From Acidobacteriota bacterium (GTDB lineage Bacteria > Acidobacteriota > UBA4820 > DSQY01), in contig JBMFSH010000002.1 in assembly GCA_049967655.1 (NCBI GenBank), forward strand, positions 112,718 through 176,717: 64,000 nt of DNA, read 5' to 3'. Positions 1 through 64,000 of this stretch are shown one piece after another. The position numbers and the translations under genes are program-made. Positions within the stretch are counted from its first letter, which is position 1. Each line of letters starts with the position of its first letter. The notes beneath the pieces were generated by a model that saw only the letters and a program-made list of their open reading frames with translations, made no database searches and was not told where the DNA came from.

Positions 1-1457
1 ACGGTCACCACCTCCCGGCGCCCCGGCGGCAGCTCGTCCAGGACGCTCAGATCCAGATCGCCGTACAGGGTAAGGGCCAGGCTCCGGGGAATGGGCGTGG
101 CCGACATGACCAGGACGTTGGGCTCCCTCCCCTTCGCCACCAGCCGCGCTCGCTGAACCACCCCGAAACGGTGCTGCTCGTCGATGACGACCATACCCAG
201 AGAGGCGTAGTCCACACCCTCCTGAAAGAGACTGTGCGTCCCCACGATCAGACGCATTTGCCCGGAGGCGAGGGCGGCCAGGAGATCCCTGCGCGCCTTT
301 CCCTTGACGGCCGCCGTCAGGAGCCCCACGGGCATCCCCGAGGGCCCGGCCATGGATTGCAGCTGCTTGAACTGCTGGCCCGCGAGCACCTCGGTGGGCG
401 CCATGAAGGCCGCCTGGAAGCCCTGGTGCGCGGCCATGATCATAGCCAGGAACGCCACCACCGTCTTCCCGCTTCCCACGTCCCCGTGCAGGAGCCGGTA
501 CATGGGCGCGGGCGACTCCAGATCCGCGACGATTTCCTTGAGCACGCGGCGCTGCGCCCCCGTCAGGCGGAAGGGCAGGAGCCCGCGGAGGAGATCGCCG
601 GTGGCGGGATCTGGGCGGATGATCACTCCGCGCAGGCTCTTTCTCTCCTGCCGCGCCGCCACGAGGGAGGACTGGAGCCCGAGCAACTCCTCAAAGGCCA
701 ACCGCTTGTAGGCGGGCGTCTTGACCGCCGCCAGATCCTGTAGTGAGTCGCCGTCATCAGGGAAATGGGCCTTTCGAAATGCCTCTTGGCGATCCGCCCA
801 GCCCTCCTCCCGCAGGAGTGCCTTCGGAAGAACCTCCAAAATGGGCTGGCCCGCTTCGAAGACCCTAAACATGAGCGTGCGGAAAGCCTTGCTGGATAGG
901 TTCCCCGCCCTCTTGTAGACGGGGACGATCCGATCCAAGTGGATGGCGGCCTCGCCCGGCGAGGGCACCTTCTCCACCTCCGGACTCTCCAGCTCGAGCC
1001 TGAGCCCGCCTCGGACGGAAAAGAGTTCGACCCTCCCGAAGAGGAAAAGCTCCGTGCCTTGAGGAAGGGATTCCTTGAGCCAGGGCTGGTTGAACCAGAC
1101 CACGTGAATGCTGCCCGTGGCGTCCGCCACGAGAGCCTCGGTGACGTGCACCCCCCTTCGCCTGGCGCTCCGGGAGGTGAGGGCGAGGAGCTTGGCCCTC
1201 ACGCAGACCGCCTGGCCAGGGCTGAGGGAGGCGATGGGTACGGGATGGCGGCGGTCTTCGAACCGGCAGGGAAGCCACCACAGCAGATCGTCGCGGGTGA
1301 CGAGCCCCGCGGCCGCCAGACTTCGCGCCGTGGCAGCGCCCACACCCGGCAGACCCTGGAGGCCTTGGCCGGAGGGAGCCCGCCTGGTGGGCGTATCAGT
1401 CGCAGCGCTCTTCGTGGTTCCCGTTCGCCGCGTAGAGCTCTTCGATGAGATGGGCAT
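1..1457 (-). CDS. recG: ATP-dependent DNA helicase RecG (3' end runs off the window; start uncertain)
   Basis: Not in the ORF track. Manual minus-strand translation gives LPGVGAATARSLAAAGL..DLLWWLP.RFEDR near the N-terminus, LLHGDVGSGKT, IVIVDEQHRFGV-type DExH motif and VMSATPIPRSLALTLYGDLDLSVLDELPPGR. An in-frame ATG at 1457 overlaps the upstream ligase gene. Confidence 0.93.
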   Translation of the reverse strand, partial: MPISSKSSTRRTGTTKSAATDTPTRRAPSGQGLQGLPGVGAATARSLAAAGLVTRDDLLWWLPCRFEDRRHPVPIASLSPGQAVCVRAKLLALTSRSARRRGVHVTEALVADATGSIHVVWFNQPWLKESLPQGTELFLFGRVELFSVRGGLRLELESPEVEKVPSPGEAAIHLDRIVPVYKRAGNLSSKAFRTLMFRVFEAGQPILEVLPKALLREEGWADRQEAFRKAHFPDDGDSLQDLAAVKTPAYKRLAFEELLGLQSSLVAARQERKSLRGVIIRPDPATGDLLRGLLPFRLTGAQRRVLKEIVADLESPAPMYRLLHGDVGSGKTVVAFLAMIMAAHQGFQAAFMAPTEVLAGQQFKQLQSMAGPSGMPVGLLTAAVKGKARRDLLAALASGQMRLIVGTHSLFQEGVDYASLGMVVIDEQHRFGVVQRARLVAKGREPNVLVMSATPIPRSLALTLYGDLDLSVLDELPPGRREVVT

Positions 1458-3228
1458 ACCGTTGGTCGATCACCCGCCGCTTGACCTTCAGGGTGGGCGT
1501 CAGCTCCCCCTCCTCCTGGCTGAGCTCCCTGGGCAGCAGCTTACAGCGCTTCACCTGCTCGTAGCGAGACAGGTTGGCATTGGCTCGTTCGATGACGTGG
1601 CCGAACAGGTGCTTCACCACCGGCTCCTCCACCAGGTCCCGCGGATCGATCTTGTTTATGCCCTTGGAGCGGGCGTAGTCGATGACGTTGTCCCAGTTGG
1701 GAACGATCAGGGCGGTGATGTAGGGGCGACGATCGCCGATCAGGACGGCCTGGGAGACGTACTTGTTCATCTTGAGGAGGTTCTCGATGGGCTGCGGCGC
1801 CACGTTCTTGCCGCCCGCCGTAACGATGAGCTCCTTCTTCCGGTCCGTGATGAAGAGGTAGCCGTCCTCGTCGAGGCGGGCGATGTCGCCCGTGGCGAAC
1901 CAGCCGTCCTCGGTGAGCACCTCGCGCGTTTCCGCCGGCATCTTGTAGTAGCCGCTCATCACGTTGGGGCCCCGCACCCAGAGCTCTCCGTCCTCGGCGA
2001 TGCGGACCTCCACGTTGGTGAGGGCGCGCCCCGGCGAGCCGAAGCGGATCCGGTCGGTGCCGTCGGCATCCACCTCGTTCACGGTGACGACGGGCGACGT
2101 CTCCGTCAGGCCGTAGCCCTCGGCGACGGGGAGGCCGCAGCCGTAAAAGAACACCGCGAGGTGCCGAGGGAGGGGGGCCCCACCTGAGACGAAGAAGCGA
2201 ATCCGCCCGCCGACCTTCTCCCGCAGCTTCTTCCCCAGGATCTTGTCGGCGATGGACCTTCTGAAGGCCAGCCCGACCGGGATCTTCCCGGCCTTCTTCG
2301 CTTCGGCCCACGCGCTCAGGGTGTCCATGCTCCAATGGATGAGACCCTTCTTGAGGCGGGAGGAGTGCGCCGCCTGCTCCATGAGGCGCGCATAGACCTT
2401 CTCGTAGAGGCGGGGAACGGCCGCCATGACCGTGGGCTTCACCTCGGCCAGGTTCTCGGCGACCTTGTCGATGCTCTCCGCATAGGCGATGGTCATTCCC
2501 TTCCAGAAGAAGCAGTAGTCGATCATACGCTCGAGGGAGTGGCTGAGCGGGAGGAAGACGAGACCCCGGTCGGTCTCGTCGATGGCCAGGTATTGCATGC
2601 CGGCCCGGCAGTTCTCCACGAAGCACTTGTGTTCGAGCAGGACGCCCTTCGGCACGCCCGTGGTCCCAGAGGTGTAGATGATCGTCGCCAGGTCTCCCGG
2701 CTTCACGGTGCCAGCCACCCGGCGGTGCACTCCCGGGTTTTTAGCCGCGAAATCCACTCCCCACTGAAGGATGGTGTCCCAGGGGAGCAGCTCGCTCGGC
2801 CCCTTCGGAGGGGGGTCCATGATCACGATGTTCCGAAGGCGCTTCAGCGAGTCTTTCTGGGAGAGGAGCTTGTTGGCCTGATCCTCGTTGGAGACGATGG
2901 CCACCTCGGCGTCTGAATTCCCCACGATGTAGGCGCTCTCGACCGCGTTCAGCGTGGCGTAAAGGGGTACGTTGACCGCCGCTGCGGTGAGGATGGCGTA
3001 GTCGGCCATGAGCCACTTGGGGCGGTCCTCCGAGATCAGGGCCACCTTGTCGCCCGGCTTCACCCCCAGGGCCATGAGGCCGCAGGAGAACCGCTCCACC
3101 GTCCGGGCCACCTCCTCGGAGGAGACCACCTCCCAGAGCCCCTTCTTCTTGCGCATCAGGAGGTCCGGCCTTTTCAGGTTGTCCACGGTGTTGAAATACA
3201 GGTCGCACAGGGTCCGAATTTCAGCCAT
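1396..3228 (-). CDS. Long-chain fatty acid-CoA ligase (AMP-dependent synthetase)
   Basis: IIYTSGTTGVPKG, EGYGLTE, GWFATGD and ITDRKKELI motifs. GAGGAGG RBS precedes ATG 3228. Confidence 0.93.
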   Translation of the reverse strand: MAEIRTLCDLYFNTVDNLKRPDLLMRKKKGLWEVVSSEEVARTVERFSCGLMALGVKPGDKVALISEDRPKWLMADYAILTAAAVNVPLYATLNAVESAYIVGNSDAEVAIVSNEDQANKLLSQKDSLKRLRNIVIMDPPPKGPSELLPWDTILQWGVDFAAKNPGVHRRVAGTVKPGDLATIIYTSGTTGVPKGVLLEHKCFVENCRAGMQYLAIDETDRGLVFLPLSHSLERMIDYCFFWKGMTIAYAESIDKVAENLAEVKPTVMAAVPRLYEKVYARLMEQAAHSSRLKKGLIHWSMDTLSAWAEAKKAGKIPVGLAFRRSIADKILGKKLREKVGGRIRFFVSGGAPLPRHLAVFFYGCGLPVAEGYGLTETSPVVTVNEVDADGTDRIRFGSPGRALTNVEVRIAEDGELWVRGPNVMSGYYKMPAETREVLTEDGWFATGDIARLDEDGYLFITDRKKELIVTAGGKNVAPQPIENLLKMNKYVSQAVLIGDRRPYITALIVPNWDNVIDYARSKGINKIDPRDLVEEPVVKHLFGHVIERANANLSRYEQVKRCKLLPRELSQEEGELTPTLKVKRRVIDQRYAHLIEELYAANGNHEERCD

Positions 3229-3272
3229 CACCCCCTCCTCCGTTGAATGTCAGTCTAACACGGCGCCCGCGC

Positions 3273-3881
3273 TCAGCGGACCAGGCCCCCCGCGGGAACG
3301 TTGATGCCCAGGACCCCGTCCACCCAGTGGTCCCCATCCCTGACGAAGGGCACCGCCACGTAAGCCAGGCCGGTGGGTTCGAAGAGGCACTCCACTCCCG
3401 TGACGTCGCCGGCCCTGTCCAGATAGGCCAGCCAGGTCAGGCGGGCCATCTCGGGAAGGTCCGCCGGATCCAGCACTCCCTCCAGGACGGGGGCCTCTCC
3501 CGGCTCCAGGGCGATGCTCGCCGGAGCCAGGGCGTAGCGGAGCGTCAGGTTGTCATAGAGAGCCGCCCTCGGGCTCCAGAAGGCCGGGAAGAACAGGGGC
3601 CCCAGGGGAGTGAGGCGGTCGTAGGCCCTCCTGCGCTCCTCGTTCGGCGCGCGCCAGCTCGCCTTGCCCTCCAGCCGCCAGAAGGGGACGTAGATCGTCT
3701 CTCCCGAACCTGCGCCCGCCGAAGGTTTGGCGTACAGGAGGGGGAAGGGTCTCGGAGATCGGTGCATGGAAACCGCCAAGCGGCAGGGGTGGCAGAGAAA
3801 GACGAGGGCCCTCTCGCCTCCCGCCAGCTCGCCTCCGCACCGCGGACAGTCCAGAGGAATCAGCAGGGGCTCGCCGCTCAT
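3273..3881 (-). CDS. Hypothetical protein with N-terminal double-CxxC zinc ribbon
   Basis: Real start is MSGEPLLIPLDCPRCGG...FLCHPC. ATG overlaps the upstream stop (ATGA 3878-3881). Contains YVPFW and YVAVPF motifs. Confidence 0.75.
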   Translation of the reverse strand: MSGEPLLIPLDCPRCGGELAGGERALVFLCHPCRLAVSMHRSPRPFPLLYAKPSAGAGSGETIYVPFWRLEGKASWRAPNEERRRAYDRLTPLGPLFFPAFWSPRAALYDNLTLRYALAPASIALEPGEAPVLEGVLDPADLPEMARLTWLAYLDRAGDVTGVECLFEPTGLAYVAVPFVRDGDHWVDGVLGINVPAGGLVR

Positions 3882-5047
3882 AGGCCCCACCGCTCCAGCC
3901 CCTTGGTGGCTCCGCCAAGGATGGCCTCCACGAAGAACCGCAGCAGCCCGTTGACCGGAGCCATGGGGCTCTTGGGCACGGGTCCCGCGGCGTCCACCCT
4001 CGCGCCGCCGCCTCCCAGGCGGACCACGAACGGGGCCCGGATCAGCAGCCAAGCCGCGTTGAGTCCCAGCGCAATGAGTGAGAAGAGGAGCACGCCCACT
4101 ATCGCCAGGACGCGCACCACGGCCCAGCGCCCCTGGCCCTGCGCGAGCTCCTGGCCGGCGCTGAGGGCGCCGGCGATGGCCGAGAGGAGCTGGCCGACGA
4201 AGAAACCCAGGCCCGCGGTCATGACGAGGCCGGCTACGACCGCGTAGTCCCTGCGGAAGGGGAGGTGGCCCGACACCCATCGCCCGCCCACCTCCTCCAC
4301 CGTCACGGCATAGAACTGGCCGCCGTAGCGGAAGGTCAGGGTCTGAACCGGAATGTAGAGAAGCGCCGGCTGGAGCTGCATGACCTTGAGCTCTCCCGCC
4401 GCCGACTGGACGGCCTTCACGCCGATATCGAGAATCCTCTCGAGGGGGATGTCCACATCCACCACCTCGCCCTGGCCCGCCAGCTCCGCGATGTCGGCGG
4501 GCACCGCGCGGTCCAGGCTCTCCTTCACGGCGTCCCGAAGGTCCACGTCCAAAAGGTCCCAGTTGGTGAGGGCCGCCGCGGAGTAGATGTAGCGGAAGTC
4601 GCCCAGGATCACGCGGCTGTCCTCCTCCACGCGGACCTCCGTCTTCGGTCGTTCGAAGGTGCGCTGAAACGGCTTGCGGATGGCGACCTCGTCCAGTCCA
4701 GCCAGGCCGGCCGCGGGGTCTTGCACCACCCGCTCCCTGCCGATGGCCAGTACGCCGCCCCTCTTGCCGGTGAGGAGATAGAAGGGGAGATAGCTCCTTT
4801 GCCGCTGCACGAGGAGCGCCCTGCGGCTGAGGTCCGACGGGAGCCAGCGGCCGCGCAGCAGGGCCCGCGCCGCGGCCTGCAGCTCCTGCTCGCCCATGGA
4901 GGGCGGGAGCAGGTATCGCGGGAGAAAGCCCGGTTCGCGGTAGAAGAGCGGCTTGCCGCAGAATTCGCAGATCATCTTTCGGGCGGCCAGCGGCGGGCCG
5001 ACCGTTCCCCCGCACGCGGGGCAGCTCAGCGCCCTCGGTCCACTCAC
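3878..5047 (-). CDS. Zinc-ribbon membrane protein (hypothetical)
   Basis: GTG start overlaps the upstream stop (GTGA 5044-5047). CPACGG...CEFCG, YLPFY, LYIPV motifs and two C-terminal hydrophobic helices. Confidence 0.78.
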   Translation of the reverse strand: MSGPRALSCPACGGTVGPPLAARKMICEFCGKPLFYREPGFLPRYLLPPSMGEQELQAAARALLRGRWLPSDLSRRALLVQRQRSYLPFYLLTGKRGGVLAIGRERVVQDPAAGLAGLDEVAIRKPFQRTFERPKTEVRVEEDSRVILGDFRYIYSAAALTNWDLLDVDLRDAVKESLDRAVPADIAELAGQGEVVDVDIPLERILDIGVKAVQSAAGELKVMQLQPALLYIPVQTLTFRYGGQFYAVTVEEVGGRWVSGHLPFRRDYAVVAGLVMTAGLGFFVGQLLSAIAGALSAGQELAQGQGRWAVVRVLAIVGVLLFSLIALGLNAAWLLIRAPFVVRLGGGGARVDAAGPVPKSPMAPVNGLLRFFVEAILGGATKGLERWGL

Positions 5048-5760
5048 GGCCCGCCCTCCTGGAAGAATCGTCGCACGGCGGGATAGGCGGCCGCCGCGCT
5101 CCCCGCCACCACCGCGAGGCTCCAGATGCCCCGCAGGAGGAAGGCCTCGGCGGTGAAGACCAGGAACAGGAGAGTCAACACCGCCCAGAAGCGCCGCGAA
5201 ATCTGCGTGGTCTGAGGGGGCGGGCCCTCTCCCAAATGGACCTTGCCCGTGACCCCGTCGATCCAGGCCGAGTAGCTCTTGTCCGCACCGTAGGTCAGCC
5301 GGTAGAAGGGCACCATGACCAGGCTGAACCGGCCCGATGCCTCGCGCCCGTGCCACTGGGCCGAGGCGCTCTCCGCGCAGGGCAGCACCGCGAAGCCGCT
5401 CGCGGCCTCCTCGGAAAAGTAGGCGGCGCCGGCCGAAGGCAGGCTGAAGCCGTGCAGGGCGGGAGGCTGGGGGCTGAAGGCGGCGATGGTCCTCCGTCCG
5501 CCCTCCTCCTGAACGCTCCAAAACGGAAGGAGCTCCGGAGCCACGGACTGAACGGGAAGGGAGGGCATTTCCGCCTCCGCCAGGGCCTCTCCCAGGAGCA
5601 ACTCCACCCTGGCCCGGGGCACGGCGGGCGGAATCAGAAACCGCTGGAAGGTCTGAGCCCGATCCAGGTAGAGGGTGGAACCGCAGAAGGGACAGCGGAG
5701 GAAGGGCTCGTCCCGTTCAAGCGCAATCTTCCCGGCGCAGTTCGCGCAGCGGACCTCCAT
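5044..5760 (-). CDS. Zinc-ribbon membrane protein (hypothetical)
   Basis: CANCAG...CPFCGS, LLPFW, MVPFY, WIDGVTGKV motifs, then two TM helices. Confidence 0.8.
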   Translation of the reverse strand: MEVRCANCAGKIALERDEPFLRCPFCGSTLYLDRAQTFQRFLIPPAVPRARVELLLGEALAEAEMPSLPVQSVAPELLPFWSVQEEGGRRTIAAFSPQPPALHGFSLPSAGAAYFSEEAASGFAVLPCAESASAQWHGREASGRFSLVMVPFYRLTYGADKSYSAWIDGVTGKVHLGEGPPPQTTQISRRFWAVLTLLFLVFTAEAFLLRGIWSLAVVAGSAAAAYPAVRRFFQEGGP

Positions 5761-5839
5761 CGTCCCTCTCCACGGCCCTGGAAACTTAAACCCCTCTCCC
5801 GATCATGGCACGCAGCTCGAATCGGACTCGAACGCCATC

Positions 5840-7246
5840 TTACCGCCCATTCCGTCTTCCTTCCAGCATCCCGGCCAGCCTCCGCGGCAGGTCGTAGAAA
5901 CTCCCGCTGGAAAAGAAGGCCACGAGATCCCCGCCCTTCAGCCGACCGCCGAACCACTCCAAGTATTCCTCCGGCGAGGCCATGACCTCGGCCTCCTTTC
6001 CCGCCGCCCTCAGCGCGGAGGCCACGAGGACGAGGTCGAGCCGCTCCTCCGCTGGAATCTTCCCCGGGCCCGGCATGGGACCGAGAAGGACGGCCTGGGC
6101 CAGCGCAAAGGCCGTGGGCAGGGAATCCTGATGCTGCCGGGTCTGGCACGTGAAGGAGCGGGGCTCGAAACAGGCCACGATGCGGCGGCCCGAGAAGCGC
6201 TGCGCCAGTGCGCCGAGCGTCTCGCGGATGGCCGTCGGGTGATGCGCGAAGTCGTCCACGATGGTGATTCCGCCGCCGTCGAACACCACCTCCTGCCGAC
6301 GGCGGACCCCCGGGAAACCGGCCAGCGCCTCGCGCAATGCCTCCAGGGGGGCGCCGGCTTCCAGGCATGCGCCGAGCGCGGCGATGGAGTTCCTGAGGTT
6401 GTGGGCGCCGCTCAAGGGGCTGGCGAAGGGGCCCAGCCGCACTCCCGCCCGGACCAGGTCGAATCGCGCGCCCGCCGGAGTGAAGGCCACCGCGGCCGCG
6501 GTCCACTCCTCCGTTCCGGTGAGGCCGAAGCTCTGGACCCGCCGCCCAGCGAGGGGCGCGAGTTTCCTCACCGACGGGCTCTCCACGCCGAGGAGGACCA
6601 GCCCCTCCGGGCGCACCGCGCCGAAGAGGCGCACGAAGGCCGTTTCGAGCTCGCCCAGGGTCCTGAAATTGTCCAGGTGGTCCATCTCGATGTTGTTCAC
6701 GATCAGGAGGCTGGGAGCGTAATGCAGAAATTTCGGCCCCTTGTCGAAGTAGGCCGTCTCGTACTCGTCGCCCTCGAGGACGGTCCACTCCCCTCCGCCC
6801 CAGAGGAAGGAACTTTCCAGACCCCTCACGACGCCGCCCACGATGAGGTTGGGCGCGAGTCCGGCCCTCTCCAGCAGGTAGCCGCAGAGGGCCGTGGTCG
6901 TGGTCTTGCCGTGGGTTCCCGCCACCACGAGGCTCCTGCGCCCTTGTACCGCGAAGCGCCCGATCGCCTCGGCCATGGATAGGTAGTCGATGCCCTCGTC
7001 CACCGCGGCTCGGGCTTCAGGGTTGTCTGAATGAATCGCGTTGCCGATGACCACGAGATCCGGCCGAGGATGTAGGTGTGCCGGATCAAACCCCTGGGCC
7101 ACGGGGATGCCGTAGCGCGCCACCATCTCGCTCATGGGCGGGTAGAGGGCCGTGTCGCACCCCGTCACCTCGTGTCCCTGCGCCTTCAGGAGCCCCGCGA
7201 GAGCCCCCATCCCCGTGCCGCCCACGGCCATCATGTGGATCCTCAT
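5840..7246 (-). CDS. mpl: Murein tripeptide ligase Mpl (MurC-like)
   Basis: MRIHMMAVGGTGMG, GCD..LYPPMS, VAGTHGKTTT, EGDEYETAYFDKGPKF, DDFAHHPTAI and FEPRS motifs. GAGGGAGG RBS. Confidence 0.9.
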   Translation of the reverse strand: MRIHMMAVGGTGMGALAGLLKAQGHEVTGCDTALYPPMSEMVARYGIPVAQGFDPAHLHPRPDLVVIGNAIHSDNPEARAAVDEGIDYLSMAEAIGRFAVQGRRSLVVAGTHGKTTTTALCGYLLERAGLAPNLIVGGVVRGLESSFLWGGGEWTVLEGDEYETAYFDKGPKFLHYAPSLLIVNNIEMDHLDNFRTLGELETAFVRLFGAVRPEGLVLLGVESPSVRKLAPLAGRRVQSFGLTGTEEWTAAAVAFTPAGARFDLVRAGVRLGPFASPLSGAHNLRNSIAALGACLEAGAPLEALREALAGFPGVRRRQEVVFDGGGITIVDDFAHHPTAIRETLGALAQRFSGRRIVACFEPRSFTCQTRQHQDSLPTAFALAQAVLLGPMPGPGKIPAEERLDLVLVASALRAAGKEAEVMASPEEYLEWFGGRLKGGDLVAFFSSGSFYDLPRRLAGMLEGRRNGR

Positions 7247-7443
7247 CGCCCCTCCCTCACAACAGGCCCGAGCCGGCCCACTCGCCGTGCTCGCGGAATG
7301 AGCATGATAAACCAGGGACAACCAAAAATGCAGGGTGAGGGCCACCCGGGGCCGGCCTCCGCAACCCGGCGGGGACGAGAGATCGAGCTCGTCTTCCTTG
7401 AAATCGGCTGGGCTTCTTGCTACCTTGGCGCAGCGGAGGCCCC

Positions 7444-8742
7444 ATGCGGGAAGCAGCGAGGATTGCGCTTGAAAACGGTGTGGTGGGCGCCGGCGGGGCC
7501 GGCTTTCCAACCCACGTCAAACTCTCGGCCTCCGCGGACACCTTCGCCGTCAACGCCGCCGAGTGCGAGCCCCTTCTCTACAAGGACCAACAAATCCTCG
7601 AGCGCTTCCTTCCGGAGTTCTCGGCGGGGCTTCTCCTTTGCGGCGAAGCCGTGGGCGCGCGGCGGCTGATCGTGGGGATCAAGGACAAACACCACGAACT
7701 CATGGAGAGGCTGCGCGACGAGCTCCCCCCTCAGGTGGAGGTCTGCCCCCTGCCCGACACCTACCCCTCCGGCGACGAGCACCTGCTGGTCTTTGACACC
7801 ACCGGCCGCTCCATTCCCAAGGGCGGAATTCCTCTGGACGTAGGCGTCGTCGTCAACAACGTCGAGACGGTCTTGAACGTGGGCCTGCAAAGACCGGTCA
7901 CCCATAAATTCCTCACCGTTTCGGGGGAGGTGCCCGAGGCCCTCACCTTTCGGGTGCCCATCGGGGTGAGCCTCCGAGAGCTGCTGCGTGCCGCCGGCGC
8001 CCCCATCGAGGGGATGGGCTTCATCGTCAACGGTCCGATGATGGGAAGGGTCACGGAGGACCTCGAACAGCCGGTCACCAAAACCACCTCGGGAGTGCTG
8101 GTTCTTCCCGCGGACCACTCGCTCATCCTCCGGAAGGGCCGCAGTACGCAGGACGTCCACAAGATCGCCTACACCTGCGACCAGTGCATGCGGTGTTCCG
8201 ATTTGTGCCCGAGGGACCTCCTGGGCCACTTCGTCAAACCCCACAAGGCCATGATCTCCATCGGCTTCGCGGCGGAAGAGAAGTTGGCCTGGCAGCAGAC
8301 GGCCCTCTACTGCTGCGAATGCGCCCTCTGCACACTCTACGCCTGCCCCGAGGACCTGGACCCCTTCCGCATGATGGTGGAGAGCAAGCGCGCCCTCATG
8401 GCCCAGGGAATCCGGCCTCCCAAGGTGGCGGTGGAGCCCACCCCGCTGTACGATTTCCGCCGCACGCCCACGAGCCTGCTCATCCGCCGGCTGGAGCTGG
8501 CGCCCTATCAGCATCCCCAGAAGTACGTGGAGATAGACCTGCATCCGAGCCGCCTTGAGCTGCCTCTCAAACAGCACACCGGAGCCCCCTCCACGCCCTC
8601 CGTCGGGAAGGGACGCTCGCTGCGCGGCGGGGAGCTGGTGGCGGACATCCCCGAGGGGAGCCTGGGCGCCAAGATCTTCACTCCCCTCGCGGGCCGCGTG
8701 GGCGAGGTTTCCCCGGAGCGCATCGTCGTGGAGGTCGCATGA
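7444..8742 (+). CDS. PduS-like flavoprotein/4Fe-4S oxidoreductase (RnfC-related, SLBB domain)
   Basis: GVVGAGGAGFPTHVK, NAAECEPLL, GPMMG, VTKTTSG, two ferredoxin motifs (CDQCMRCSDLCP and CCECALCTLYACP) and C-terminal LKQHTGAP. Lies next to a BMC gene. Confidence 0.85.
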   Translation: MREAARIALENGVVGAGGAGFPTHVKLSASADTFAVNAAECEPLLYKDQQILERFLPEFSAGLLLCGEAVGARRLIVGIKDKHHELMERLRDELPPQVEVCPLPDTYPSGDEHLLVFDTTGRSIPKGGIPLDVGVVVNNVETVLNVGLQRPVTHKFLTVSGEVPEALTFRVPIGVSLRELLRAAGAPIEGMGFIVNGPMMGRVTEDLEQPVTKTTSGVLVLPADHSLILRKGRSTQDVHKIAYTCDQCMRCSDLCPRDLLGHFVKPHKAMISIGFAAEEKLAWQQTALYCCECALCTLYACPEDLDPFRMMVESKRALMAQGIRPPKVAVEPTPLYDFRRTPTSLLIRRLELAPYQHPQKYVEIDLHPSRLELPLKQHTGAPSTPSVGKGRSLRGGELVADIPEGSLGAKIFTPLAGRVGEVSPERIVVEVA

Positions 8743-9434
8743 GCCCCAAAATCCACCAAATCCGCGGGGCGGACCGCGGGCGCGGCCCCGCGCCGAAGAA
8801 GCCCAAGGCGGGCGCCGCTCCAATCCAGCCGCCGAAGGACAGCTACGGCGGCCAGAGGCGCGGACCCGCCGTCAAGGACGCCATCGGCCTTCTGGAGCTG
8901 ACTTCCATCGCCAAGGGGATCGAGGCCACGGACCTGATGCTCAAGGCCTCCGACGTGGAACTCCTGGCCAGCCGGTCCATCTGCTCTGGCAAGTACATGG
9001 TTCTGGTGCGAGGCGACGTGGCCGCCTGCACCTCCTCCGTGGCCGCGGGCGAAGAGGTGGCTCGGGAGGCCGTGGCCGACTCCATCGTGATCCCCCACCT
9101 CCATCCCGAGATCTTTCCGGCCATCGCGCAGGCCTCGCTTGTGGAGGAGGTGGCGGCGCTGGGCATCCTTGAATCCTTCAACGTGGCCAGCCTGATCGAG
9201 GGCGCCGACACCGCCGTGAAGTCCTCCGAGGTCCACCTGATCGAGATCCGCCTGGCCATGGCCCTGGGGGGCAAGGCTTTCTGCGTGCTCACGGGACAAG
9301 TGGCCGCCGTGCGCTCGGCCGTGGAGGCCGGCAAATCCGTGATCGGAGCCAAGGGCGCATTGACCAACTGGGCGGTCATCCCCTCCCCCGATCGCGCGCT
9401 CGTCAAGGAAATTCTGGGTGGCCGCCTGATCTAG
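8739..9434 (+). CDS. Tandem-BMC shell protein, PduT-like, with ~45-aa basic/Pro-rich N-terminal extension
   Basis: AIGLLELTSIAKG..DLMLKA, ICSGKY...GDVAA and a second BMC domain (ALGILESF, LAMALGGK, GQVAAV). ATGA overlap with the PduS-like gene. Confidence 0.88.
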   Translation: MSPKIHQIRGADRGRGPAPKKPKAGAAPIQPPKDSYGGQRRGPAVKDAIGLLELTSIAKGIEATDLMLKASDVELLASRSICSGKYMVLVRGDVAACTSSVAAGEEVAREAVADSIVIPHLHPEIFPAIAQASLVEEVAALGILESFNVASLIEGADTAVKSSEVHLIEIRLAMALGGKAFCVLTGQVAAVRSAVEAGKSVIGAKGALTNWAVIPSPDRALVKEILGGRLI

Positions 9435-9461
9435 GGCGGCCCAAGCCATGGGAGACACGAG

Positions 9462-10814
9462 ATGAGATCGAGCACCGTCCCGAACGGACCAACGGCCGGG
9501 GAAGGCCGGGCCTTTCCCCTCCTCCTCGTAGCTCTGGCTCTTTTCTCGACCTGCGCCGCCGTTGCGGCCCAGACCCCTCCGCCCGCTCCTCCCGAGAAGC
9601 AGATCACGGGGGTCATCACATCGAGCGGCTTCACCCAGCTCTCCATCGCCATTCCGCCGAGCAAGACGGAGGCCACGACGGCCGTCCAGGCCCAGGAGAT
9701 CCTCTCCACGGTGACGGGCGATCTCGAGTTCTCGGGCTACTTCCAGCTCGTGGACCCCTCCCTTTTCGCCGGGATGAATCCGAACGACACCAAGGTCGAC
9801 TACGATGCATGGACGGGGATGAAGGCGGACTATCTCCTCCTCACCAACGTCTACGCCTCCGGGAACCAGCTCACCCTCGAAGGCCGGCTCTATGACATCA
9901 AGCGGAAGGAGATGGTGACGGGCAAGCGCATCAAGGGGCCCGCCCAGGACGTGCGGGTCCTGGCCCACAACCTCTCCTCCGTGATCCTCGACTACCTCTT
10001 CGGCGCTGGGAGCTTCCCCACCAGCCAGATCCTCTTCACGTCGCACCTGGCCACCACCGAGGACATCTTTCTCTGCGACTACGACGGGAAGAACATCCTC
10101 CGCCTCACGGCCATGGGCCAGCTCAACGTGACCCCCGACGTGAACCCCCAGGGCAACCTCATCGTCTTCACCTCCATCCTGAAAGACAGGCAGGAGATCT
10201 TCCTGCTGGACCGCCAGGGGCATCGGAGGAAGCTCTACGGCGACGGCGAGGGACTCAACTCCAACCCGCGGTTCTCCCACGACGGCAAGACCGTGGCCTT
10301 CTGCTCTTCCCGGTCAGGAAACCCCGACATCTGGACCATCGGCGTGGACGGCAAGAATTTGACCCGGCTCACCTTCTCCTACGCCATCGACACCGCGCCC
10401 TGCTGGTCGCCCGATGACCAGCACATCGCCTTTACCTCCGATCGCTCCGGCTCTCCCCAGATCTATATCATGGACAGGGACGGCGCCAACGTGCGGCGGT
10501 TGAGTCCACCGGGCAGCGGGCGTTGCGATCAGCCCATCTGGTCTCCCCGCGGCGACAAGATCGCCTACAGTTGCTTCAAGGACGGCCACTTCAACATCGC
10601 CGTGGCGGACCTGACCACCGGCGAGGTCACCTTTCTCACCCACGGGGAGGGAGACAACGAGGCGCCCTCCTGGTCGCCCGACGGGCGGTACCTGGCCTTC
10701 GCCAGCAACCGCTCCGGAAGCTATCAGATCTACATCATGCGTTGGGACGGGTCGGGAGTGACCCGAATCACAAACCAGCCGGACTGCTATTCGCCCTGCT
10801 GGTTCAAGGGCTAA
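9462..10814 (+). CDS. tolB: Tol-Pal beta-propeller protein TolB
   Basis: Signal peptide, TolB_N (DLEFSGYF, RLYD) and PD40 repeats (WSPD, FTSDRSGSPQIY, PSWSPDG). Confidence 0.88.
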   Translation: MRSSTVPNGPTAGEGRAFPLLLVALALFSTCAAVAAQTPPPAPPEKQITGVITSSGFTQLSIAIPPSKTEATTAVQAQEILSTVTGDLEFSGYFQLVDPSLFAGMNPNDTKVDYDAWTGMKADYLLLTNVYASGNQLTLEGRLYDIKRKEMVTGKRIKGPAQDVRVLAHNLSSVILDYLFGAGSFPTSQILFTSHLATTEDIFLCDYDGKNILRLTAMGQLNVTPDVNPQGNLIVFTSILKDRQEIFLLDRQGHRRKLYGDGEGLNSNPRFSHDGKTVAFCSSRSGNPDIWTIGVDGKNLTRLTFSYAIDTAPCWSPDDQHIAFTSDRSGSPQIYIMDRDGANVRRLSPPGSGRCDQPIWSPRGDKIAYSCFKDGHFNIAVADLTTGEVTFLTHGEGDNEAPSWSPDGRYLAFASNRSGSYQIYIMRWDGSGVTRITNQPDCYSPCWFKG

Positions 10815-10963
10815 AAAGGACCTGCGGGGGAGGGAATCATGCGCTCGCTGGGGAATCGGCGGATCGGGGCTGACAGGACAGTCCGCGGCCTTTCGGTTGA
10901 GCTGGCTGCGACGGTTCGGGTTCCCGGGCGAACCGGCCCTTCGGCCCTCCGGCCGGTACTGCG

Positions 10964-12652
10964 GTGATTACCAGCCTACGCCTGAAGGACTACGCCCTGG
11001 TAGAGGAGCTCGTGTTGGAGCCGGGGGGCGAGCTGTGCCTTCTCACCGGTGAGACGGGCGCGGGGAAATCCATCCTGGTGGATGCCGTGGGACTGCTCGC
11101 TGGCAACCGCGCCGAGACCGAGATGGTGAGAACCGGAGCCGAGGAGGCCGTGATCGAAGGCTCCTTCCGGCCCTCGCTGAAGGCCGCCGAGGTGGCCGCG
11201 CTCCTGCGGGGCTGGGATCTGGCCTTCGAGGGCGAGCTGGTGATCCGGCGCCGGATTCAACGCTCGGGAAGAAACACCGTGACCCTCAACGGCGCCGCCA
11301 TCACGCTGGCGCAGCTCCGCGAACTGGGCGCCCTCCTCGTGGAGATCCACGGGCAGAACCAGAGCCAGACGCTCCTCGACGAGGAGACTCACCGCCGCAT
11401 CCTCGACGCGTTGCCCTCGGTCTCCCCGGCGGCCGACGCGCTTCGCGCCGCGTCCACGGATCTCTCCCAGGCCCTGTCCCGGTGGCGGACGCTCAGCCGC
11501 AGCGAGGCGGAGAGGGCCCAGCGGCTGGACCTCCTCCGCTTTCAGATGGAGGAGATCGACCGGGTGGCCCCGAGGGCGGGCGAAGAGGAGGAGCTGCTGG
11601 CCTCCAAGAGTCGGCTGCAGAACGTGGAGCGCATCGCCGAGGCGGTCGGCTCGCTTCACCAGCTCCTCGCCGAGGGCGACCCCTGTGTGCGGGTGCTGCT
11701 GTCGGAGGCGACCCGATGGATCGAGGCACTGAAGGAGGTGGATCCGGATTGGGGGGGCTACCTCGCCGACCTCCGCCAGGCCTCCGGCGTGCTCTCCAGC
11801 ATCGCCTCGGAGGCGGAGCGGACCGCCTCTACCATCTCGTTTGATCCCGAAGCCCTGGAGAGAACCCTTCAGCGCCTCGCCGACCTGGACCGCCTCAAAC
11901 GCAAGTACGGCCCGACCCTCGATGACCTCCTCGCTCACCGGGCGAGCATAGGAGAAGAGGCGGCCCAGCTCTCCGGCGGCGAAGCCACCGCCGACGGGGC
12001 TCGCGAGCGAATCGAGGCCTCCTTCGCGGAGTACATGAGGCGCGCCCTGGAGCTCAGCTCCGCCCGCAAAGTCGCCGCCCTCGAGTTCGGCGGCGCCGTC
12101 GAAGCGGAGCTCAAGCCCCTGGCCATGGAGCGGGCTCGCTTCCTGGTTGAACTGGTCCCGCGTCCCGTGGGCCGAGCGGAGGAGGCTACGGAGGCAGGCC
12201 TGGAAGAGGTCCGGTTCCTCTTTTCGAGCAACCCCGGCGTGCCCCCCAAGCCTCTGGCCAAGATCGCTTCGGGCGGAGAGCTGAGCCGGACGCTCCTCGC
12301 CCTCCTCACGGCTACGAGGCAATGGATGGGTACCGACACGATCATCTTCGACGAGGTGGACGCGGGCATCGGAGGGCGGCCCGCCGAACGGGTAGGCAGG
12401 CGGCTTCGCAGGCTGGCCGAGCACCACCAGGTGCTCTGCATCACCCACCTGCCGCAGATTGCCGCGTTCGCCCACCAGCACATCATCATCGAGAAGGTTC
12501 AAACATCCAGGCGCACTTGTGTCACCGCCAGGACCCTCGGACCCGAAGATCGAGAGAGGGAACTGGCCCGGATGCTCGCCGGGGAGAGGATCCAGGAGAC
12601 CGCCCTGCGCCACGCCAGAACCCTGCTCGCCTCGGCCTCCGCTGCGGAGTAG
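10964..12652 (+). CDS. recN: DNA repair protein RecN
   Basis: LTGETGAGKSI, EIHGQ, KIASGGELSR, IFDEVDAGIGG and CITHLPQIA motifs. Confidence 0.97.
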   Translation: MITSLRLKDYALVEELVLEPGGELCLLTGETGAGKSILVDAVGLLAGNRAETEMVRTGAEEAVIEGSFRPSLKAAEVAALLRGWDLAFEGELVIRRRIQRSGRNTVTLNGAAITLAQLRELGALLVEIHGQNQSQTLLDEETHRRILDALPSVSPAADALRAASTDLSQALSRWRTLSRSEAERAQRLDLLRFQMEEIDRVAPRAGEEEELLASKSRLQNVERIAEAVGSLHQLLAEGDPCVRVLLSEATRWIEALKEVDPDWGGYLADLRQASGVLSSIASEAERTASTISFDPEALERTLQRLADLDRLKRKYGPTLDDLLAHRASIGEEAAQLSGGEATADGARERIEASFAEYMRRALELSSARKVAALEFGGAVEAELKPLAMERARFLVELVPRPVGRAEEATEAGLEEVRFLFSSNPGVPPKPLAKIASGGELSRTLLALLTATRQWMGTDTIIFDEVDAGIGGRPAERVGRRLRRLAEHHQVLCITHLPQIAAFAHQHIIIEKVQTSRRTCVTARTLGPEDRERELARMLAGERIQETALRHARTLLASASAAE

Positions 12653-12704
12653 ACCGCGGCGCATTCCAGGAGACAGGGAACGTGAGGGCCATCACAAAAG
12701 CCCC

Positions 12705-12757
12705 TTCCAGCAAGCTTCCAGGCTTGCATCGCTGGAAACGCCGCAATACACTGTATT
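12705..12757. promoter_or_regulatory. Hairpin plus AT-rich palindrome upstream of the large secreted protein gene
   Basis: TTCCAGC (12705-11)...GCTGGAA (12731-37) stem, and AATACA-C-TGTATT (12745-57) in an AT-rich patch. Confidence 0.35.
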
Positions 12758-12922
12758 TGAATGTCATTTTTCCGCCACGAGAGGAGTCTGCTCGCAATTC
12801 CCCGGGAGGCGGCATGAGGAAGGCCCATGGATCAAAGACCATCCCCATCAACCCGTGACCCGGCCTTGCACCGTGAGCGGAGACCCGGACCGATAAAACG
12901 CAAGCCGGGCTCGGAGGAAATC

Positions 12923-15900
12923 ATGGAACAGATCAAAGGACGAGCGGGCACGGAGTTTCGGTGTCTGCTGCTGGCGTTGGCTTGCCTTCCCCTTCTGCAC
13001 GCCATTCCCGCGCGCGCCTCGGGGTCAACGCCCCTTTCCGCCCAGGCGGGCCCGCGGCTGGAGAAGGCCTTTGGAGCTATCCCGCTGCATTTCGAGCCCA
13101 ACCGGGGGCAGAGCGATCCTCGGGTCGAGTATCTCGCCCGCGGGCGCGGCTTCGGCCTCTACCTCACCAGGAGGGGGGCGACCCTCGTCCTGAGCGCGCC
13201 GACAGGCGAGTCGGCGCGGGGCTCCCGGCGGCCTCCCCGGGATACCCGCCCGCATGTCCGCTCCACGATCCGCATCTCTCTGGAGGGCGGCAATGCGGCT
13301 CCCGCGCTGGTGGGCCTCGACCGCCTCGCCGGCACCTCCAGCTACTTCCTGGGGAACGACCCCTCGCGGTGGATTAGGGCCATCCCCACCTTCGGGCGCG
13401 TCGCCTGCAAGCAGGTCTACCCGGGCGTGGACGTGGTTTACTACGGGGCCGGAAGGGCCCTGGAATACGATTTCCAGCTTGCCGCGGGGACGAATCCCCG
13501 AACGATCAGGCTCCGGTACGACGACGGGGCGGGGAACCCCGTCCCCTTGCGGGTCAGCCCCAGCGGTGATCTCCTCCTCTCGACTCCCTTCGGTCGGCTC
13601 GTCCAGCACGCCCCCGCCGTCTTCCAAATGCGGAACGGGGAGAAGAACATGCTCTCCGGCCACTACGAGATCCTGGGACCGGGGCGCGTGGGACTGGTCG
13701 TGGCCAGTTACGACGCCTCTCGCCCGCTGACCATTGATCCAATTCTTAGCTACTCCACCTACCTGGGCGGCAGCGGCCAGGATCAGGCGGCGGGCATTGC
13801 GGTGGATTCCAACGGGAACGCCTACGTGACCGGCTCCACGCAGTCCACCGATTTCCCCCAGGCCAGCGATGCGCCGAGCGGAGGATGGGACGCCTTCGTG
13901 ACCAAGTTCTCTCCGGACGGCAAGAGCCTCCTCTACTCCATCTACTTCGGGGGGAAGGGGGATGACCTGGCCCACGCCATCGCCGTGGACTCCTCAGGTG
14001 ACGTGACCATCGCCGGCCAGACCACCTCCTACGACCTGCCCGTCCTCAAAGCGTTCCAGCCCACCCACGCGGGGACCGCGAGCTCTGCTAACGAGGATGC
14101 CTTCATCGCCGAGTTCGGCCCCTCCGGCACGGCGCTTCTCTATTCTTCTTACCTGGGCGGCTTCGGGGATGACGTGGCCACGGCCGTAGCCCTCGATGCC
14201 GCAGGCGATGCTTTCGTGACGGGGTACACCTATTCACCCGATTTCCCCGCCTCTTCGAACGCCGACCAGCCGGCCTACGGTGGCGCCGGCGACGGGTTCC
14301 TTTCCGAGGTGGCAGCGGGCGGGAACAAGCTCCTCTACTCCAGCTTCCTGGGGGGCGAAGCCTACGACGAGGGGCGGGGCATCGCGGTGAGCACCGACGG
14401 CCACGTGTTCGTCACGGGCGACACCTCGTCGGTCGCCTTCCCCATTCTCAACGCCTATCAGGCCCAGCTCGCTGGAGCCAGCGACGCCTTCGTCAGCGCC
14501 TTCGATTTCAGCGGTGCCACCGGCACCAGCCCCGGTCAGGTGATCTACTCCACCTACTTGGGGGGCGCCGGCAGCGACGCCGGCCTGGCCGTCGCCGCCG
14601 ACGCGAGCGGGGACGCTTACGTAACGGGCTACACCTATTCGACTCACTTTCCAACCAGCCCCGGCGCCTACCAGAGGGCCCTCACCGCCGGCCAATCGGC
14701 CGACGCCTTCGTAACGGAGTTTTCGCCGACGGGCGGCTCCCTGGTCTACTCCACCTACCTCGGGGGTTCGGCCTTTGATGCCGCCTACGCCATTGCCTTG
14801 GCCAGCGACGGAAGCGCCTGCGTGGCCGGGGATACCTATTCCACCGACTTCCCGGTGGCATTCCCCGTCCAGGCGGCCAACGCCAGCGCCTCCGCCGGCA
14901 ACAGCGACACCTTCGTGAGCAAGTTGTCGCCTTCTGGCTCGGCCCTCTCCTTCTCGACCTATCTAGGCGGAAGCGACACGGACCAGGGCCGCGCCATCGC
15001 CCTGGATTCCTCCAACAACATTTACGTGGCAGGGACCACCTACTCCAGCAACTTCCCGATGCAGAACGCCTTTCAGAGCGTCTCCCACGGAGCGGGGGAC
15101 GCCTTCGTTTCCAAGATCCTTCTGGCCGGCTGTACCCTCACCTGCACCGCCGTGGCCTCACCCGGCACCGGTGCTGCCCCTCTCCCCGTCACCTTTTCGG
15201 CTACCGCTACCCCGAGTAGCTGCGGAAGCGGCACCGTGGCCTACGACTGGAATTTCGGCGACGGCACACCCCACGCAAGCGCGCCGAATACCAGCCACAC
15301 CTACCTCCAGCCGGGGAGCTATACCTGGACGCTGACCGTGAGCCTCGACGGCACCACTTGCACCCAGAGCGGCTCCATCGTGGTCACCCCCGGCTGCACC
15401 GTGAGCTGCTCGGCCAACGCCACCCCCACGGCGGGTCCGGCGCCGCTGGCCGTGGCTCTCACCGCTTCCGCCTCCTCCTCGGACTGCGGAGGGGCCGCCA
15501 CCTACCTCTGGAACTTCGGTGACGGCTCGGCCGCTTCCACGGCGCAGAACCCGAGCCACACCTACCTTCAGCCGGGCACCTACACCTGGGCCGTGACGGC
15601 CACCATCGCCGGCAGCACCTGCACCCAGAGCGGCTCGGTGACGGCGCTGGCGACCCCGGGAAGCCTTTCGGGCATGGTGGCCATCTCCGCGGGAGACCAG
15701 TTCTTCTCCCTCGACGGGCCCGGCATCGTCTCGGGCACGGTCACGGCGGTGGACTCCGCGGGCAACGCGACGACGGCGCCTCTGTCGGGAGGCCACTTCT
15801 CCTTCTCGGGGCTCGCCCAGGGGAGCTACCAGCTCACCGCCACGGTGACCTACACGGACAACGTCCTCTACGACGCCGATCTGCTGAGCTACGGTTGTAC

Positions 15901-18643
15901 GGCGCCTTCGGGCATGCAGATTCAGAAGACGGCCATCTCTGCGCCGGTCGCCGTGGACACCTCCAATACCGCCTACGTGGTGGTCTCCTTCCCGCCGCCG
16001 CTGGTCATGATTCACGGCATGTTCGACTGCTACCAGAAGTGGTACGACCCCAACGCCTCGGACTCCAACGCCGCCCTTTACTGGGACAACGACGCGAGGG
16101 CCCACGGCCTCATCAGCTTCACGCCGAACTACGCCTGGTGGGGAGGGATCTCGAGCTGGCCCACCATGGCCGACGAGGTGGCCCAGCAGATCGGGCAGGA
16201 CCTCTCGGGACTGAGCTCCAGCGGCGCGGGAACGGGCTCCGCAGTCCCGCCCATCCCCACCGTCTGGATCGCCCACGACATGGGGGGCCTCGTGGCACGG
16301 GTGCTGGCCTCGGGGGACCACCGGAACGACGTGCTGGTGCAAAACGTCTGGAAGATTTACCTGCTCGGCGTGCCCAACAGCGGCACGAACCTCCAGCTGG
16401 CGGGGAGCGACAACGGCACCCTGAGCACCGACACCATCCTGCGGCGCTTCAACGCCGTCTATCCCGACTTCGGGAGCCTTCAGGGCCGGGTCTACGCCAT
16501 CGCCGGGGACAGCGGCCTGTGGGGGCTCCAGAACGATGACGGGCTGGTCTCTCTGGCCTCGGCCTTCACCATCTCGCGGGAGCTGTGCACCACGACCTTC
16601 GGCTACCCCGTCTGCCAGCAGTACCCCGCCGTCAGCTTCGCCGCCGGGACCGGCCACATCTTCGGTTACAGCCACGCCGATCTGGGCGGCCCCGCCTCGG
16701 CGAAGGCCATCCTGGAGGGGGTCATCCTGCCCGGCGTCGCGGCGCTGGCCAAGAGCGGGCCGCTTCCGGAACACGTGCCGGAGAGTCCCGCGGGCACTAC
16801 GGTCTGGGGCACCACCAGCCGCACGTCGGGAACCAAGAGAGGGCGCATCAAGGCCACCCTCAGCCGCTCGGAGGCGGGCCAGTCCTTCTCCTACCCGTTT
16901 ACCATCGGAGAGACCGACGGCATGGCCCTGCTGGCCACGGTCACCGACGGCTCCGCCGCTTTCCAACTGCTCGACCCCACGGGCCAGGTGGCGCAGAGCA
17001 GCCCCTCGGTGGACGGCCTCTTCTCCTTCTCCACCCTCAACCCGGCCCCGGGCGCCTGGACGCTCGTCGTAACCCCCGGCGGCTCGGGGGTCTCCTTCAC
17101 CGCCACGGCGCAGGAGGACAGCCCCTTCGGCATCCGCGGGAGCCTGGATGAGAGTGCCTATCTCCCCAACTCCACGGCGGTCCTGAGGGTGGACCTCGAG
17201 GGCAGCCTCAAGGTGGTGCCCGCCTCGGTGACGGCCAGCATCTACGACGGCTACGACAACCTGATCGAGACCGTTCCTCTTTATGACGACGGCCAGCACG
17301 ACGACGGCGCTCCGGGCGACGGCGCCTACGGTGCCCTCCTCGCCGCCTTCACGTCGCCCGGCTCTTACCCCGTCGTCTTCACCGCCACCGGCTCCTACCA
17401 GGGCGAGGCCTTCTCCCGTCTCGCCTTCGCCACCCTGACGGTGGTGCCCTCCACCCACCTGCTGACGGGCGCCTTCGCCCTTTCGCCCGTGAGCCAGAGC
17501 GGCGGGGGCCCCACGGACGCCATCCAGATGACCGCCGGCGTCAACCTGCCGGCGGCGGGGAGCTACGCCCTCTCGGCGGACCTGCTGGATGCGGGGGGCC
17601 TCTTCGTGGCCCACGCCTCCACGGCGCTCACGGCCACGGCGGCGGGCCTCACAACCGCGACCCTGGTCTTCCCGCTGGACGGCGCCACGTGCAGCCAGCT
17701 CGATGCCCCGCTGACGGTGGCCGGCCTTCAGGTCCTGGATGGAACCACCCTGACGCCCGAGGACGTCTGGGGTTCTCCCATCTACACCCCTGCCTACCCC
17801 TCCGGCACCTTCTCCTGCCAGAGCGGTACCCCCGAGCCCACGCCCACGGCTCTCCAGCCCTCCCAGGCCGTGACGGGCACCTCCATCAGCCTGCTGGTGG
17901 CGGGCACCGGCTTCCAGGGCGGCGCCACGCTCACCTTCGATTCGGGCATTCAGGTCAACAAGGTCATCGAGCTCTCGCAGAACCTCCTTTCGGCCTCCGT
18001 CACCGTCCTTTCGAACGCGGCTGCGGGCGGCCACACGCTGACCGTCACCAACCCCAACGGCACTTCGGGGAACCTGGTCTCGGCCCTGACGGTCACGCCG
18101 AACCAGCCGCCCGCCGTCACCCTCTTGACCCCCGCCAGCGGAACGAGCTACTTCAGCTCCTCCCCCACCCAGGTGAGCGTCTCGGCCTCCGCGAGCGACG
18201 ACATCGGAGTCACCCAGGTGGTCTTCCTGCTGGACGGAGCGCCCGAGGCCAGCGTGAGCCAGTTCCCGTTCATCTGGAGCTTTCCCTCCTCCGTTCTGAC
18301 CCACGGCGCCCATACCCTGACGGCCGTGGCCTACGACACCAGCGGCCTGACCGCCCAGGCCTCCGTGACCATCTACAAGGACCCGCCCACCGTCACGGCC
18401 ATCAGCAAGCTGATCAACCCCTTCCGCCTGAAGGTCACGGGGACCAACTTCCTCCCGGGCCTCTCGGTCACCATCGGGAGTGACACAACCCCCTGGCCCG
18501 GCGTGACCGTCAAATCGGACACCAAGCTGATCCTCAAGAAGGGGGCCCGCCTCAAGGCGCTCTTCCCGAAGGGGCAGGCCGTGTCCATCCGCATCGCCTA
18601 CCCCGATGGCACGCAAGGAACGGCCAGCTACACCAGGCCCTGA
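12923..18643 (+). CDS. Large secreted protein (1906 aa): SBBP beta-propeller repeats, 2 PKD domains, alpha/beta-hydrolase domain, Ig-like domains
   Basis: GGAGG RBS before ATG 12923 and a signal peptide ending IPARA. FEPNRGQ and YPGVDVVY N-terminal domain, repeated YSTYLGG/DAFV units, two WNFGDG PKD domains, MIHG...AHDMGGLVAR...LLGVPNSG...NDDGLV...SH hydrolase, LYDDGQHDDGAPGDG motif and Ig-like tail. Confidence 0.92.
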   Translation: MEQIKGRAGTEFRCLLLALACLPLLHAIPARASGSTPLSAQAGPRLEKAFGAIPLHFEPNRGQSDPRVEYLARGRGFGLYLTRRGATLVLSAPTGESARGSRRPPRDTRPHVRSTIRISLEGGNAAPALVGLDRLAGTSSYFLGNDPSRWIRAIPTFGRVACKQVYPGVDVVYYGAGRALEYDFQLAAGTNPRTIRLRYDDGAGNPVPLRVSPSGDLLLSTPFGRLVQHAPAVFQMRNGEKNMLSGHYEILGPGRVGLVVASYDASRPLTIDPILSYSTYLGGSGQDQAAGIAVDSNGNAYVTGSTQSTDFPQASDAPSGGWDAFVTKFSPDGKSLLYSIYFGGKGDDLAHAIAVDSSGDVTIAGQTTSYDLPVLKAFQPTHAGTASSANEDAFIAEFGPSGTALLYSSYLGGFGDDVATAVALDAAGDAFVTGYTYSPDFPASSNADQPAYGGAGDGFLSEVAAGGNKLLYSSFLGGEAYDEGRGIAVSTDGHVFVTGDTSSVAFPILNAYQAQLAGASDAFVSAFDFSGATGTSPGQVIYSTYLGGAGSDAGLAVAADASGDAYVTGYTYSTHFPTSPGAYQRALTAGQSADAFVTEFSPTGGSLVYSTYLGGSAFDAAYAIALASDGSACVAGDTYSTDFPVAFPVQAANASASAGNSDTFVSKLSPSGSALSFSTYLGGSDTDQGRAIALDSSNNIYVAGTTYSSNFPMQNAFQSVSHGAGDAFVSKILLAGCTLTCTAVASPGTGAAPLPVTFSATATPSSCGSGTVAYDWNFGDGTPHASAPNTSHTYLQPGSYTWTLTVSLDGTTCTQSGSIVVTPGCTVSCSANATPTAGPAPLAVALTASASSSDCGGAATYLWNFGDGSAASTAQNPSHTYLQPGTYTWAVTATIAGSTCTQSGSVTALATPGSLSGMVAISAGDQFFSLDGPGIVSGTVTAVDSAGNATTAPLSGGHFSFSGLAQGSYQLTATVTYTDNVLYDADLLSYGCTAPSGMQIQKTAISAPVAVDTSNTAYVVVSFPPPLVMIHGMFDCYQKWYDPNASDSNAALYWDNDARAHGLISFTPNYAWWGGISSWPTMADEVAQQIGQDLSGLSSSGAGTGSAVPPIPTVWIAHDMGGLVARVLASGDHRNDVLVQNVWKIYLLGVPNSGTNLQLAGSDNGTLSTDTILRRFNAVYPDFGSLQGRVYAIAGDSGLWGLQNDDGLVSLASAFTISRELCTTTFGYPVCQQYPAVSFAAGTGHIFGYSHADLGGPASAKAILEGVILPGVAALAKSGPLPEHVPESPAGTTVWGTTSRTSGTKRGRIKATLSRSEAGQSFSYPFTIGETDGMALLATVTDGSAAFQLLDPTGQVAQSSPSVDGLFSFSTLNPAPGAWTLVVTPGGSGVSFTATAQEDSPFGIRGSLDESAYLPNSTAVLRVDLEGSLKVVPASVTASIYDGYDNLIETVPLYDDGQHDDGAPGDGAYGALLAAFTSPGSYPVVFTATGSYQGEAFSRLAFATLTVVPSTHLLTGAFALSPVSQSGGGPTDAIQMTAGVNLPAAGSYALSADLLDAGGLFVAHASTALTATAAGLTTATLVFPLDGATCSQLDAPLTVAGLQVLDGTTLTPEDVWGSPIYTPAYPSGTFSCQSGTPEPTPTALQPSQAVTGTSISLLVAGTGFQGGATLTFDSGIQVNKVIELSQNLLSASVTVLSNAAAGGHTLTVTNPNGTSGNLVSALTVTPNQPPAVTLLTPASGTSYFSSSPTQVSVSASASDDIGVTQVVFLLDGAPEASVSQFPFIWSFPSSVLTHGAHTLTAVAYDTSGLTAQASVTIYKDPPTVTAISKLINPFRLKVTGTNFLPGLSVTIGSDTTPWPGVTVKSDTKLILKKGARLKALFPKGQAVSIRIAYPDGTQGTASYTRP
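13750..15120 (+). repeat. Intragenic SBBP (beta-propeller) repeats, about 7 units
   Basis: Recurrent YSTYLGGxGxD..A.AVD..G.AYVTG.T.S.DFP....DAFV units. Boundaries approximate. Confidence 0.8.
15131..15660 (+). repeat. Tandem PKD-domain duplication
   Basis: Two copies of C..C.A.A.P..G.APL.V...WNFGDG...SHTYLQPG.YTW....G.TCTQSGS. The DNA segments agccacacctacct and tgcacccagagcggctc occur in both. Boundaries approximate. Confidence 0.85.
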
Positions 18644-18668
18644 GTCTTCGTAATCTCACCGATGCAGA

Positions 18669-18698
18669 GGGGCGGCCTCCAGGCCGCCCCCCTTCTTC
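18669..18698 (+). terminator. Probable intrinsic terminator after the large secreted protein gene
   Basis: GGGGCGGCC-TCCA-GGCCGCCCC hairpin followed by ccttcttc. Confidence 0.6.
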
Positions 18699-18712
18699 AT
18701 CCCCCCGAAGGT

Positions 18713-18864
18713 GTCACCCTGAGATCACCCCCCAGAGGGCTCCCCGGAAAGGGCCTCAGGCGTGGAACCCGCAGAAACCGCCGTGAAGGCTCCGCTGGCG
18801 TTTTGCCTAGACCAGCGCCTGAGGTCCTTCAGGGGCACTGCTTCGAAGGGGCCTTCAGGATGAC
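18713..18864. repeat. ~150-nt rod-like imperfect palindrome (REP/MITE-like element or structured RNA)
   Basis: Nested inverted repeats: GTCACCCTGA/TCAGGATGAC, AAGGGCCTCAGGCG/CGCCTGAGGTCCTT and GCAGAAACCGCC/GGCGTTTTGC. Confidence 0.6.
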
Positions 18865-18900
18865 GGGAAAGCGGACGGGCGGATCGGGAGCGGATCTCCC

Positions 18901-18936
18901 TTGACAAGACGTGGGGGGGGGGGGGGGTGGTAGCCT
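18901..18936 (+). promoter_or_regulatory. Sigma70-type promoter with a G15 tract in the spacer
   Basis: Perfect TTGACA at 18901-06, G15 at 18913-27, extended -10 TG-G-TAGCCT at 18928-36. Spacer is 24 nt. Confidence 0.65.
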
Positions 18937-18962
18937 GGAGCCGTCTTGAAAGGAGGTGTTCG

Positions 18963-19040
18963 ATGGGCACGATCCTCTTCCTCATCACGGTCCTGGTCTG
19001 TTCTCCTGCCGGCGGCACTATCTGGGGCACGACGACCTGA
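18963..19040 (+). CDS. 25-aa small peptide MGTILFLITVLVCSPAGGTIWGTTT
   Basis: Below the ORF-track length cut-off. RBS AAAGGAGGTG (18949-58), upstream promoter, downstream hairpin, GC-rich third positions, and a 9/12 match to a motif in the neighbouring large protein. Confidence 0.8.
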   Translation: MGTILFLITVLVCSPAGGTIWGTTT

Positions 19041-19057
19041 ACGGCACCGGGATCCGA

Positions 19058-19093
19058 AGCCCAGGGGGGCCCAGGCCGGGTTTCCCTGGGGCT
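19058..19093. terminator. Hairpin between the convergent peptide and cyclase genes
   Basis: AGCCCAGGG-GGGCCC-aggcc-GGGTTT-CCCTGGG(G)CT stem-loop with G-U pairs on the + strand. Confidence 0.5.
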
Positions 19094-19106
19094 CTTCCCT
19101 CCCGTG

Positions 19107-22100
19107 TCATCCCGCAGGCCCCTCGGCCCGAAGCGCCCGCACCTCCGGGAGAGCGGCCAGGGCTTTTCGGATGGCTGGGTCGCTGTTTCGCGCTTCCACC
19201 TCTTTCAACAGATCCAGCGCGGCTTTCCGCCAAAAAGCGGCGCTTCTCGCCTTTCCGCTGTTCATCGCGGCTAGCCGCCGGAGCATGCGGTACCTGATTC
19301 CCATGAGGCCCCGGTCCAGTTTGGGACCATAGGGCCTCAGGAGAGCCATCAGAGAGGCAAGGTACTCTTTGTCGTTGCTGGCGATGGCGACTTGGGCCAC
19401 CGTGAGCAAGAGCGGGGCGACTTTCAAGACCGAGCGATGCTTCGCTACCTCTGGTAGGAGCCGCCGTGCGATCGCGGCAGCAACTTCATGGCGGCCTGCC
19501 TCCCATAGAGAGCGAACCAGGGTCTCCCCCACCTCGGCCGTGAGCCAGAGGGTCCCGGTCAGGGAGGCCTCCTCCAGACATCGCTCCAGGGCCTCCCTCG
19601 CATCTTCGAAGCCAGTGTCTCCCATGAGATGGAGCCAGAGAGCCCGTTGCGCGCGAAAGCCGATGGACCAGGCCTTTTCAGTGTGAACGAGCTCCGCCGC
19701 CACGACCGGGCTGCCCTCCTCCATGGCGGCAAGGGCCAGCTCTGGCCGATGCAGGTGGTTCGCCAGCGCCACGATTTCATTGAGGCAGGCGAGAGCCTCT
19801 CCCGTGTTGCCTCCCTGCACGTGAAGGCGCATGGAATCGGTCTGATTCTCCAGGGCCATTTGCAGATGCCCGCTCACAGCGTGAAGAATGCCTGAAGTAT
19901 GGAGGTTCGCGGCACAATAATGCTGCATACCGAAATGAAGCGCTGTTGCGAAAGCCAATCTGCTCGCCTCCATAGCTTCATCCCACTGGCCGAGCATGGT
20001 CTGGTAGAGAGCGCGGTTCGACAGCAGAACCACATACAACTGACGGTAGCCAAACTGTCTGGCAATTACTGTAGCTTCCTCTACCATACCGAGCGCCTTC
20101 CGGTAGCGCCCCTCCTCGAAATGAACCTGGGCAAGGTTGATCGAAAGGGAGACCAGGTTCGGCCGAAGGGCGTAGCGCTCCGCCGTCCGGCGCGCTTTCC
20201 GGTAGGCGGAAGCCGCCGCCCCGAGATTGCCCCAACCATGGTAGTGGCACATGCCTTGGTTCATCAGCGCGTACACCAAGGAGCTACCCTCAGCCAGCTT
20301 CCTAGCGAGACGCTCCGCCTGTTTGAACTGCTCCATGGCCTCGTCCATGCGGCCTGACATGGCCAACGGAACGGCCGAATCCAAGAGGATCCGGCATCGA
20401 AGCTGGTCGTCCCCCAGCTTCTTCGCTAGGCTCATGGCCCGGTCATATTCCTGGATGGACGCATTGAGCTCGCCACGGCTTCGATGACATCCTGCCACGT
20501 GCATGCGTGCATCCACGAGCTCGGGGCATAGTGTGCCGGTCTCCTGGATGATCTGGCGGCATCTGGCTTCGGTCTCGTCCAATCTTCCCAAGTCCTTGCT
20601 TGTCTTGGCGAGCTCCATTAGGCCTCGACGATACTGTTCGTCCTCGCCGGCCGAGACGCCGTGCTTCTCTCGCAGTCGGATGTATCGCTCCAATAGGTTG
20701 AACGCCGCGCCGTTGTCGTAGCGGTTGCGGGCGTCCTGGGCGGCGAGCCAGAGGTAGTGGGCGGCTTTCACGTCGTCGCCGGCGGCCTCGAAGTGGTGGG
20801 CTAGGTAGGGCCACGTCCGGCGGTCGCCGGCGGCCTGCTCCTCCAGGAAAGCGGCGACCTGGGCGTGCACGGCCCGCTTGACCGAGAAGGTGAGCGACTC
20901 GTAGAGGGCATCGCGCAGGAGCGAGTCGGAGAAGGTGGCGTAAGGGCGGCGCCCCGAGGCGTCCAGGCGCAGGAGCCCCTTCTCCGAGAGGGCCCTCACC
21001 CGCCCCTCGACGTCAAGCGCCTTCAGCCCCAGGACCCTGGCCAGCAGGCTGACGGAGAAGGAGGCGCCTAGCACGGAAGCCGTCTTCAGAAGCTGGCGCT
21101 CCTGATCGGGAAGGCCCTCGACCTGGGTCAGGAGCACGCCCTCGAGGGTGTCCGGGAAGGCCGAGGCCGTCAGGCGGTCCTCGTCCGCCTCGAGGAGCCC
21201 GGAGGGGCCCCGGGCCAGAAGACCCTGGTGGGCCAGCACGGCCAGCACCTGCTGGATGAACTTGGGGTTGCCCCGCGTCTTCTCCATGACGAAGCGGGTG
21301 AAGGCCTCGGGGGGCGCGGCCATGCCGCCGGCCCGCATCAGGAACTCGCGCGCCTCCTCCTCGCTCAGCGGTTCGAGGCGGACCGTCCGAAGGCCGGCCA
21401 CCGCCTCTCCCACCGACGCGGGGGCGCTGGTGCGAAAGGCCAGGAGAAGCTTGAGAGGGGCCTGCTCCAACTCGGCCAGAAGGGCCGCCAGGAACTCCAG
21501 CGAGGCGGGATCGGCGTGCTCCAGGTGGTCCACGAAGAGGCCGTACGGCTCCTGCGCGGCCTGACGCAGGAAGAGCCGGGCCAGCATGGCGAAGGCGGCC
21601 TCCTTGCGCTCCTTGGCAGAGAGGGCCTTGACGGCGGCCGTCTCCTCCATGGCGACACCCAGGAGGGGCGCCAGGAGGCAGAGGAAATCCGGGTCCTCGT
21701 GAGCCATCCCCTGCCGGAGGGCCTCGAGGCGCAGGGCCTCGCCGGAGGTGCGGCTCACGCCCAGAGAGGAGAAGAGCACCGGCGTCCAGGCCGAGAGGTA
21801 GCTCTCGCTGCTGTAGGGGACGAGCGGCACCGTGATGTGGCGGATTCCCGCCGCATCCAGCCCCAGCCCGAGCCGGTGCAGGAGGGCGCTCTTCCCGACC
21901 CCGGCCTCCCCCGTCACGGCCAGCGCCAGAGGCTTCGACGGATCGGCCAGGAGCGGTCCCAGCTCCTTGAGCAGCTCCTCCCGCCCCACGTACTCCGCCA
22001 AGCGCTCCTCCTCCGCCTGCCGCTCGCCCTCGGGCCTGAAGACGCGCACCCGCTCGCCGATGCCCTTGACGAAGACGGGGTCCAGCTCTCGGAAGACAAG

Positions 22101-23291
22101 CGCCCCGTCGGCCTCTGCGGCCACCTCCCTGGCGACCAGGACCCGCCAGGCGTGGGCGTTCTGCATCAGTCGGGCCGCCAGGTTGATGCCGGCGCCCATG
22201 ACCGTGTACTCCCGCCGCTCCTCGCAGCCCACGAAGGCCGCGAAGAGCCCGGAGACGGTGATCCCGATGCGGACCTCGGTGAGGAGTTCTCGCAGAGCGG
22301 CAGAGCCGACCAGCTCCAGGGCCGCCCGGCAGGCCATCTCCTCCTGGCGCTCCAGGGCGTAGGGAACGCCGAAGCAGCAGATCGCCTTGCTCCCCTTGTC
22401 GCCCATGTCCAGCTTGTTCACGTGGCCGCCGTACTTTCGAACCGTTTCGGCGATGATCCGGTAGACCCGGCGGCAGCGGTCCACCGCTTCGGAGTCGAGG
22501 TCGTAGTCGATGCCCCGGAAGGCGAGGAACAGGACCGCCGTCCGCCGGTGTTCGGCGACGGTCTGGCTGCGGCCTGTCCCAGCCCTGGCTCGGACGAAGG
22601 CTGGGAGGAAGGCTTCGAGACTCTCCCGGCTGGGTAACGGCGGGCTGGCGTTGGCGGAAGGTTCGGGAGGCCGGTGAAGCCCATCGAAGCCCGCGAGAAG
22701 CAGGAAGCCGTCGCCGGCCTCCTCCACCCGGCAGCCGATCGGGAGGCCGGCCCGGCAGGAAGGCCCCAGGAGGATCCGCCCCCGCGAGGCGCGGTGCTCC
22801 GCCTCCGCCGCCTCGTCCAGGGCCGTGCCGGCGGCGAAGTAGTCGCGTCCGACCTCCTGGTCACCCACCGTACCGATCAGGAGGGAGCCGATGGAGATGC
22901 CCGTCTTCATGGCGAGCGAGAACTCGCCCCCGCGGGTGGGAATGGACTGGAAACGGCCGATCTCCTCGTGCATCCGGAGTGCGGCCCGCAGCGCCCCCGA
23001 CAGGTCCGGAGGGAAGAATAGCGTCATCGCATCGCCACCGAATCGGAGAACGTCTCCGCCCTCCTCGTGGACGATCGCGATCATGGCCGCGAAGAAGTCG
23101 TTCAGAACGCGGGTGAGCTCCTCCGCCCCCTCCCTCCCGATGGCCGCCAGCCGCTCGGTCATGGCCGTAAAGCCGGCCAGGTCAGCGAAGAGCAGGCATC
23201 CCTCCGTCCGCTGGGCACCCCCCGTGGAGCCCAGGAGAGGCCACAGACTCCTCGGCACGAAGGCGGTCAGATCCCGTCTGAAATTGCTCAT
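19107..23291 (-). CDS. Tandem class III adenylate cyclase - STAND NTPase - TPR protein (soluble AC/ADCY10-like architecture)
   Basis: C1: LFADLAGFT..RFGGDA. C2: VNKLDMGDKG..EYTVMGAGINLAARLM. YVGREE, Walker A GEAGVGKS, Walker B FVDHLEHAD, TRGNP, then a TPR-like helical C-terminus. Confidence 0.92.
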   Translation of the reverse strand: MSNFRRDLTAFVPRSLWPLLGSTGGAQRTEGCLLFADLAGFTAMTERLAAIGREGAEELTRVLNDFFAAMIAIVHEEGGDVLRFGGDAMTLFFPPDLSGALRAALRMHEEIGRFQSIPTRGGEFSLAMKTGISIGSLLIGTVGDQEVGRDYFAAGTALDEAAEAEHRASRGRILLGPSCRAGLPIGCRVEEAGDGFLLLAGFDGLHRPPEPSANASPPLPSRESLEAFLPAFVRARAGTGRSQTVAEHRRTAVLFLAFRGIDYDLDSEAVDRCRRVYRIIAETVRKYGGHVNKLDMGDKGSKAICCFGVPYALERQEEMACRAALELVGSAALRELLTEVRIGITVSGLFAAFVGCEERREYTVMGAGINLAARLMQNAHAWRVLVAREVAAEADGALVFRELDPVFVKGIGERVRVFRPEGERQAEEERLAEYVGREELLKELGPLLADPSKPLALAVTGEAGVGKSALLHRLGLGLDAAGIRHITVPLVPYSSESYLSAWTPVLFSSLGVSRTSGEALRLEALRQGMAHEDPDFLCLLAPLLGVAMEETAAVKALSAKERKEAAFAMLARLFLRQAAQEPYGLFVDHLEHADPASLEFLAALLAELEQAPLKLLLAFRTSAPASVGEAVAGLRTVRLEPLSEEEAREFLMRAGGMAAPPEAFTRFVMEKTRGNPKFIQQVLAVLAHQGLLARGPSGLLEADEDRLTASAFPDTLEGVLLTQVEGLPDQERQLLKTASVLGASFSVSLLARVLGLKALDVEGRVRALSEKGLLRLDASGRRPYATFSDSLLRDALYESLTFSVKRAVHAQVAAFLEEQAAGDRRTWPYLAHHFEAAGDDVKAAHYLWLAAQDARNRYDNGAAFNLLERYIRLREKHGVSAGEDEQYRRGLMELAKTSKDLGRLDETEARCRQIIQETGTLCPELVDARMHVAGCHRSRGELNASIQEYDRAMSLAKKLGDDQLRCRILLDSAVPLAMSGRMDEAMEQFKQAERLARKLAEGSSLVYALMNQGMCHYHGWGNLGAAASAYRKARRTAERYALRPNLVSLSINLAQVHFEEGRYRKALGMVEEATVIARQFGYRQLYVVLLSNRALYQTMLGQWDEAMEASRLAFATALHFGMQHYCAANLHTSGILHAVSGHLQMALENQTDSMRLHVQGGNTGEALACLNEIVALANHLHRPELALAAMEEGSPVVAAELVHTEKAWSIGFRAQRALWLHLMGDTGFEDAREALERCLEEASLTGTLWLTAEVGETLVRSLWEAGRHEVAAAIARRLLPEVAKHRSVLKVAPLLLTVAQVAIASNDKEYLASLMALLRPYGPKLDRGLMGIRYRMLRRLAAMNSGKARSAAFWRKAALDLLKEVEARNSDPAIRKALAALPEVRALRAEGPAG

Positions 23292-23433
23292 GAGCGCCCC
23301 CGAAGCAGTCCTAATCAGGTTCCGACGGCCCGCGCCGCCGGCTTCAGGGCCTCAGGATGGACCAGGAAGCGCCCCACTGTCCACGGTGGTGTGCACGGGC
23401 CACGCAAAGTTGGGTGGACCTCGTGGAACCCGG

Positions 23434-24219
23434 TCAGGGATTGGGCGGCGGAGGGGATCCCGAGACCGATTGCGTGTAGGCCAGCAGGAACCGCCTGGCC
23501 TCGGGGTTCATTTCCAGAAAGACGATTCCGTAACCGGCCCTGGTCTTCCGCACCACGCGGGCCTTGAATTCCACGACCTTGAGCGGTACCGTTCCCGGCA
23601 TCCCCACGCGCAGGCTGACCATGGCCTTGTGCGGAAGCTCTTCAACCAGCGCCACTTGGGCTCCGGTCAAAGAGATGTCGCGGAGCACCCCGCGCAGCTT
23701 CTGCCCTCCGCCCGACAGCAGGCATGCGGCCTGGAGGTTGCGCCGCGGCGCCCTTCGCAGGTCCCAGCTCGCGGAGCCTTCATCGGTCTGGCTTTCTACC
23801 AAGCCCGGGGGAGGCGGCCCCGGGGGCGGCTTGCGGGGGGTTTCCGCATGGAGGTTGCCCAGGAGATGGACCAGCGAGCTTTCCAGCTGGTTCCTCCGGA
23901 CGGGCTTGGTCAGGACGATGGTGTGGCACCCCGTCGACGCCTCCACGTTCATCCCCTCTTCCGTGAGAATGAGGACGGAGAGGTCACCAAAGGCGGCCTC
24001 GGAGCGGAGCGCGCTCAGCATCCGAAAGCCCCCGACGGTGGGAAGCGAGAAGTCGATCACCAGAAGGTCGGGGGGGCCCGAGAGATACATGGCCTGGATG
24101 GCCGACATGTCGCTCGCGAAGACCTGGCAATTCAGGCGCGCGCCGCCCAGCCCCTCGAAGGGATCGGTGAAAAGCGACAACTCCGCTTCGGCCAGAACGG
24201 CCGACACTCGGTACGACAT
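23434..24219 (-). CDS. Receiver-like domain + PilZ domain protein
   Basis: PDLLVIDFSLP..GG and LTKPV (receiver-like). RRAPR and DISLTG are intact PilZ c-di-GMP-binding motifs. Confidence 0.82.
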   Translation of the reverse strand: MSYRVSAVLAEAELSLFTDPFEGLGGARLNCQVFASDMSAIQAMYLSGPPDLLVIDFSLPTVGGFRMLSALRSEAAFGDLSVLILTEEGMNVEASTGCHTIVLTKPVRRNQLESSLVHLLGNLHAETPRKPPPGPPPPGLVESQTDEGSASWDLRRAPRRNLQAACLLSGGGQKLRGVLRDISLTGAQVALVEELPHKAMVSLRVGMPGTVPLKVVEFKARVVRKTRAGYGIVFLEMNPEARRFLLAYTQSVSGSPPPPNP

Positions 24220-24346
24220 CTGTCCCCGCCCTGCTGGGCCGCCCATCTAGACGATGCGGCAACCCATCCGTTCCTTAATGCCGTCTTATTTTATCACGGG
24301 CGGCGCGGGGAGGGAACGGGACGAGGCCGGCCGGCAAAACCCGATG

Positions 24347-25105
24347 TCAGGCCGTCTGCTCGGGGGCGGGCTTCCGCCGGAAGAGGTAGGAGATGAGAAT
24401 GCCCAGGCCATAGAGCACGATGATCGGCACGGCCACGATGGTCTGGTTCACCGGGTCGCCGGAGGGGGTGATGACCGCGGCGATAATGAAGGCGATCAGG
24501 ACGGCCCACTTGAACTTCCTCAGCAAAAACCCCGGGCTGACGATGCCCAGCCGTGTCAGGAACAGGATGAGGATGGGGGTCTCGAAGGTCAGGCCGATGC
24601 CCAGAAGGAACTTCATTTCGAAGTCCCAGAAATAGGAGACCGTCACCACGTTGGTGAACCCCTCGTTGAACTGGAAGAAGAACCGGAAGGTGTAGGGCAG
24701 AACGACGTAGTAGCAGAAAGCCACGCCGGCCAGAAAGAAGAGGGAGGTTCCCAGCACGAAGGGGAGGGCCATCCGCTTCTCCCTCGATTTGAGGCCGGGA
24801 GCGATAAAGCGCCAGAGCTGGTAGAAGATCCAGGGAGCCGAGATTACAAGGCCCACCACGAAGGCCACCTTCATGTAGAGGAAGAAGACCTCCGTGATCT
24901 CCGTATAGGCTAGGCTCTGCTGGCCCTTGGGCAGGTATTTGAAGTAGGGGGCTACCAGAAACTTCATGATCTTGTCCAGGAACAGGGTGGCCACCCCGAA
25001 GGCTACGACCAATCCGACGAGTGCGAAGTAGATGCGCCGCCGGAGCTCCTCGAAGTGCTCGAGGAAGCTCATCTCTCCCGTTCCTTGACTCCCCTTCCTG
25101 GCCAT
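24347..25105 (-). CDS. tatC: Twin-arginine translocase subunit TatC
   Basis: EMSFLEHFEELRRR, YQLWRFIAPGL, FETP and ITPSGDP motifs. Confidence 0.97.
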   Translation of the reverse strand: MARKGSQGTGEMSFLEHFEELRRRIYFALVGLVVAFGVATLFLDKIMKFLVAPYFKYLPKGQQSLAYTEITEVFFLYMKVAFVVGLVISAPWIFYQLWRFIAPGLKSREKRMALPFVLGTSLFFLAGVAFCYYVVLPYTFRFFFQFNEGFTNVVTVSYFWDFEMKFLLGIGLTFETPILILFLTRLGIVSPGFLLRKFKWAVLIAFIIAAVITPSGDPVNQTIVAVPIIVLYGLGILISYLFRRKPAPEQTA

Positions 25106-25518
25106 CAGCGTGGCTCCGCCGGCGGGGGCGGTTCGTTACGGCGCTCCAGTTCGCCAGTACCGGGCGAGGGGGACTGCGGCGGCGCCACCGGCGGTTGGGA
25201 GCCGGTTGCGGGGAGGGCATCGCGCCGCTCCTGATCCGCGGGAGAGGAGACCGGAGCGGTCGCCGTTTCGGCGGGCGGCCGATAGGAGGGCGCGGGAAGG
25301 GCGCCGCTGGGACGCTCGGCGGGCGGCTCCACCGTGGCCGTGCGCTTGATGTCCTCCACCTCCCGCTCGATGGTCTCCTGCAACTCCTGTGTGGCGCGCT
25401 TGAACTCGCGTATGGCCCGTCCCAGTGACTTGCCCAGCTCGGGAAGCTTCTGGGGCCCGAAGAGGAGGAGGGCAACGACCAGGATGAGTAGGAGTTCGCC
25501 GGAGCCGATGTCAAACAT
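25105..25518 (-). CDS. tatB: TatA/TatB family subunit (long tail, TatB-like)
   Basis: [40 protein letters not shown]. Directly upstream of tatC. Confidence 0.85.
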
Positions 25519-26338
25519 GGCGTTCCTCCAGAGGTCCATGGCTCAAGCTTCCGGAGCGGAAGCCCTCCAGGTCCAGCGTGATGAAGCGAAATCCCAACTC
25601 CTTCATGTGGCGGCAGAGGGCCGCCCTGAAAGCCGGTTCCAGGAGCTGGTTCATCCCCTCTTCTTCCACCTCGATACGGGCCGCGTCGTCCAGCAGGCGG
25701 ACGCGAGCCTGGCGCAATCCGTGGGCCTTCAGAAACTGCTCGGCCCTCTCCACGCGCGACAGGTCCCCCAAAAGGATGGGCCGGCCCGCCGGGAATCGCG
25801 AGGAGAGGCACGCCGCAGCCGGCTTGTCCCAGGTCTCCAGTCCGAGCTGTTTGGATCGCTCCCGCACCTCCGCCTTGGTGAGGCCCGCCTCCATGAGCGG
25901 TGCCCGCATCCCCCGCTCCTCGGCGGCCTTCATGCCGGGCCTCCAGTCCCCCACGTCGTCGGCGATGGCCCCGAACAGGAGCCAGCTCAACCCCTGCCCC
26001 GACGCCAGCTCCTCCATCCGGGCAAAGAGTTCGCTCTTGCAGTGGTAGCATCGGAAGGTGTCGTTGGCCACGAAGGCGGGATTGTCCATCTCCCGGGTTT
26101 GGACCACCTGATGCCGGATCCCCCGCCGCCGGGCGAAGACAACGGCGGCCTCCAGCTCGTCGCGGGGAAGGGTGGGCGAGTCGGCCGTGACGCCCATGCA
26201 ACGCTCACCCAGGACGCCGGCGGCCTCCACGAGGAGCAGGGCCGAATCGGCGCCACCGGAAAAGGCCACGAGCGCCCCCTCCCTGAACTGCTCCAGGATC
26301 GCGCGAAGCCGGGCCACCTTCTCTTCCAGCGCATTCAC
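25511..26338 (-). CDS. larE: ATP-dependent sacrificial sulfur transferase LarE family
   Basis: PP-loop [31 protein letters not shown] and DLEGFRSGS motifs. GTG start inferred. Confidence 0.88.
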
Positions 26339-26419
26339 GGGGGGCTCACCTCGATTCTCCAGACAGTTGTCCACTGTAGTCCAGATGAGGCGGGAGGACA
26401 ACGCTTGCCCGCCCAAAGC

Positions 26420-28987
26420 TCAGGTGCGCTCTCCCTCTTGCCGGTCCGGTTTCCTTCGGTCCACGACGGTGAGGAGCGCCACGAGCACGGTGAGGGTGCC
26501 GATCATGCAGAACAGGCTGCCCAGGAGGCTCACGTAGCCCATGCTGCGGAGGCCGGGGTAGGACGACAGGGACATGGAGCCGAAGCCCGCGATGGTGGTG
26601 AGCGCGGCGATGGCGATGGGGTTGCCCGTCTCTTGAATAACCCGGACCATGTTGTGTCCGTCCTCCTCCAGGTACCTGTGAACGAGATAGATGCCGTAAT
26701 CCGAGCCGATGCCGAGTATCATCGTGGTCACGAAGATGTTCATCATGTTGAGCGACTCTCCCATCAGGCGGAGGCTCCCCAGCATCCAGACGAGGCCCAC
26801 CGACAGCGGAACGAGAGAGTACACGGCGGGCCAGAAGGCCCGAAAATCGAACACGATGATCAGGAAGACCAGGAGGGTTCCCACGAGGAAGGCGAGGAGG
26901 GCGTCGTGGCGCACCTGCCTCCGCAGCACCTTGCTGAGGATGTTGATGCCCACCACCTTTGCCTCCGGGTCGGCCGCGTGCACCGTCCGGATCAGCCCCT
27001 GGGGCTCAAACCGCTTGAATTCGTCCGGGATGTAGAGATAGGCCACTCCCCGGTAATGGTCGGGACCCTTCTGGACGATGTATTTTTTGAGGATGGGGGC
27101 CAGTGAGCCCTTCATGAGCTGGTCATAGGTCACCGGCCCGGTGGGATTCAGCATGCGGTGGAGGGTCTTGAGGTAGGGATCGAAGTAGGCCTGATTGAAG
27201 TTGTTGGCCTGGCAGGCGGAATCGAAGACGGACCGGATCCGGTCGTAGGAGAAGGCTCCGCCCTTGTCCTCGTGAAGCACTCGAAGCACCGCTTCCTGGC
27301 TCTTCTCGGTCGGGAGGTAGGTGGAGATGCTGTCGGTGAAGAGGATGTCCCCCGCCTTCACGAACGGCTGCACGGCCTCGACGACCTTCTTGGAAGCCCG
27401 GACCACCCCGTCGGGCGTGGTGGCATCCACGACCACCATCATATAGGTGAGGGAAGCTCCGAACTTCTTCGCCACCTCGGTGCTCACGTTCATCCCCTCG
27501 TTCTTGGGGCTCCTGAGGTTCTGGACGTTGTCGTCCAGGCGAACCCCCAGCGCCAGCACGCCCATCGCCACCGTCACGATGGCCGCCACCGAGAGGGTCC
27601 ACCTGGGATGGCGGTGGGCCCACCGCGCCATTCCCTCGAACCCGAAGCTGTGCATGTGAAAGGTGGGTTCGATCCCCTTGCGCGCCTTGTGGACCTGGTG
27701 GAAGTAGAGCATGGCCGGAAGCAGAACGAACACACTGGCGCAGCAGAACAGGATACCCACGGCCGTGTAGATGCCCACTTGGCGCATGCCGTTGAACTTG
27801 GTCAGAATCATGGCGCCGAAGGTGCAGGCCGTGGTGGCGGCTCCGACCATGACCCCCTTGCCCGTATTGCCCATGATGGAGGCCAGACTCTCCTCGGCGG
27901 TCAGGCCCCGGTTGCGCTCCTCGATGTAGCGCCCGTACATGACGGTCGAGAAGTCGATCCCGAGTCCCACCAGGAGAGCCCCGAAGCCCGCGGTGGCGCT
28001 GTTGAGCGTCACCCCCAGCAGGTGCGCGATGCCGAAGGTGAGAACGAGACCCAGAAGGAGCGGAGCCCATCCGTAGACCAGGGCGCTCTTGCGCCGGAAG
28101 GCCCACAGGAACACGAACATGACGAGGACCACCGAGGTCACCGTGTTGACGAGGGCATCGTGCTTGATCAGGTTGGCGTCGTCCTGGGCGATGGGATAGC
28201 CGCCGCCGTAGCTCACCTTGAGGTACTTGACCTCCCCCGGGTTCTCCTCGCCCCACTGGGCGCGCACCTTGGCCTCCAGGGAGCGGACGGTGCTCATCAG
28301 CTTCTTTCCGTAGGTGATGTTCTGAGCGGGGTGATCGGGGCGCACGATCATGAGGAGGGAGCTGCCGTCCTTGGAGAGGTAGTAGCCGTCGGAGAGGTCC
28401 ACGTTGAGCTGCCGCGTCTTCCCCATGAAGTGGCGCTTGAGAACCGAGAACAGCCCGAACGGATCGTACTGGATCAGCTCCTTGGTCATCAGCGATGCCG
28501 GATTGGAAAGGAACCGCCGGTTATCCGCCACCTGCTTGCGGATCTGGGCGTCCGTGAACCGCGAGCCCACCTCGGGAAGGTCCGACTGGTTCAGATAAAG
28601 GAGCGTGTAGGGAAGCATCTCCTGGATGACGCCCTCGTAATCCTGAAGGCGGTACTCCACGCCCTCCACCATGCCGCTCTTCCGCAAAGCCGCGGCCATT
28701 TCGTCGGCGAATTCCTCGTAGTTGTCGATGGGGTGACCCTTGGGATCCTTGGTCTGCACAAGGATGAACAGGTAGTCGAGGCTCTTGAAGTCGTGCGTGG
28801 CCTCCCGGAAGTTCTCGACGGTAGGATTGTGGCGCGGCAGGAGGTCGAGGATGTCGGAGTCGATCCGGGGAGGCTTGACGATAAAAAAGACCACCACGGA
28901 CACCACGAGAAGCAGGGCGATGCTAAACACCCACCGATAGTGCACGGCGCAACCGCTGGCCAGTTTGCGTAGCAAGGTCTCTCTCAT
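26420..28987 (-). CDS. MMPL/RND family transporter
   Basis: Two repeats of TM + large periplasmic loop + 5 TM. GLGIDF and GIGSDY motifs. Confidence 0.9.
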   Translation of the reverse strand: MRETLLRKLASGCAVHYRWVFSIALLLVVSVVVFFIVKPPRIDSDILDLLPRHNPTVENFREATHDFKSLDYLFILVQTKDPKGHPIDNYEEFADEMAAALRKSGMVEGVEYRLQDYEGVIQEMLPYTLLYLNQSDLPEVGSRFTDAQIRKQVADNRRFLSNPASLMTKELIQYDPFGLFSVLKRHFMGKTRQLNVDLSDGYYLSKDGSSLLMIVRPDHPAQNITYGKKLMSTVRSLEAKVRAQWGEENPGEVKYLKVSYGGGYPIAQDDANLIKHDALVNTVTSVVLVMFVFLWAFRRKSALVYGWAPLLLGLVLTFGIAHLLGVTLNSATAGFGALLVGLGIDFSTVMYGRYIEERNRGLTAEESLASIMGNTGKGVMVGAATTACTFGAMILTKFNGMRQVGIYTAVGILFCCASVFVLLPAMLYFHQVHKARKGIEPTFHMHSFGFEGMARWAHRHPRWTLSVAAIVTVAMGVLALGVRLDDNVQNLRSPKNEGMNVSTEVAKKFGASLTYMMVVVDATTPDGVVRASKKVVEAVQPFVKAGDILFTDSISTYLPTEKSQEAVLRVLHEDKGGAFSYDRIRSVFDSACQANNFNQAYFDPYLKTLHRMLNPTGPVTYDQLMKGSLAPILKKYIVQKGPDHYRGVAYLYIPDEFKRFEPQGLIRTVHAADPEAKVVGINILSKVLRRQVRHDALLAFLVGTLLVFLIIVFDFRAFWPAVYSLVPLSVGLVWMLGSLRLMGESLNMMNIFVTTMILGIGSDYGIYLVHRYLEEDGHNMVRVIQETGNPIAIAALTTIAGFGSMSLSSYPGLRSMGYVSLLGSLFCMIGTLTVLVALLTVVDRRKPDRQEGERT

Positions 28988-29015
28988 GAACCTCTCCTGT
29001 TGTGGCTCCCAGGCT

Positions 29016-29654
29016 TCATAAGAGGGCCTCTCCCTTGATGCGCATGGGCGTGTTCACCGCGCCCGCCGACATGATGAAGGTGAGCCCCTCCTCCACGCTG
29101 ATATCCAGCGGAAGGACCTCATCGGCCGGCAGGATCACGAGGTATCCGGAGGTGGGATTGGGGGTCGTGGGGACGAACACGTTGTAGTGCTCCCGCTGGC
29201 AGCGGGCGTTGAGGTCCCCCTGGGTTGCGCTGGTGATGAAGCCCATGGTCCAGCACCCCTTTCTCGGGAATTCTACCAGGGCGACCCGCTGGAAGCCCTT
29301 CTCCCGCTGGAAGGTTTCGAGCAGTTGCTTGGTGGCCGAATAGATGGGCCTGGCCACCGGCAGGCTCATGAGAAGGCGTTCGAACCCCTGCCACATCCTC
29401 TTGCCCAGATAGGAGCGCACCATCAGGCCGAGGAGCACGAGCAGGGCGACGGTTATGACCAGGGAAGCGGTCTCCGTCACTCCCGCCACGGGCTCATGTC
29501 CGATCCACTGAAAGCCCAGCTTCACGAAGGGGGCGCTCACGGAGACGAGCAACTTGAAGCCGGTGTAGAGGATCCAAGCGGTGACGGCCAGCGGCAAAAC
29601 CAGGACCAGCCCCGTCAGAAAAGAGCGCCGAAGGGCGATCCAGAAACCTCTCAC
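29016..29654 (-). CDS. DUF502 family membrane protein
   Basis: FLTGL..LPLAVT, VALVEFPR and VFVPTTPNPTSGY motifs. Confidence 0.9.
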   Translation of the reverse strand: MRGFWIALRRSFLTGLVLVLPLAVTAWILYTGFKLLVSVSAPFVKLGFQWIGHEPVAGVTETASLVITVALLVLLGLMVRSYLGKRMWQGFERLLMSLPVARPIYSATKQLLETFQREKGFQRVALVEFPRKGCWTMGFITSATQGDLNARCQREHYNVFVPTTPNPTSGYLVILPADEVLPLDISVEEGLTFIMSAGAVNTPMRIKGEALL

Positions 29655-30244
29655 GCCTGGTCCCCGCGGAAGAGGTCAATGCGGCGGGCGAACTTCACGA
29701 AGTACTCCACCATGGAGACGATGGCGATGAAGGCGACGAAATAGAGAAGTCCCACGCCCGCGAACTTGACCCACTCCCAGTCCCGCTGGTTGCCCCAGAT
29801 GATGAAGGAGATGGCCAGGACCTCCACCACCATCTTCCACTTGCCCAGAACCCCCGCGGGGATGGCCACCTGGTGAATGGCCGCGATCATCCTGAGGCCC
29901 GTCACCGTAAACTCGCGACCGATGATGATCACAACCACCCAGGCCTGCGCCAGGTGCAGCTCCACGAGCGAGATGAGGACCGAGGCTATGAGGAGCTTGT
30001 CGGCAATGGGATCGAGGAGCTGCCCCAGGGTGGTCACCTGATTGCGCTTGCGGGCCAGGTAGCCGTCCAGCAGGTCCGTGAGGGAGGCCAGCACGAAGAT
30101 CCCGACGGCCAGTTCCTCGCGGTTGAAGAAGAACCACTTCTCGAAGTGAAATTCGGTGAGCAGGACGACGACCACCAGGGGCACCAGAAAAATCCGGAAC
30201 CCCGTGAGGGTGTTGGGGAGATTGAGGGCTGGATTGTTCTTCAT
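29651..30244 (-). CDS. pgsA: CDP-diacylglycerol--glycerol-3-phosphate 3-phosphatidyltransferase
   Basis: NLPNTLT..RI and TDLLDGYLARK..QVT.LG.LLDPIADK motifs. Confidence 0.93.
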   Translation of the reverse strand: MKNNPALNLPNTLTGFRIFLVPLVVVVLLTEFHFEKWFFFNREELAVGIFVLASLTDLLDGYLARKRNQVTTLGQLLDPIADKLLIASVLISLVELHLAQAWVVVIIIGREFTVTGLRMIAAIHQVAIPAGVLGKWKMVVEVLAISFIIWGNQRDWEWVKFAGVGLLYFVAFIAIVSMVEYFVKFARRIDLFRGDQA

Positions 30245-30355
30245 GGCCGACCGCCGATCCCGCCCATCTCCGAGGGCACATCCCCCTCCTCGAAAGGCCT
30301 TCGCCGGCCGCGGTTGCGGCGGCTCTTTCGCCCGAACGGCGGGGTATTCACGACG

Positions 30356-31903
30356 CTACCTCGGCCGCTTCCGGCGGTCCAGGTCGAACCGCTCGATCAT
30401 CTTGATCAGCCCTCGGCGCGTGATACCCAGGTCCTCCGCGGCGCGGGTCTTGTTCCAGCGGTACTTCTGGAGGGCCTCAAGCAGCATCTTCCGCTGGATG
30501 GCGTCCAGGGACTCCTTCAGGCGGTTGCCACCGGCGGCGTTGGAGAGGAGCGCGGCCTGCTGAATGACCTCCGAGAGGTGGTGGGCCGTCACCATCTCGC
30601 CGTCGTTCAGGAGGATGGCCAGGCGCTCCATCTCGTTCTTGAGCTGGCGCACGTTCCCGGGCCAGTGATAGGCCGTGAGCACGTCCACGGCGTCCTTCTC
30701 GAACCCCACGTGCCTCCTGCCCAGCTTGCCCGCGAAGAGGGTCAGGAAGTGTCTGGCCAGCAGCGGGATGTCCTCCTTGCGGTCCCTCATGGGCGGAAGC
30801 TTGATGGTGACCACGTTGAGGCGGTAGAAGAGGTCCTCTCGGAACAGACCGCGCTGGATCTGGTCCTGGAGGTCCTTGTTGGTGGCCGACAGAATGCGCA
30901 CGTCCACCTTCCGCAACTGGTTGTCCCCTATCCGTCGGATCTCGCCCTCCTGAAGTGCCCGAAGGATCTTGGCCTGGGAGGAGAGGGAGAGGTCTCCGAT
31001 CTCGTCCAGGAGCAGGGTCCCCCCGTCGGCCACCTCGAAGAGGCCCGGCTTGTCGTGGGTTGCCCCCGTGTAGGAGCCCTTCTTATAGCCGAACAGCTCG
31101 CTTTCGAGAAGGGTTTCCGGAAGGGAGGCGCAATTCTGGGTGATGAACTTCTTGTCCCGCCGTGGAGACTTGTAGTGGATGGCCCTGGCGATGAGCTCCT
31201 TGCCCGTGCCGCTCTCGCCCATGATCAGGACGGAGACGTTGCTGGCGGCCACCAGCTCCACGGTTTCGAGGATGGAGATGATCTTCGGCGAGTTGGAGAT
31301 GATCTCAGGGAACCCCTGTTCCGCCGAGACGATCTGGCGGAGGTAGCTGTTCTCCAGGCGGAAGCTCTCGCGCTCCTGCGCGGTCTGGACGGCCGAGGAG
31401 GAGAGGTCGACGAAGGACTTCAGGAAGAGGTAGTCCCTCTCGGTGAAGGCTCCCGGGAGCTTGCCGTGGTCCACGTACAGCGCGCCCAGGAGCGCATCCC
31501 CGTGGATCAGCGGCAGGCAGAGCACGGAGAGGATGTTGTAGTGGATCGCGCTCTCGCTCTGGAAGCGGGGATCGGTCTGGGCGTTGGCGGCGAGGATGCC
31601 CTCCTTCCTGTTGATGGCGGATTGCACCACCGACAGGGCCACCTTCTGGGCGTCCACCAGCTCGTCGGGATACAGGGACCGAGCCACCGTCGGATAGAGA
31701 TCCCCGTGCCGGTCCCGCAGGAACACCACCCCCCTCTCGGCGTGAAGGTGCTGGATGGCCAGGTCGACCAGGTTCTGGAGGAGGGGCTCCAATTCGGTGA
31801 AGGAGTGGACCACGTAGGCCAGACGGTAGAGCGTTTCCAGATCCTGGCGGCCTTCTGGAATGGGCGGCTCTTCCGCTGTCTGGCCCAGGATCTCCTCAGT
31901 CAT
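30356..31903 (-). CDS. GAF domain sigma54-dependent transcriptional activator (Fis-type HTH)
   Basis: N-terminal GAF, GESGTGKE, ESELFG..KGSYTGA, LLDEIG, FREDLFYRLNV, WPGNVRQL and NKTRAAEDLGI. ATGA overlap with the upstream gene. Confidence 0.92.
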   Translation of the reverse strand: MTEEILGQTAEEPPIPEGRQDLETLYRLAYVVHSFTELEPLLQNLVDLAIQHLHAERGVVFLRDRHGDLYPTVARSLYPDELVDAQKVALSVVQSAINRKEGILAANAQTDPRFQSESAIHYNILSVLCLPLIHGDALLGALYVDHGKLPGAFTERDYLFLKSFVDLSSSAVQTAQERESFRLENSYLRQIVSAEQGFPEIISNSPKIISILETVELVAASNVSVLIMGESGTGKELIARAIHYKSPRRDKKFITQNCASLPETLLESELFGYKKGSYTGATHDKPGLFEVADGGTLLLDEIGDLSLSSQAKILRALQEGEIRRIGDNQLRKVDVRILSATNKDLQDQIQRGLFREDLFYRLNVVTIKLPPMRDRKEDIPLLARHFLTLFAGKLGRRHVGFEKDAVDVLTAYHWPGNVRQLKNEMERLAILLNDGEMVTAHHLSEVIQQAALLSNAAGGNRLKESLDAIQRKMLLEALQKYRWNKTRAAEDLGITRRGLIKMIERFDLDRRKRPR

Positions 31904-32646
31904 GCCTTCGCCTTGAGGTCCTGCAGTTTGGCCTCCACCCGCTTGACCAGCGGGTCGTCCTTGGCCTTGTCGCCCGTCACGGTCTTCTGGACCATTTGAT
32001 AGGCCTCTATGGCTTTCGCCTTCTCCGAGCGCCGCTCGTAAAACTGACCCAACTCCCAATACCCCTCGCCCTTCGGCCACGTGGGGTTGTTCAGGGTGGC
32101 CAGCGTCTTCCAGTCCTGCTCCGCCTTGTCCCACTGCTTAGAGGACTCGTAGAGGCGCGCGCGCAGGTTCAGCGCCAGCGGGGCCAGGTTGCCTTGCGTG
32201 AGAGGAGAGACCGTGGCGATGGCCTCGGGAAGGTTTCCCGAATCGGCCTGGACCAAAGCCTTGTAATAGGTGGCCAGCCCATCGGTCGCCCCGAAGCCCA
32301 CCTGACTCCGAAGGGCCTGGAGGCGCGCCTGGACCTCTTGGAGCTTCTGGGCCTCGGAGGTGAAGGAGAGCTGGCCCGCGGGGGCGCTCTTGCCCTTCTC
32401 CTCGATGGGCGCCGTGTAGGCCTCCATCACCCGAGCCATGAGGTAGGAGGCTTTGGCCTGCCGGCTCTCGTGACGGGACCAGAGCGCGAAGGCTCCCAAA
32501 CCCACCACCAGGAGCGCGAGGAGGGCCGCCGCGTAAACCTTCCAGTGCCGTTCCATGTTGGCGATGGTGCCGAAATAGAACTCCGACAGCAGGTCGCGGA
32601 ATTCGTCCTCTCTCATGTCCCGTTTGGTGAGTTTCTTGCTGACCAT
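31900..32646 (-). CDS. Membrane-anchored TPR protein (YfgM-like)
   Basis: Basic N-terminus, one TM helix, helical TPR-like repeats. GAGGAG RBS. Confidence 0.7.
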   Translation of the reverse strand: MVSKKLTKRDMREDEFRDLLSEFYFGTIANMERHWKVYAAALLALLVVGLGAFALWSRHESRQAKASYLMARVMEAYTAPIEEKGKSAPAGQLSFTSEAQKLQEVQARLQALRSQVGFGATDGLATYYKALVQADSGNLPEAIATVSPLTQGNLAPLALNLRARLYESSKQWDKAEQDWKTLATLNNPTWPKGEGYWELGQFYERRSEKAKAIEAYQMVQKTVTGDKAKDDPLVKRVEAKLQDLKAKA

Positions 32647-32666
32647 TTCTTCTCCTCTGAGTGTGT

Positions 32667-32743
32667 TGGTGTGCCTGGCGGGAGTTGAACCCACGACCCC
32701 CTGCTTAGGAGGCAGGTGCTCTATCCAACTGAGCTACAGGCAC
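32667..32743 (-). tRNA. tRNA-Arg(CCT)
   Basis: GTGCCTGTAGCTCAGTTGGATAGAGCACCTGCCT-CCT-AAGCAGGGGGTCGTGGGTTCAACTCCCGCCAGGCACACCA folds as a cloverleaf with encoded CCA. Confidence 0.97.
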
Positions 32744-32763
32744 ATACCAGGCCAAAAGGCCGC

Positions 32764-33051
32764 TCAGTATTGTATAGTAAAGCTCCCGGCCTTTTCAAGG
32801 GATTTTGAGGGAGGGAAGGCCTCCAGCCGGTCCACCCTGGCGTGGCCGGGACCCGCGCGCAGGGCGGTCTCCAACGCCGCGACGGCGGACCACGGGCCCC
32901 GCGCCTGCACTTCCACCGTCCCGTCCATGAGGTTGCGGGTCCAGCCCGTGAGGCCCAGGGAGAGAGCCGTGCGCGCAACGAAATAGCGGAAGCCCACCCC
33001 CTGAACCCTGCCGTGCACGTACCAGGCCGCCGAACGCCACTGCTCGTCCAT
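32764..33051 (-). CDS. acyP: Acylphosphatase
   Basis: VHGRVQGVGFR and GWTRNLMDGTVEV motifs. Confidence 0.92.
   Translation of the reverse strand: MDEQWRSAAWYVHGRVQGVGFRYFVARTALSLGLTGWTRNLMDGTVEVQARGPWSAVAALETALRAGPGHARVDRLEAFPPSKSLEKAGSFTIQY
32769..32798 (-). promoter_or_regulatory. Promoter for tRNA-Arg
   Basis: TTGAAA-18 nt-TACAAT upstream of the tRNA, inside the 3' end of the acylphosphatase gene. Confidence 0.6.
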
Positions 33052-33116
33052 GGCACGATTGTAGGATCCCGCCTTACGAGGAGGCAACGGCACGCCGCCT
33101 TTCCCGGTCGGTGGAG

Positions 33117-33125
33117 TGATATAAT
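33117..33125 (+). promoter_or_regulatory. Extended -10 promoter for the lipoprotein-dapF operon
   Basis: TG-A-TATAAT about 20 nt upstream of GTG 33147, with GGAGG between. Confidence 0.6.
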
Positions 33126-33146
33126 GTCTCTGGGAGGTCCAGTACC

Positions 33147-33305
33147 GTGCGGAATCGGCTCTTTGCCTTCATCCTACTGGTGATCTTCGCCATGCTGCTC
33201 TCCTCCTGCGGACGAAAGGGGGATCCGAGCCCCAGGCGGGACCTGCACCGCCAGGTGAACCCGCCCTCACCCGCCGCTCCGCCGGACAACCCTTCCCATG
33301 GCTGA
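33147..33305 (+). CDS. Small lipoprotein, LptM/YifL-like (52 aa)
   Basis: Not in the ORF track. MRNRLFAFILLVIFAMLLSS-CGRKGDPSP has a lipobox and a CGxKG motif. Overlaps the dapF start. Confidence 0.8.
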   Translation: MRNRLFAFILLVIFAMLLSSCGRKGDPSPRRDLHRQVNPPSPAAPPDNPSHG

Positions 33306-34140
33306 GGACCTCGAGTTCTACAAGATCACGGGAGCCGGCAACGACTTCATCGTGGGCGACAACCGCCACGGGCGGTGGGCTGCTCATCCCCTCGAACGGC
33401 TCTCCCGAGGGCTGTGCCGCCGCGCTCTGTCGGTGGGCGCGGACGGCTTGATCCTCATCGAGAACTCCAACCGTGCCCGCTTCCGGATCCGGATCTTCAA
33501 CAGCGACGGCACGCAGACTCGCATGTGCGGGAACGGCGCCCGCTGCGCGGCCCGGTTCGCCTTTCTCAAAGTCATCGCCGGCCGCCAAATGACCATGGAG
33601 ACTCCATCGGGCGTCCTGGAGGCCGAAATTCTCTCTAACGGAGCCGTTCGCGTGGAGATCCCGGGCTTGGCGGAGAACCCTCGCAGGCTGGAGATCACCG
33701 GCGGCGGGCGGCGAATCCCTTGCCTCTTGACCCACACGGGCGTCCCTCACGCCGTGGTGTTCGTGAAAGACGTGGAGAAGGTCCCGGTGGCGAACCTGGG
33801 AGCGATGCTTCGACGGGCCCCCGAATTGGGCGCCGAGGGCGCCAACGTGGACTTCGTTTCCGTTGAAGGCGGCCCTCCCTTCCCCTTGCGGACCTTCGAG
33901 CGGGGAGTGGAGGGCGAGACGCTGGCCTGCGGCACGGGCGTCACTGCGGCGGCCTGGGTCCTGCGGCACCTCGGCAAAGCTGGGGACCGGGTGGAGATGA
34001 GGGTTCGCTCGGGCCAGGTGCTCGTCGTGGAGATCGACCCATCCAGGGTGGGCAAGCCCCTGTTCCGGCTCACCGGGGAGGCGCGCGTGGTCTACCGGGG
34101 CTACCTCTCGCAAGAATCCCTCTTGGAGGCGCTGGCATGA
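33298..34140 (+). CDS. dapF: Diaminopimelate epimerase
   Basis: GAGNDF, GADG, FNSDG..MCGNG.RC, GVPH and ERGVEGETLACGTG motifs. Confidence 0.96.
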   Translation: MAEDLEFYKITGAGNDFIVGDNRHGRWAAHPLERLSRGLCRRALSVGADGLILIENSNRARFRIRIFNSDGTQTRMCGNGARCAARFAFLKVIAGRQMTMETPSGVLEAEILSNGAVRVEIPGLAENPRRLEITGGGRRIPCLLTHTGVPHAVVFVKDVEKVPVANLGAMLRRAPELGAEGANVDFVSVEGGPPFPLRTFERGVEGETLACGTGVTAAAWVLRHLGKAGDRVEMRVRSGQVLVVEIDPSRVGKPLFRLTGEARVVYRGYLSQESLLEALA

Positions 34141-34865
34141 CGTTCGGACGGGTGTTCTGGCTCGGGCGTGAACTGGACGTGACGCGGGACGAGGGAGGTA
34201 GGGTCTGGACGGTGGATCACCGGGAGGTGCCGCTCTCCGAGGCCGAACTTCTGGCGCCCGTGGTTCCAAGCAAGATCGTGTGCGTCGGCCGCAACTACCG
34301 CGAGCACGCCAAGGAGCTGGGCAATCCGATGCCCGCGGAGCCCCTTCTCTTTCTCAAGGCCCCCTCATCGGTCCTCGCACCCAACGGGACCATCGAACTC
34401 CCTCCCGAGTCCGGCCAGGTGGAATACGAAGGCGAGATAGCCCTGGTCATGGCCCGCGCCTGCCGGAGGCTTGGCCCCCAGGAGGACCCCCTGGCCTACG
34501 TCGCGGGAGTGACCCCATTGAACGACGTCACCGCCAGAGACCTCCAGAAGAGGGACGTGCAGTTCACCCGGGCGAAATCCTTCGACACCTTCTGCCCCTT
34601 CGGCCCGTGGGTGGTGCCCATCGGTGATCCGCAGGAGCTCTCGGTCCGGACCACCCTCAACGGGGCCGTGGTTCAGGAGGGGTGGGCGCGGGACATGGCT
34701 TTCCCCATTCCTTTCTTGATCCGCGCGATCTCCCAGGTGATGACGCTGTTTCCGGGCGACGTGATCGCCACCGGAACTCCCTCGGGAGTCGGCAGGCTGG
34801 CCCCGCGGGATCGGATCTGCGTGGAGGTCGCCGGTGTCCGTCTGGAGAACGTCGTGGGGGAGTGA
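34137..34865 (+). CDS. Fumarylacetoacetate hydrolase family protein
   Basis: KIVCVGRNY.EH, EYEGE, NDVTARD, AKSFDTFCP and GDVIATGTP motifs. Confidence 0.92.
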   Translation: MTFGRVFWLGRELDVTRDEGGRVWTVDHREVPLSEAELLAPVVPSKIVCVGRNYREHAKELGNPMPAEPLLFLKAPSSVLAPNGTIELPPESGQVEYEGEIALVMARACRRLGPQEDPLAYVAGVTPLNDVTARDLQKRDVQFTRAKSFDTFCPFGPWVVPIGDPQELSVRTTLNGAVVQEGWARDMAFPIPFLIRAISQVMTLFPGDVIATGTPSGVGRLAPRDRICVEVAGVRLENVVGE

Positions 34866-34871
34866 GCCATT

Positions 34872-36416
34872 ATGCGCGACAGAACCGACCCCCACGGCAC
34901 CACCGACCCATACGCCCATCTCCAGGCTCTCGCGGACGCCTGCGATTGCGCCGTCCTCGCCTGCCTGGGTGACGGGAAGGTCGCGGCCGCCAACGGCGAG
35001 GCGGAGAGGCTTCTGGGTTGGACCCGACACGAGCTGATCGGCCGCCGCCTAGCCTCGGAACTGGCTCTCCTGGCGGAGGAGCCTTCCCACCCGGGCGGCA
35101 CCGCCGCCCCTACCGAGGAGCGCCTCCCGCTGAAGCTGAGAGACGGGAGCCGCAGGATCTTCTCGGTCCGAATCGCCTCCCTGCCCCCGAGGGCCCCGGG
35201 AGACTCGGCCACGCTCTGGATCGGCCTTCGGGATCCCGACACGGCGGGGTTGAAGGAGCGGTTGCGGGACCTCAACGGCCAGCTCGGCGTCTTTCTGGAC
35301 CACGCAACGGACGTGATCTTCCGGCTGGATGCCCGCGGGCGCCTGACCTTCGCCAATCCGGCCGCACGAACCGTCCTCGGCCATGAGCCGGCACAGTGGA
35401 TAGGACGTGAGCTTGAGCTCGCGCAGTTTCTCCCCCCCGAGGAAATCGACCGACTCAATCTGGGCGGGGCCGTCCGGCTTTTTCGGGAGGGATTCAAGAA
35501 CCGCCTCCTCCGGGTTCGTCGGAAGGACGGGAGCACCTTCTGGGGGCTTCTCACCCTGGCTCCCACGCGCTATAGAAACCGCCGCTCCCTTCTGGGCGTA
35601 CTCCGGGACGTCAGCGAGTTCTACCAGACCCGGGAGGCCCTCGTGCAGCAGCACTTGGAGCTCCAGCAGACGGTCGCCCAGCTCGAGGAGGCGGGCCGCC
35701 TCCAGGAGCAGTTCGTGGCGAACATCACTCACGAGCTGCGCACGCCGGTCACGGCGATCCTCATGGCCTGCGAGCTCCTCCAGCGGGATGCCCGCGAACT
35801 TTCGAGGGACCAGGAGGTACGCCACCTCGCCCTCATTCACCGAAACGCCACCACCCTCCTGGGCACCATCAACGGCCTGCTGGATCTGGCCAAGCTCAAG
35901 AGAAACGCCTTCCTGCCCAGGCCCCGTCCCTTTCCGCTGCGAGCCTTCCTCGAAGGGGTGACCGAGGAGGTGGAACCGCTCTTCGTGCAGAAGGGGCTGA
36001 CGCTCAGCCGCGATTTTCCGTTCGATCTGCCCGAGCAGATCTCGTCCGACCCGGAACTGCTGCACAAGGTGCTGGCCAATCTGCTGAGCAACGCCTTCAA
36101 GTTCACCCAACAGGGTGGAGCCGCCTTCTCCGCGCGTTGCAGCGACCGCCTCCTCCGCGTAAGCGTGGCCGATTCGGGGCCGGGCATCCCCCGGGACCAG
36201 CTCGGTCTCATCTTCCAGGAATTTCGCCAGGTGGACGGATCCGACTCCAGGGTCTACCCGGGAAGCGGCCTGGGGCTCGCCATCGCGGATCGCCTGACGC
36301 GGCTGCTGGGCGGGAGCATCGAGGTGACCTCCGTTCCGGGCGAGGGGTCCGTCTTCACGGTCGTCCTGCCGCTGGAGCCTCCGGCCCGGAGGCGCCGGGC
36401 CCAGGGGAGCGCATGA
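34872..36416 (+). CDS. Cytoplasmic PAS-PAS sensor histidine kinase
   Basis: Two PAS domains, H-box THELRTP, NLLSNAFKFT, DSGPGI and GSGLGL. No adjacent response regulator. Confidence 0.92.
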   Translation: MRDRTDPHGTTDPYAHLQALADACDCAVLACLGDGKVAAANGEAERLLGWTRHELIGRRLASELALLAEEPSHPGGTAAPTEERLPLKLRDGSRRIFSVRIASLPPRAPGDSATLWIGLRDPDTAGLKERLRDLNGQLGVFLDHATDVIFRLDARGRLTFANPAARTVLGHEPAQWIGRELELAQFLPPEEIDRLNLGGAVRLFREGFKNRLLRVRRKDGSTFWGLLTLAPTRYRNRRSLLGVLRDVSEFYQTREALVQQHLELQQTVAQLEEAGRLQEQFVANITHELRTPVTAILMACELLQRDARELSRDQEVRHLALIHRNATTLLGTINGLLDLAKLKRNAFLPRPRPFPLRAFLEGVTEEVEPLFVQKGLTLSRDFPFDLPEQISSDPELLHKVLANLLSNAFKFTQQGGAAFSARCSDRLLRVSVADSGPGIPRDQLGLIFQEFRQVDGSDSRVYPGSGLGLAIADRLTRLLGGSIEVTSVPGEGSVFTVVLPLEPPARRRRAQGSA

Positions 36417-36476
36417 TGCACCTCCTTCTGGAATTGCTGAAGTGGTAGGCGCGTTTGTTGCCGACGGAGGGCTGGC

Positions 36477-37262
36477 GTGGCCGAAGAGCGAAGGGTGACG
36501 GCGGTGGAGGTGGCGGGGGAGGCCGGCCCCTCTGAGGGCGGCTTTCTGACGCTCGTGCGGCTGAAGTACCGGAATCGCTACGACGACGGTACCCACTCCA
36601 GGCCCTATCTTTACGAATACATCCACCGGCGTGGCTTTGACGCCGTGGCCATGGCGCTCTACCACGAACTGGGCGGGCAGCCCCAGATGGCCTACCGGCC
36701 TGGCATCCGCGTGCCGGTCTACTTCCGGAAGGACCTTCCCCTTCCCCTGCCCGACCGGCGCAGCTACCTCTTCATCCCCGAGGCCGTGGCCGGTAGCCTC
36801 GAACCGCAGGACCGGGGAGTGGATGGCTTTTTGGCGCGGGTGGTGGCCGAGGTATGGGAGGAGGCCGGGCTTCGCATCTCGCCCGGCCAGGTCGAGCCGC
36901 TGGGCGGGGGCTTCTTTCCCTCGCACGGGCAGTCCTCGGAGAAGATCCACCTCTGCGCCGTCCGAGTCGATCCAGACGCGGCCACTGTGCCCGAAGGCGA
37001 CGGCTCGGTGAACGAAAGCGACGCGCCGCCCATCCGCTTCGAGCCGGTCCGCGAGATCCTTCTAGGGTGCGCCAGGGGGGAGATCGAAGACCCCAAGGTG
37101 GAGGTGCTCGCGTGGCGCCTCTGCCTGAGGCTGGGGTACCTGCCCGTGGAGGGGCGCTACGCGAATGCGGCGGAGCGATCCTCTGTGGTAGGATTCCAGG
37201 ACGCGATCCGCGACGGCGGTTGGTCGGGGGGCCCGCCTGAGGAAAGAGAATCTGGGGCTTGA
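36477..37262 (+). CDS. NUDIX-like hydrolase
   Basis: AGSLE...EVWEEAGL (degenerate Nudix box), FFPS.G.SSEKIH and GEIEDPK, resembling ADP-ribose pyrophosphatases. Confidence 0.72.
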   Translation: MAEERRVTAVEVAGEAGPSEGGFLTLVRLKYRNRYDDGTHSRPYLYEYIHRRGFDAVAMALYHELGGQPQMAYRPGIRVPVYFRKDLPLPLPDRRSYLFIPEAVAGSLEPQDRGVDGFLARVVAEVWEEAGLRISPGQVEPLGGGFFPSHGQSSEKIHLCAVRVDPDAATVPEGDGSVNESDAPPIRFEPVREILLGCARGEIEDPKVEVLAWRLCLRLGYLPVEGRYANAAERSSVVGFQDAIRDGGWSGGPPEERESGA

Positions 37263-37278
37263 CTGGGAAAGGGCGCCC

Positions 37279-38250
37279 ATGAAGGAGAACGTCTTCTGCC
37301 GATTGCTCAAGATCCGCTATCCCATCCTCGTGGGAGGGATGACCTGGGTCTCGGAGGCCGTCCTCGCGGCCGCCGTTTCCGAGGCCGGCGGGCTCGGGAC
37401 CATCGCCACCGGCAACATGCCGGGGGAGCTCCTCCGCGATGAGGTGCGCAAGCTGCGCACGCTCACGGACAGACCGTTCGCGGTCAACCTGATCATGCTC
37501 TCCCCCAATTTCCGCGACTGTCTGGAGGTGGTCAAGCAGGAGAGGGTACCCGTCATCACCCTGGGCGCAGGCAACTCCGGGCCCTTCATCGCCGATCTGA
37601 AGAGGGCGGGCGTCATCGTGATCCCCGTCGTCAACTCGGTGGCCCTGGCCAGGCGACTGGAGCGCTCCGGCGCCGATGCGATCGTGGCCGAGGGCGAGGA
37701 GGCGGGTGGACACATCGGCGACACCTCGACCATGCCCCTCATCCCCCAGATGGTGGACGCCCTCTCCATTCCGGTGGCGGCGGCGGGGGGCATCGCCGAC
37801 GGGCGGGGCATGGCCGCGGCCTTCGCCCTCGGGGCCCAGGGCATCCAACTGGGCACGGCCCTCGTTGTGGCCCACGAATCCAGGGCTCACGACAACTACA
37901 AGGAGGCCATCGTCAAGGCCTCCGACCGCGCCACGGCCGTGACGGGCCGCTCCATCAACAAGCCAGTTCGCGCCCTCAAGAACATGCTCACCCAGGAGTT
38001 CCACGAGATGGAGGGCCAGGGGGCGCCGTGGGAGGAGATCGAGGGCCTGGCCGTGGGCAGGCTGCGCGCCGCCGTCATGGAGGGAGACGTCACGCGCGGC
38101 TCCGTGATGATGGGCCAGGTGGCCGGACTCGTGAAGCGCCGTGCGAGCGCAAAGGAGATCCTCGACGGTGTAGTGAAGGAGTTCAACGAGGTCATGGAGA
38201 AGATCGGGGGCTACCGAATCCCGCCCGGCGGCTTTCCAGTCGATTCTTGA
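37279..38250 (+). CDS. FabK/nitronate monooxygenase family flavoenzyme (probable enoyl-ACP reductase II)
   Basis: YPI..GGM.WVS, EAGGHIG, AAGGIADGRG and MMGQVAG motifs. Confidence 0.85.
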   Translation: MKENVFCRLLKIRYPILVGGMTWVSEAVLAAAVSEAGGLGTIATGNMPGELLRDEVRKLRTLTDRPFAVNLIMLSPNFRDCLEVVKQERVPVITLGAGNSGPFIADLKRAGVIVIPVVNSVALARRLERSGADAIVAEGEEAGGHIGDTSTMPLIPQMVDALSIPVAAAGGIADGRGMAAAFALGAQGIQLGTALVVAHESRAHDNYKEAIVKASDRATAVTGRSINKPVRALKNMLTQEFHEMEGQGAPWEEIEGLAVGRLRAAVMEGDVTRGSVMMGQVAGLVKRRASAKEILDGVVKEFNEVMEKIGGYRIPPGGFPVDS

Positions 38251-38292
38251 TCGAGATCTAAAACCGTCCACCCGCCATCAAAGGCATGCGCC

Positions 38293-39270
38293 ATGGCTCC
38301 CTACCCCTCCTATTTGAACCTCCTCTCGACCGGAGAACTGGACAGGCGCGTGGGGCTGCTGCTGGGCCGCCTGGGCCAGTGCGTCGTCTGCCCGCGCCAC
38401 TGCCGGGTGAAGCGGCTGAGGGACATGAAGGCCGTCTGTAGCACGGGACGCTGGGCGGAGGTAGCCTCTTGGTGCGTTCACCGGGGTGAGGAGCCCTGTA
38501 TCAGCGGGCTTAGGGGCTCAGGCACGGTCTTCTTTGCCCACTGCAACCTCTCCTGCCTCTTCTGCCAGAACTGGCAGATCAGCCAGGCCTGGGAGCCAGG
38601 CGAGCAGGCCAAGAACGCCGAGGAGTTGGCGGAGATCTACCTTGACCTCCAGGCGCAGGGGGTCCACAACCTCAACTGGGTGAGCCCCAGCCACGTCGTC
38701 CCCCAGGCCGTGGAGGCTCTGGCCGTGGCGGCGAGGCGGGGCCTGCGGCTGCCGGTGGTCTACAACTCCAACGGCTACGACGACGTGGACACCCTTCGCC
38801 TGCTGGACGGAATCGTGGACCTCTACCTTCCGGACCTGAAGTACGCTGACGACGCGGCCGCCGACGAGCTCTCCCGCGCCGTGGGCTATGCGGCCAACGC
38901 CCAGGCGGCCATGGCCGAAATGTGGCGGCAGGTCGGCCCGCTGGAACTGGACGAGGAGGGCCAGGCCGTCCGTGGGCTGCTGGTGCGCCACCTCGTCCTG
39001 CCCAACGGCCTCAGCCAGACGCGCGAGGTGTTGAGGTTTCTCGCTTCGCTCGGCCCGGAGGTGGCGGTAAGCCTCATGGCCCAATACTCCCCGCAGGGGC
39101 GGGCGTTCGACCACCCCCTCCTGGCGCGCCCGCTCCAAATGGGCGAATACGCAAGGGCCGTGGAGGCGCTCGAAGAGAGCGGGATCACAGACGGCTACGT
39201 TCAGGAGCTGACGGCCCAGTCCAACTACCTACCCGACTTCTCCTCGGACGGGCACCCCTTCGAGCGGTAG
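38293..39270 (+). CDS. Radical SAM protein, PflX-like
   Basis: CVVCPRHC, HRGEE.CISG..GSGTVFF, CNLSCLFCQN and LLVRHLVLP motifs. Confidence 0.88.
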   Translation: MAPYPSYLNLLSTGELDRRVGLLLGRLGQCVVCPRHCRVKRLRDMKAVCSTGRWAEVASWCVHRGEEPCISGLRGSGTVFFAHCNLSCLFCQNWQISQAWEPGEQAKNAEELAEIYLDLQAQGVHNLNWVSPSHVVPQAVEALAVAARRGLRLPVVYNSNGYDDVDTLRLLDGIVDLYLPDLKYADDAAADELSRAVGYAANAQAAMAEMWRQVGPLELDEEGQAVRGLLVRHLVLPNGLSQTREVLRFLASLGPEVAVSLMAQYSPQGRAFDHPLLARPLQMGEYARAVEALEESGITDGYVQELTAQSNYLPDFSSDGHPFER

Positions 39271-39279
39271 GCCCCAACC

Positions 39280-40128
39280 TCACCCGCCCTTTTCGGTCAC
39301 GTGGCGGAACGAGTTCTTGCCCTCCCGCTTGGCTTCGTACATCAGCTGGTCCACCCGTTTGAGCATGGCCGTGTAGGAAGAAGGGGGGCCCTCGAAGGTG
39401 ACCGCTCCCACGCTCAGCGTCACCGGCCAGCCCTGAGCCTGCACCGCCTCCTGAAGGTGGCGGTGGAGGCGCGTGAGGACGAAGGGGGCCGCGCTGCCAC
39501 CGCACTCGGGAAGCAGGAGCGCGAATTCGTCCCCGCCCAGTCTCGCGAAGGCGTCGCTGGAGCGCACGTTTTGCATCACCGCTCGGGCCACCGTCTGCAG
39601 GACCGCGTCTCCGGTGGCGTGGCCAAAGCGGTCGTTGACCGCCTTGAAGTTGTCCAGGTCGGCGAAGGCCACGGTGAACGGCCGCCCGTTGCGGCCGGTG
39701 CGCCCTATCTCTCTCTCGGCCACCTCCTCGAAGGCGCGGGCGTTGAGGGCGCCGGTGAGGTGGTCGGTGCGCGCGTAGCTCCGCTCCCTCTCCAGGGTCT
39801 TCCTCAGACTGGTGGTGAGGGCCACCGCGGCGAGGAATACCAGCAGCTCTAGGGCTGCGTTCAGGAGGGGCAGGAGGCTGTGGTGGCCGGGTGCGAGGGC
39901 CAGGAACTCCCATACGAACAGGTCCAGAACCGTGAGCACCAGGGCCAGTAGGCCCGCCCAGAGGCCGACGAACCAGGAGAGCAGGACGATGGGGACCAGG
40001 TAGAGGGCCGAGAGGGAGAGGAGGGAACCCATCGCGTAGTCCACGAAACCGAGGGCCAGCAGGATGAGGAGCCCCACGATCAACCATACGGCCTTGGCGC
40101 GCTTTCGCAGCGCCTTCCTAAGGTTCAC
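39280..40128 (-). CDS. Membrane-bound diguanylate cyclase
   Basis: N-terminal TM helices, DLDNFK.VND.FGH, RSSD I-site and GGDEF. Confidence 0.93.
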   Translation of the reverse strand: MNLRKALRKRAKAVWLIVGLLILLALGFVDYAMGSLLSLSALYLVPIVLLSWFVGLWAGLLALVLTVLDLFVWEFLALAPGHHSLLPLLNAALELLVFLAAVALTTSLRKTLERERSYARTDHLTGALNARAFEEVAEREIGRTGRNGRPFTVAFADLDNFKAVNDRFGHATGDAVLQTVARAVMQNVRSSDAFARLGGDEFALLLPECGGSAAPFVLTRLHRHLQEAVQAQGWPVTLSVGAVTFEGPPSSYTAMLKRVDQLMYEAKREGKNSFRHVTEKGG

Positions 40129-40792
40129 GCTCTTCCCCCAAGTGGCCCCAGGTCACTTCCGCGGCCGCGAAGCGCGCCATGAGATCCGCCATCCTTCCGG
40201 CCGCCGCCTTCGCCTCCGCGGCGAGCGCGCGCGGCGCATAAACGATCCCCAGGGCGCGCCGGGTCCCGGCGTGGGTCTTCGTGGCCTGGCTGTCCTTCAC
40301 CGGCGACGCGCAGGGAAGATCCGACGGCAGCCGGGCCACCAGCAACAGATCGCGCAGGTCGATCACCTGTCCCGAAGCATTGAAGGCGTACGACTCGGCC
40401 TCGCGCCCCCGCCGAACCCTGAAGGCGCATCCGCCCGCTGCCTCCACGTCCACGAGGGAGATGGGGAGCAGGGTCTCCAGGGAGACCAGGTTGTTGATGT
40501 CGGCGAGGGTGTTGATCCTCGGAAACCGCCCCTCCACCGCCTCCCGCAGGAGATACTCGCTCGCCGGCTTGGCCCGACCCGTCGGCTTGTAAGCGCCGAA
40601 GCGCAGGAGATCCCTGACCGCCGCCTTGCGGGCGCGGTTCGACGACCGAGCCTCCTCCTCGACCGCTGCCGCAACGGCGCGGTCAATCTGAGAGAGAAGG
40701 GGCGAGGGCGAGGGGCCGGCGCGGCACCCCCTGGCCTCCACCCAACCAATTGCTACACCCTGTTCCGTAAGACCTAAGGACAGCTCATCCAT
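40118..40792 (-). CDS. B3/B4 (PheRS beta-related) domain protein
   Basis: YKPTGR.KPASEYL, FPRINTLADINN and SPVKDSQATK motifs. Start trimmed to ATG 40792. Confidence 0.8.
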   Translation of the reverse strand: MDELSLGLTEQGVAIGWVEARGCRAGPSPSPLLSQIDRAVAAAVEEEARSSNRARKAAVRDLLRFGAYKPTGRAKPASEYLLREAVEGRFPRINTLADINNLVSLETLLPISLVDVEAAGGCAFRVRRGREAESYAFNASGQVIDLRDLLLVARLPSDLPCASPVKDSQATKTHAGTRRALGIVYAPRALAAEAKAAAGRMADLMARFAAAEVTWGHLGEEREP

Positions 40793-40859
40793 TCCGTTAC
40801 GATTGTACGGCCTCTTCCGCCGCCAGGGAATGGACGCCCCCAAAAACCACAGGGGGGGC

Positions 40860-42035
40860 CTAGAGCTCCCGCAGCGCAACGGCGACGGGTAGGCGGGCCG
40901 CCCGAAGGGCCGGCACGAGCCCGCCCACAAACCCCATGGCCAGTGCGAAGAGGAGGCCCCTCGCCAAGAGGCTTGGGGCAACGCGAAAGGCGAAGGCCAC
41001 TTGGGAAAAGCTCTGCCAGTTGAGTGTGGACGTGGTGAGGCCGTTGACGGGCCACACGGCCAAGCAGCCCACGATGCCTCCCGCGAAGGCCACGAGAAGG
41101 GACTCGGTGACGAAGGAGAGCGCCACGGCAACCCCGCCGAACCCCATGGCCCTCAGCGTCGCGATCTCCCGCGCCCGGGCGGCCACGGAGGCATAGAGGG
41201 TGTTGAAGGCCCCGAAAACGGCCCCCACGCCCATCACCGAGGCAACGAGAAAACCGAGAACCGTAATGACCTTCGAGACGGCCCTGGACTGATCCGCGTA
41301 GTAAGTCGTCTCCCGCTGCGCTCGGACCGTCAGCCTGGGGTCGCTCTCAAGGGCCCGTTTGAATGGGGTGAGGGCCGAAGGAGAGGCAAGACGCACGGTG
41401 ACCGACGAGAAGAGGTCTGCGGGACGCTTGTAGGTCTGGCTCAAGATGGGTTCGTCGGCCCAGACCTCCGAATCGAAAGCGCTCCCCCCTGAATTCATGA
41501 TGCCGACAACCCGCCAGGTCCGCCCGCCAAAGCGTGGCTCGTCTCCCAACCGGAGCCCCGAGTAAATATTCTCTGCATTTCTTCCCACGACCAACTCCGG
41601 AAGGCCAGGCCGAAAAAAGCGTCCCTGCACGATGCGCACACCGCGATGCACTCGCAGAGCCTCGGCAGAGACACCCCGCACCGGTGCAAGCGCAGCCGCG
41701 TCGCTGGCGCGGTGGTGGAACGGGGCTATGACGAACAGTTCGCCGCTCACCATGGGGCGACCTTGGGCATCGTGAGCCACACCGGGGGCGTCGGCGATGA
41801 CCTCCATTTGGTCTCTCGTGATAACCGACTCCATCTCGGTCGTAGCTCCTCCTCTGAGCACGATGGCATTGGTTGGCGAACCCGATTGCACGAGCGTCTG
41901 CCGAAACCCCTTGGCCAAAGAGAGCATGGCTACGAACACGGCCACCACGCCGGCTATCCCCAAAACCGCAACCAGGTTGCTACGCCAGCGCACCCTGACG
42001 CTTCGCAAGTTATAAATCAGCGGGATGGCGCTCAC
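40860..42035 (-). CDS. ABC transporter permease (MacB/FtsX family)
   Basis: MacB periplasmic core, REIATLRAMGF and C-terminal PALRAARL. Confidence 0.9.
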   Translation of the reverse strand: MSAIPLIYNLRSVRVRWRSNLVAVLGIAGVVAVFVAMLSLAKGFRQTLVQSGSPTNAIVLRGGATTEMESVITRDQMEVIADAPGVAHDAQGRPMVSGELFVIAPFHHRASDAAALAPVRGVSAEALRVHRGVRIVQGRFFRPGLPELVVGRNAENIYSGLRLGDEPRFGGRTWRVVGIMNSGGSAFDSEVWADEPILSQTYKRPADLFSSVTVRLASPSALTPFKRALESDPRLTVRAQRETTYYADQSRAVSKVITVLGFLVASVMGVGAVFGAFNTLYASVAARAREIATLRAMGFGGVAVALSFVTESLLVAFAGGIVGCLAVWPVNGLTTSTLNWQSFSQVAFAFRVAPSLLARGLLFALAMGFVGGLVPALRAARLPVAVALREL

Positions 42036-42153
42036 GTCGCTGCTTCTCCCCAGGATCGAATGGATGGAACCAAGCCTGCCTCCTCCTTAGCCGCCTCATA
42101 CCACCCGGCGCGCCCCAGTACTGCCTCATCCTCTCTTCCTCGCCGGTCCATGC

Positions 42154-43293
42154 TCACACCCTTCGCAGGGCCTCCACGATCTTCAGGCGTCCGGCCGCTA
42201 GTGCGGGCAGAATTCCCGCCGCCACCCCCACCACCGCCGCCAGCAAGAACCCGAGGAGCATTCTCCCCGGCCCCAGGTAGAAAACGGGCAGCAGACCGCC
42301 CGTGGGGTCGCCTCGGAGGGTGAAGAGTTTGGCCCCGAGCAGCCCTAGCGCCCCGCCCGAGAGGGCGTAGAAAAGTGCCTCCGCCAGCACGAGCCAGAGC
42401 ACCTCTCCGTCTCCGAAGCCGACCGTCTTGAGCACGGCCAGCTCGGCCGTCCGCTCCCTGACAGCCAGGGCCATGGCGTTGCCCGTCACGAGCAGGAGGG
42501 TGAAGAATACCACCCCGCCGACCACAAGGATCAGGAGCTGAATGTCCCCCACCTGTTTTACGAAACCAGCGGCAAAGGCCTTTTCGCTCTCGGCCGCCGT
42601 CTCCCACGGGGAGTTAGCGAATCGGCGGTCGATGGCCTCGGCCACGGCTGCCGCCCGGTCGGGGTTCCGAACCTGCACCACGTACCAGCCCACGGTCCCT
42701 TTGCCCCACACGCGGCGCTCGTCCAAGTAGTCGTTGCGCAACCATAGCTGGCTCGTATCGTCCTCCCGGCGCGTGCCGTCATAGATGCCGCACACGTCGA
42801 AATCCCAATCCCCGCCGAAGATGCCGGCCATGAGTGGGATACGGTCGCCTACCTTGAAACCAAAGCGCTCCGCAGTCTTGCGCCCGACGATGCAGCCCTG
42901 GCGGTCCCTAAGGAAGGCCTGCCACTCCTTGGGCGGAACGCGGTATTCGGGGTAGACCCGCAGCCAGGTGGCCGCGTCTACGGCGAAGTTGGGAAAGAAA
43001 TTTTTGGGGTCCCGGTAGTACCCTCCGAACCAAGTGGCGTAGGTCACCGCCTTGACGCCGGGTAGCTGCACCATCTGGTCCTTGTAAGCGAGAGGCAGGG
43101 GCAGGATGAGGGAGACTTTGTTGCGGACGATGAGCCGGTCCACACCAGCCACCTGGACCCCCTGCGTGAAGGCTGTCTGAATGGCCGCCAGGAGGCCGAA
43201 GAGGAAGAGGGCCACGGCGAAGGACCCCATGGTGAGAGCCGAGCGAACCCTCTTTCGCTTCACGTTGGCCCAAACGAGACGAAGAAACTTCAC
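42154..43293 (-). CDS. ABC transporter permease (MacB/FtsX family)
   Basis: TWFGG and RERTAELAVLKTVGF motifs, 4-TM topology. Confidence 0.9.
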   Translation of the reverse strand: MKFLRLVWANVKRKRVRSALTMGSFAVALFLFGLLAAIQTAFTQGVQVAGVDRLIVRNKVSLILPLPLAYKDQMVQLPGVKAVTYATWFGGYYRDPKNFFPNFAVDAATWLRVYPEYRVPPKEWQAFLRDRQGCIVGRKTAERFGFKVGDRIPLMAGIFGGDWDFDVCGIYDGTRREDDTSQLWLRNDYLDERRVWGKGTVGWYVVQVRNPDRAAAVAEAIDRRFANSPWETAAESEKAFAAGFVKQVGDIQLLILVVGGVVFFTLLLVTGNAMALAVRERTAELAVLKTVGFGDGEVLWLVLAEALFYALSGGALGLLGAKLFTLRGDPTGGLLPVFYLGPGRMLLGFLLAAVVGVAAGILPALAAGRLKIVEALRRV

Positions 43294-43304
43294 GCTCTTC
43301 TCCC

Positions 43305-44024
43305 TTAGGGTCCTGGTAATGAGCCCCTGCTCTCCACGAGGACTCCCTTCTCGAGATGGAGGAGGACGCCCGCCCGCTCGGCCGCCTTGGGATCGTGCGT
43401 TACCATGAGGATGGTCTTTTCGTAACGCACCGATAGGGTCGTGAGGAGGTCGAGCACGCCGTCCGCGCTTGCCCGGTCCAAATCGCCCGTCGGCTCGTCG
43501 CAGAGCAGGAAGGTGGGATCGGCCACGATGGCTCTTGCGATGGCCACGCGCTGTTCCTGGCCCCCTGAGAGCTGGCGGGGGTAGAAGTCTAGGCGGTCCG
43601 AAAGGCCCACCAGCGACAAGGCCGCCTCCACGTGGCCCCGGCGCTCGGCCTTGGAAAGTCGCGTAAGCAATAATGGGAGCTCTACGTTCTGGAAGGCCGT
43701 GAGGACGGGGAGCAGGTTGTACATTTGGAAAACAAAGCCCACGTGGCGGGCCCGCCAGGCAGCCAAGCGCGAAGCCGAGAGGCGCGTAATCTCATCCCCC
43801 GCCACCGTAATGCTACCCGAGGTGGGCACGTCCAGTCCGCCCAAGAGGTTCAGGAGCGTCGTCTTGCCCGAGCCGCTCGGCCCCATGAAGGCTACGAATT
43901 CCCCCTCGTCCACGCTCAGGTTCAGGCCCTGCAGGACGTGCACCTCCTGGCCGCCCCGCCGGTAGCTCTTGTCGAGGTTGCGAACCCGGATGAGCGCCTC
44001 GCCATTATCGTCGAGCCTGACCAT
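43305..44024 (-). CDS. ABC transporter ATP-binding protein (LolD/MacB type)
   Basis: [21 protein letters not shown] and VTHD motifs. Confidence 0.95.
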
Positions 44025-44132
44025 CGAAGCGGCCCCCTCGTTGCTTCCATGGGAAGAGAATCTGGGACGGGACGGGAAGAGATCGCGCCGCCCGCGGTTC
44101 GAACCTTCTCCAGACCCCTTATTCGGCCCCGC

Positions 44133-45356
44133 TCAGGAGCCCTTCACCTTGACGCGCTGGCCGTCCCTCAAGCGATCCAGCTCAGAAACGGCAACCACCT
44201 CTCCCGGGGAGAGGCCATCGAGGATCTCCACCTCGGAGCCCCGCTTCTCGCCCAGTACCACCGGCGTCATCCGGAGCCTGCCGCCGACCACCCTGAACGC
44301 CACCGGGCCTCCCTTCCCGGAGCGCACCGCGGCGTCCGGCACGAGCGCCTTGGCCTTGCTAGGCTTCAGGGCTTCGGGACTCAGGAAGGCCACCCGTACC
44401 CCCATATCCGGCAGGATGCGCGGATCGAGGTGGTCGAAGGCAACGCGGACCTTCACCGTGGCCTTCTGCCGGTCGGCCGTGGGGATGATGGTGCGAACCT
44501 TGCCTGGAATCCGCCAGGACGGGTAGGCGTCCAGCGTGGCCTCCACCGGCATACCCGGGTGGACCTCGGCGATGAAGGACTCGTTCACGTCCACTTCGAT
44601 CTCCAGGGAGGACATGTCCACAACCGTGCAAATGCCCGTCCGTGTGAACCCTCCTCCCGCCGAGATGGGCGACACGATTTCACCTGGCTGGGCGTCCTTG
44701 GATACTACGGTCCCCGCGAAGGGAGCTCGAATGACGCAATTCTCGAGATCCCTGTTGGCCACCTCCACTTGCGCCTCGGCGGCCTTCACCTGCTCCCGTT
44801 GAAGATGGAGCTGCGCCCTCAAGTCTTCCACGGCGGTGCGGGCCCGATCCAGGCTCTGCTGGTCGGCGTAGCCACTCTCCGAGAGCGCTCGGGTGCGGGA
44901 AAGCTCCCTGCCGGCCTCCGCCAAATCCGCGCGCAGCTTGGGCAGCGCCGCCATGGCCACAGCCCGGCCAGCCTCCGCCAACCGGTAGGCCGCCAGCGCA
45001 TCCAAATCGTCCAGGCGGGCCAGCACCTGCCCCTTCTCCACGTGCATGCCCTCCTCCACGGGGACCTCTTTAACCCGGCCCGTGACCTTGGCCGCCACCG
45101 TGGCCCTGAGCCTTGGTGCAACATAGCCGCTCGCGTTGAGAACCGTAGCCGCCTCGATTCCCCAAGCGGGGCGCGCGGTGGCCGTCTCCACCACCAGCGG
45201 CCTGCTCCAGAACCAGAGGAACCAGAGCACCAGTGCGAGAAGAAGCACCCCTCCGCCCCAGAGCCAACGGCCCCGGCGAGGGCCTCCCCCTCTGCGATCA
45301 GGGTCTATCTTCAAAGCGGACAGGTCAACATCCCTGGCCGAATGGTCCTCGTTCAT
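44133..45356 (-). CDS. Efflux periplasmic adaptor (membrane fusion protein)
   Basis: TM helix, LNASGYV, lipoyl halves (V.KGQVLARLD and IRAPF.G) and PTADRQKATV. Confidence 0.9.
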   Translation of the reverse strand: MNEDHSARDVDLSALKIDPDRRGGGPRRGRWLWGGGVLLLALVLWFLWFWSRPLVVETATARPAWGIEAATVLNASGYVAPRLRATVAAKVTGRVKEVPVEEGMHVEKGQVLARLDDLDALAAYRLAEAGRAVAMAALPKLRADLAEAGRELSRTRALSESGYADQQSLDRARTAVEDLRAQLHLQREQVKAAEAQVEVANRDLENCVIRAPFAGTVVSKDAQPGEIVSPISAGGGFTRTGICTVVDMSSLEIEVDVNESFIAEVHPGMPVEATLDAYPSWRIPGKVRTIIPTADRQKATVKVRVAFDHLDPRILPDMGVRVAFLSPEALKPSKAKALVPDAAVRSGKGGPVAFRVVGGRLRMTPVVLGEKRGSEVEILDGLSPGEVVAVSELDRLRDGQRVKVKGS

Positions 45357-45421
45357 TGATTCCCCCTTCACCTAGGCCTGCGACAACCGTAAAGTCCGGC
45401 GGCCTGAACCCTTTCGCAAGG

Positions 45422-45928
45422 TCACGCCAGCGAATAGGACTCCCAGCCGCCCCTGAGGGTGCGCACCCTCAAGAGACACTCCGGCAGGTCGAAACGGAGG
45501 GTCCGGCCCTGGCTTCCCCCCGTCAGTTCAAGCGCCAGCGGCACGGCGCCTCCGGCAAGCAGGGCCTTGAGGCGCTCCACGTTTCTGGCCCCGATGCCCG
45601 TGTCCAGAAGTTCCGCTCCCTGGAAGAGCCGGGCCCCGCCCACCAGGGCCGCCCTCATTCGAGCCGGTTTTGCTCCCACGCCCACCAGGGCTCTGGACAG
45701 GGAAGGCAGCGCCTCCACTCCGTACTTGGCCGGCAGGCCGGCCCGATCGGTGCCTGGGGGGGGCTCGCCGGGAAGCAGCACGTGGGCCAGACCGCCGACC
45801 CCCGCCTCGGGGTCGCACAGGAGCAGCGCCACGCAGGAACCGAGCCCATAGACCGCCAGCGAACAGGAGCCGGTCTGGACGCAGAGCTGGCCGATGAAGA
45901 CGGTATGTACCGGCCTGTTATCCTCCAA
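45422..45928 (-). CDS. cheD: Chemoreceptor glutamine deamidase CheD
   Basis: GLGSCV, GLAHVLLP, AKY, GGA.LF, IG.RN and TGG..GR motifs. Confidence 0.88.
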   Translation of the reverse strand: MEDNRPVHTVFIGQLCVQTGSCSLAVYGLGSCVALLLCDPEAGVGGLAHVLLPGEPPPGTDRAGLPAKYGVEALPSLSRALVGVGAKPARMRAALVGGARLFQGAELLDTGIGARNVERLKALLAGGAVPLALELTGGSQGRTLRFDLPECLLRVRTLRGGWESYSLA

Positions 45929-46184
45929 GGAACTCCCTCACGTCCGGTTTCAGGAAGAGCTCCTCCAGGTCAGCGCCCGCCACCTCTCTGCGAACGAGCT
46001 CGGCCTTCTCCTCGGCATCCAGGTACCGGTTCACGATCAGCACCTTTCGGCCCCTGACCACGCAGAGGGCGCCGGCGCTCTTTATCCGGGAGGTCTCGCG
46101 GAAGTCGATCCCCATCTTGCGAAGAGCCTCCTTGAGCTCCTCGAGAAACGCCTCCCACTCCTTTCGGTTCCAGCGGCGGCTCAC
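45918..46184 (-). CDS. Conserved hypothetical protein (88 aa)
   Basis: Translationally coupled between the LeuA-like gene and cheD. GALCVVRG..VLIVN and LFLKP.VRE motifs. Confidence 0.65.
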   Translation of the reverse strand: MSRRWNRKEWEAFLEELKEALRKMGIDFRETSRIKSAGALCVVRGRKVLIVNRYLDAEEKAELVRREVAGADLEELFLKPDVREFLGG

Positions 46185-47428
46185 GACTCCTCCATGCGCT
46201 GCAAGATGTCCAGGATCTCATCGTCCGAGAGCATGTGGTCGGATTCCTTCGCCGCCCGGCAGATCTGGGTCACCTTCTCCGGCTCTGGCTCCACGCCGTG
46301 CTGGTGGAGCCAGAAGACCACGTTGGACTCCCCCGACATGGGTCCCACCTCGATGGTCTGTTGTCGCCCCACCCACGAGGCGGGCACCGACGAGTAGACG
46401 AGGTCCACGAGCTCCTTGTCTCCCATGTTGAGGGCCTTAAGCAGGGCGGAGGCGTGCACCCCCGTGCCCGTACGGTAGGCGTCCCTGCCGAACACTGGGT
46501 AGTTCCAGGGGATAGATATACCCACCCAGCGAGCCACCCAGTCCACGTAATCAACCAGCGGAGTGAGCTCCCCTCCCCACAGGCCCATGAGCTTCAGGTT
46601 GACCAGGATGAGGTCCATGGGCGTGTTGCCCACTCGCTCCCCCATTCCAAGGGCCGATCCGTGCAGCCGGTCCGCCCCGGCCTCCAGCGCCGCCAGCGTG
46701 GAGATCAGCCCGAGGCCCCGGTCCATGTGACCGTGCCAGTCCACCTGGACGGGCTCCCCGCTCTCCTCGATCAGGCTCCTGAGGAACCGGACGATCCGGT
46801 AGGCGCCGTTGGGCGTCGCGAACCCCACCGTGTCGGCGACGCAGACCCTGCGGGCGCCACACTCGATGGCCGCCAGGTAGAGATCCCGGAGGATTTCGGG
46901 CCGGGCCCGGGTGGTGTCCTCCGTGACGTACATGACGGGCATCTTCTCCCGCGTCGCCAGCGAGACCGATTCGCGGGTGGCCTTGAGGAGGAAGGGAAGA
47001 TCCCATCCCTCGGCGTAGTGGCGCACGGGGCTCGAACCGAGAAACACCGCCACCTCGATGGGCATCCCCACCTTCTGGGCGATGTCGAGAATGGGCCGGA
47101 TGTCCTTCTCGAGGGTGCGCGCCGCACAGTTGGGTGCCAGCGGGAGCCCTCCGCGGTGCACCTCCCTGGCGAGAAAGAGGGTGTCCTCATAGGCCTGGGG
47201 GCCGGCCGCGGGCAGGCCGATGTTCAGGGAGTGAATGCCCAGGCGCACCAGGAGCTGGAGGAAGTCTCTCTTGGCCTGAAGCGGAGGAGCCTTGGCGGAG
47301 GGGCTCTGGAGGCCGTCCCGCAGGGTCTCGTCGTTCAGTTGGATCCTGGGGGGAAACTTCGCCGGATTTCCGCTGAAGCCGTCGCGGCCGTTCCAGTCGT
47401 AGATCCACTCCTCGTGCCTGCCCGGCAT
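46181..47428 (-). CDS. LeuA-family (DRE-TIM) acyl-CoA/2-oxoacid condensing enzyme lacking the C-terminal regulatory domain
   Basis: DETLRDGLQ, EDTTRA, ADTVG, HGHMDRG, GERVGN and GVH motifs. Only 415 aa. Confidence 0.85.
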   Translation of the reverse strand: MPGRHEEWIYDWNGRDGFSGNPAKFPPRIQLNDETLRDGLQSPSAKAPPLQAKRDFLQLLVRLGIHSLNIGLPAAGPQAYEDTLFLAREVHRGGLPLAPNCAARTLEKDIRPILDIAQKVGMPIEVAVFLGSSPVRHYAEGWDLPFLLKATRESVSLATREKMPVMYVTEDTTRARPEILRDLYLAAIECGARRVCVADTVGFATPNGAYRIVRFLRSLIEESGEPVQVDWHGHMDRGLGLISTLAALEAGADRLHGSALGMGERVGNTPMDLILVNLKLMGLWGGELTPLVDYVDWVARWVGISIPWNYPVFGRDAYRTGTGVHASALLKALNMGDKELVDLVYSSVPASWVGRQQTIEVGPMSGESNVVFWLHQHGVEPEPEKVTQICRAAKESDHMLSDDEILDILQRMEES

Positions 47429-47458
47429 GCGACCAGTCCCTCCCTCCGGGGGGCTACC

Positions 47459-48241
47459 TCAGCGTCCCCGGAAGCTGGGCTTCCGCTTTTCCAGGAAGGC
47501 CTTGGTCCCCTCCTTCATGTCCTCGCTGGCGCAGCTCAGCGCGAAGAGGGTCGCCTCCAGGTAGCAGCCCTCTTCCATCGGCATCTCCACGCCTGCCTGG
47601 ACCGCCTCGAGGATGTATCGCGCCGCGAGCGGAGCCTTGGAGGCCAGGCGCGCTCCGAGGGCGTGGGCCCTGGTCATTAGCTCCTCCTTCGGCACCACGG
47701 CGTTCACCAGCCCGATCTCGTAGGCCTTCTGGGCTGGGATGCGATCGCCCGACAGGAGGAGCTCCAGGGCCAGGCCCCGGCCCACGAGCCGGGACAGCCG
47801 CTGCGTCCCGCCGTAGCCGGGGATGATCCCGAGGTTGATCTCGGGCTGGCCGAACTGAGCCGTCTCCGAAGCCAGGCGCATGTGGCACGCCATGGCCAGT
47901 TCGCATCCCCCGCCGAGGGCGAAGCCGTTGATGGCCCCGATGACGGGCTTCGGGAAGGTCTCGATGCGCCTGAAGAGGGTTTGCCCGAAGAGGGCGAACC
48001 GGCGGCCGGCGGCGGCGTCCAGCTCGGCGATCTCCCGGATATCGGCGCCCGCGACGAAGGCCTTGTCTCCCGATCCGGTGATCACCAGCGCACCCACCGA
48101 GCCGTCCTGCTCGGCCTCGTCGAGGGCCAAGCCGATCTCCTCCAGGGTCGCCCTGTTCAGGGCATTGAGCTTGTCCGGACGGTTGATGGTCAGGAGGACC
48201 ACGCCCTCCTTCACTTCGTAGGTCGTGTTGTGCAGGTCCAT
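47459..48241 (-). CDS. Enoyl-CoA hydratase (crotonase)
   Basis: [26 protein letters not shown] and [18 protein letters not shown] motifs. Confidence 0.93.
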
Positions 48242-48302
48242 GCTCTCTCCTCTTTCGAACGGGCCGACGTCGGGGCCCACCGGCGGTGCGCCCCCGGACG
48301 GA

Positions 48303-49487
48303 TCAGGCGCGTTCCAGCAGGAGCGCCATGCCCTGGCCTCCGCCGATGCAGGCCGACGCCACGCCGAATCGTACTCCGCGCCGGCGCATTTCGTACAGCA
48401 GGGTGATCACGAGCCGCGCTCCCGTGGCACCCAGCGGGTGGCCGAGGGCGATAGCCCCCCCGTTGACGTTCACCTTCTCGCGGTCCAGCTCCAGGGCCTT
48501 CTCGCAGGCGAGATACTGCGCCGCGAAGGCCTCGTTGATCTCGAAGAGATCCACCTGATCCTTCGTCAGCCCCTCGGCCTTGAGAAGCTTCTGGATGGCC
48601 GGAACGGGACCGAATCCCATGATGGAGGGCTCCACCGCCGAATAGGACCAGCCCCTCAGGAATCCCAGCACGGGCCATCCGTGGCGGGCCGCCGTCTCCT
48701 CCTTGGTGACGATGGTGGCCGCGGCGCCGTCCACGATCCCGGAGGCGTTGCCCCCCGTCACGCTCCCCTCCTTTCGGAAGACGGGCCGGAGCTTCGAAAG
48801 GGCCTCGAAGGTGCTCTCCGGTTTTCGATGGGTGTCCTCGCCGAAGAGGACCTCCCCCTTGCGCTTGTCTTTGAGCGGGACCGGCGCCACTTCGTCGGCC
48901 ATCTTGCCCGCCCGGTGCGCCTCCTCGGCGCTCCTCTGGGAGCGGATGGCGAGGCGGTCCTGATCTTCTCTGGATATGGACCAGCGCTCGGCCAGGTTCT
49001 CTGCCGTGACGGCCATGGGGAGTTTGCAGTAGCTGTCGACCAGGGATTCCATGAGGGTATCCACGAAGGGTGCGTGGCCCAGGCGAAGCCCCTGCCTGGC
49101 TCCGCGCACCGCAAAAGGGGCCTGGCTCATGCTCTCGGTGCCGCCCGCGAGCACCACGGAGGCCTCGTCGAGCAGCAGCATGTGGGCCCCACTCACGATG
49201 GCCTGGAAGCCCGAACCGCAGAGGCGGTTCACGGTCAGGGCGGGAACCTCCACGGGGATCCCGGTCCTCAGCCCGATGTGTCGCGCCAGGTAGATGGCAT
49301 CCTCGCAGGTCTGCAGGACGTTCCCGAAGACGACGTGGTCCACCTGGCCGGGCTCCACCCCCGTCTGGTCGAGGACGGCCCTGGAGGCGTGCACGCCGAG
49401 GTCCACGGCCGAGAGATGAGCTAGCTCCCCGTTGTATTCCGCCATGGGAGTCCGCCTGCCTCCCACCAAGACGAGTCCCTTTTTCAT
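48303..49487 (-). CDS. Acetyl-CoA C-acyltransferase (thiolase)
   Basis: [20 protein letters not shown] and CIGGGQG motifs. Confidence 0.95.
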
Positions 49488-50284
49488 GCGTCACCCCCCT
49501 TTTTCTGGCTCGGCTCCACGAATTTCACCCGCAGCGTCCCGAAGCCCACGTGGCTGCCGGACTTGATCGGCGTGAGGATGCCGGTGGGGATCCTCTTGCC
49601 GTTCACGAAGGTCCCGTTGAGCGTCCCCACCTCTTCGACGATGTAGAACTGCCCGTTGCTGTGAATCAGCTTGGCGTGCCGACGGGAAACGCTTCGCTTC
49701 ACGTCCTCGTCCGTGAGGTCCACGTCAGGGACCACCCCCGTCACGGGGTCGCGTCGCCCGATCAGGGAGATGTCCCTGTGGATGGGGAAGACCTTTAGCG
49801 ATCCCTCCATCAGGAACTGGGCGATCACGGGGGGCCTCTCCTGCTCGCCGGCCGCCTGTTCGTGGGAGGCTGGCGCCACCTCGTCGCCCGCTGGGGGCAT
49901 GGCCTTTCCCTCCTCCAGCAGGTGCTTCTGGAACTGGTCCGTGGTCTCCCTCAGCCGGGCCGAGAGCTTCCTCAGCATGCGGACCGCGATTTCGATGTTG
50001 CTCTTGATCATCTGGTCGAAGGTGGCGCCGTTGATGACGATGACCTCGGCGTCCTCCACCACCTCCGCCGTGGCGGTCCTGGGAATCCCTTCGAGGAGGC
50101 TCATCTCGCCGAAGAAGTCGCCCTTCTCCATGACCCGGAGAAACCGTTTCTCGCCGCCCACGAGCTTGTAGATCTCGACCCGGCCGGACTGGACGATGAA
50201 CATCTCCGCCCCCGGCTCTTCCTCGTAGAAGATGATCTCTCCCTTGCGGTAGGGGACCATGAAATCCTTGAGAGGATGGGCCAT
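49484..50284 (-). CDS. Cyclic-nucleotide-binding domain + FHA domain protein
   Basis: FFGEMSLL..PRTATA (cNMP-binding), then IGR..VSRRHA..NGTFVNG (FHA). Confidence 0.88.
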   Translation of the reverse strand: MAHPLKDFMVPYRKGEIIFYEEEPGAEMFIVQSGRVEIYKLVGGEKRFLRVMEKGDFFGEMSLLEGIPRTATAEVVEDAEVIVINGATFDQMIKSNIEIAVRMLRKLSARLRETTDQFQKHLLEEGKAMPPAGDEVAPASHEQAAGEQERPPVIAQFLMEGSLKVFPIHRDISLIGRRDPVTGVVPDVDLTDEDVKRSVSRRHAKLIHSNGQFYIVEEVGTLNGTFVNGKRIPTGILTPIKSGSHVGFGTLRVKFVEPSQKKGGDA

Positions 50285-50346
50285 GTGCACCCCCGTCTTG
50301 GACCCAATCTACTCCAGCGCCCGCCGGTTAATCAATTGCGAGGCGC

Positions 50347-53300
50347 TCACGGCCCCTTGAGCACGAGCTGGCCCGACTCGGCCTCGTCGATGGTCCGCAG
50401 GAACTGGGCGAAGGCTTGGTAGTGGTCGGGCCACACGATCTCGTAGGGAATCTCCACGCGCCGTTCGATCACTAGCCGGCCTCCCTCCATGCGGCCCTTC
50501 AAGAGGTAGCTACCGAACGGGGTCTTGAGGTCGAGATCCTGCACTCGGTAGTCCGTGCTGAATCCCGGCGGCAGGACGATGGTGATCTGCTGGTTGATGA
50601 AGACGGGGCCGCCCGTGGTCAGCGGGAGCGTGCGATCTTTCAGGCTTGCGAAGGCCTGCGCCAAGTGCAGCGCCGGAAGCGGGTCGGCCACGGCGAGGCG
50701 GCCGCCCACCTCATCGGCGTAGGCTCTCACGAGAAGCTTGTAGTCCCAGTGCAGAGGCTTCAGGATGTCGTCCAGCCCCTCCAGGTGATAGTCCTTCAGA
50801 TCGATGTCCCCGTAGCGCTTGGATAGGGCCACTTGCATGACGCGCTGCCACTGGTCCTTGGCAATCTTGTTGAGGCTCGAGCGAAGGTTTTCCGAGACCT
50901 CGGGATCCAGGGAGGACCGATAATCCAGCTCCATGTCCCCGTTGGGCAAGAGGGTTCTCACCTCGGTCTCCTTGGCCGACTTCCAGGGAGAGAAGTCCGC
51001 GGGAATGGTCACGCGCTTCCAAGGCTCGTCGGAGGTGACGTCCAGCGCCCGTGCCCCCTGGAGGTACCACGGGAGCACGTCGGGAGCCCTGAAGGGGCTG
51101 GAGAGCACCATGTATCGTGGCGGCGCTCCCTTGAGATCCACCTCCAGGACGGGATAGCCGAACTGGCCGAGGCGAGGCAGGTTGTCCCCCGTCCGGTCCG
51201 GCACGGCCTCGGCTATGAGCACGCGGAAGGGAATACCCGCCAGCCGAAGGAATGCACACATCACGGGCAGGCGGCTTCCTTGCCGGGTCAGCAGGGTCTG
51301 CGTCGGGTCCTGCCACGAGGTCTGATTCTCGCCGTCGATGGCCTGGAGGAGGTACTTCACCATGCGGTCGAGTTTCTGCTCGGGGGTGGAGGCGTCGCCC
51401 ACGGCCTCCCTGTATCGCTGCTCCAATTCGGGGGTCACTTGAAAGGCGCCGGTGATTCCGTCCTTGAGGAAGAGCCCCACGTCCTTCCAGTCGATGCCCC
51501 CCACCGCCTCCACCATGGGCAGGAAGAGCATGCGGTTGGGCGTGTCGGGCTCGCGCGGCGCCCGCGGCATGTCCCGGTAATCCCAGTCCCTGTAGAGAAG
51601 GTTCCCGACGGTTCCCGAAGTCCCCGGCGAAGGCAGGTGCTTCTCCGCGAACTGCATGGGGATGGACTTGGGGTACTCGATGAACCACTGGGTCCTGTGG
51701 AACGGCTTGTCGATGTCCTGGAAGAGCCACACCTGCGAGGTGACGTAGGCGTTTTTCTTCACGAAGGTGGGGGGCTTTAGGGTGATGTACTCGTACTCCA
51801 CCAAGTCGCCCGGCTCGAGCCCCTGAAGGCTGATGGTGCTCTTGTCGGGGATCTGCTCGGGCTCCAGGATCCTGCCGTCGGGCTTGATGGTGCGGATGGA
51901 GAGGATCACCTGTCCCGGAAGCGACTGCTCGCCCTCCCGGTCCACCCCCTCCTTGTCGTTGATCCGGAGAATGCCGTGGTAGCGTTCGAGGGAGGAGCCG
52001 TCCGGTTCGACCCGCGTGAACATCTGGTCCAGGAGCATGGATGAGGGGGCCTTGTCGGGCGCGGAGGACTTGTCCTCCTTCAGGACCTGCTCCAGAGAGA
52101 CGTGCTTGTCCTGAAACGGCCACGGCTGGCCGAGGGCCATGCGCGCCAGGTCCACCTGGAAGGCGTCGGGCTTGGCCTTCTTCAGCTCGTCCCACACCTT
52201 GAACCCCGCCGCGCGGTCCCCCATGAGGAAATCGCACCGTGCGAGCTGGAGGGCCACGTCCACGTCCGACGGGTCGAGGGCCAGGAGCCCCTCCAGACGG
52301 GTTTTGGCGGCCGCATACCGGCCCATACGCACGTCCACTCCGGCGAGCCTGTAGTCGAACTGGCGGTCCCGGTCCCCGAAGCGCTTGGCCTCCTCCAGCA
52401 GGAGCGCGTGGAGCTGGGGCCACTGATGGGTGCCCGAGTAGAACTCCTCGAGCTCGGGGTCGGCGTCGCGAAGCTTTTCCAGCCGGCGGATCGCCTCCAT
52501 CTGCCCCCTAGGATCCGGAAGCTGCTGGAAATAGGAGATCCACGCCGTCTCCACGCTCTCGCACTCGGGATGGTAGGAGGAGGCCTCCTCCAGGACCTTG
52601 CGCGCATCCACGATCCAGCCGCGCCCTTCGAGCCTCTGAGCGAGGGCCACAAACCACCGGGGATCGTTGGGCGCGTCGTGTACGAGCTTCCGCAAGGCGA
52701 TCAGGTCGTCGTCCGAATCCGAATTGGCCCCCTGAAGAACGGCCTTGAAGTAGGCCGCCATGGGGGAGTCCGGCGCAAGCTCCAGGCACCGGTCCACGAA
52801 CCGCTCGGCCCTGCTCTGCGCGATCTTCTGCGGAAGGTCGTCGGCTTCAAGCAGGTAGAATCGGGCCGCCAGAAGGTTCCACAGGAAGCACTTGGGGGCC
52901 TCGTCGGCGGCCGCCTCCATGGTGAGGCGCCCGCTGGCCACGTCGCCCTGCCACCGCTGCCAGAGGGACAGGAAGGCCTGGCGGCGGGGATCATCCTTCG
53001 GAAAGGCGGCCGGGAAGGCGCCCTGCCAGTCCCCTTCGTCCTTGAATCTTGCCGTCGGACCCTCGGGAGGCTGGGCTCCCTGTGGAAACACGACGGCGAG
53101 CGGGTCGCCCTCAGGGTCGAGGAGCGCCAGGTGGATCCCTTGGTCGCCGCCCGTGGCGTGAACCTTGATGAGCAGCCGATGCGCCCCGGTGGAGAGAGCC
53201 ACCCGGCGCACCACCGTCGGGTTCTCCTGAATGTTGAACACGTCCTTAGTCAGGAGGACCTTGTCGTCCAGAATGACGCGGAAGCTCTTGGAAGCATTGA

Positions 53301-54024
53301 AATAGAGTAGTGCCTGCTGGGGCTTGTCCACGGTGAACGGCACGAGAATGTAGTAGTTGGACTCTCGGTTGCGCACCGTGGCGTAGAGCGGCGGACGCAC
53401 GTCCACCGTACGGAAGGTGGTCCGGGTCCACTTCTCCGAATCGAGCTTGCCCTGCTCCGCCGGCGAAGCCTTGTAGAAGTCGATCCGGCTCAGCGTCGTT
53501 TCAGGGCGGGAGTAGTAGGCAGCCGAAACGAATCCGGCCTCGGCCATGGCCCTCCTGGTCGACTCCGGATCGCCCGAGCGGGCGGCGAGTTGGAAGCTCA
53601 GCCAGCGCAGGTTGAAGCGCACCAGCGGGTCCAATCCCTTCTCCTCGGCCAACTGCGGGATGGAATCCCTCACGAGGCGGGTGGTGACCTGGTCGAAGGT
53701 GGCGTCGTCGCTGATGAAATCCTGGAGCAGGAAAGTCAAGGGGCTGGAGGGGGCGTTGCGGAGCCCCTCCACGGCCGTCACCAGAGACTTCTCGCGCTCT
53801 CCCTTGGCCTCCTCCAGGAGGGCCAGGGCGTAGCTGGCGGAAGCATCGCTGTGGTCGCGCTCCAGGTCCCGCCTCAGGGCCGCCTCCGCCTCGGAGGGGG
53901 GCTTCCCCGCCAGCAGGGCCTGCCAGCCGGGGGTCAGCGCGGAGCCCCAGACGGCCGGGGAGAGGAAGATCCCGATGGTCAGTGCGACGGCCCAGAAGCT
54001 CGGACGGATACGGCGGCGCGTCAT
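50347..54024 (-). CDS. Secreted TPR + DUF3857/transglutaminase-like protein, catalytic Cys apparently absent
   Basis: Signal peptide, TPRs, LEPGDLVEYEY, and C-terminus similar to the neighbouring gene. RQGSR replaces RFGDC. Confidence 0.75.
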   Translation of the reverse strand: MTRRRIRPSFWAVALTIGIFLSPAVWGSALTPGWQALLAGKPPSEAEAALRRDLERDHSDASASYALALLEEAKGEREKSLVTAVEGLRNAPSSPLTFLLQDFISDDATFDQVTTRLVRDSIPQLAEEKGLDPLVRFNLRWLSFQLAARSGDPESTRRAMAEAGFVSAAYYSRPETTLSRIDFYKASPAEQGKLDSEKWTRTTFRTVDVRPPLYATVRNRESNYYILVPFTVDKPQQALLYFNASKSFRVILDDKVLLTKDVFNIQENPTVVRRVALSTGAHRLLIKVHATGGDQGIHLALLDPEGDPLAVVFPQGAQPPEGPTARFKDEGDWQGAFPAAFPKDDPRRQAFLSLWQRWQGDVASGRLTMEAAADEAPKCFLWNLLAARFYLLEADDLPQKIAQSRAERFVDRCLELAPDSPMAAYFKAVLQGANSDSDDDLIALRKLVHDAPNDPRWFVALAQRLEGRGWIVDARKVLEEASSYHPECESVETAWISYFQQLPDPRGQMEAIRRLEKLRDADPELEEFYSGTHQWPQLHALLLEEAKRFGDRDRQFDYRLAGVDVRMGRYAAAKTRLEGLLALDPSDVDVALQLARCDFLMGDRAAGFKVWDELKKAKPDAFQVDLARMALGQPWPFQDKHVSLEQVLKEDKSSAPDKAPSSMLLDQMFTRVEPDGSSLERYHGILRINDKEGVDREGEQSLPGQVILSIRTIKPDGRILEPEQIPDKSTISLQGLEPGDLVEYEYITLKPPTFVKKNAYVTSQVWLFQDIDKPFHRTQWFIEYPKSIPMQFAEKHLPSPGTSGTVGNLLYRDWDYRDMPRAPREPDTPNRMLFLPMVEAVGGIDWKDVGLFLKDGITGAFQVTPELEQRYREAVGDASTPEQKLDRMVKYLLQAIDGENQTSWQDPTQTLLTRQGSRLPVMCAFLRLAGIPFRVLIAEAVPDRTGDNLPRLGQFGYPVLEVDLKGAPPRYMVLSSPFRAPDVLPWYLQGARALDVTSDEPWKRVTIPADFSPWKSAKETEVRTLLPNGDMELDYRSSLDPEVSENLRSSLNKIAKDQWQRVMQVALSKRYGDIDLKDYHLEGLDDILKPLHWDYKLLVRAYADEVGGRLAVADPLPALHLAQAFASLKDRTLPLTTGGPVFINQQITIVLPPGFSTDYRVQDLDLKTPFGSYLLKGRMEGGRLVIERRVEIPYEIVWPDHYQAFAQFLRTIDEAESGQLVLKGP

Positions 54025-57000
54025 GGCTTGCCTCCTGCCAGCTGGACCCGCAAGCGCTCTCCCGCGGCCTTGTCGGCCGACTGGCAGAAGGCCCTGAAGG
54101 CCGGATAGTCCTGGGGACTCACCTCGCGGACGGCGAGTTCCACCGTGAGCTTCACCGACACCTGCCCCTCTCCCCCGCTAAAGGTCCTGGTGACCGACCC
54201 GAAGGGCGTGTGGATGGATACCGGCGCCATGGTCTTGGCGGTGGCTCCCTGGGGCAGCGCGAAGGTGACGTCGTACTCCTGCACCCAGGGGTAGTCGATC
54301 TCGAGCGGATAGTGCCGCTGGGCCAACGCGGCGAAGCCGGCGAAGAGGTTGAGCTGGCCCATCCAAACCGGAAGCGAGACCTCGCGCTCCCCGTCGGGGC
54401 TGACCACCTGGCCCAGCGTGCCATCGAAGGAGAAGGTCACGGGCGAGGAGAGGTCCGCCAGGTCGCTCGCGGTGGCGCTCGAAAGGTGCGTCCCTGGGAA
54501 GGCGCCCGAGATGTCCTTTTCGAGCTGCTCCCTCAACTTGTCCTTGTCCTGAAAGCGCTGCCGGAGCCAGGCGCACTGCTGTCCGATCACGGTGACCGCG
54601 CCCCGCGCCTGGGCCGAGGTCCCCGAGGCGGGGACATCCACCCGGTAGACGGCGCGGTATTGATTGTCGGCCGCCTTGTCCACCGGCGTCTCCATCCGCT
54701 TGGTGCGACCGTCGGGCCATACGAGCTGTACCCAGACGCCCTGATCCTGGTAGGGCAGCTCATGGAGCCCCGAGTACTCGGCGGTCCCATCGAGAAAGAG
54801 GTTCAGCTCCGGCACGTAGGTGATGGCGTGATTGAAGATCGCCAGGGACGCCGGTGTTGGGTAGATGCTCCCCAGGTCCCGCGTCCGGACGAGCACCATG
54901 CAGGCGTCCAACCCGGCCTGGCGGAGCATGGCCGCCATCAAGATGGCCTTGTCCTTGCAGTCGCCAAACCGGCGCTCGAAGATCTGGCCCACCTTGTAGG
55001 GACGGAACCCGTGGACTCCGAACTCCAGGCCGACGTAGTGCGTCTGCTGAACCACCCAGCGGTGGATGGCTGACACCTTGGCCTCCATGGTGGTGGCGCC
55101 TTGAATCAGCTCGGCCACCTTGGCCTTCACCTCGGGCGTCATCTGCCACTGGTCGCTGATGAACTTGGCGTACCAGGCCCCCATCGCATCCCAATCCTGG
55201 AAGGTGGAAACGTGCAGGTAGGGCAGGACGTCCGTGAAGCCGGGCATATCCGGCTCCTGCTCCACCTGCGGGATGTCCCGCACCACCCACCGGTAGATCT
55301 TCTCCGAACTGCGGGTCACGACCATGGGCTCGGTATTCATCCGCTCGGCGTGAACGTAGAGGGGCAGGTCGGACGGCATGATCAGGGTGTACTGCTTCAA
55401 GAGGATGGGGCTCTGCCCGGCGAAGGTCTCGATGTCACCGAAGTAGCGTCCGTACTCGTTGCGCTCACCGATGTCCGAGATCTTGTATTCGATCCAGAGG
55501 CGGTCTCCGGCGCTGAGCGAGGGGAAGGAGAGCACCATGTTCCGGTTGCGGTAGTAAAGGCGGTACCGCGGATCGGAGAGGGCGTCCGTCACCATGACGT
55601 CGGCGTGGACCTTCGTCCCGTCGGGCTTGAGGATGGAGGCATCCAGGATGCGCACCTCCTGCCGGTCGGGGTCGAAGGTGATGGGCCAGGTCTGGAGCTG
55701 CTGCGCGGCCGCGGGTTGGAGGATCTGGATGACCATCTGCACGTAGCGGCTCGAAAGTCCGCTGGGTTGGACCTTGATGGCCGTGTTGTCCAAAAGCACC
55801 ACCGCCTGCTGCCCGGAGAAGGCGCCGAGGTCCGTGGGGAGGTCCTTCGGCTCGACCCTGTACTGGCTCTCGAACCCCTCCCCCTGCGGACTCAAAAAGG
55901 ACACCTTGCGCTTGACGGATTCCATCTGCGGCCGCAGGGTCAGCGCCACCTGGTACTCGGCGAGCGCCTTGGAGGATTCGCCCAGGGCCCGCATCAGATC
56001 GCCCTGCAGATCATGCCCCTCGGGCCAGTCGGGACACCATTTCAGGGCAGAGGCCACGATGCCTTCGGCCTCCTTGGGCCGATTCTGCGCGAGGAGGTAG
56101 GAGGCATGCCGGTAGATCAGCATGCGGTCCAGGGGAAACCGGGCCTCCATCTGCGAGAAGAGTTCGAGGACCCGGCCCGTGTGTCCCGTCCGAACCTCAT
56201 CGGCGATGGCGTCGTACCAGGCGCCCGTGTCTCCTTGATGGGTCTCGCGGTAACGCTCCATCGTCTCCGTTTCCTGCGCCGGGTCGCCCAGCTTTCTGAG
56301 GGAGGCCAGGTAGGCCAGCTGGACCACGGCGCAGCCCGGATGGGCAGAATAGAGCGCCTGAAGGTCGGCGGCTCCGATGCCGTCGCTGGCGAACTGTAGC
56401 CGGACCTGGCACTGCAATGCCCTGGTGAGAAGGCAATCGGGTTCGGCTGCCACGGCGCGGTCCAGGTATTGGAGGGCCGGAAAGGGCATGCCCCTGTCCA
56501 GGTAGTGGTGGGCCATCCTCTCCAGCGCCAGGGGGTTCTTGGGAGCGATGTCCAGGGCCTTCTGGTAATCGGCCCTGCGCTTGTTGTGGTCCCGTTCAGC
56601 GTCTCCCAGCACCAGCCAGGGCATGGGGTCGCCCGAGGAGGCCTCGGCCGCCTTGCGCAGGATCTCGAGGTGGGAGGTATCGCCTCGGTCGTACGTTCTC
56701 ATGGTCAGGAGGTACTGGCCGTAGTCCTCCAGGCTTGCGGCATCGGGGTGGGACTCCGAACAGGCCTTTAGGGCCTTGCCCGGATCGTTCACCTCCATGC
56801 CCTTGGGAGGCAGGCCGTTCTTGGCCAGAACCTTGTCCAGCGGCTCCCTCACCGCCGCCGGGTCGGACGTGGAGGTCCATCCGGCGAGCGCCCTCCCCTT
56901 TTCATCCGTGAGGCGAAGCTCGAAGTTCCATGCCCCGTCGCTGTTGCAAACCTTCACCAACAAGGTATTCCAGCCCCTGCGAAGGGTGCAGCCGTCGGCG

Positions 57001-57683
57001 AATTGGTCGAAGGCCCTTCCGTTGTAGCGCTTCCTGCTCGCGACCAGGTCGCCGTCCACCCACAGCTTGTAGGCCTCGTTGTAGCCGCCTCGAATGACGC
57101 ACGGCGTGTCCTTCTGCACTCGGATGAAGGTGAGGGCGTAGCCCGCCACGTTCTCCGTGGGGTCCATGACCTGGTCCAGGGGTACTACTCCGTTTACCAG
57201 GTGTTCGGGGACCGCCCTCCAGCTCACGGGGTGCGACTTGGCCACGTAGGAGGCCGCCATGTCGAGCTTGGTCTCGGGGGGATAGACGGCGTCGAAGCCC
57301 TGCTTGTTCTCGTCGTCGAAGGGGCCGATGACCCGCCAGGAGAGGATGTAGCCCATTTGCGCCTCCAGGCGTTCCGCCTCCTGGACCTTTCCGAGGTCCC
57401 GGTCCTCCCGGGCGAGAAGGTACGCCGCCTGGGCTTGCACCTCGGGCGCCGCATCGGCGGCATTCAGCACCTGCTGGAGCGTCTTTTCGAAGGCCGCTGG
57501 CGAATCCGTCGCATCCAGGTAGCCATAGGCGCGATAGAGGGCCACGATGGCCCGGGCTTGGCCTCGCCAGGCCCACAGGTCCGCCAGGGCAGATCGCTGG
57601 AGCTCTTGAACGGTGTCGGCCCGGGCGACCAACCCCAGCGCGAGCGCGAGGAGAAACATGACGGGGACGCTACGACGGCGCAT
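54021..57683 (-). CDS. Secreted TPR + DUF3857 + transglutaminase-like protein
   Basis: Signal peptide, W.VIGPF domain, TPRs, YVGLEFG, RFGDCKDKA, FNHAI and FLDGT (Cys-His-Asp triad). Confidence 0.88.
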   Translation of the reverse strand: MRRRSVPVMFLLALALGLVARADTVQELQRSALADLWAWRGQARAIVALYRAYGYLDATDSPAAFEKTLQQVLNAADAAPEVQAQAAYLLAREDRDLGKVQEAERLEAQMGYILSWRVIGPFDDENKQGFDAVYPPETKLDMAASYVAKSHPVSWRAVPEHLVNGVVPLDQVMDPTENVAGYALTFIRVQKDTPCVIRGGYNEAYKLWVDGDLVASRKRYNGRAFDQFADGCTLRRGWNTLLVKVCNSDGAWNFELRLTDEKGRALAGWTSTSDPAAVREPLDKVLAKNGLPPKGMEVNDPGKALKACSESHPDAASLEDYGQYLLTMRTYDRGDTSHLEILRKAAEASSGDPMPWLVLGDAERDHNKRRADYQKALDIAPKNPLALERMAHHYLDRGMPFPALQYLDRAVAAEPDCLLTRALQCQVRLQFASDGIGAADLQALYSAHPGCAVVQLAYLASLRKLGDPAQETETMERYRETHQGDTGAWYDAIADEVRTGHTGRVLELFSQMEARFPLDRMLIYRHASYLLAQNRPKEAEGIVASALKWCPDWPEGHDLQGDLMRALGESSKALAEYQVALTLRPQMESVKRKVSFLSPQGEGFESQYRVEPKDLPTDLGAFSGQQAVVLLDNTAIKVQPSGLSSRYVQMVIQILQPAAAQQLQTWPITFDPDRQEVRILDASILKPDGTKVHADVMVTDALSDPRYRLYYRNRNMVLSFPSLSAGDRLWIEYKISDIGERNEYGRYFGDIETFAGQSPILLKQYTLIMPSDLPLYVHAERMNTEPMVVTRSSEKIYRWVVRDIPQVEQEPDMPGFTDVLPYLHVSTFQDWDAMGAWYAKFISDQWQMTPEVKAKVAELIQGATTMEAKVSAIHRWVVQQTHYVGLEFGVHGFRPYKVGQIFERRFGDCKDKAILMAAMLRQAGLDACMVLVRTRDLGSIYPTPASLAIFNHAITYVPELNLFLDGTAEYSGLHELPYQDQGVWVQLVWPDGRTKRMETPVDKAADNQYRAVYRVDVPASGTSAQARGAVTVIGQQCAWLRQRFQDKDKLREQLEKDISGAFPGTHLSSATASDLADLSSPVTFSFDGTLGQVVSPDGEREVSLPVWMGQLNLFAGFAALAQRHYPLEIDYPWVQEYDVTFALPQGATAKTMAPVSIHTPFGSVTRTFSGGEGQVSVKLTVELAVREVSPQDYPAFRAFCQSADKAAGERLRVQLAGGKP

Positions 57684-58552
57684 CAAACACCCCTCAGATA
57701 GGCGGGCCGCAGCGGGAGCAATCCCCGCTCGGCGGCCCCGATGGCGGAAAGAATCTTGACTGTGTCACGCGAGAGACGGCCGCCAATGGGAAGCGGGTTG
57801 GAGGCGTGGTTCGCCCTGAATACCGTGTCCTTGAGGTCCAGCGCCCCCACCAACATCCCGAGCTCGCGGATGAGGGCCAGGTCGCCGGGCAGCGAGAACT
57901 TCCCGGCGGCCATCTGACGGAAGAGCGGCGCCTCGGGAACGGGGAACCAGGCCAGCACGGAGAGGTAGTGAGGTTGAATGGCGTTCACCGCGCGGGCCGT
58001 CGCCAGGGCGTGTTCCTCCGATCCCTCGCTCCCGCCCAACCCCAGCAGGACCATCACCGAGGATCGCAGCCCCGCCTCCTGTCCGCTGCGAATGGCCTCC
58101 ACCGCGGAGGCAGCATCTATCCCCTTGGCCACGCGGCGGAGAACCGCATCGCTGCCCGATTCCAGCCCCACGTAGAAGAGGGTCAACCCGGCGCTCGCAA
58201 GTGCCCTCAGCTCCTCCGGAGCCTTGGAGAGGAGGTTCAGGGGCGTGGCGTAGAGGCTCACCCGCCTCAGCTTCGGGAAGGCCGCGGAGAGAGCACGCAG
58301 GATCTCCATCAGGTGTTCGGTGGGCGCCGCCAGGGCGTCTCCGTCCGCCAGGAAAACCCTCGACGTCTCGGGCCAGAGACCTCCCGCTTCGGCGATTTCA
58401 TCCAGCATCTCATCCAGGGGCCGTACCTCGAAGCGCTTGTTGCGGTACATGGCGCAGAAGGTGCACGCGTTGTGGGAGCAGCCGACGGTGGCCTGGAGAA
58501 TAAGGCTGTCGGCCTCGGAGGGGGGTCTGAAGACCGGTTCTCGGTAGCGCAT
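57683..58552 (-). CDS. Radical SAM protein
   Basis: FRPPSEA.S, GCSHNACTFC.MY, FLADGDA, GLESG and FRANHASN motifs. Confidence 0.9.
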   Translation of the reverse strand: MRYREPVFRPPSEADSLILQATVGCSHNACTFCAMYRNKRFEVRPLDEMLDEIAEAGGLWPETSRVFLADGDALAAPTEHLMEILRALSAAFPKLRRVSLYATPLNLLSKAPEELRALASAGLTLFYVGLESGSDAVLRRVAKGIDAASAVEAIRSGQEAGLRSSVMVLLGLGGSEGSEEHALATARAVNAIQPHYLSVLAWFPVPEAPLFRQMAAGKFSLPGDLALIRELGMLVGALDLKDTVFRANHASNPLPIGGRLSRDTVKILSAIGAAERGLLPLRPAYLRGV

Positions 58553-58598
58553 CGTCCCTCGGCGACAGTTTTTAGTGTAGCCCCCCAACCCCGGACGG

Positions 58599-59261
58599 TC
58601 AAACTTCCGCCGGAAGACGCACGTCGGGAGGACGGATATACGTGGGCAGGAGCCTCGCGGCGGGCCGGCCCGAAGCCATGGCGGCCAGCGCTTCCCTAGC
58701 CGCTGGAACGGCGAGGTTCGGGACTTCGCCGATGAGCCGGCACTCCCCAGGCCAACCTCGCACCAGCGCTACCCCGTCTCCTGCCGCCCACATCGGCGAC
58801 GGCATCTCATCGAGCACGCGTTCCGTCGCCAGGGCCCGTGCCTCCCCCAGGGAAACCACCTCCCCCTCTCTCCTGAGAAACCGCTGGCAGTAAACCTGGG
58901 AGCGGCGCGCGTCCATGACCGCCAGTCCCCTCCCCTCGGCCGGCGCGGCGAGGGCGATGGCCCTGAGGCTCTGAAGGCCGTATGCCGGAATGGAGAGGGC
59001 GCGGGAGAGGCCCAGGGCGGAGGCCAGGCCGATGCGCAGGCCGGTAAAGGAGCCAGGGCCCGTGACGGCGCCGATGGCGCACAGGTCTTCCCGTTCGGCT
59101 CCGCAGCCGGCGAGAAGGGATTCGAGGGCGGGGACGAGCCGCGTGGCATGGGTCGCGGTGGCCTCTTCGCTGGCCGCGACCACCGCCCCACCCTCATCCA
59201 CGAGGGCCAGGCCTAGCCTGCGGGTACTCGTGTCCAGTCCCAGCGCCAACCGTGGGTTCAT
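58599..59261 (-). CDS. tsaB: tRNA t6A biosynthesis protein TsaB
   Basis: LGLDTST, GPGSFTGLRIG, DARR..VY and P.YIR motifs. Confidence 0.92.
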   Translation of the reverse strand: MNPRLALGLDTSTRRLGLALVDEGGAVVAASEEATATHATRLVPALESLLAGCGAEREDLCAIGAVTGPGSFTGLRIGLASALGLSRALSIPAYGLQSLRAIALAAPAEGRGLAVMDARRSQVYCQRFLRREGEVVSLGEARALATERVLDEMPSPMWAAGDGVALVRGWPGECRLIGEVPNLAVPAAREALAAMASGRPAARLLPTYIRPPDVRLPAEV

Positions 59262-59296
59262 TCCAGCACCTCTCCCCGAGATTCTCTCCGCCGGAT

Positions 59297-59330
59297 CAAA
59301 ACGAAAAGGGGGCCTGACCAGCAGGCCCCC
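59297..59330 (-). terminator. Intrinsic terminator
   Basis: Minus strand reads GGGGGCCTG-ctggt-CAGGCCCCC then TTTTCGTTTTG, downstream of 59355. Confidence 0.8.
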
Positions 59331-59354
59331 GCTATTCTACCCTTTCGGGCCTTC

Positions 59355-59729
59355 TCAGTTGAACATCTGAGCGATCTTGGAAATGCCGGGCATCTCCCAC
59401 TTCTCGCCGCCGAACGCCTTCACCCAGCCCATGATCATCATGACCAGGACCAGGACCCACCACGCGCAAAGAATCAATCCCACCAGGATATTGAGGAACG
59501 GGATGAACATGCCCACCATGCCGCAAATCCAGACGATCACGGCCACGATGGTCAACCCGAGGCCCTGGCGCGAATGCCAGTAGACGTACTCCTTCTGGGG
59601 ATCGGAGCGCTTATCCCGATACATGAAAAAGGGGACCAACGAAAAGATCCCAAAGTACGCCAAGAAGAGGAATATCTTGTCGTCGTCGGCATAGGGTTTT
59701 CCGCCGCCCACAGACCCGGTTTCGCTCAT
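59355..59729 (-). CDS. DUF4870-like small membrane protein
   Basis: LAY, YWHSRQGL, three TM helices and KA..GE.W.MP. GGAGG RBS. Confidence 0.78.
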   Translation of the reverse strand: MSETGSVGGGKPYADDDKIFLFLAYFGIFSLVPFFMYRDKRSDPQKEYVYWHSRQGLGLTIVAVIVWICGMVGMFIPFLNILVGLILCAWWVLVLVMMIMGWVKAFGGEKWEMPGISKIAQMFN

Positions 59730-59758
59730 GCACGGCCTCCCTTGTTTTCCTGCTAACC

Positions 59759-59786
59759 ATTATACCCCACGCCTTGCAAAATGCAA
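59759..59786 (-). promoter_or_regulatory. Sigma70 promoter with a palindrome overlapping -35
   Basis: TTGCAT-16 nt-TATAAT, with a TTGCA-N3-TGCAA inverted repeat at 59774-59786. Confidence 0.6.
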
Positions 59787-59817
59787 CACACCTTCCCGCA
59801 AGGCCCTCGAAGGCCCC

Positions 59818-60885
59818 CTACACCTCCTGAAAAATGAAGGGCCTCAGGCACTCCATGCGCTTCTCGTAGTCCTCCGGGTTCAAGAGCCAGGCCGCCGCCG
59901 CCACGCTGGACAGGAGGGAGTTGCCATCCTGGGGCGTGTAGCAGAAGCCGGTGATCTCGGTGCCCCTGTGGACCGCCAGGGAGTGGACGGGAAGCACGGT
60001 CTGGCTGAGGATCCGCCCGAAGTGGCCGTGGTCCCTTCCGAAGGAAAAGACCGTGTTGGCGGATTTCTTATAGGTCACCGCTACCCGCCGGTTTTCATCC
60101 ACGGCGGCCAGGAGTTTCTCGCGGGTCACGGGCTTCCTCACCTTGAGCTGGAACCAGATGATGTGCATGTACTGCGTGTTGAGCTTGATGGCGGAAGAGA
60201 AGAGGTCCAGGTCGAGATCAAGGGTCTTGAAGAGGTGCCAGGCGTCCCGGGCGTGGTGGGTGCCAAAGTCTGGGTCCTCGTGCTTCCCAGCCTGCGGCGA
60301 GGGCACGTAGGAGGAGTCCTGGCTGATGTCGTTGGCCCTGCGCATGCAGACGAAACGTCCCTCTACCAGGTTCTGAGGGCTGTTCCCGTTGTCCATCCCG
60401 AGGGTGTGCAGGATCACGGCGATGTTGTGCGTGTTGCAGGAGACCACCTGGATGAAGCGGTCCTCGCCAGGGACGAGCGCTCGGTCGTTGATGCCCCGGG
60501 CGTACATCTTTCCGAAGCCGAACTCGCTTCCCTGGGCGATGAAGCCCTTGACCATCCGGCCGATGGGAAGGTAGAGCTTCTCCTTCGTCTCGTTACCCAC
60601 GGGCGTGCAGTCGATCACCACGGAGGCCCGCTGGACCGCCTCCTCCTGGCTCATGGAAGGCTCCAACCCCATCTTTCTGAATCCCACCATGGCGGGCGGG
60701 TCCGTGGCTAGCTGCGCCCCTCGCTCCACGAGGGCACGGACCTTGGAGCGCTCTTCCAGGAGGGGCGACCGCTTGTGGAAGGTGACCTCGTCGATGCCCA
60801 GCGGCTCGCGCATGTCGCACAAGAGTCCGATGAGCGGTTCGCCGATCGTCCCGGTACCCACGACGTGAACGACCTTCTTGGCCAT
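59818..60885 (-). CDS. Archaeal-type (class II) GAPDH-like oxidoreductase
   Basis: VVGTGTIG, VIDCTP.G, QG.E, VVSCNTH, RRAND and HHARD motifs. GAGGTGAGG RBS. Confidence 0.72.
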   Translation of the reverse strand: MAKKVVHVVGTGTIGEPLIGLLCDMREPLGIDEVTFHKRSPLLEERSKVRALVERGAQLATDPPAMVGFRKMGLEPSMSQEEAVQRASVVIDCTPVGNETKEKLYLPIGRMVKGFIAQGSEFGFGKMYARGINDRALVPGEDRFIQVVSCNTHNIAVILHTLGMDNGNSPQNLVEGRFVCMRRANDISQDSSYVPSPQAGKHEDPDFGTHHARDAWHLFKTLDLDLDLFSSAIKLNTQYMHIIWFQLKVRKPVTREKLLAAVDENRRVAVTYKKSANTVFSFGRDHGHFGRILSQTVLPVHSLAVHRGTEITGFCYTPQDGNSLLSSVAAAAWLLNPEDYEKRMECLRPFIFQEV

Positions 60886-61233
60886 GGACCTCACCTCCCC
60901 GGAGCCGCAGGGCCTCCAAAAGATGACGGGCGGTCCCCCGTCTTGGGAAACCGGCGCCAGACGCACAGCGGGGGGCACCTTCGCGCCCCCGCTGATATTC
61001 ACGCTCTGCAAGCTTTCCCCGGCGCCGTCACCCGAACAATTCTTCAGGTACGTTCAGTATAAGCCCTCCCCGAAGGCTGGGCCATGAGGGGCCCTCTCAG
61101 CCGAATTTCGCGATGCAAACGCGGGTGCCTCCGGCTACCGCTCGGGTTCACGGGAGAAAGGCGTTGTCTCCTGGACGGGGAGGGCCATTCCCTCCCCGCC
61201 CCACGGGCAAAGCCCGATGGGGTCCCACCTCTT

Positions 61234-61360
61234 CCTTGGTGCCCTCTTCGCCTTCGGCTCGATGGCCCCCAATCCCTCAGTGGGTATGACACCCTTTTCC
61301 ACTGTGCATGATCTGTCCCGCCTTCCACGGCTATTCCCCTCCTCCATCGCGGGATTGGGG
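61234..61360 (+). repeat. Repeat copy A (inverted partner of 63873-63983)
   Basis: Internal inverted repeat CCCCAATCCC (61267-76)/GGGATTGGGG (61351-60). Its last 18 bp are the exact reverse complement of 63873-63890. Confidence 0.8.
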
Positions 61361-61363
61361 CTC

Positions 61364-63792
<2,429 letters not shown>

Positions 63793-63830
63793 TGTATCCT
63801 TTCTCCACTGGCTTGGAAAAACCAGGTGCG

Positions 63831-63859
63831 GTTATAGCATCTGCCCCGTGCAGGGTCAA
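63831..63859 (-). promoter_or_regulatory. Sigma70 promoter of metK-ahcY
   Basis: TTGACC-17 nt-TATAAC with an extended TG, about 40 nt upstream of the metK ATG. Confidence 0.75.
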
Positions 63860-63872
63860 GGGATAGGGCACT

Positions 63873-63983
63873 CCCCAATCCCGCGATGGAACGGGGGAAA
63901 GAGCATGGAAAACGGGCGGAACACCCTTATCACCTATCAAGGGATTGGGGCGCCCTCGAGCCAAGGGCGAGAGGGCGCCAAGG
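63873..63983 (-). repeat. Repeat copy B (inverted partner of 61234-61360)
   Basis: CCCCAATCCCGCGATGGA...GGGATTGGGG followed by CGCCCTCGAGCCAAGGGCGAGAGGGCGCCAAGG. May extend beyond the window. Confidence 0.8.
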
Positions 63984-64000
63984 GTGGGGTGAGGCTCCAC

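What the first reader, a model, noticed from the sequence alone, without database searches (positions are those of the whole stretch)
12923..24219. Candidate undescribed signalling module: secreted protein + motif peptide + cyclase-STAND-TPR receptor (+ receiver-PilZ)
Seen: an accessory block between recN and tatC holds the giant secreted protein and the peptide on +, convergent with the cyclase-STAND-TPR and receiver-PilZ genes on -. Established: TPR domains bind short peptides encoded by adjacent small ORFs in RRNPP-type systems, and STAND NTPases switch on N-terminal effectors when the C-terminal repeats bind ligand. Inference: the SPAG..WGT peptide, made directly or released from the large protein, may be the ligand that controls cAMP production. 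This would suit quorum, kin or damage sensing. Adjacency is the only link to the cyclase visible here.
Basis: inference. Interest (0 to 1): 0.8.

Follow-up and report, generated by a model that had tools for sequence, protein, structure and literature searches.

The report
Hidden-peptide cAMP loop in Acidobacteriota
A cAMP-making sensor enzyme resembling human soluble adenylyl cyclase is inherited next to giant secreted proteins and tiny genes that share one short tryptophan motif, which is likely the signal the sensor reads, while cAMP likely switches the giant gene on, forming a predicted feedback loop.

Summary
The 25-codon ORF (18963-19040) and the 1906-aa secreted protein share a motif (consensus P-x-[A/S]-P-x-G-x-x-x-W-G-T) found nowhere else in the genome. 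In this Acidobacteriota order (UBA4820 lineage) the cyclase-STAND-TPR gene lies tail-to-tail with motif-bearing giant secreted proteins of two unrelated families. Among 29 genomes, 19 have both motif and cyclase, 9 neither, 1 the cyclase only. The motif is invariant in 35 homologues yet modelled as a disordered linker. It recurs in six free peptide ORFs and directly behind the signal peptide of an unrelated small protein. The TPR resembles peptide-binding LGN/Pins and diverges fast within the genus. New here: a CRP box lies upstream of 23 of 35 partner-gene starts tested, against 5 of 1152 background genes, so cAMP likely drives the partner. Best reading (0.6): released motif peptide is imported, binds the TPR and sets cAMP. 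The free peptide is optional (5 of 19 genomes). The receiver-PilZ gene is not part of the module.

The parts
12681..12696 (.). CRP-box-like palindrome (1 mismatch to TGTGA-N6-TCACA), about 71 nt upstream of a putative start site
   Evidence: conserved in 4 of 4 genomes of the genus, conservation begins at the box. Alone in the window it is not significant (2 hits vs 0.82 expected)
12724..12752 (+). putative weak sigma-70 promoter (TTGCAT, 17 nt, TACACT) of the large gene
   Evidence: read from the sequence, conserved; not called by the consensus scan
12923..18643 (+). large secreted motif carrier, 1906 aa: DUF7948, SBBP propeller, PKD x2, alpha/beta-hydrolase-fold domain with Asp in place of the nucleophile Ser, motif linker, beta-sandwiches, choice-of-anchor X, Ig domains, lineage-specific C-terminal domain
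16778..16813 (+). embedded motif P-x-[A/S]-P-x-G-x-x-x-W-G-T (aa 1286-1297), candidate cryptic ligand in a predicted disordered linker
   Evidence: P, P, G, W, G, T invariant in 35 of 35 homologues; pLDDT under 50 over this segment
18669..18690 (+). terminator-like hairpin after the large gene
   Evidence: 1 found, 0.5 expected in shuffles
18901..18936 (+). putative peptide-gene promoter: TTGACA and TAGCCT with a 15-G run in a 24-nt spacer; run length differs among relatives
   Evidence: not called by the scan because the spacer is too long
18963..19040 (+). free motif peptide ORF, 25 aa: 13 mostly hydrophobic residues, then the motif to the stop; strong RBS
   Evidence: counterparts in G001, G002, G017 and twice in G021
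19043..19108 (.). GC-rich hairpin between the peptide ORF and the cyclase stop
   Evidence: z = -2.5
19107..23291 (-). sAC-like twin class III adenylyl cyclase + STAND NTPase + TPR array, 1394 aa; candidate receptor
23434..24219 (-). receiver-PilZ gene; real, but only a genus-level neighbour, not a module part

Best explanation
The cyclase-STAND-TPR protein is likely a cytoplasmic peptide receptor whose ligand is likely the short W-G-T motif carried in a linker of the neighbouring giant secreted protein and, in some strains, in a tiny separate gene, and its cAMP likely returns through CRP to the giant gene's promoter. Steps: (1) shown in sequence: intact cyclase active site, Walker A/B, TPR array; secreted carrier with motif; CRP box; CRP and Opp genes in the genome. 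(2) inferred: the carrier is exported and cut just before the Ala/Ser-Pro, freeing a peptide of about 10-12 residues; the small ORF gives the same end after loss of its hydrophobic leader. (3) inferred: Opp imports it. (4) inferred: it lies in the Asn-lined TPR groove and switches the STAND module, releasing the cyclase from autoinhibition. (5) inferred: cAMP-CRP raises carrier transcription, a positive loop reporting surface-protein processing or density of kin. The free peptide would be an optional, possibly phase-variable booster or decoy. An inhibitory sign is not excluded.
For: Pairing: 19 both, 9 neither, 1 cyclase only (73% complete genome), 0 motif only among 29 genomes of the order; within-genus shuffle p = 0.007 (linked genes and kin make this optimistic); 0 motif hits in 372 other Acidobacteriota genomes. 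Portability: same motif in two unrelated carrier families, six free ORFs and both at the predicted mature N-terminus and near the C-terminus of an unrelated 176-aa secreted protein. Not structural: invariant in 35 of 35 but coil with pLDDT under 50; absent from 4 homologous rows (3 proteins) that keep the Ser nucleophile. Receptor: catalytic D37, D87, K299, T363, N370, R374 invariant in 20 of 20 and aligned with human sAC; N1011, N1052, N1092 invariant in 19 clade A rows; best PDB matches are LGN/Pins TPR-peptide complexes; TPR aa 1001-1394 only 39-57% identical within the genus against 80-99% for aa 1-800. Loop: CRP box in 23 of 35 upstream regions vs 5 of 1152 long ORFs, 0 of 14 cyclase upstream regions; CRP-family gene present. 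Opp genes adjoin the locus in L037, L039, L041, L053. More distant cyclases (L120, L261, L313) keep convergent propeller partners with CRP boxes and a different W-G linker motif at the like position.
Against: No binding, cleavage, import or activity datum exists. No protease gene is conserved at the loci seen. The free peptide is missing from 14 of 19 motif-positive genomes, and its codon changes are mostly non-synonymous (4 of 5 against G001), so purifying selection on the ORF is not shown. The TPR changes far more within the genus than the motif does, which a one-ligand model does not explain. LGN-like TPR hits are generic (sequence E 0.001; many unrelated TPR proteins score alike). In clade B carriers the residues after the motif resemble a propeller blade start. 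Opp is not adjacent in this genus. 12 of 35 upstream regions had no CRP box in the fixed test (G005 has one on re-check; some were short or internal to arrays). A third cyclase clade has convergent large partners with a CRP box but only a faint motif. Cyclases of other phyla showed no profile hit of 13 bits or more.
Confidence: 0.6

Rival explanations
1. Output-only link: the cyclase senses something else, cAMP-CRP turns on the adjacent surface-protein gene, and the motif is a site read outside the cytoplasm by a protease, chaperone or surface receptor; the small peptide is a competitor of that factor.
For: CRP boxes alone explain why the genes stay together. The motif sits in a linker after the hydrolase domain, and the closest fold is a pro-lipase with C-terminal propeptide domains (6WPX; title cited in PMC10816834). 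TPR divergence exceeds motif divergence.
Against: No dedicated protease or outer receptor travels with the loci seen; CRP acts at a distance, so linkage would not be needed; peptide ORFs lie between cyclase and carrier ends and follow the flavour of their own clade; motif type changes with cyclase lineage.
Confidence: 0.22
2. Cytoplasmic surveillance: the TPR reads the motif before export or after entry from another cell, so cAMP reports stalled secretion of the giant protein or contact with non-kin; no extracellular peptide pool is involved.
For: Receptor has no membrane segment in the Pfam and model results; the peptide's 13-residue leader is short and lacks basic residues, unlike a classical Sec signal; fast TPR change fits recognition of non-self variants.
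Against: In G007 the motif starts right after a classical signal-peptidase site, which points to an exported, processed end; Opp genes adjoin several loci.
Confidence: 0.12
3. Avs/NLR-type antiphage sensor: the TPR reads a phage protein, and the neighbours are unrelated cargo.
For: STAND-TPR architecture and hypervariable sensor are typical of defence STANDs (bioRxiv 2026.01.04.697583 section 4).
Against: PADLOC gives only partial cyclase-domain hits; neighbours are housekeeping and surface genes; the motif pairing and CRP boxes are left unexplained.
Confidence: 0.06

Closest known systems
Full-length soluble adenylyl cyclase (ADCY10, sACfl) and bacterial cyclase-STAND proteins (SWACOS clade; clade name seen, its definition recalled)
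   Same: Twin class III domains with the same catalytic residues, followed by a P-loop STAND region; sACfl has a lower activity than the truncated form, ascribed to autoinhibition (PMC12802110, passages).
   Different: The two bicarbonate-site residues of human sAC (K95, R176; recalled) align with Arg and Ala here. The passages read name no ligand for the sAC C-terminal region; here a candidate ligand is encoded next door.
RRNPP peptide quorum sensing (Rap-Phr, NprR-NprX, PlcR-PapR, Rgg-SHP)
   Same: Small exported propeptide next to a cytoplasmic TPR receptor; works like it if the model is right.
   Different: Receptor is 1394 aa with a STAND switch and an enzyme output; host is outside Firmicutes; the conserved ligand copy is buried in a giant secreted protein and the small gene is optional (criteria from PMC10075063 passages).
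FxSxx-COOH / RxD peptide-processing systems with AP-ATPase-TPR (Kaur et al. 2020, PMC7159879 section 24) and the TOMM kinase/cyclase fusion TIGR03903
   Same: Predicted coupling of a processed peptide, a STAND-TPR protein and sometimes a CRP-like factor; TIGR03903 matches at E 1e-49.
   Different: No metallopeptidase, radical SAM or TOMM enzymes at these loci; score 169 against a cut-off of 706; no kinase domain; precursor is a secreted giant protein.
Sinorhizobium cAMP-Clr cascade with target smc02178 (PMC5498481, abstract only)
   Same: cAMP and a CRP-like regulator activate genes of unknown function.
   Different: The abstract states the targets are not needed for signal perception; here the target is proposed to carry the signal.
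Avs and other defence STAND-TPR sensors
   Same: STAND plus variable TPR sensor gating an N-terminal effector.
   Different: Their ligands are phage proteins; here the candidate ligand is self-encoded and secreted.

Membership tests
RRNPP | small propeptide of 10-100 aa | tested here: met
   25-aa ORF with RBS; but present in only 5 of 19 motif-positive genomes
RRNPP | propeptide exported by Sec or SHP-type route | tested here: inconclusive
   short hydrophobic leader without basic residues; no signal predictor available
RRNPP | receptor of 250-500 aa | tested here: not met
   1394 aa
RRNPP | receptor carries TPRs | tested here: met
   TPR_12 above cut-off; model pLDDT 94
RRNPP | peptide and receptor genes directly adjacent | tested here: met
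   66 nt apart, convergent
RRNPP | peptide binds the TPR and regulates the receptor | not testable with these tools
sAC-like cyclase-STAND proteins | two class III domains with metal, purine and transition-state residues | tested here: met
sAC-like cyclase-STAND proteins | STAND P-loop NTPase and helical repeats after the cyclase | tested here: met
   AAA_16 above cut-off, G464/G466/K467 and D588 invariant
sAC-like cyclase-STAND proteins | bicarbonate site as in human sAC | tested here: not met
   Arg and Ala at the two aligned positions (residue roles recalled)
TOMM kinase/cyclase fusion (TIGR03903) | score above the curated cut-off, kinase domain | tested here: not met
   169 vs 705.75 bits; no kinase
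FxSxx-COOH peptide-processing systems | zincin peptidase and radical SAM/SPASM genes with the precursor | tested here: not met
   none among the locus genes
Avs / Pycsar defence systems | full-length match to defence models, cognate effector gene | tested here: not met
   partial PycC-domain hits only

The most novel reading that the evidence does not exclude
A tethered-ligand signalling system in bacteria: giant surface proteins of several unrelated families carry a transplantable cryptic peptide that, once cut free, gates an NLR-like adenylyl cyclase; cAMP-CRP makes more carrier, a phase-variable micropeptide tunes the loop, and the fast-changing TPR discriminates kin. It would give the first candidate ligand for the STAND-TPR half of a soluble-adenylyl-cyclase-type protein that my searches found.
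Probability: 0.45. Interest if true: 0.92.

Novelty: new variant of a known kind. Interest (0 to 1): 0.82.

Why it matters
It turns an orphan, widespread architecture (cyclase-STAND-TPR, shared with full-length human sAC) into a directly testable receptor-ligand pair: one short synthetic peptide and a cAMP read-out decide it. If true, it extends cytoplasmic peptide signalling beyond Firmicutes, shows a STAND protein reading a self-made secreted signal instead of a phage protein, and reveals short ligands hidden in giant surface proteins that annotation misses.

Tried and rejected
Complex prediction of TPR with the motif segment: not available, no verdict. Motif-against-TPR co-variation: not carried out, so matched evolution is open. 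RNA evidence: no RNA holder listed; DNA contigs of 4 runs cover the peptide region in other strains, break near the G run, and one replaces about 1100 nt of the TPR region; habitat not inferred. Loose DNA pattern over 41 genomes: counts at control level, used only for leads; three leads (L162, L163, L166) showed no coherent gene in the frames printed. A motif-like match in a GH18 chitinase near the G007 cyclase was rejected as probable chance. ESM Atlas gave no hit for the 176-aa protein; its homologues in G019 and G023 lack the motif. Receiver-PilZ as module part: rejected; orthologues lie on other contigs in genus g3 and occur in cyclase-less G008 and G016. G034:C26 was fetched as a possible extension of L120 and is another locus. 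Promoter scans called neither promoter. Repeated Trp peptides in large neighbours of cyclases from other phyla: 0 of 49. Tree: L120 and L126 join by long branches, so their sister position is unsure. Literature searches listed no paper on this system; supplements were not read, and the STAND clade tables of bioRxiv 2026.01.04.697583 could list this family.

Full report
Observation. The ORFs are as described. Pfam gives DUF7948, SBBP, PKD and Ig domains for the 1906-aa protein, two cyclase domains, AAA_16 and TPR_12 for the 1394-aa protein, and PilZ plus a sub-threshold receiver for the 261-aa protein. The 9-of-12 match was reached by 0 of 2000 shuffles. Record titles of the closest relatives place the host in Acidobacteriota, UBA4820 lineage.

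The receptor candidate. Its best solved relative is human soluble adenylyl cyclase (E 2e-29). D37, D87, K299, T363, N370 and R374 are invariant in 20 of 20 homologues, as are Walker A and D588, so it is likely an active adenylyl cyclase with a working STAND switch. Against three genus relatives, aa 1-800 are 80-99% identical per 100 residues while aa 1001-1394 are 39-57%. The TPR model is confident (pLDDT 94). Its top structural and only sequence matches are LGN/Pins TPR domains solved with peptides, and three Asn in successive repeats are invariant in 19 clade A rows; N1011 is invariant in 30 of 30 rows across both clades. These hits are weak and generic, so they show a peptide-type groove, not a ligand.

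The pairing. Cyclase orthologues lie tail-to-tail with the large gene in G001, G002, G003, G005, G009, G013, G024, G025 and G026. A second clade, sister in the tree (support 100 for A plus B), lies tail-to-tail with an unrelated family of BNR/sortilin-type propeller proteins with TIG domains, and these carry the same motif. A 20-position profile found the motif in 19 of 401 Acidobacteriota genomes, all in this order. Among the 29 genomes of the order, 19 have motif and full cyclase, 9 neither, and 1 (73% complete) the cyclase only; I counted only long cyclase-plus-STAND matches as cyclase-positive. The pattern is patchy inside three genera (shuffle p 0.007), but linked genes are gained and lost together, so this mainly restates linkage. 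Of 28 clade A/B loci examined, 26 held at least 1200 nt downstream and 24 of those had a hit on the opposite strand; most trained the profile, some are duplicates, and L240, L241 and L243 are independent metagenome cases. G025 has four motif-bearing giant genes in a row beside one cyclase.

The motif is portable and not structural. It is invariant in 35 of 35 clade A homologues but modelled as coil with pLDDT under 50 between an alpha/beta-hydrolase fold and a beta-sandwich. The nearest fold is the pro-form of lipase BlEst2. Motif-bearing rows have Asp at the nucleophile position; the four rows with Ser lack the motif. Free ORFs of 25-26 codons with a hydrophobic start, the motif and a stop occur in G000, G001, G002, G017 and twice in G021, each between cyclase and carrier ends or at the carrier's end where the contig stops. 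In G007 an unrelated 176-aa protein, directly upstream of a clade B carrier, has the motif right after its predicted signal cleavage site and again near its end. This suggests the active form starts at Ala/Ser-Pro. Against this: the free ORF is found in only 5 of 19 motif-positive genomes, its changes are mostly non-synonymous, and homologues of the G007 protein lack the motif.

The return arm. A CRP-type palindrome with at most one mismatch lies within 400 nt upstream of 23 of 35 partner-gene starts tested (33 with a W-G motif carrier of clades A, B or L120 and the G007 small gene among them, plus one clade C gene), against 5 of 1152 long ORFs of the own genome. G005 has one on re-check, and 0 of 14 cyclase upstream regions do. 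Start positions were approximate and relatives are not independent. The window's box (12681-12696) is conserved in 4 genomes and sits about 71 nt before a putative start site, a class I activator position (recalled). The genome encodes a CRP-family protein and an Opp system, and Opp genes flank the locus in four relatives.

Wider reach. L120 (Holophagales) has three propeller genes around its cyclase, all with one different W-G motif at the homologous linker and CRP boxes before two of them. L261 and L313 repeat this layout with other W-G variants. A third clade pairs with large TIG-ended proteins that share a fainter, W-less motif of like spacing. Chloroflexota, Calditrichota and other cyclases gave no profile hit of 13 bits or more, so the system as defined is lineage-limited.

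Mechanism. Best reading (0.6): export, cut before Ala/Ser-Pro, Opp import, TPR binding, STAND switch, cAMP, CRP, more carrier. Only the parts list and the statistics are shown; each arrow is inferred and the sign is unknown. Main rival (0.22): the cyclase only drives the gene and the motif is read outside. The receiver-PilZ gene is not conserved with the module. A G run in the peptide promoter spacer varies among relatives (24, 19, 15 nt spacers) and may be a phase switch, though such runs are assembled unreliably.

Comparison. It works like RRNPP signalling but fails the receptor-size criterion (PMC10075063, passages). Kaur et al. predicted peptide-processing systems coupled to AP-ATPase-TPR proteins and sometimes CRP (PMC7159879, passages and section 24); their enzymes are absent here. 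For sAC I read passages of PMC12802110, for defence STANDs passages and section 4 of bioRxiv 2026.01.04.697583, for BlEst2 passages of PMC10816834, for Clr the abstract of PMC5498481. Nine searches listed no description of this system; subscription papers and supplements were not seen. Earlier AI notes of this scan describe kindred themes in other genomes; they are unchecked leads, not support.

Verdict. Real, conserved and undescribed in what I could search; a new variant of peptide-TPR signalling with a cheap decisive test. Interest 0.82.

Noticed in passing
window 18729-18866; L035:11250-12660: A structured repeat of about 140-150 nt; in G003 several copies flank a small GIY-YIG-like ORF at the place where the peptide gene lies in the other genomes. 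An earlier scan note assigns such pairs to the Ssn nuclease system.
   Followed up: partly
window 18368-18640; G000 C3, C9, C10, C11, C14, C15, C18, C20, C23, C28, C29, C63, C101: The last 90 residues of the large protein match 14 other places in the genome and have no Pfam hit: a likely lineage-specific C-terminal sorting or surface domain.
   Followed up: no
window about 16270-16680: The hydrolase-fold domain keeps His and Asp of the triad but has Asp for Ser at the nucleophile in nearly all motif-bearing homologues (D at 90% or more): a pseudo-enzyme or an Asp-nucleophile hydrolase.
   Followed up: partly
G000 C47 (minus strand), C6:58085, C11:62481; L161:5240-5270; L242:12190-12240: Other sigma-70-like promoters also hold long G runs in the spacer, hinting at phase variation as a habit of this lineage.
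   Followed up: no
L120:4994-23227, L261:12118-16527, L313:3676-8571, L126:12603-16658: Propeller-type secreted partners with lineage-specific linker motifs and CRP boxes beside more distant cyclases; candidates for a wider ligand code.
   Followed up: partly
L164, L168, L169: A third cyclase clade convergent with large secreted proteins whose middle looks by eye like a C25-type cysteine peptidase domain (no Pfam hit).
   Followed up: partly
G000:C2:85190-88863 (L320): CRP gene divergent from a secreted-protein gene and a second, membrane-type cyclase, with a CRP-box-like site between them.
   Followed up: no
window 8739-9434, 9462-10814, 25511-28987: Flanking genes look like a bacterial-microcompartment shell protein, TolB, a LarE-like ATP-dependent sulfur transferase and an MMPL/RND-type exporter (by eye).
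   Followed up: no
L273, L274, L278, L282, L285, L289, L299, L301-L304, L311, L316, L318: Many metagenome cyclases have a conserved 1100-1200-aa gene directly upstream; one tested carries a clostripain (C11) domain.
   Followed up: no
L112:15286-23196: Four tandem paralogues of about 640 aa with a type IX secretion tail lie convergent with a cyclase of another lineage.
   Followed up: no

Follow-up and report, generated by a model that had tools for sequence, protein, structure and literature searches.

Two described systems bear on the locus analysed here. In the enterococcal pheromone/inhibitor pair, PrgX is bound by cCF10 as well as by iCF10, the product of the small prgQ gene (PMC5552905). 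The lipase BlEst2 is inhibited by its own C-terminal domains, as worded in the title of deposition 6wpx, and this propeptide form was the best fold match (E 9e-10) of a lipase-like region in a giant secreted protein encoded in the window, i.e. the whole 64,000-nucleotide stretch of Acidobacteriota DNA that was analysed. Next to the gene for this protein lies a micro-ORF whose product carries a copy of the motif found in the linker after the lipase-like domain, and beyond it a convergent gene encodes a protein with cyclase, STAND and TPR domains.

The linker motif and its copy in the micro-ORF

The coding features of the locus are the following:
12827–18643, forward strand: large gene for a giant, secreted protein of many domains (1938 aa, counting from the first ATG)
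15998–16756, forward strand: PGAP1/DUF676/lipase-like alpha/beta-hydrolase domain with the nucleophile-elbow AHDMGG
16760–16876, forward strand: predicted disordered linker (pLDDT <50)
16784–16819, forward strand: linker motif SPAGTTVWGTTS, residues 1320–1331 of the 1938-aa protein
18963–19040, forward strand: micro-ORF of 25 codons, ATG to TGA, translated as MGTILFLITVLVCSPAGGTIWGTTT
19107–23291, reverse strand: cyclase-STAND-TPR gene (1394 aa; two class III cyclase domains, STAND/AAA_16 ATPase, TPR repeats)

The length of 1906 aa given for the large protein in the initial annotation holds when counting from Met33 (12923), after which a signal-peptide-like N-terminus follows. The protein comprises DUF7948, SBBP propeller repeats, two PKD domains, the lipase-like domain, beta-sandwiches, a choice-of-anchor X domain and Big_7. 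The linker connects the last helix of the hydrolase-like domain to the next beta-sandwich, a jelly-roll resembling that of subtilisin Tk-SP, and its motif falls within the segment to which two AlphaFold models assign their lowest confidence (pLDDT <50 at residues 319–349 of 533 in the first and 398–426 of 1024 in the second, which has an overall pLDDT of 77); no docking of the linker in cis was found anywhere in these models. Each of the 18 best library representatives carried the motif, whose family consensus is [STAG]-P-x-G-x3-W-G-T-x2, and P, P, G, W, G and T (listed with the consensus as P, G, W, G and T) were invariant in all 20 orthologues. Conservation of the motif in homologues of the large protein, on which the earlier reading depended, thus holds, and the proposal that it is a recognised ligand or processing site fits an invariant motif inside a linker of such low predicted confidence. 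A trans-complementing strand, also suggested, is unlikely because the motif lies outside any predicted fold. Taken together with the models, the conservation suggests that the linker motif behaves as a functional linear motif.

In the lipase-like domain, Asp1151 (16277–16279) occupies the elbow position where the family has Ser. Of the 18 representatives with the motif, 16 had an elbow that could be located, and it carried Asp in 15 cases, Gly in one and Ser in none. Among those without the motif, Ser was present in all 14 whose elbow could be located and whose match was full-length. As judged from these sequences, the linker motif is coupled to a Ser-to-Asp change in the neighbouring lipase-like domain.

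The peptide encoded by the micro-ORF contains no charged residues and consists of an uncharged hydrophobic half (residues 1–12), Cys13-Ser-Pro, and a copy of the linker motif (residues 14–25) that runs directly into the stop codon. Of the hydrophobic leader or exported signal proposed earlier, the hydrophobic half stands, but neither a canonical signal peptide (a charged n-region is lacking) nor a canonical lipobox was found in the product. Its hydrophobic stretch of 12–13 residues (about 21 when uncharged residues are counted) is short for a transmembrane helix, and the sequence has no charged flank able to set an orientation. Pfam and NCBIfam gave no hits for the peptide, a protein database search with it returned no matches, and no description of such a peptide family was found in the literature searched, in agreement with the initial annotation.

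The last 12 residues of the peptide match SPAGTTVWGTTS at nine positions, with I/V and T/S substitutions at two more, just as first noted. Neither 1000 shuffled peptides (maximum 46) nor 3000 random genomic ATG ORFs of 20–40 aa (maximum 50) reached the best ungapped BLOSUM62 score of the match, 55, and the strict motif occurs exactly twice in a six-frame translation of the 3.14-Mb genome, both times at this locus. The match exceeds chance, a question that is settled because the micro-ORF is conserved in relatives. At the DNA level the two copies in the window share 24 of 36 bases, and the codon differences reported earlier were all recovered (large gene/micro-ORF: AGT/TCT, CCC/CCT, GCG/GCC and ACC/ACG). 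At motif position 1, large genes with Ser always use AGY (15 of the 22 motif rows listed) and the six micro-ORF records all use TCN, which supports the view that the similarity is held at the protein level and that the copies represent separate lineages rather than a recent DNA copy.

Conservation and co-variation in relatives

Two genera of the Thermoanaerobaculia (Acidobacteriota), here termed g1 and g3, keep the micro-ORF in the same spacer beside the large gene, one of them in inverted orientation. In all copies an uncharged hydrophobic half precedes an invariant Cys-Ser-Pro, followed by x4-5-WGT-xx and a stop; the peptides are MGTILFLITVLVCSPSGGVVWGTTN (G001) and MCTILFLITVLVCSPSGGVVWGTTS (G002) in g1, and MLSFTIAALVFTVCSPVMGAIWGTGA (G017 and metagenome contig L061) and MVSITIAVLVFIGCSPVGASIWGTGA (G021) in g3. 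The large proteins of the two genera are about 46–48% identical. An ATG, AAGGAGGTG and a stop two codons past WGT are found in all six micro-ORF records, and the length differs between the genera by one whole codon. In a whole-genome pattern search, 5 of the 29 genomes from the order had a match in the spacer that follows the large gene; G001 has one extra match, away from the spacer. When the stop codon was required, 6 of 401 genomes of the phylum matched, five at the known loci and one (G029) ending in TGG, which is no stop, and the reversed-pattern control across the phylum genomes gave a single match.

Between G017 and G021, 20 of the 81 bases of the micro-ORF differ, with no indels, and 40 differ in the downstream 60 nt. 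By hand count there are 7 synonymous and 8 non-synonymous codon differences, and 18 of 26 residues are kept in the sense frame and 18 of 28 in the antisense frame; with the antisense frame about as conserved as the sense frame, the synonymous/non-synonymous signal is weak when taken alone. This antisense conservation would agree with an RNA or DNA element (an sRNA, a G-quadruplex or a bidirectional terminator region serving two convergent genes) in place of a peptide, as would the position between convergent genes with strong hairpins and a long G tract that could form a quadruplex. We nevertheless give hardly any credence to such an element, as no Rfam family reached its threshold (four matches, E 0.095–0.73, all far below the gathering score), the flip in orientation between genera leaves no constant antisense target, and an RNA element would not be expected to match the large protein in protein space while using different codons.

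Among the records with a complete spacer, 4 of 17 contain the micro-ORF, to which G017 and G021 are added, whose contigs end at the poly-G tract described below. No trace of it was seen in G003 and L060, whose large proteins are 82–89% identical, and it is missing from four g3 records (G005, G009, G013 and L065) with a spacer of only 31–84 nt as well as from all other genera. Being patchy even inside its own genus, the micro-gene is, on this distribution, an accessory part of the locus and not a core one. The co-occurrence of small ORF, large protein and cyclase suggested for relatives thus applies across the whole order to the latter two, but not to the small ORF.

Where both copies of the motif could be compared, g3 micro-ORFs agreed with g3 large-gene motifs at 6–12 of 12 positions (12 for L065, 11 for G013) and with g1 motifs at only 5–6, while g1 micro-ORFs agreed with g1 motifs at 8–10 and with g3 motifs at 6–8. 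The micro-ORF and large-gene motifs, in these alignments of two lineages only, co-vary by genus, as the initial annotation had envisaged. A functionless relic, left by an old partial duplication of the linker or carried along as an ORF by a conserved promoter/terminator element and retained by chance in a few lineages, would account for the patchy spread, the clean absence in close relatives and a promoter spacing that is out of register in the window, and open frames come cheaply at 67% G+C. It is a quite unlikely explanation, however, for a start, Shine-Dalgarno sequence, frame, Cys-Ser-Pro, WGT and stop position kept across two genera despite inversion and less than 50% identity of the large proteins, for a Ser that is retained while its codon class differs, for the genus-level co-variation, and for an ORF more conserved than its flanks. 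We hold with good confidence that the micro-ORF is a real, selected peptide gene tied to the linker motif.

Expression signals of the micro-gene

The non-coding features of the spacer are the following:
18669–18690, forward strand: terminator-like G+C-rich hairpin directly after the large gene, with the same hairpin after the orthologue of the second genus
18700–18880, no strand assigned: REP/MITE-like dispersed repeat, an insertion that separates the large gene from the micro-gene cassette without being part of it
18901–18936, forward strand: promoter-like region (TTGACA 18901–18906, G15 tract 18913–18927, TGG, TAGCCT 18931–18936)
18949–18958, forward strand: Shine-Dalgarno sequence AAAGGAGGTG, four bases (TTCG) before the ATG, conserved as AAGGAGGTG in both genera
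19043–19108, no strand assigned: strong hairpin flanked by the micro-ORF on one side and the cyclase stop codon on the other (−41.1 kcal/mol, z −2.1)

The ribosome-binding site and downstream hairpin first reported were both recovered, the latter probably a bidirectional terminator. For the promoter the outcome was mixed: both boxes are present, but the G15 tract between them places them 24 nt apart, a consensus promoter scan found no promoter-like site, and the spacing as assembled is non-functional. TTGAC(A/G), a poly-G tract, TA(G/C)CCT and the Shine-Dalgarno sequence are common to both genera, in a cassette that is homologous and inverted in orientation. Across the window and its relatives, tracts of 15, 13, 9 and 31 give spacers of 24, 19, 15 and 35 nt; one public contig has a tract shorter by 6 nt and other contigs break at it, tract length being unreliable in short-read assemblies. 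Only three G/C runs of at least 12 occur in the genome; besides this tract, one is found in a similar promoter before a gene for a 74-aa double-glycine-leader peptide. G-runs after TTGACA are a general promoter trait of this genome, e.g. before a tRNA gene, so the tract need not be a switch; its location between the boxes suggests that expression of the micro-ORF may be phase-variable.

The other long homopolymer-tract promoters of the genome precede genes for small, secreted, Cys-rich, bacteriocin-like peptides, and a small hydrophobic toxin or bacteriocin-like peptide, in the style of a type I toxin or a leaderless membrane peptide, would likewise be very small and uncharged, with a strong Shine-Dalgarno sequence, its own promoter and a patchy, cassette-like presence. 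Its likeness to the neighbour would then be incidental, and the motif match and genus-level co-variation would go unexplained. As the micro-ORF is also always found at one locus beside one gene family, unlike a mobile toxin, as its peptide is free of cationic residues, and as neither an antisense RNA partner nor an immunity gene was seen, we regard a toxin as very improbable.

Possible roles of the peptide

Wherever a record extends downstream of the large gene, the cyclase gene follows in convergent orientation, over five genera and at 37–80% identity; upstream synteny is confined to g1. The cyclase is single-copy, and the Ser-type, motif-less paralogues of the large protein have no cyclase neighbour. 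The micro-ORF always adjoins the cyclase gene at its 3' end (in g3 on the cyclase strand, directly past its stop codon), and the TPR repeats weakly resemble the peptide-binding TPRs of Pins/LGN (E 0.002). All this would suit a peptide which, perhaps together with a fragment freed from the linker, acts as ligand of the TPR sensor and tunes cyclic-nucleotide output. Such a system would be a Gram-negative counterpart of TPR-receptor/pro-peptide pairs, with a precedent in iCF10/cCF10–PrgX, and the variable motif positions change non-synonymously, as in pherotypes. However, the cyclase protein has no signal peptide or membrane segment and is hence cytoplasmic, in contrast to the secreted large protein. 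A canonical export signal is missing from the peptide, nothing encoded nearby is a peptide importer, the micro-ORF is missing from most genomes with the gene pair, and the effector is a cyclase rather than an HTH or phosphatase domain. We consider this role unlikely.

The peptide could alternatively tether the giant protein to the membrane, either by docking of its motif into the Asp-type domain or by a disulfide through its Cys. In the docking variant the peptide motif would replace the cis linker, in keeping with the coupling of the motif to the Ser-to-Asp change. For the disulfide, the Cys is invariant in six of six records, immediately before the motif, and conserved cysteines in the hydrolase-like domain offer partners (in alignment A1, C77 is invariant and C33, C263 and C272 nearly so); the large protein also has a choice-of-anchor X domain, by its name found with varied anchors. 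A tether is still distinctly improbable, as many genomes that lack the peptide conserve a presumably functional large protein, and AlphaFold predicts no docking in cis.

Our preferred, though tentative, reading is motif mimicry, which starts from direct observations: the ORF, its conservation, the motif relation, the linker disorder and the variation in tract length. The micro-gene is here a real accessory gene with its own expression signals, presumably translated, and the hydrophobic residues 1–12 would seek the membrane and place the peptide in or on it. There it would present a free-ended [ST]P-x-G-x3-WGT-xx, the same motif as in the linker after the Asp-type lipase-like domain, to whatever factor reads that linker. 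Candidate readers are the Asp-type domain itself or a processing enzyme, and the factor would most likely operate in maturation or retention, by separating or docking the lipase-like head relative to the C-terminal beta-sandwich/Ig stalk. The peptide may thus compete as a decoy, or serve as a substitute docking site, and slippage in the poly-G tract could alter how far the −35 and −10 boxes on either side of it lie apart, and so switch the decoy stochastically on and off. The overall interpretation of the initial annotation is in this way partly supported, and the micro-ORF product is probably a mimic peptide of a kind without earlier description, which as a decoy may act on the maturation or retention of the large protein.

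The micro-ORF and its conservation

In the host genome (3.14 Mb, 67% G+C), a 25-codon micro-ORF is found between a gene for a large secreted multidomain protein and a convergent cyclase gene, and its C-terminal residues 14-25 resemble a linker motif within the large protein. The features concerned are:

12827-18643, + strand: large gene, encoding 1938 aa, or 1906 aa from Met33, with a signal-peptide-like stretch after Met33
16784-16819, + strand: linker motif copy in the large protein (residues 1320-1331), SPAGTTVWGTTS
18963-19040, + strand: micro-ORF, product MGTILFLITVLVCSPAGGTIWGTTT
19107-23291, - strand: cyclase gene, convergent with the large gene, encoding two class III cyclase domains, a STAND ATPase and TPR repeats

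The coordinates, the 9/12 identity and the codon differences described in the initial annotation were all reproduced. When the whole genome was translated in six frames, the strict motif occurred twice, both times at this locus. Aligned to the large protein without gaps, the peptide scored 55 at best, a value reached by 0/1000 shuffled peptides (maximum 46) and by 0/3000 ATG ORFs of 20-40 aa drawn at random from the genome (maximum 50). Judged by these sequence comparisons, the match between the micro-ORF and the linker motif is not a chance one. The hydrophobic half of the peptide was also compared with the helix before the linker (GVILPGVAALAKS vs GTILFLITVLVC), where the resemblance is by eye only and not significant.

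The initial annotation had proposed a pattern search across the genome and its relatives, with lack of conservation of the small ORF as a sign of chance. A search of whole-genome DNA for C-[ST]-P-x5-W-G-T recovered the micro-ORF at the same spacer in two genera, the window's own and a second one, so the objection fails. The pattern was found in 5/29 genomes of the order, exactly at the micro-ORF loci, with one unrelated extra place in G001. With a stop required two codons after WGT, it was found in 6/401 genomes sampled across the phylum; five of these matches are micro-ORF loci and one ends in TGG with no stop, and the reversed-pattern control gave one match.

Micro-ORF products in relatives, each encoded in the spacer after the orthologous large gene
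G001 (window's genus): MGTILFLITVLVCSPSGGVVWGTTN
G002 (window's genus): MCTILFLITVLVCSPSGGVVWGTTS
G017 and the 430-kb metagenome contig L061 (second genus): MLSFTIAALVFTVCSPVMGAIWGTGA
G021 (second genus): MVSITIAVLVFIGCSPVGASIWGTGA

Kept in all records are the ATG, AAGGAGGTG, an invariant Cys-Ser-Pro, WGT and the stop position, and the length difference between the two genera is one whole codon. Between G017 and G021, 20/81 bases differ with no indel, against 40 of the following 60 bases; by hand count, 7 of the codon differences are synonymous and 8 non-synonymous. Public metagenome data (5 DNA runs, word share 0.05-0.07, contigs of four examined) yielded contigs covering the micro-ORF with substitutions and no indel within it. 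A hand count also showed the antisense frame to be about as conserved as the sense frame at the amino-acid level, so that what favours the sense frame is its start, SD and stop signals together with its protein-level match to the large protein. The antisense count bears on a rival reading, in which the conserved feature is an RNA or DNA element. The downstream hairpin of the initial annotation is present (-41 kcal/mol) and overlaps the cyclase stop, and an Rfam search of 18400-19400 returned no RNA family, its four matches to microRNA/sRNA models (E 0.095-0.73) lying far below the gathering score.

The distribution of the micro-ORF is patchy. It is absent without trace from G003 and L060, both of the window's genus, from the second-genus records G005, G009, G013 and L065, in which the spacer is only 31-84 nt, and from every genus examined other than these two. 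Among records with a complete spacer, 4/17 have it; G017 and G021, whose contigs end at a G tract in the upstream region, also carry it. The micro-ORF is therefore an accessory element. A functionless relic is a rival reading to be weighed between this patchiness and the indel-free ORF with its conserved start and stop. The cassette, comprising the promoter-like region and the micro-ORF, is homologous between the two genera but inverted: in the window's genus it lies on the strand of the large gene, and in the second genus on the cyclase strand, directly after the cyclase stop.

The two motif copies were found to be of separate descent. At motif position 1, Ser is encoded by AGY in every large gene having Ser there and by TCN in every micro-ORF, and DNA identity between the two copies is 24/36. 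These fixed codon classes indicate old, separate lineages and exclude gene conversion, and together with the DNA identity they rule out a recent duplication, as the initial annotation had held. Within the window's genus, micro-ORFs agree with the large motifs at 8-10/12 positions, compared to 6-8/12 for the large motifs of the second genus. Second-genus micro-ORFs agree with their own large motifs at 6-12/12 positions (the G021 copy at 12/12 with L065 and 11/12 with G013) and with those of the window's genus at only 5-6/12. The differences between copies fall at motif positions 3, 11 and 12. By these counts the two copies co-vary by genus, on two lineages only, which answers a question raised in the initial annotation.

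None of the six micro-peptides contains a charged residue. The "hydrophobic leader" noted initially stands as an h-region-like stretch; the n-region is without charge, and the combination of charged n-region, h-region and cleavage site that defines a Sec-type signal peptide was found in none of the six. In lipoproteins, the lipobox consensus [LVI][ASTVI][GAS]C follows a charged n-region. Here, the residues preceding the Cys are VLV in the window's genus, FTV in G017 and FIG in G021, and Lys and Arg are absent, and a lipoprotein with a type II signal peptide was rejected on these grounds. Two rival readings are that the micro-peptide is a membrane tether, acting via the motif or the invariant Cys, or that it is a small toxin-like peptide. 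A threonine-attenuator-like leader was rejected, as the second-genus peptides have only 3 Thr and no same-strand gene lies downstream.

The linker motif and the lipase-like domain

The large protein comprises DUF7948, SBBP propeller repeats, two PKD domains, Big_7 and choice-of-anchor X. The motif residues P, P, G, W, G and T were invariant in 20/20 orthologues from five genera and metagenomes, contrary to the earlier proviso that homologues without a conserved motif would imply coincidence. In two AlphaFold models the motif lies within the least confident stretch (residues 319-349 of 533 in the first, and 398-426 of 1024 in the second, which has a mean pLDDT of 77), and in both it comes after the last helix of an alpha/beta-hydrolase-like domain and before a beta-sandwich. 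A trans-complementing beta-strand, suggested in the initial annotation, is unlikely, since the pLDDT of the linker is below 50 in both models.

The domain before the linker has an alpha/beta-hydrolase fold and resembles PGAP1, DUF676 and lipase families: its ten nearest Atlas clusters belong to PGAP1/DUF676/Lipase_2/Abhydrolase families (scores 0.92-0.94), and the top Foldseek match of the stretch was the propeptide form of the lipase BlEst2 (PDB 6wpx; E 9e-10, TM-score only 0.27-0.31). No Pfam hydrolase model matched the large protein above threshold. The beta-sandwich after the linker resembles the C-terminal jelly-roll of the subtilisin Tk-SP (3afg; profile E 1e-5). The order of hydrolase or protease, linker and beta-sandwich is thus shared by BlEst2, Tk-SP and the large protein. 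The similarity to BlEst2 has a low TM-score, the nucleophile is Asp and not Ser, and no small mimic ORF is known for BlEst2 or Tk-SP. Enzymes of this layout mature at the linker, and BlEst2, whose C-terminal beta-sandwich propeptide is inhibitory, reportedly does so, going by the deposition title.

The nucleophile elbow was found to be AHDMGG, with Asp1151 (16277-16279) replacing the Ser of G-x-S-x-G. In an alignment of the hydrolase-like domain, the elbow position was Asp or Glu in 14/14 orthologues, and a paralogue had an AHSMGG elbow and no linker motif. Ser is replaced by Asp, with Glu or Gly in a few relatives, and a triad-like Asp and His are invariant. In a profile search over 1.84 billion representatives, all 18 of the best representatives carried the linker motif. 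The elbow could be located in 16 of these, with 15 Asp, one Gly and no Ser. The next-ranked representatives lacked the motif, and those with a located elbow and a full-length match had Ser in 14/14 cases; one further match, which has Asp, is a 273-aa fragment that stops short of the motif region. Among library representatives the nucleophile change is perfectly associated with the WGT linker motif.

Taken together, the WGT stretch is a linear motif that stays invariant within a disordered linker and goes along with an altered active site. The lipase-like domain would be either a pseudo-enzyme or an Asp-nucleophile enzyme.

At the other end of the large gene (18580-18643), and in the orthologues, the C-terminus is conserved and ends in ...[ST]YTRP-stop in two genera and in ...VWQ[RW]-stop in others. 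It may be a sorting or secretion signal.

Gene neighbourhood and expression signals

Wherever a record extends downstream of the large gene, the cyclase gene comes next, in five genera. Ser-type paralogues of the large protein have no cyclase neighbour and the cyclase is single-copy, which makes the pairing specific. The convergent pair (12827-23291) is kept across the order despite rearranged flanks, and the micro-ORF, where present, always lies between the two genes. The co-occurrence of all three genes, asked about initially, thus holds for the pair in five genera and extends to the micro-ORF in 4/17 complete spacers. Co-transcription, which convergent genes lack, does not account for this linkage.

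The upstream genes (BMC, TolB-like, RecN) are syntenic within the window's genus only. Directly before the TolB-like gene come an RnfC/Nuo51-like FMN and 4Fe-4S protein gene and, after it, a tandem-BMC-domain shell protein gene (7417-9434); the two look like part of a microcompartment locus placed in unusual surroundings. The motif was also considered as a TolB-box-like ligand of the TolB-like protein (9462-10814), an idea dropped because of the genus-restricted synteny. Just beyond the cyclase gene, on its strand, a response-regulator receiver-PilZ fusion (23434-24246; syntenic in the window's genus) may be a downstream reader of nucleotide signalling.

In RNPP quorum sensing (PlcR-PapR, NprR-NprX, Rap-Phr), a small gene lies at the 3' end of the TPR-regulator gene, the C-terminal part of its product gives specificity, and the variable positions co-vary with the partner. 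The micro-ORF similarly lies at the 3' end of a TPR-protein gene, 67 nt from the cyclase stop in the window, and the variable positions of its C-terminal motif co-vary. Unlike RNPP systems, there is no signal peptide with a charged n-region and no importer nearby, the effector comprises two class III cyclase domains and a STAND ATPase in place of an HTH or phosphatase effector, and a third, secreted protein carries the motif as well. These comparisons bear on a rival reading in which the micro-peptide is a ligand for the TPR sensor of the cyclase. Complex prediction with cyclase residues 640-1394 and a 37-residue linker segment gave a score of 0.02, which speaks neither for nor against this reading.

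A precedent for such a ligand comes from the enterococci, where the pheromone cCF10 stems from the lipoprotein CcfA. In E. faecalis, iCF10 comes from prgQ, and iCF10 and cCF10 bind one PrgX domain (PMC5552905). As in that pair, the C-terminal part of a tiny ORF resembles a peptide within a larger secreted protein. Both enterococcal peptides act on the one receptor PrgX, whereas the candidate receptor here, the cyclase-STAND-TPR protein, is not an HTH repressor, and the host is a Gram-negative acidobacterium. Here the shared motif belongs to an interdomain linker, as opposed to a signal peptide, and the enterococcal order is the reverse of that in the micro-peptide, which has a hydrophobic N-terminal and a polar C-terminal end.

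The region upstream of the micro-ORF has the same order in both genera: TTGAC(A/G), a poly-G tract, TA(G/C)CCT, and then 20-26 nt, including the SD, to the ATG. The layout in the window is TTGACA-N6-G15-TGG-TAGCCT, and a like layout was found in 4 loci of the two genera, placing a homopolymer between the -35 and -10 hexamers. The promoter claimed initially is borne out as far as TTGACA and TAGCCT are concerned; a consensus promoter scan of the window gave no match in this region because the 24-nt spacing is set by the tract. Tract lengths differ between the four assemblies, being 15 (window), 13, 9 and 31, with spacers of 24, 19, 15 and 35 nt; lengths from short-read assemblies are uncertain, and within-population variation is invisible in contigs. 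In one public contig the tract is shorter by 6 nt; further contigs, as well as two genome assemblies, are interrupted there.

Expression of the micro-ORF is probably switched by the G tract. Neisseria has poly-G phase-variable promoters. As in such contingency loci, a homopolymer of strain-variable length between -35 and -10 alters the spacing. Known contingency loci concern surface antigens of host-associated pathogens, whereas here the putative switch would act on a 25-aa peptide of an environmental acidobacterium. G-runs commonly follow the -35 box in this genome; shorter ones after TTGACA occur before a tRNA gene as well, which makes G-rich spacers a general feature of the genome. Runs of G/C reach 12 or more at only three places in it, one of them a contig end. 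Homopolymer slippage in promoters is an established switch, as in the poly-A tract of the Mycoplasma hyorhinis vlp promoters (PMC10502178).

Two other loci of the window's genome have a comparable arrangement. At C47:11934-11949 (-), TTGACA-N6-G16-TAATCT precedes a gene for a 74-aa peptide whose leader is of the double-glycine type and whose core is rich in Cys, and at C11:62482-62492, TTGAAA-A9G11-TATATT precedes one for a 68-aa peptide that has a signal peptide and a Cys-rich stretch. Tract-bearing small secreted-peptide genes may form a class of tract-switched genes.

A REP/MITE-like repeat (18700-18880) lies between the large gene and the cassette, with 1-6 tandem copies in the same spacer of G001-G003. 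Copies of its 45-nt core (about 18820-18865) occur dispersed in many contigs of relatives and also in another family (G028, 16 matches), and contig depth in the public runs peaks at the repeat.

Interpretation and significance

The reading best supported by the sequence evidence is that the micro-ORF is a real accessory micro-gene, whose product would join a membrane-seeking half to a free linker-motif copy. The micro-peptide could act as a mimic (a decoy, competitor or substitute docking site) for a factor that reads the linker motif, most likely in maturation or retention of the large protein.

A microProtein is a very small protein related to part of a larger one, whose interaction site it can occupy. 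The micro-peptide agrees with this description in that it is homologous to such a module of a larger protein, with a conserved 12-residue match that co-varies by genus. Fragments of larger proteins can reportedly act as inhibitors (PMC11831152). The microProteins described so far mostly come from eukaryotes or from engineering and reproduce folded interaction domains, whereas a natural bacterial micro-ORF here reproduces a disordered linear motif of 12 residues, to which it adds a hydrophobic half.

A wider proposal, which we regard as improbable, is that the large protein, the cyclase-STAND-TPR protein and the micro-peptide form one previously unseen signalling module of the Thermoanaerobaculia. 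The giant secreted pseudo-lipase or Asp-type lipase would bear the invariant disordered WGT motif, the cytoplasmic cyclase-STAND-TPR protein would be locked to the large gene as its convergent neighbour, and the poly-G phase-variable 25-aa micro-peptide would be a free copy of the motif. In this scheme the large protein would release or display the motif as a peptide signal, for which the micro-peptide would be a switchable agonist or antagonist, and the exchange of Ser for Asp would identify the lipase-like domain as the place where the motif is processed or bound. If true, the pair would be the Gram-negative counterpart, coupled to cyclic nucleotides, of the enterococcal pheromone and inhibitor.

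The initial annotation knew of no described family with this arrangement, and the searches agree. The 25-aa peptide matched 0 families in Pfam and NCBIfam at E up to 10, its 58-aa stop-to-stop frame found no candidate or annotated counterpart among 5.8 billion database proteins (weak evidence of absence, as gene callers skip such ORFs), and searches of full-text literature gave no description of a micro-ORF/linker-motif arrangement. Mimicry of part of a larger protein by a small peptide is a known principle, though not in this form. To our knowledge, regulation by motif mimicry is known mainly from eukaryotic microProteins and one Gram-positive pheromone system, and a conserved micro-ORF copying a disordered motif of its neighbour would be a natural bacterial case. 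The defined 12-mer provides an experimental handle on an order-wide, uncharacterised pairing of an Asp-type lipase-like protein and a STAND cyclase, and homopolymer-tract switching of small secreted peptides is possible in free-living Acidobacteriota. Very small bacterial genes are routinely missed, this micro-ORF being below gene-caller limits, and the search logic, in which tiny ORFs echo invariant disordered motifs of adjacent genes, could be used genome-wide.
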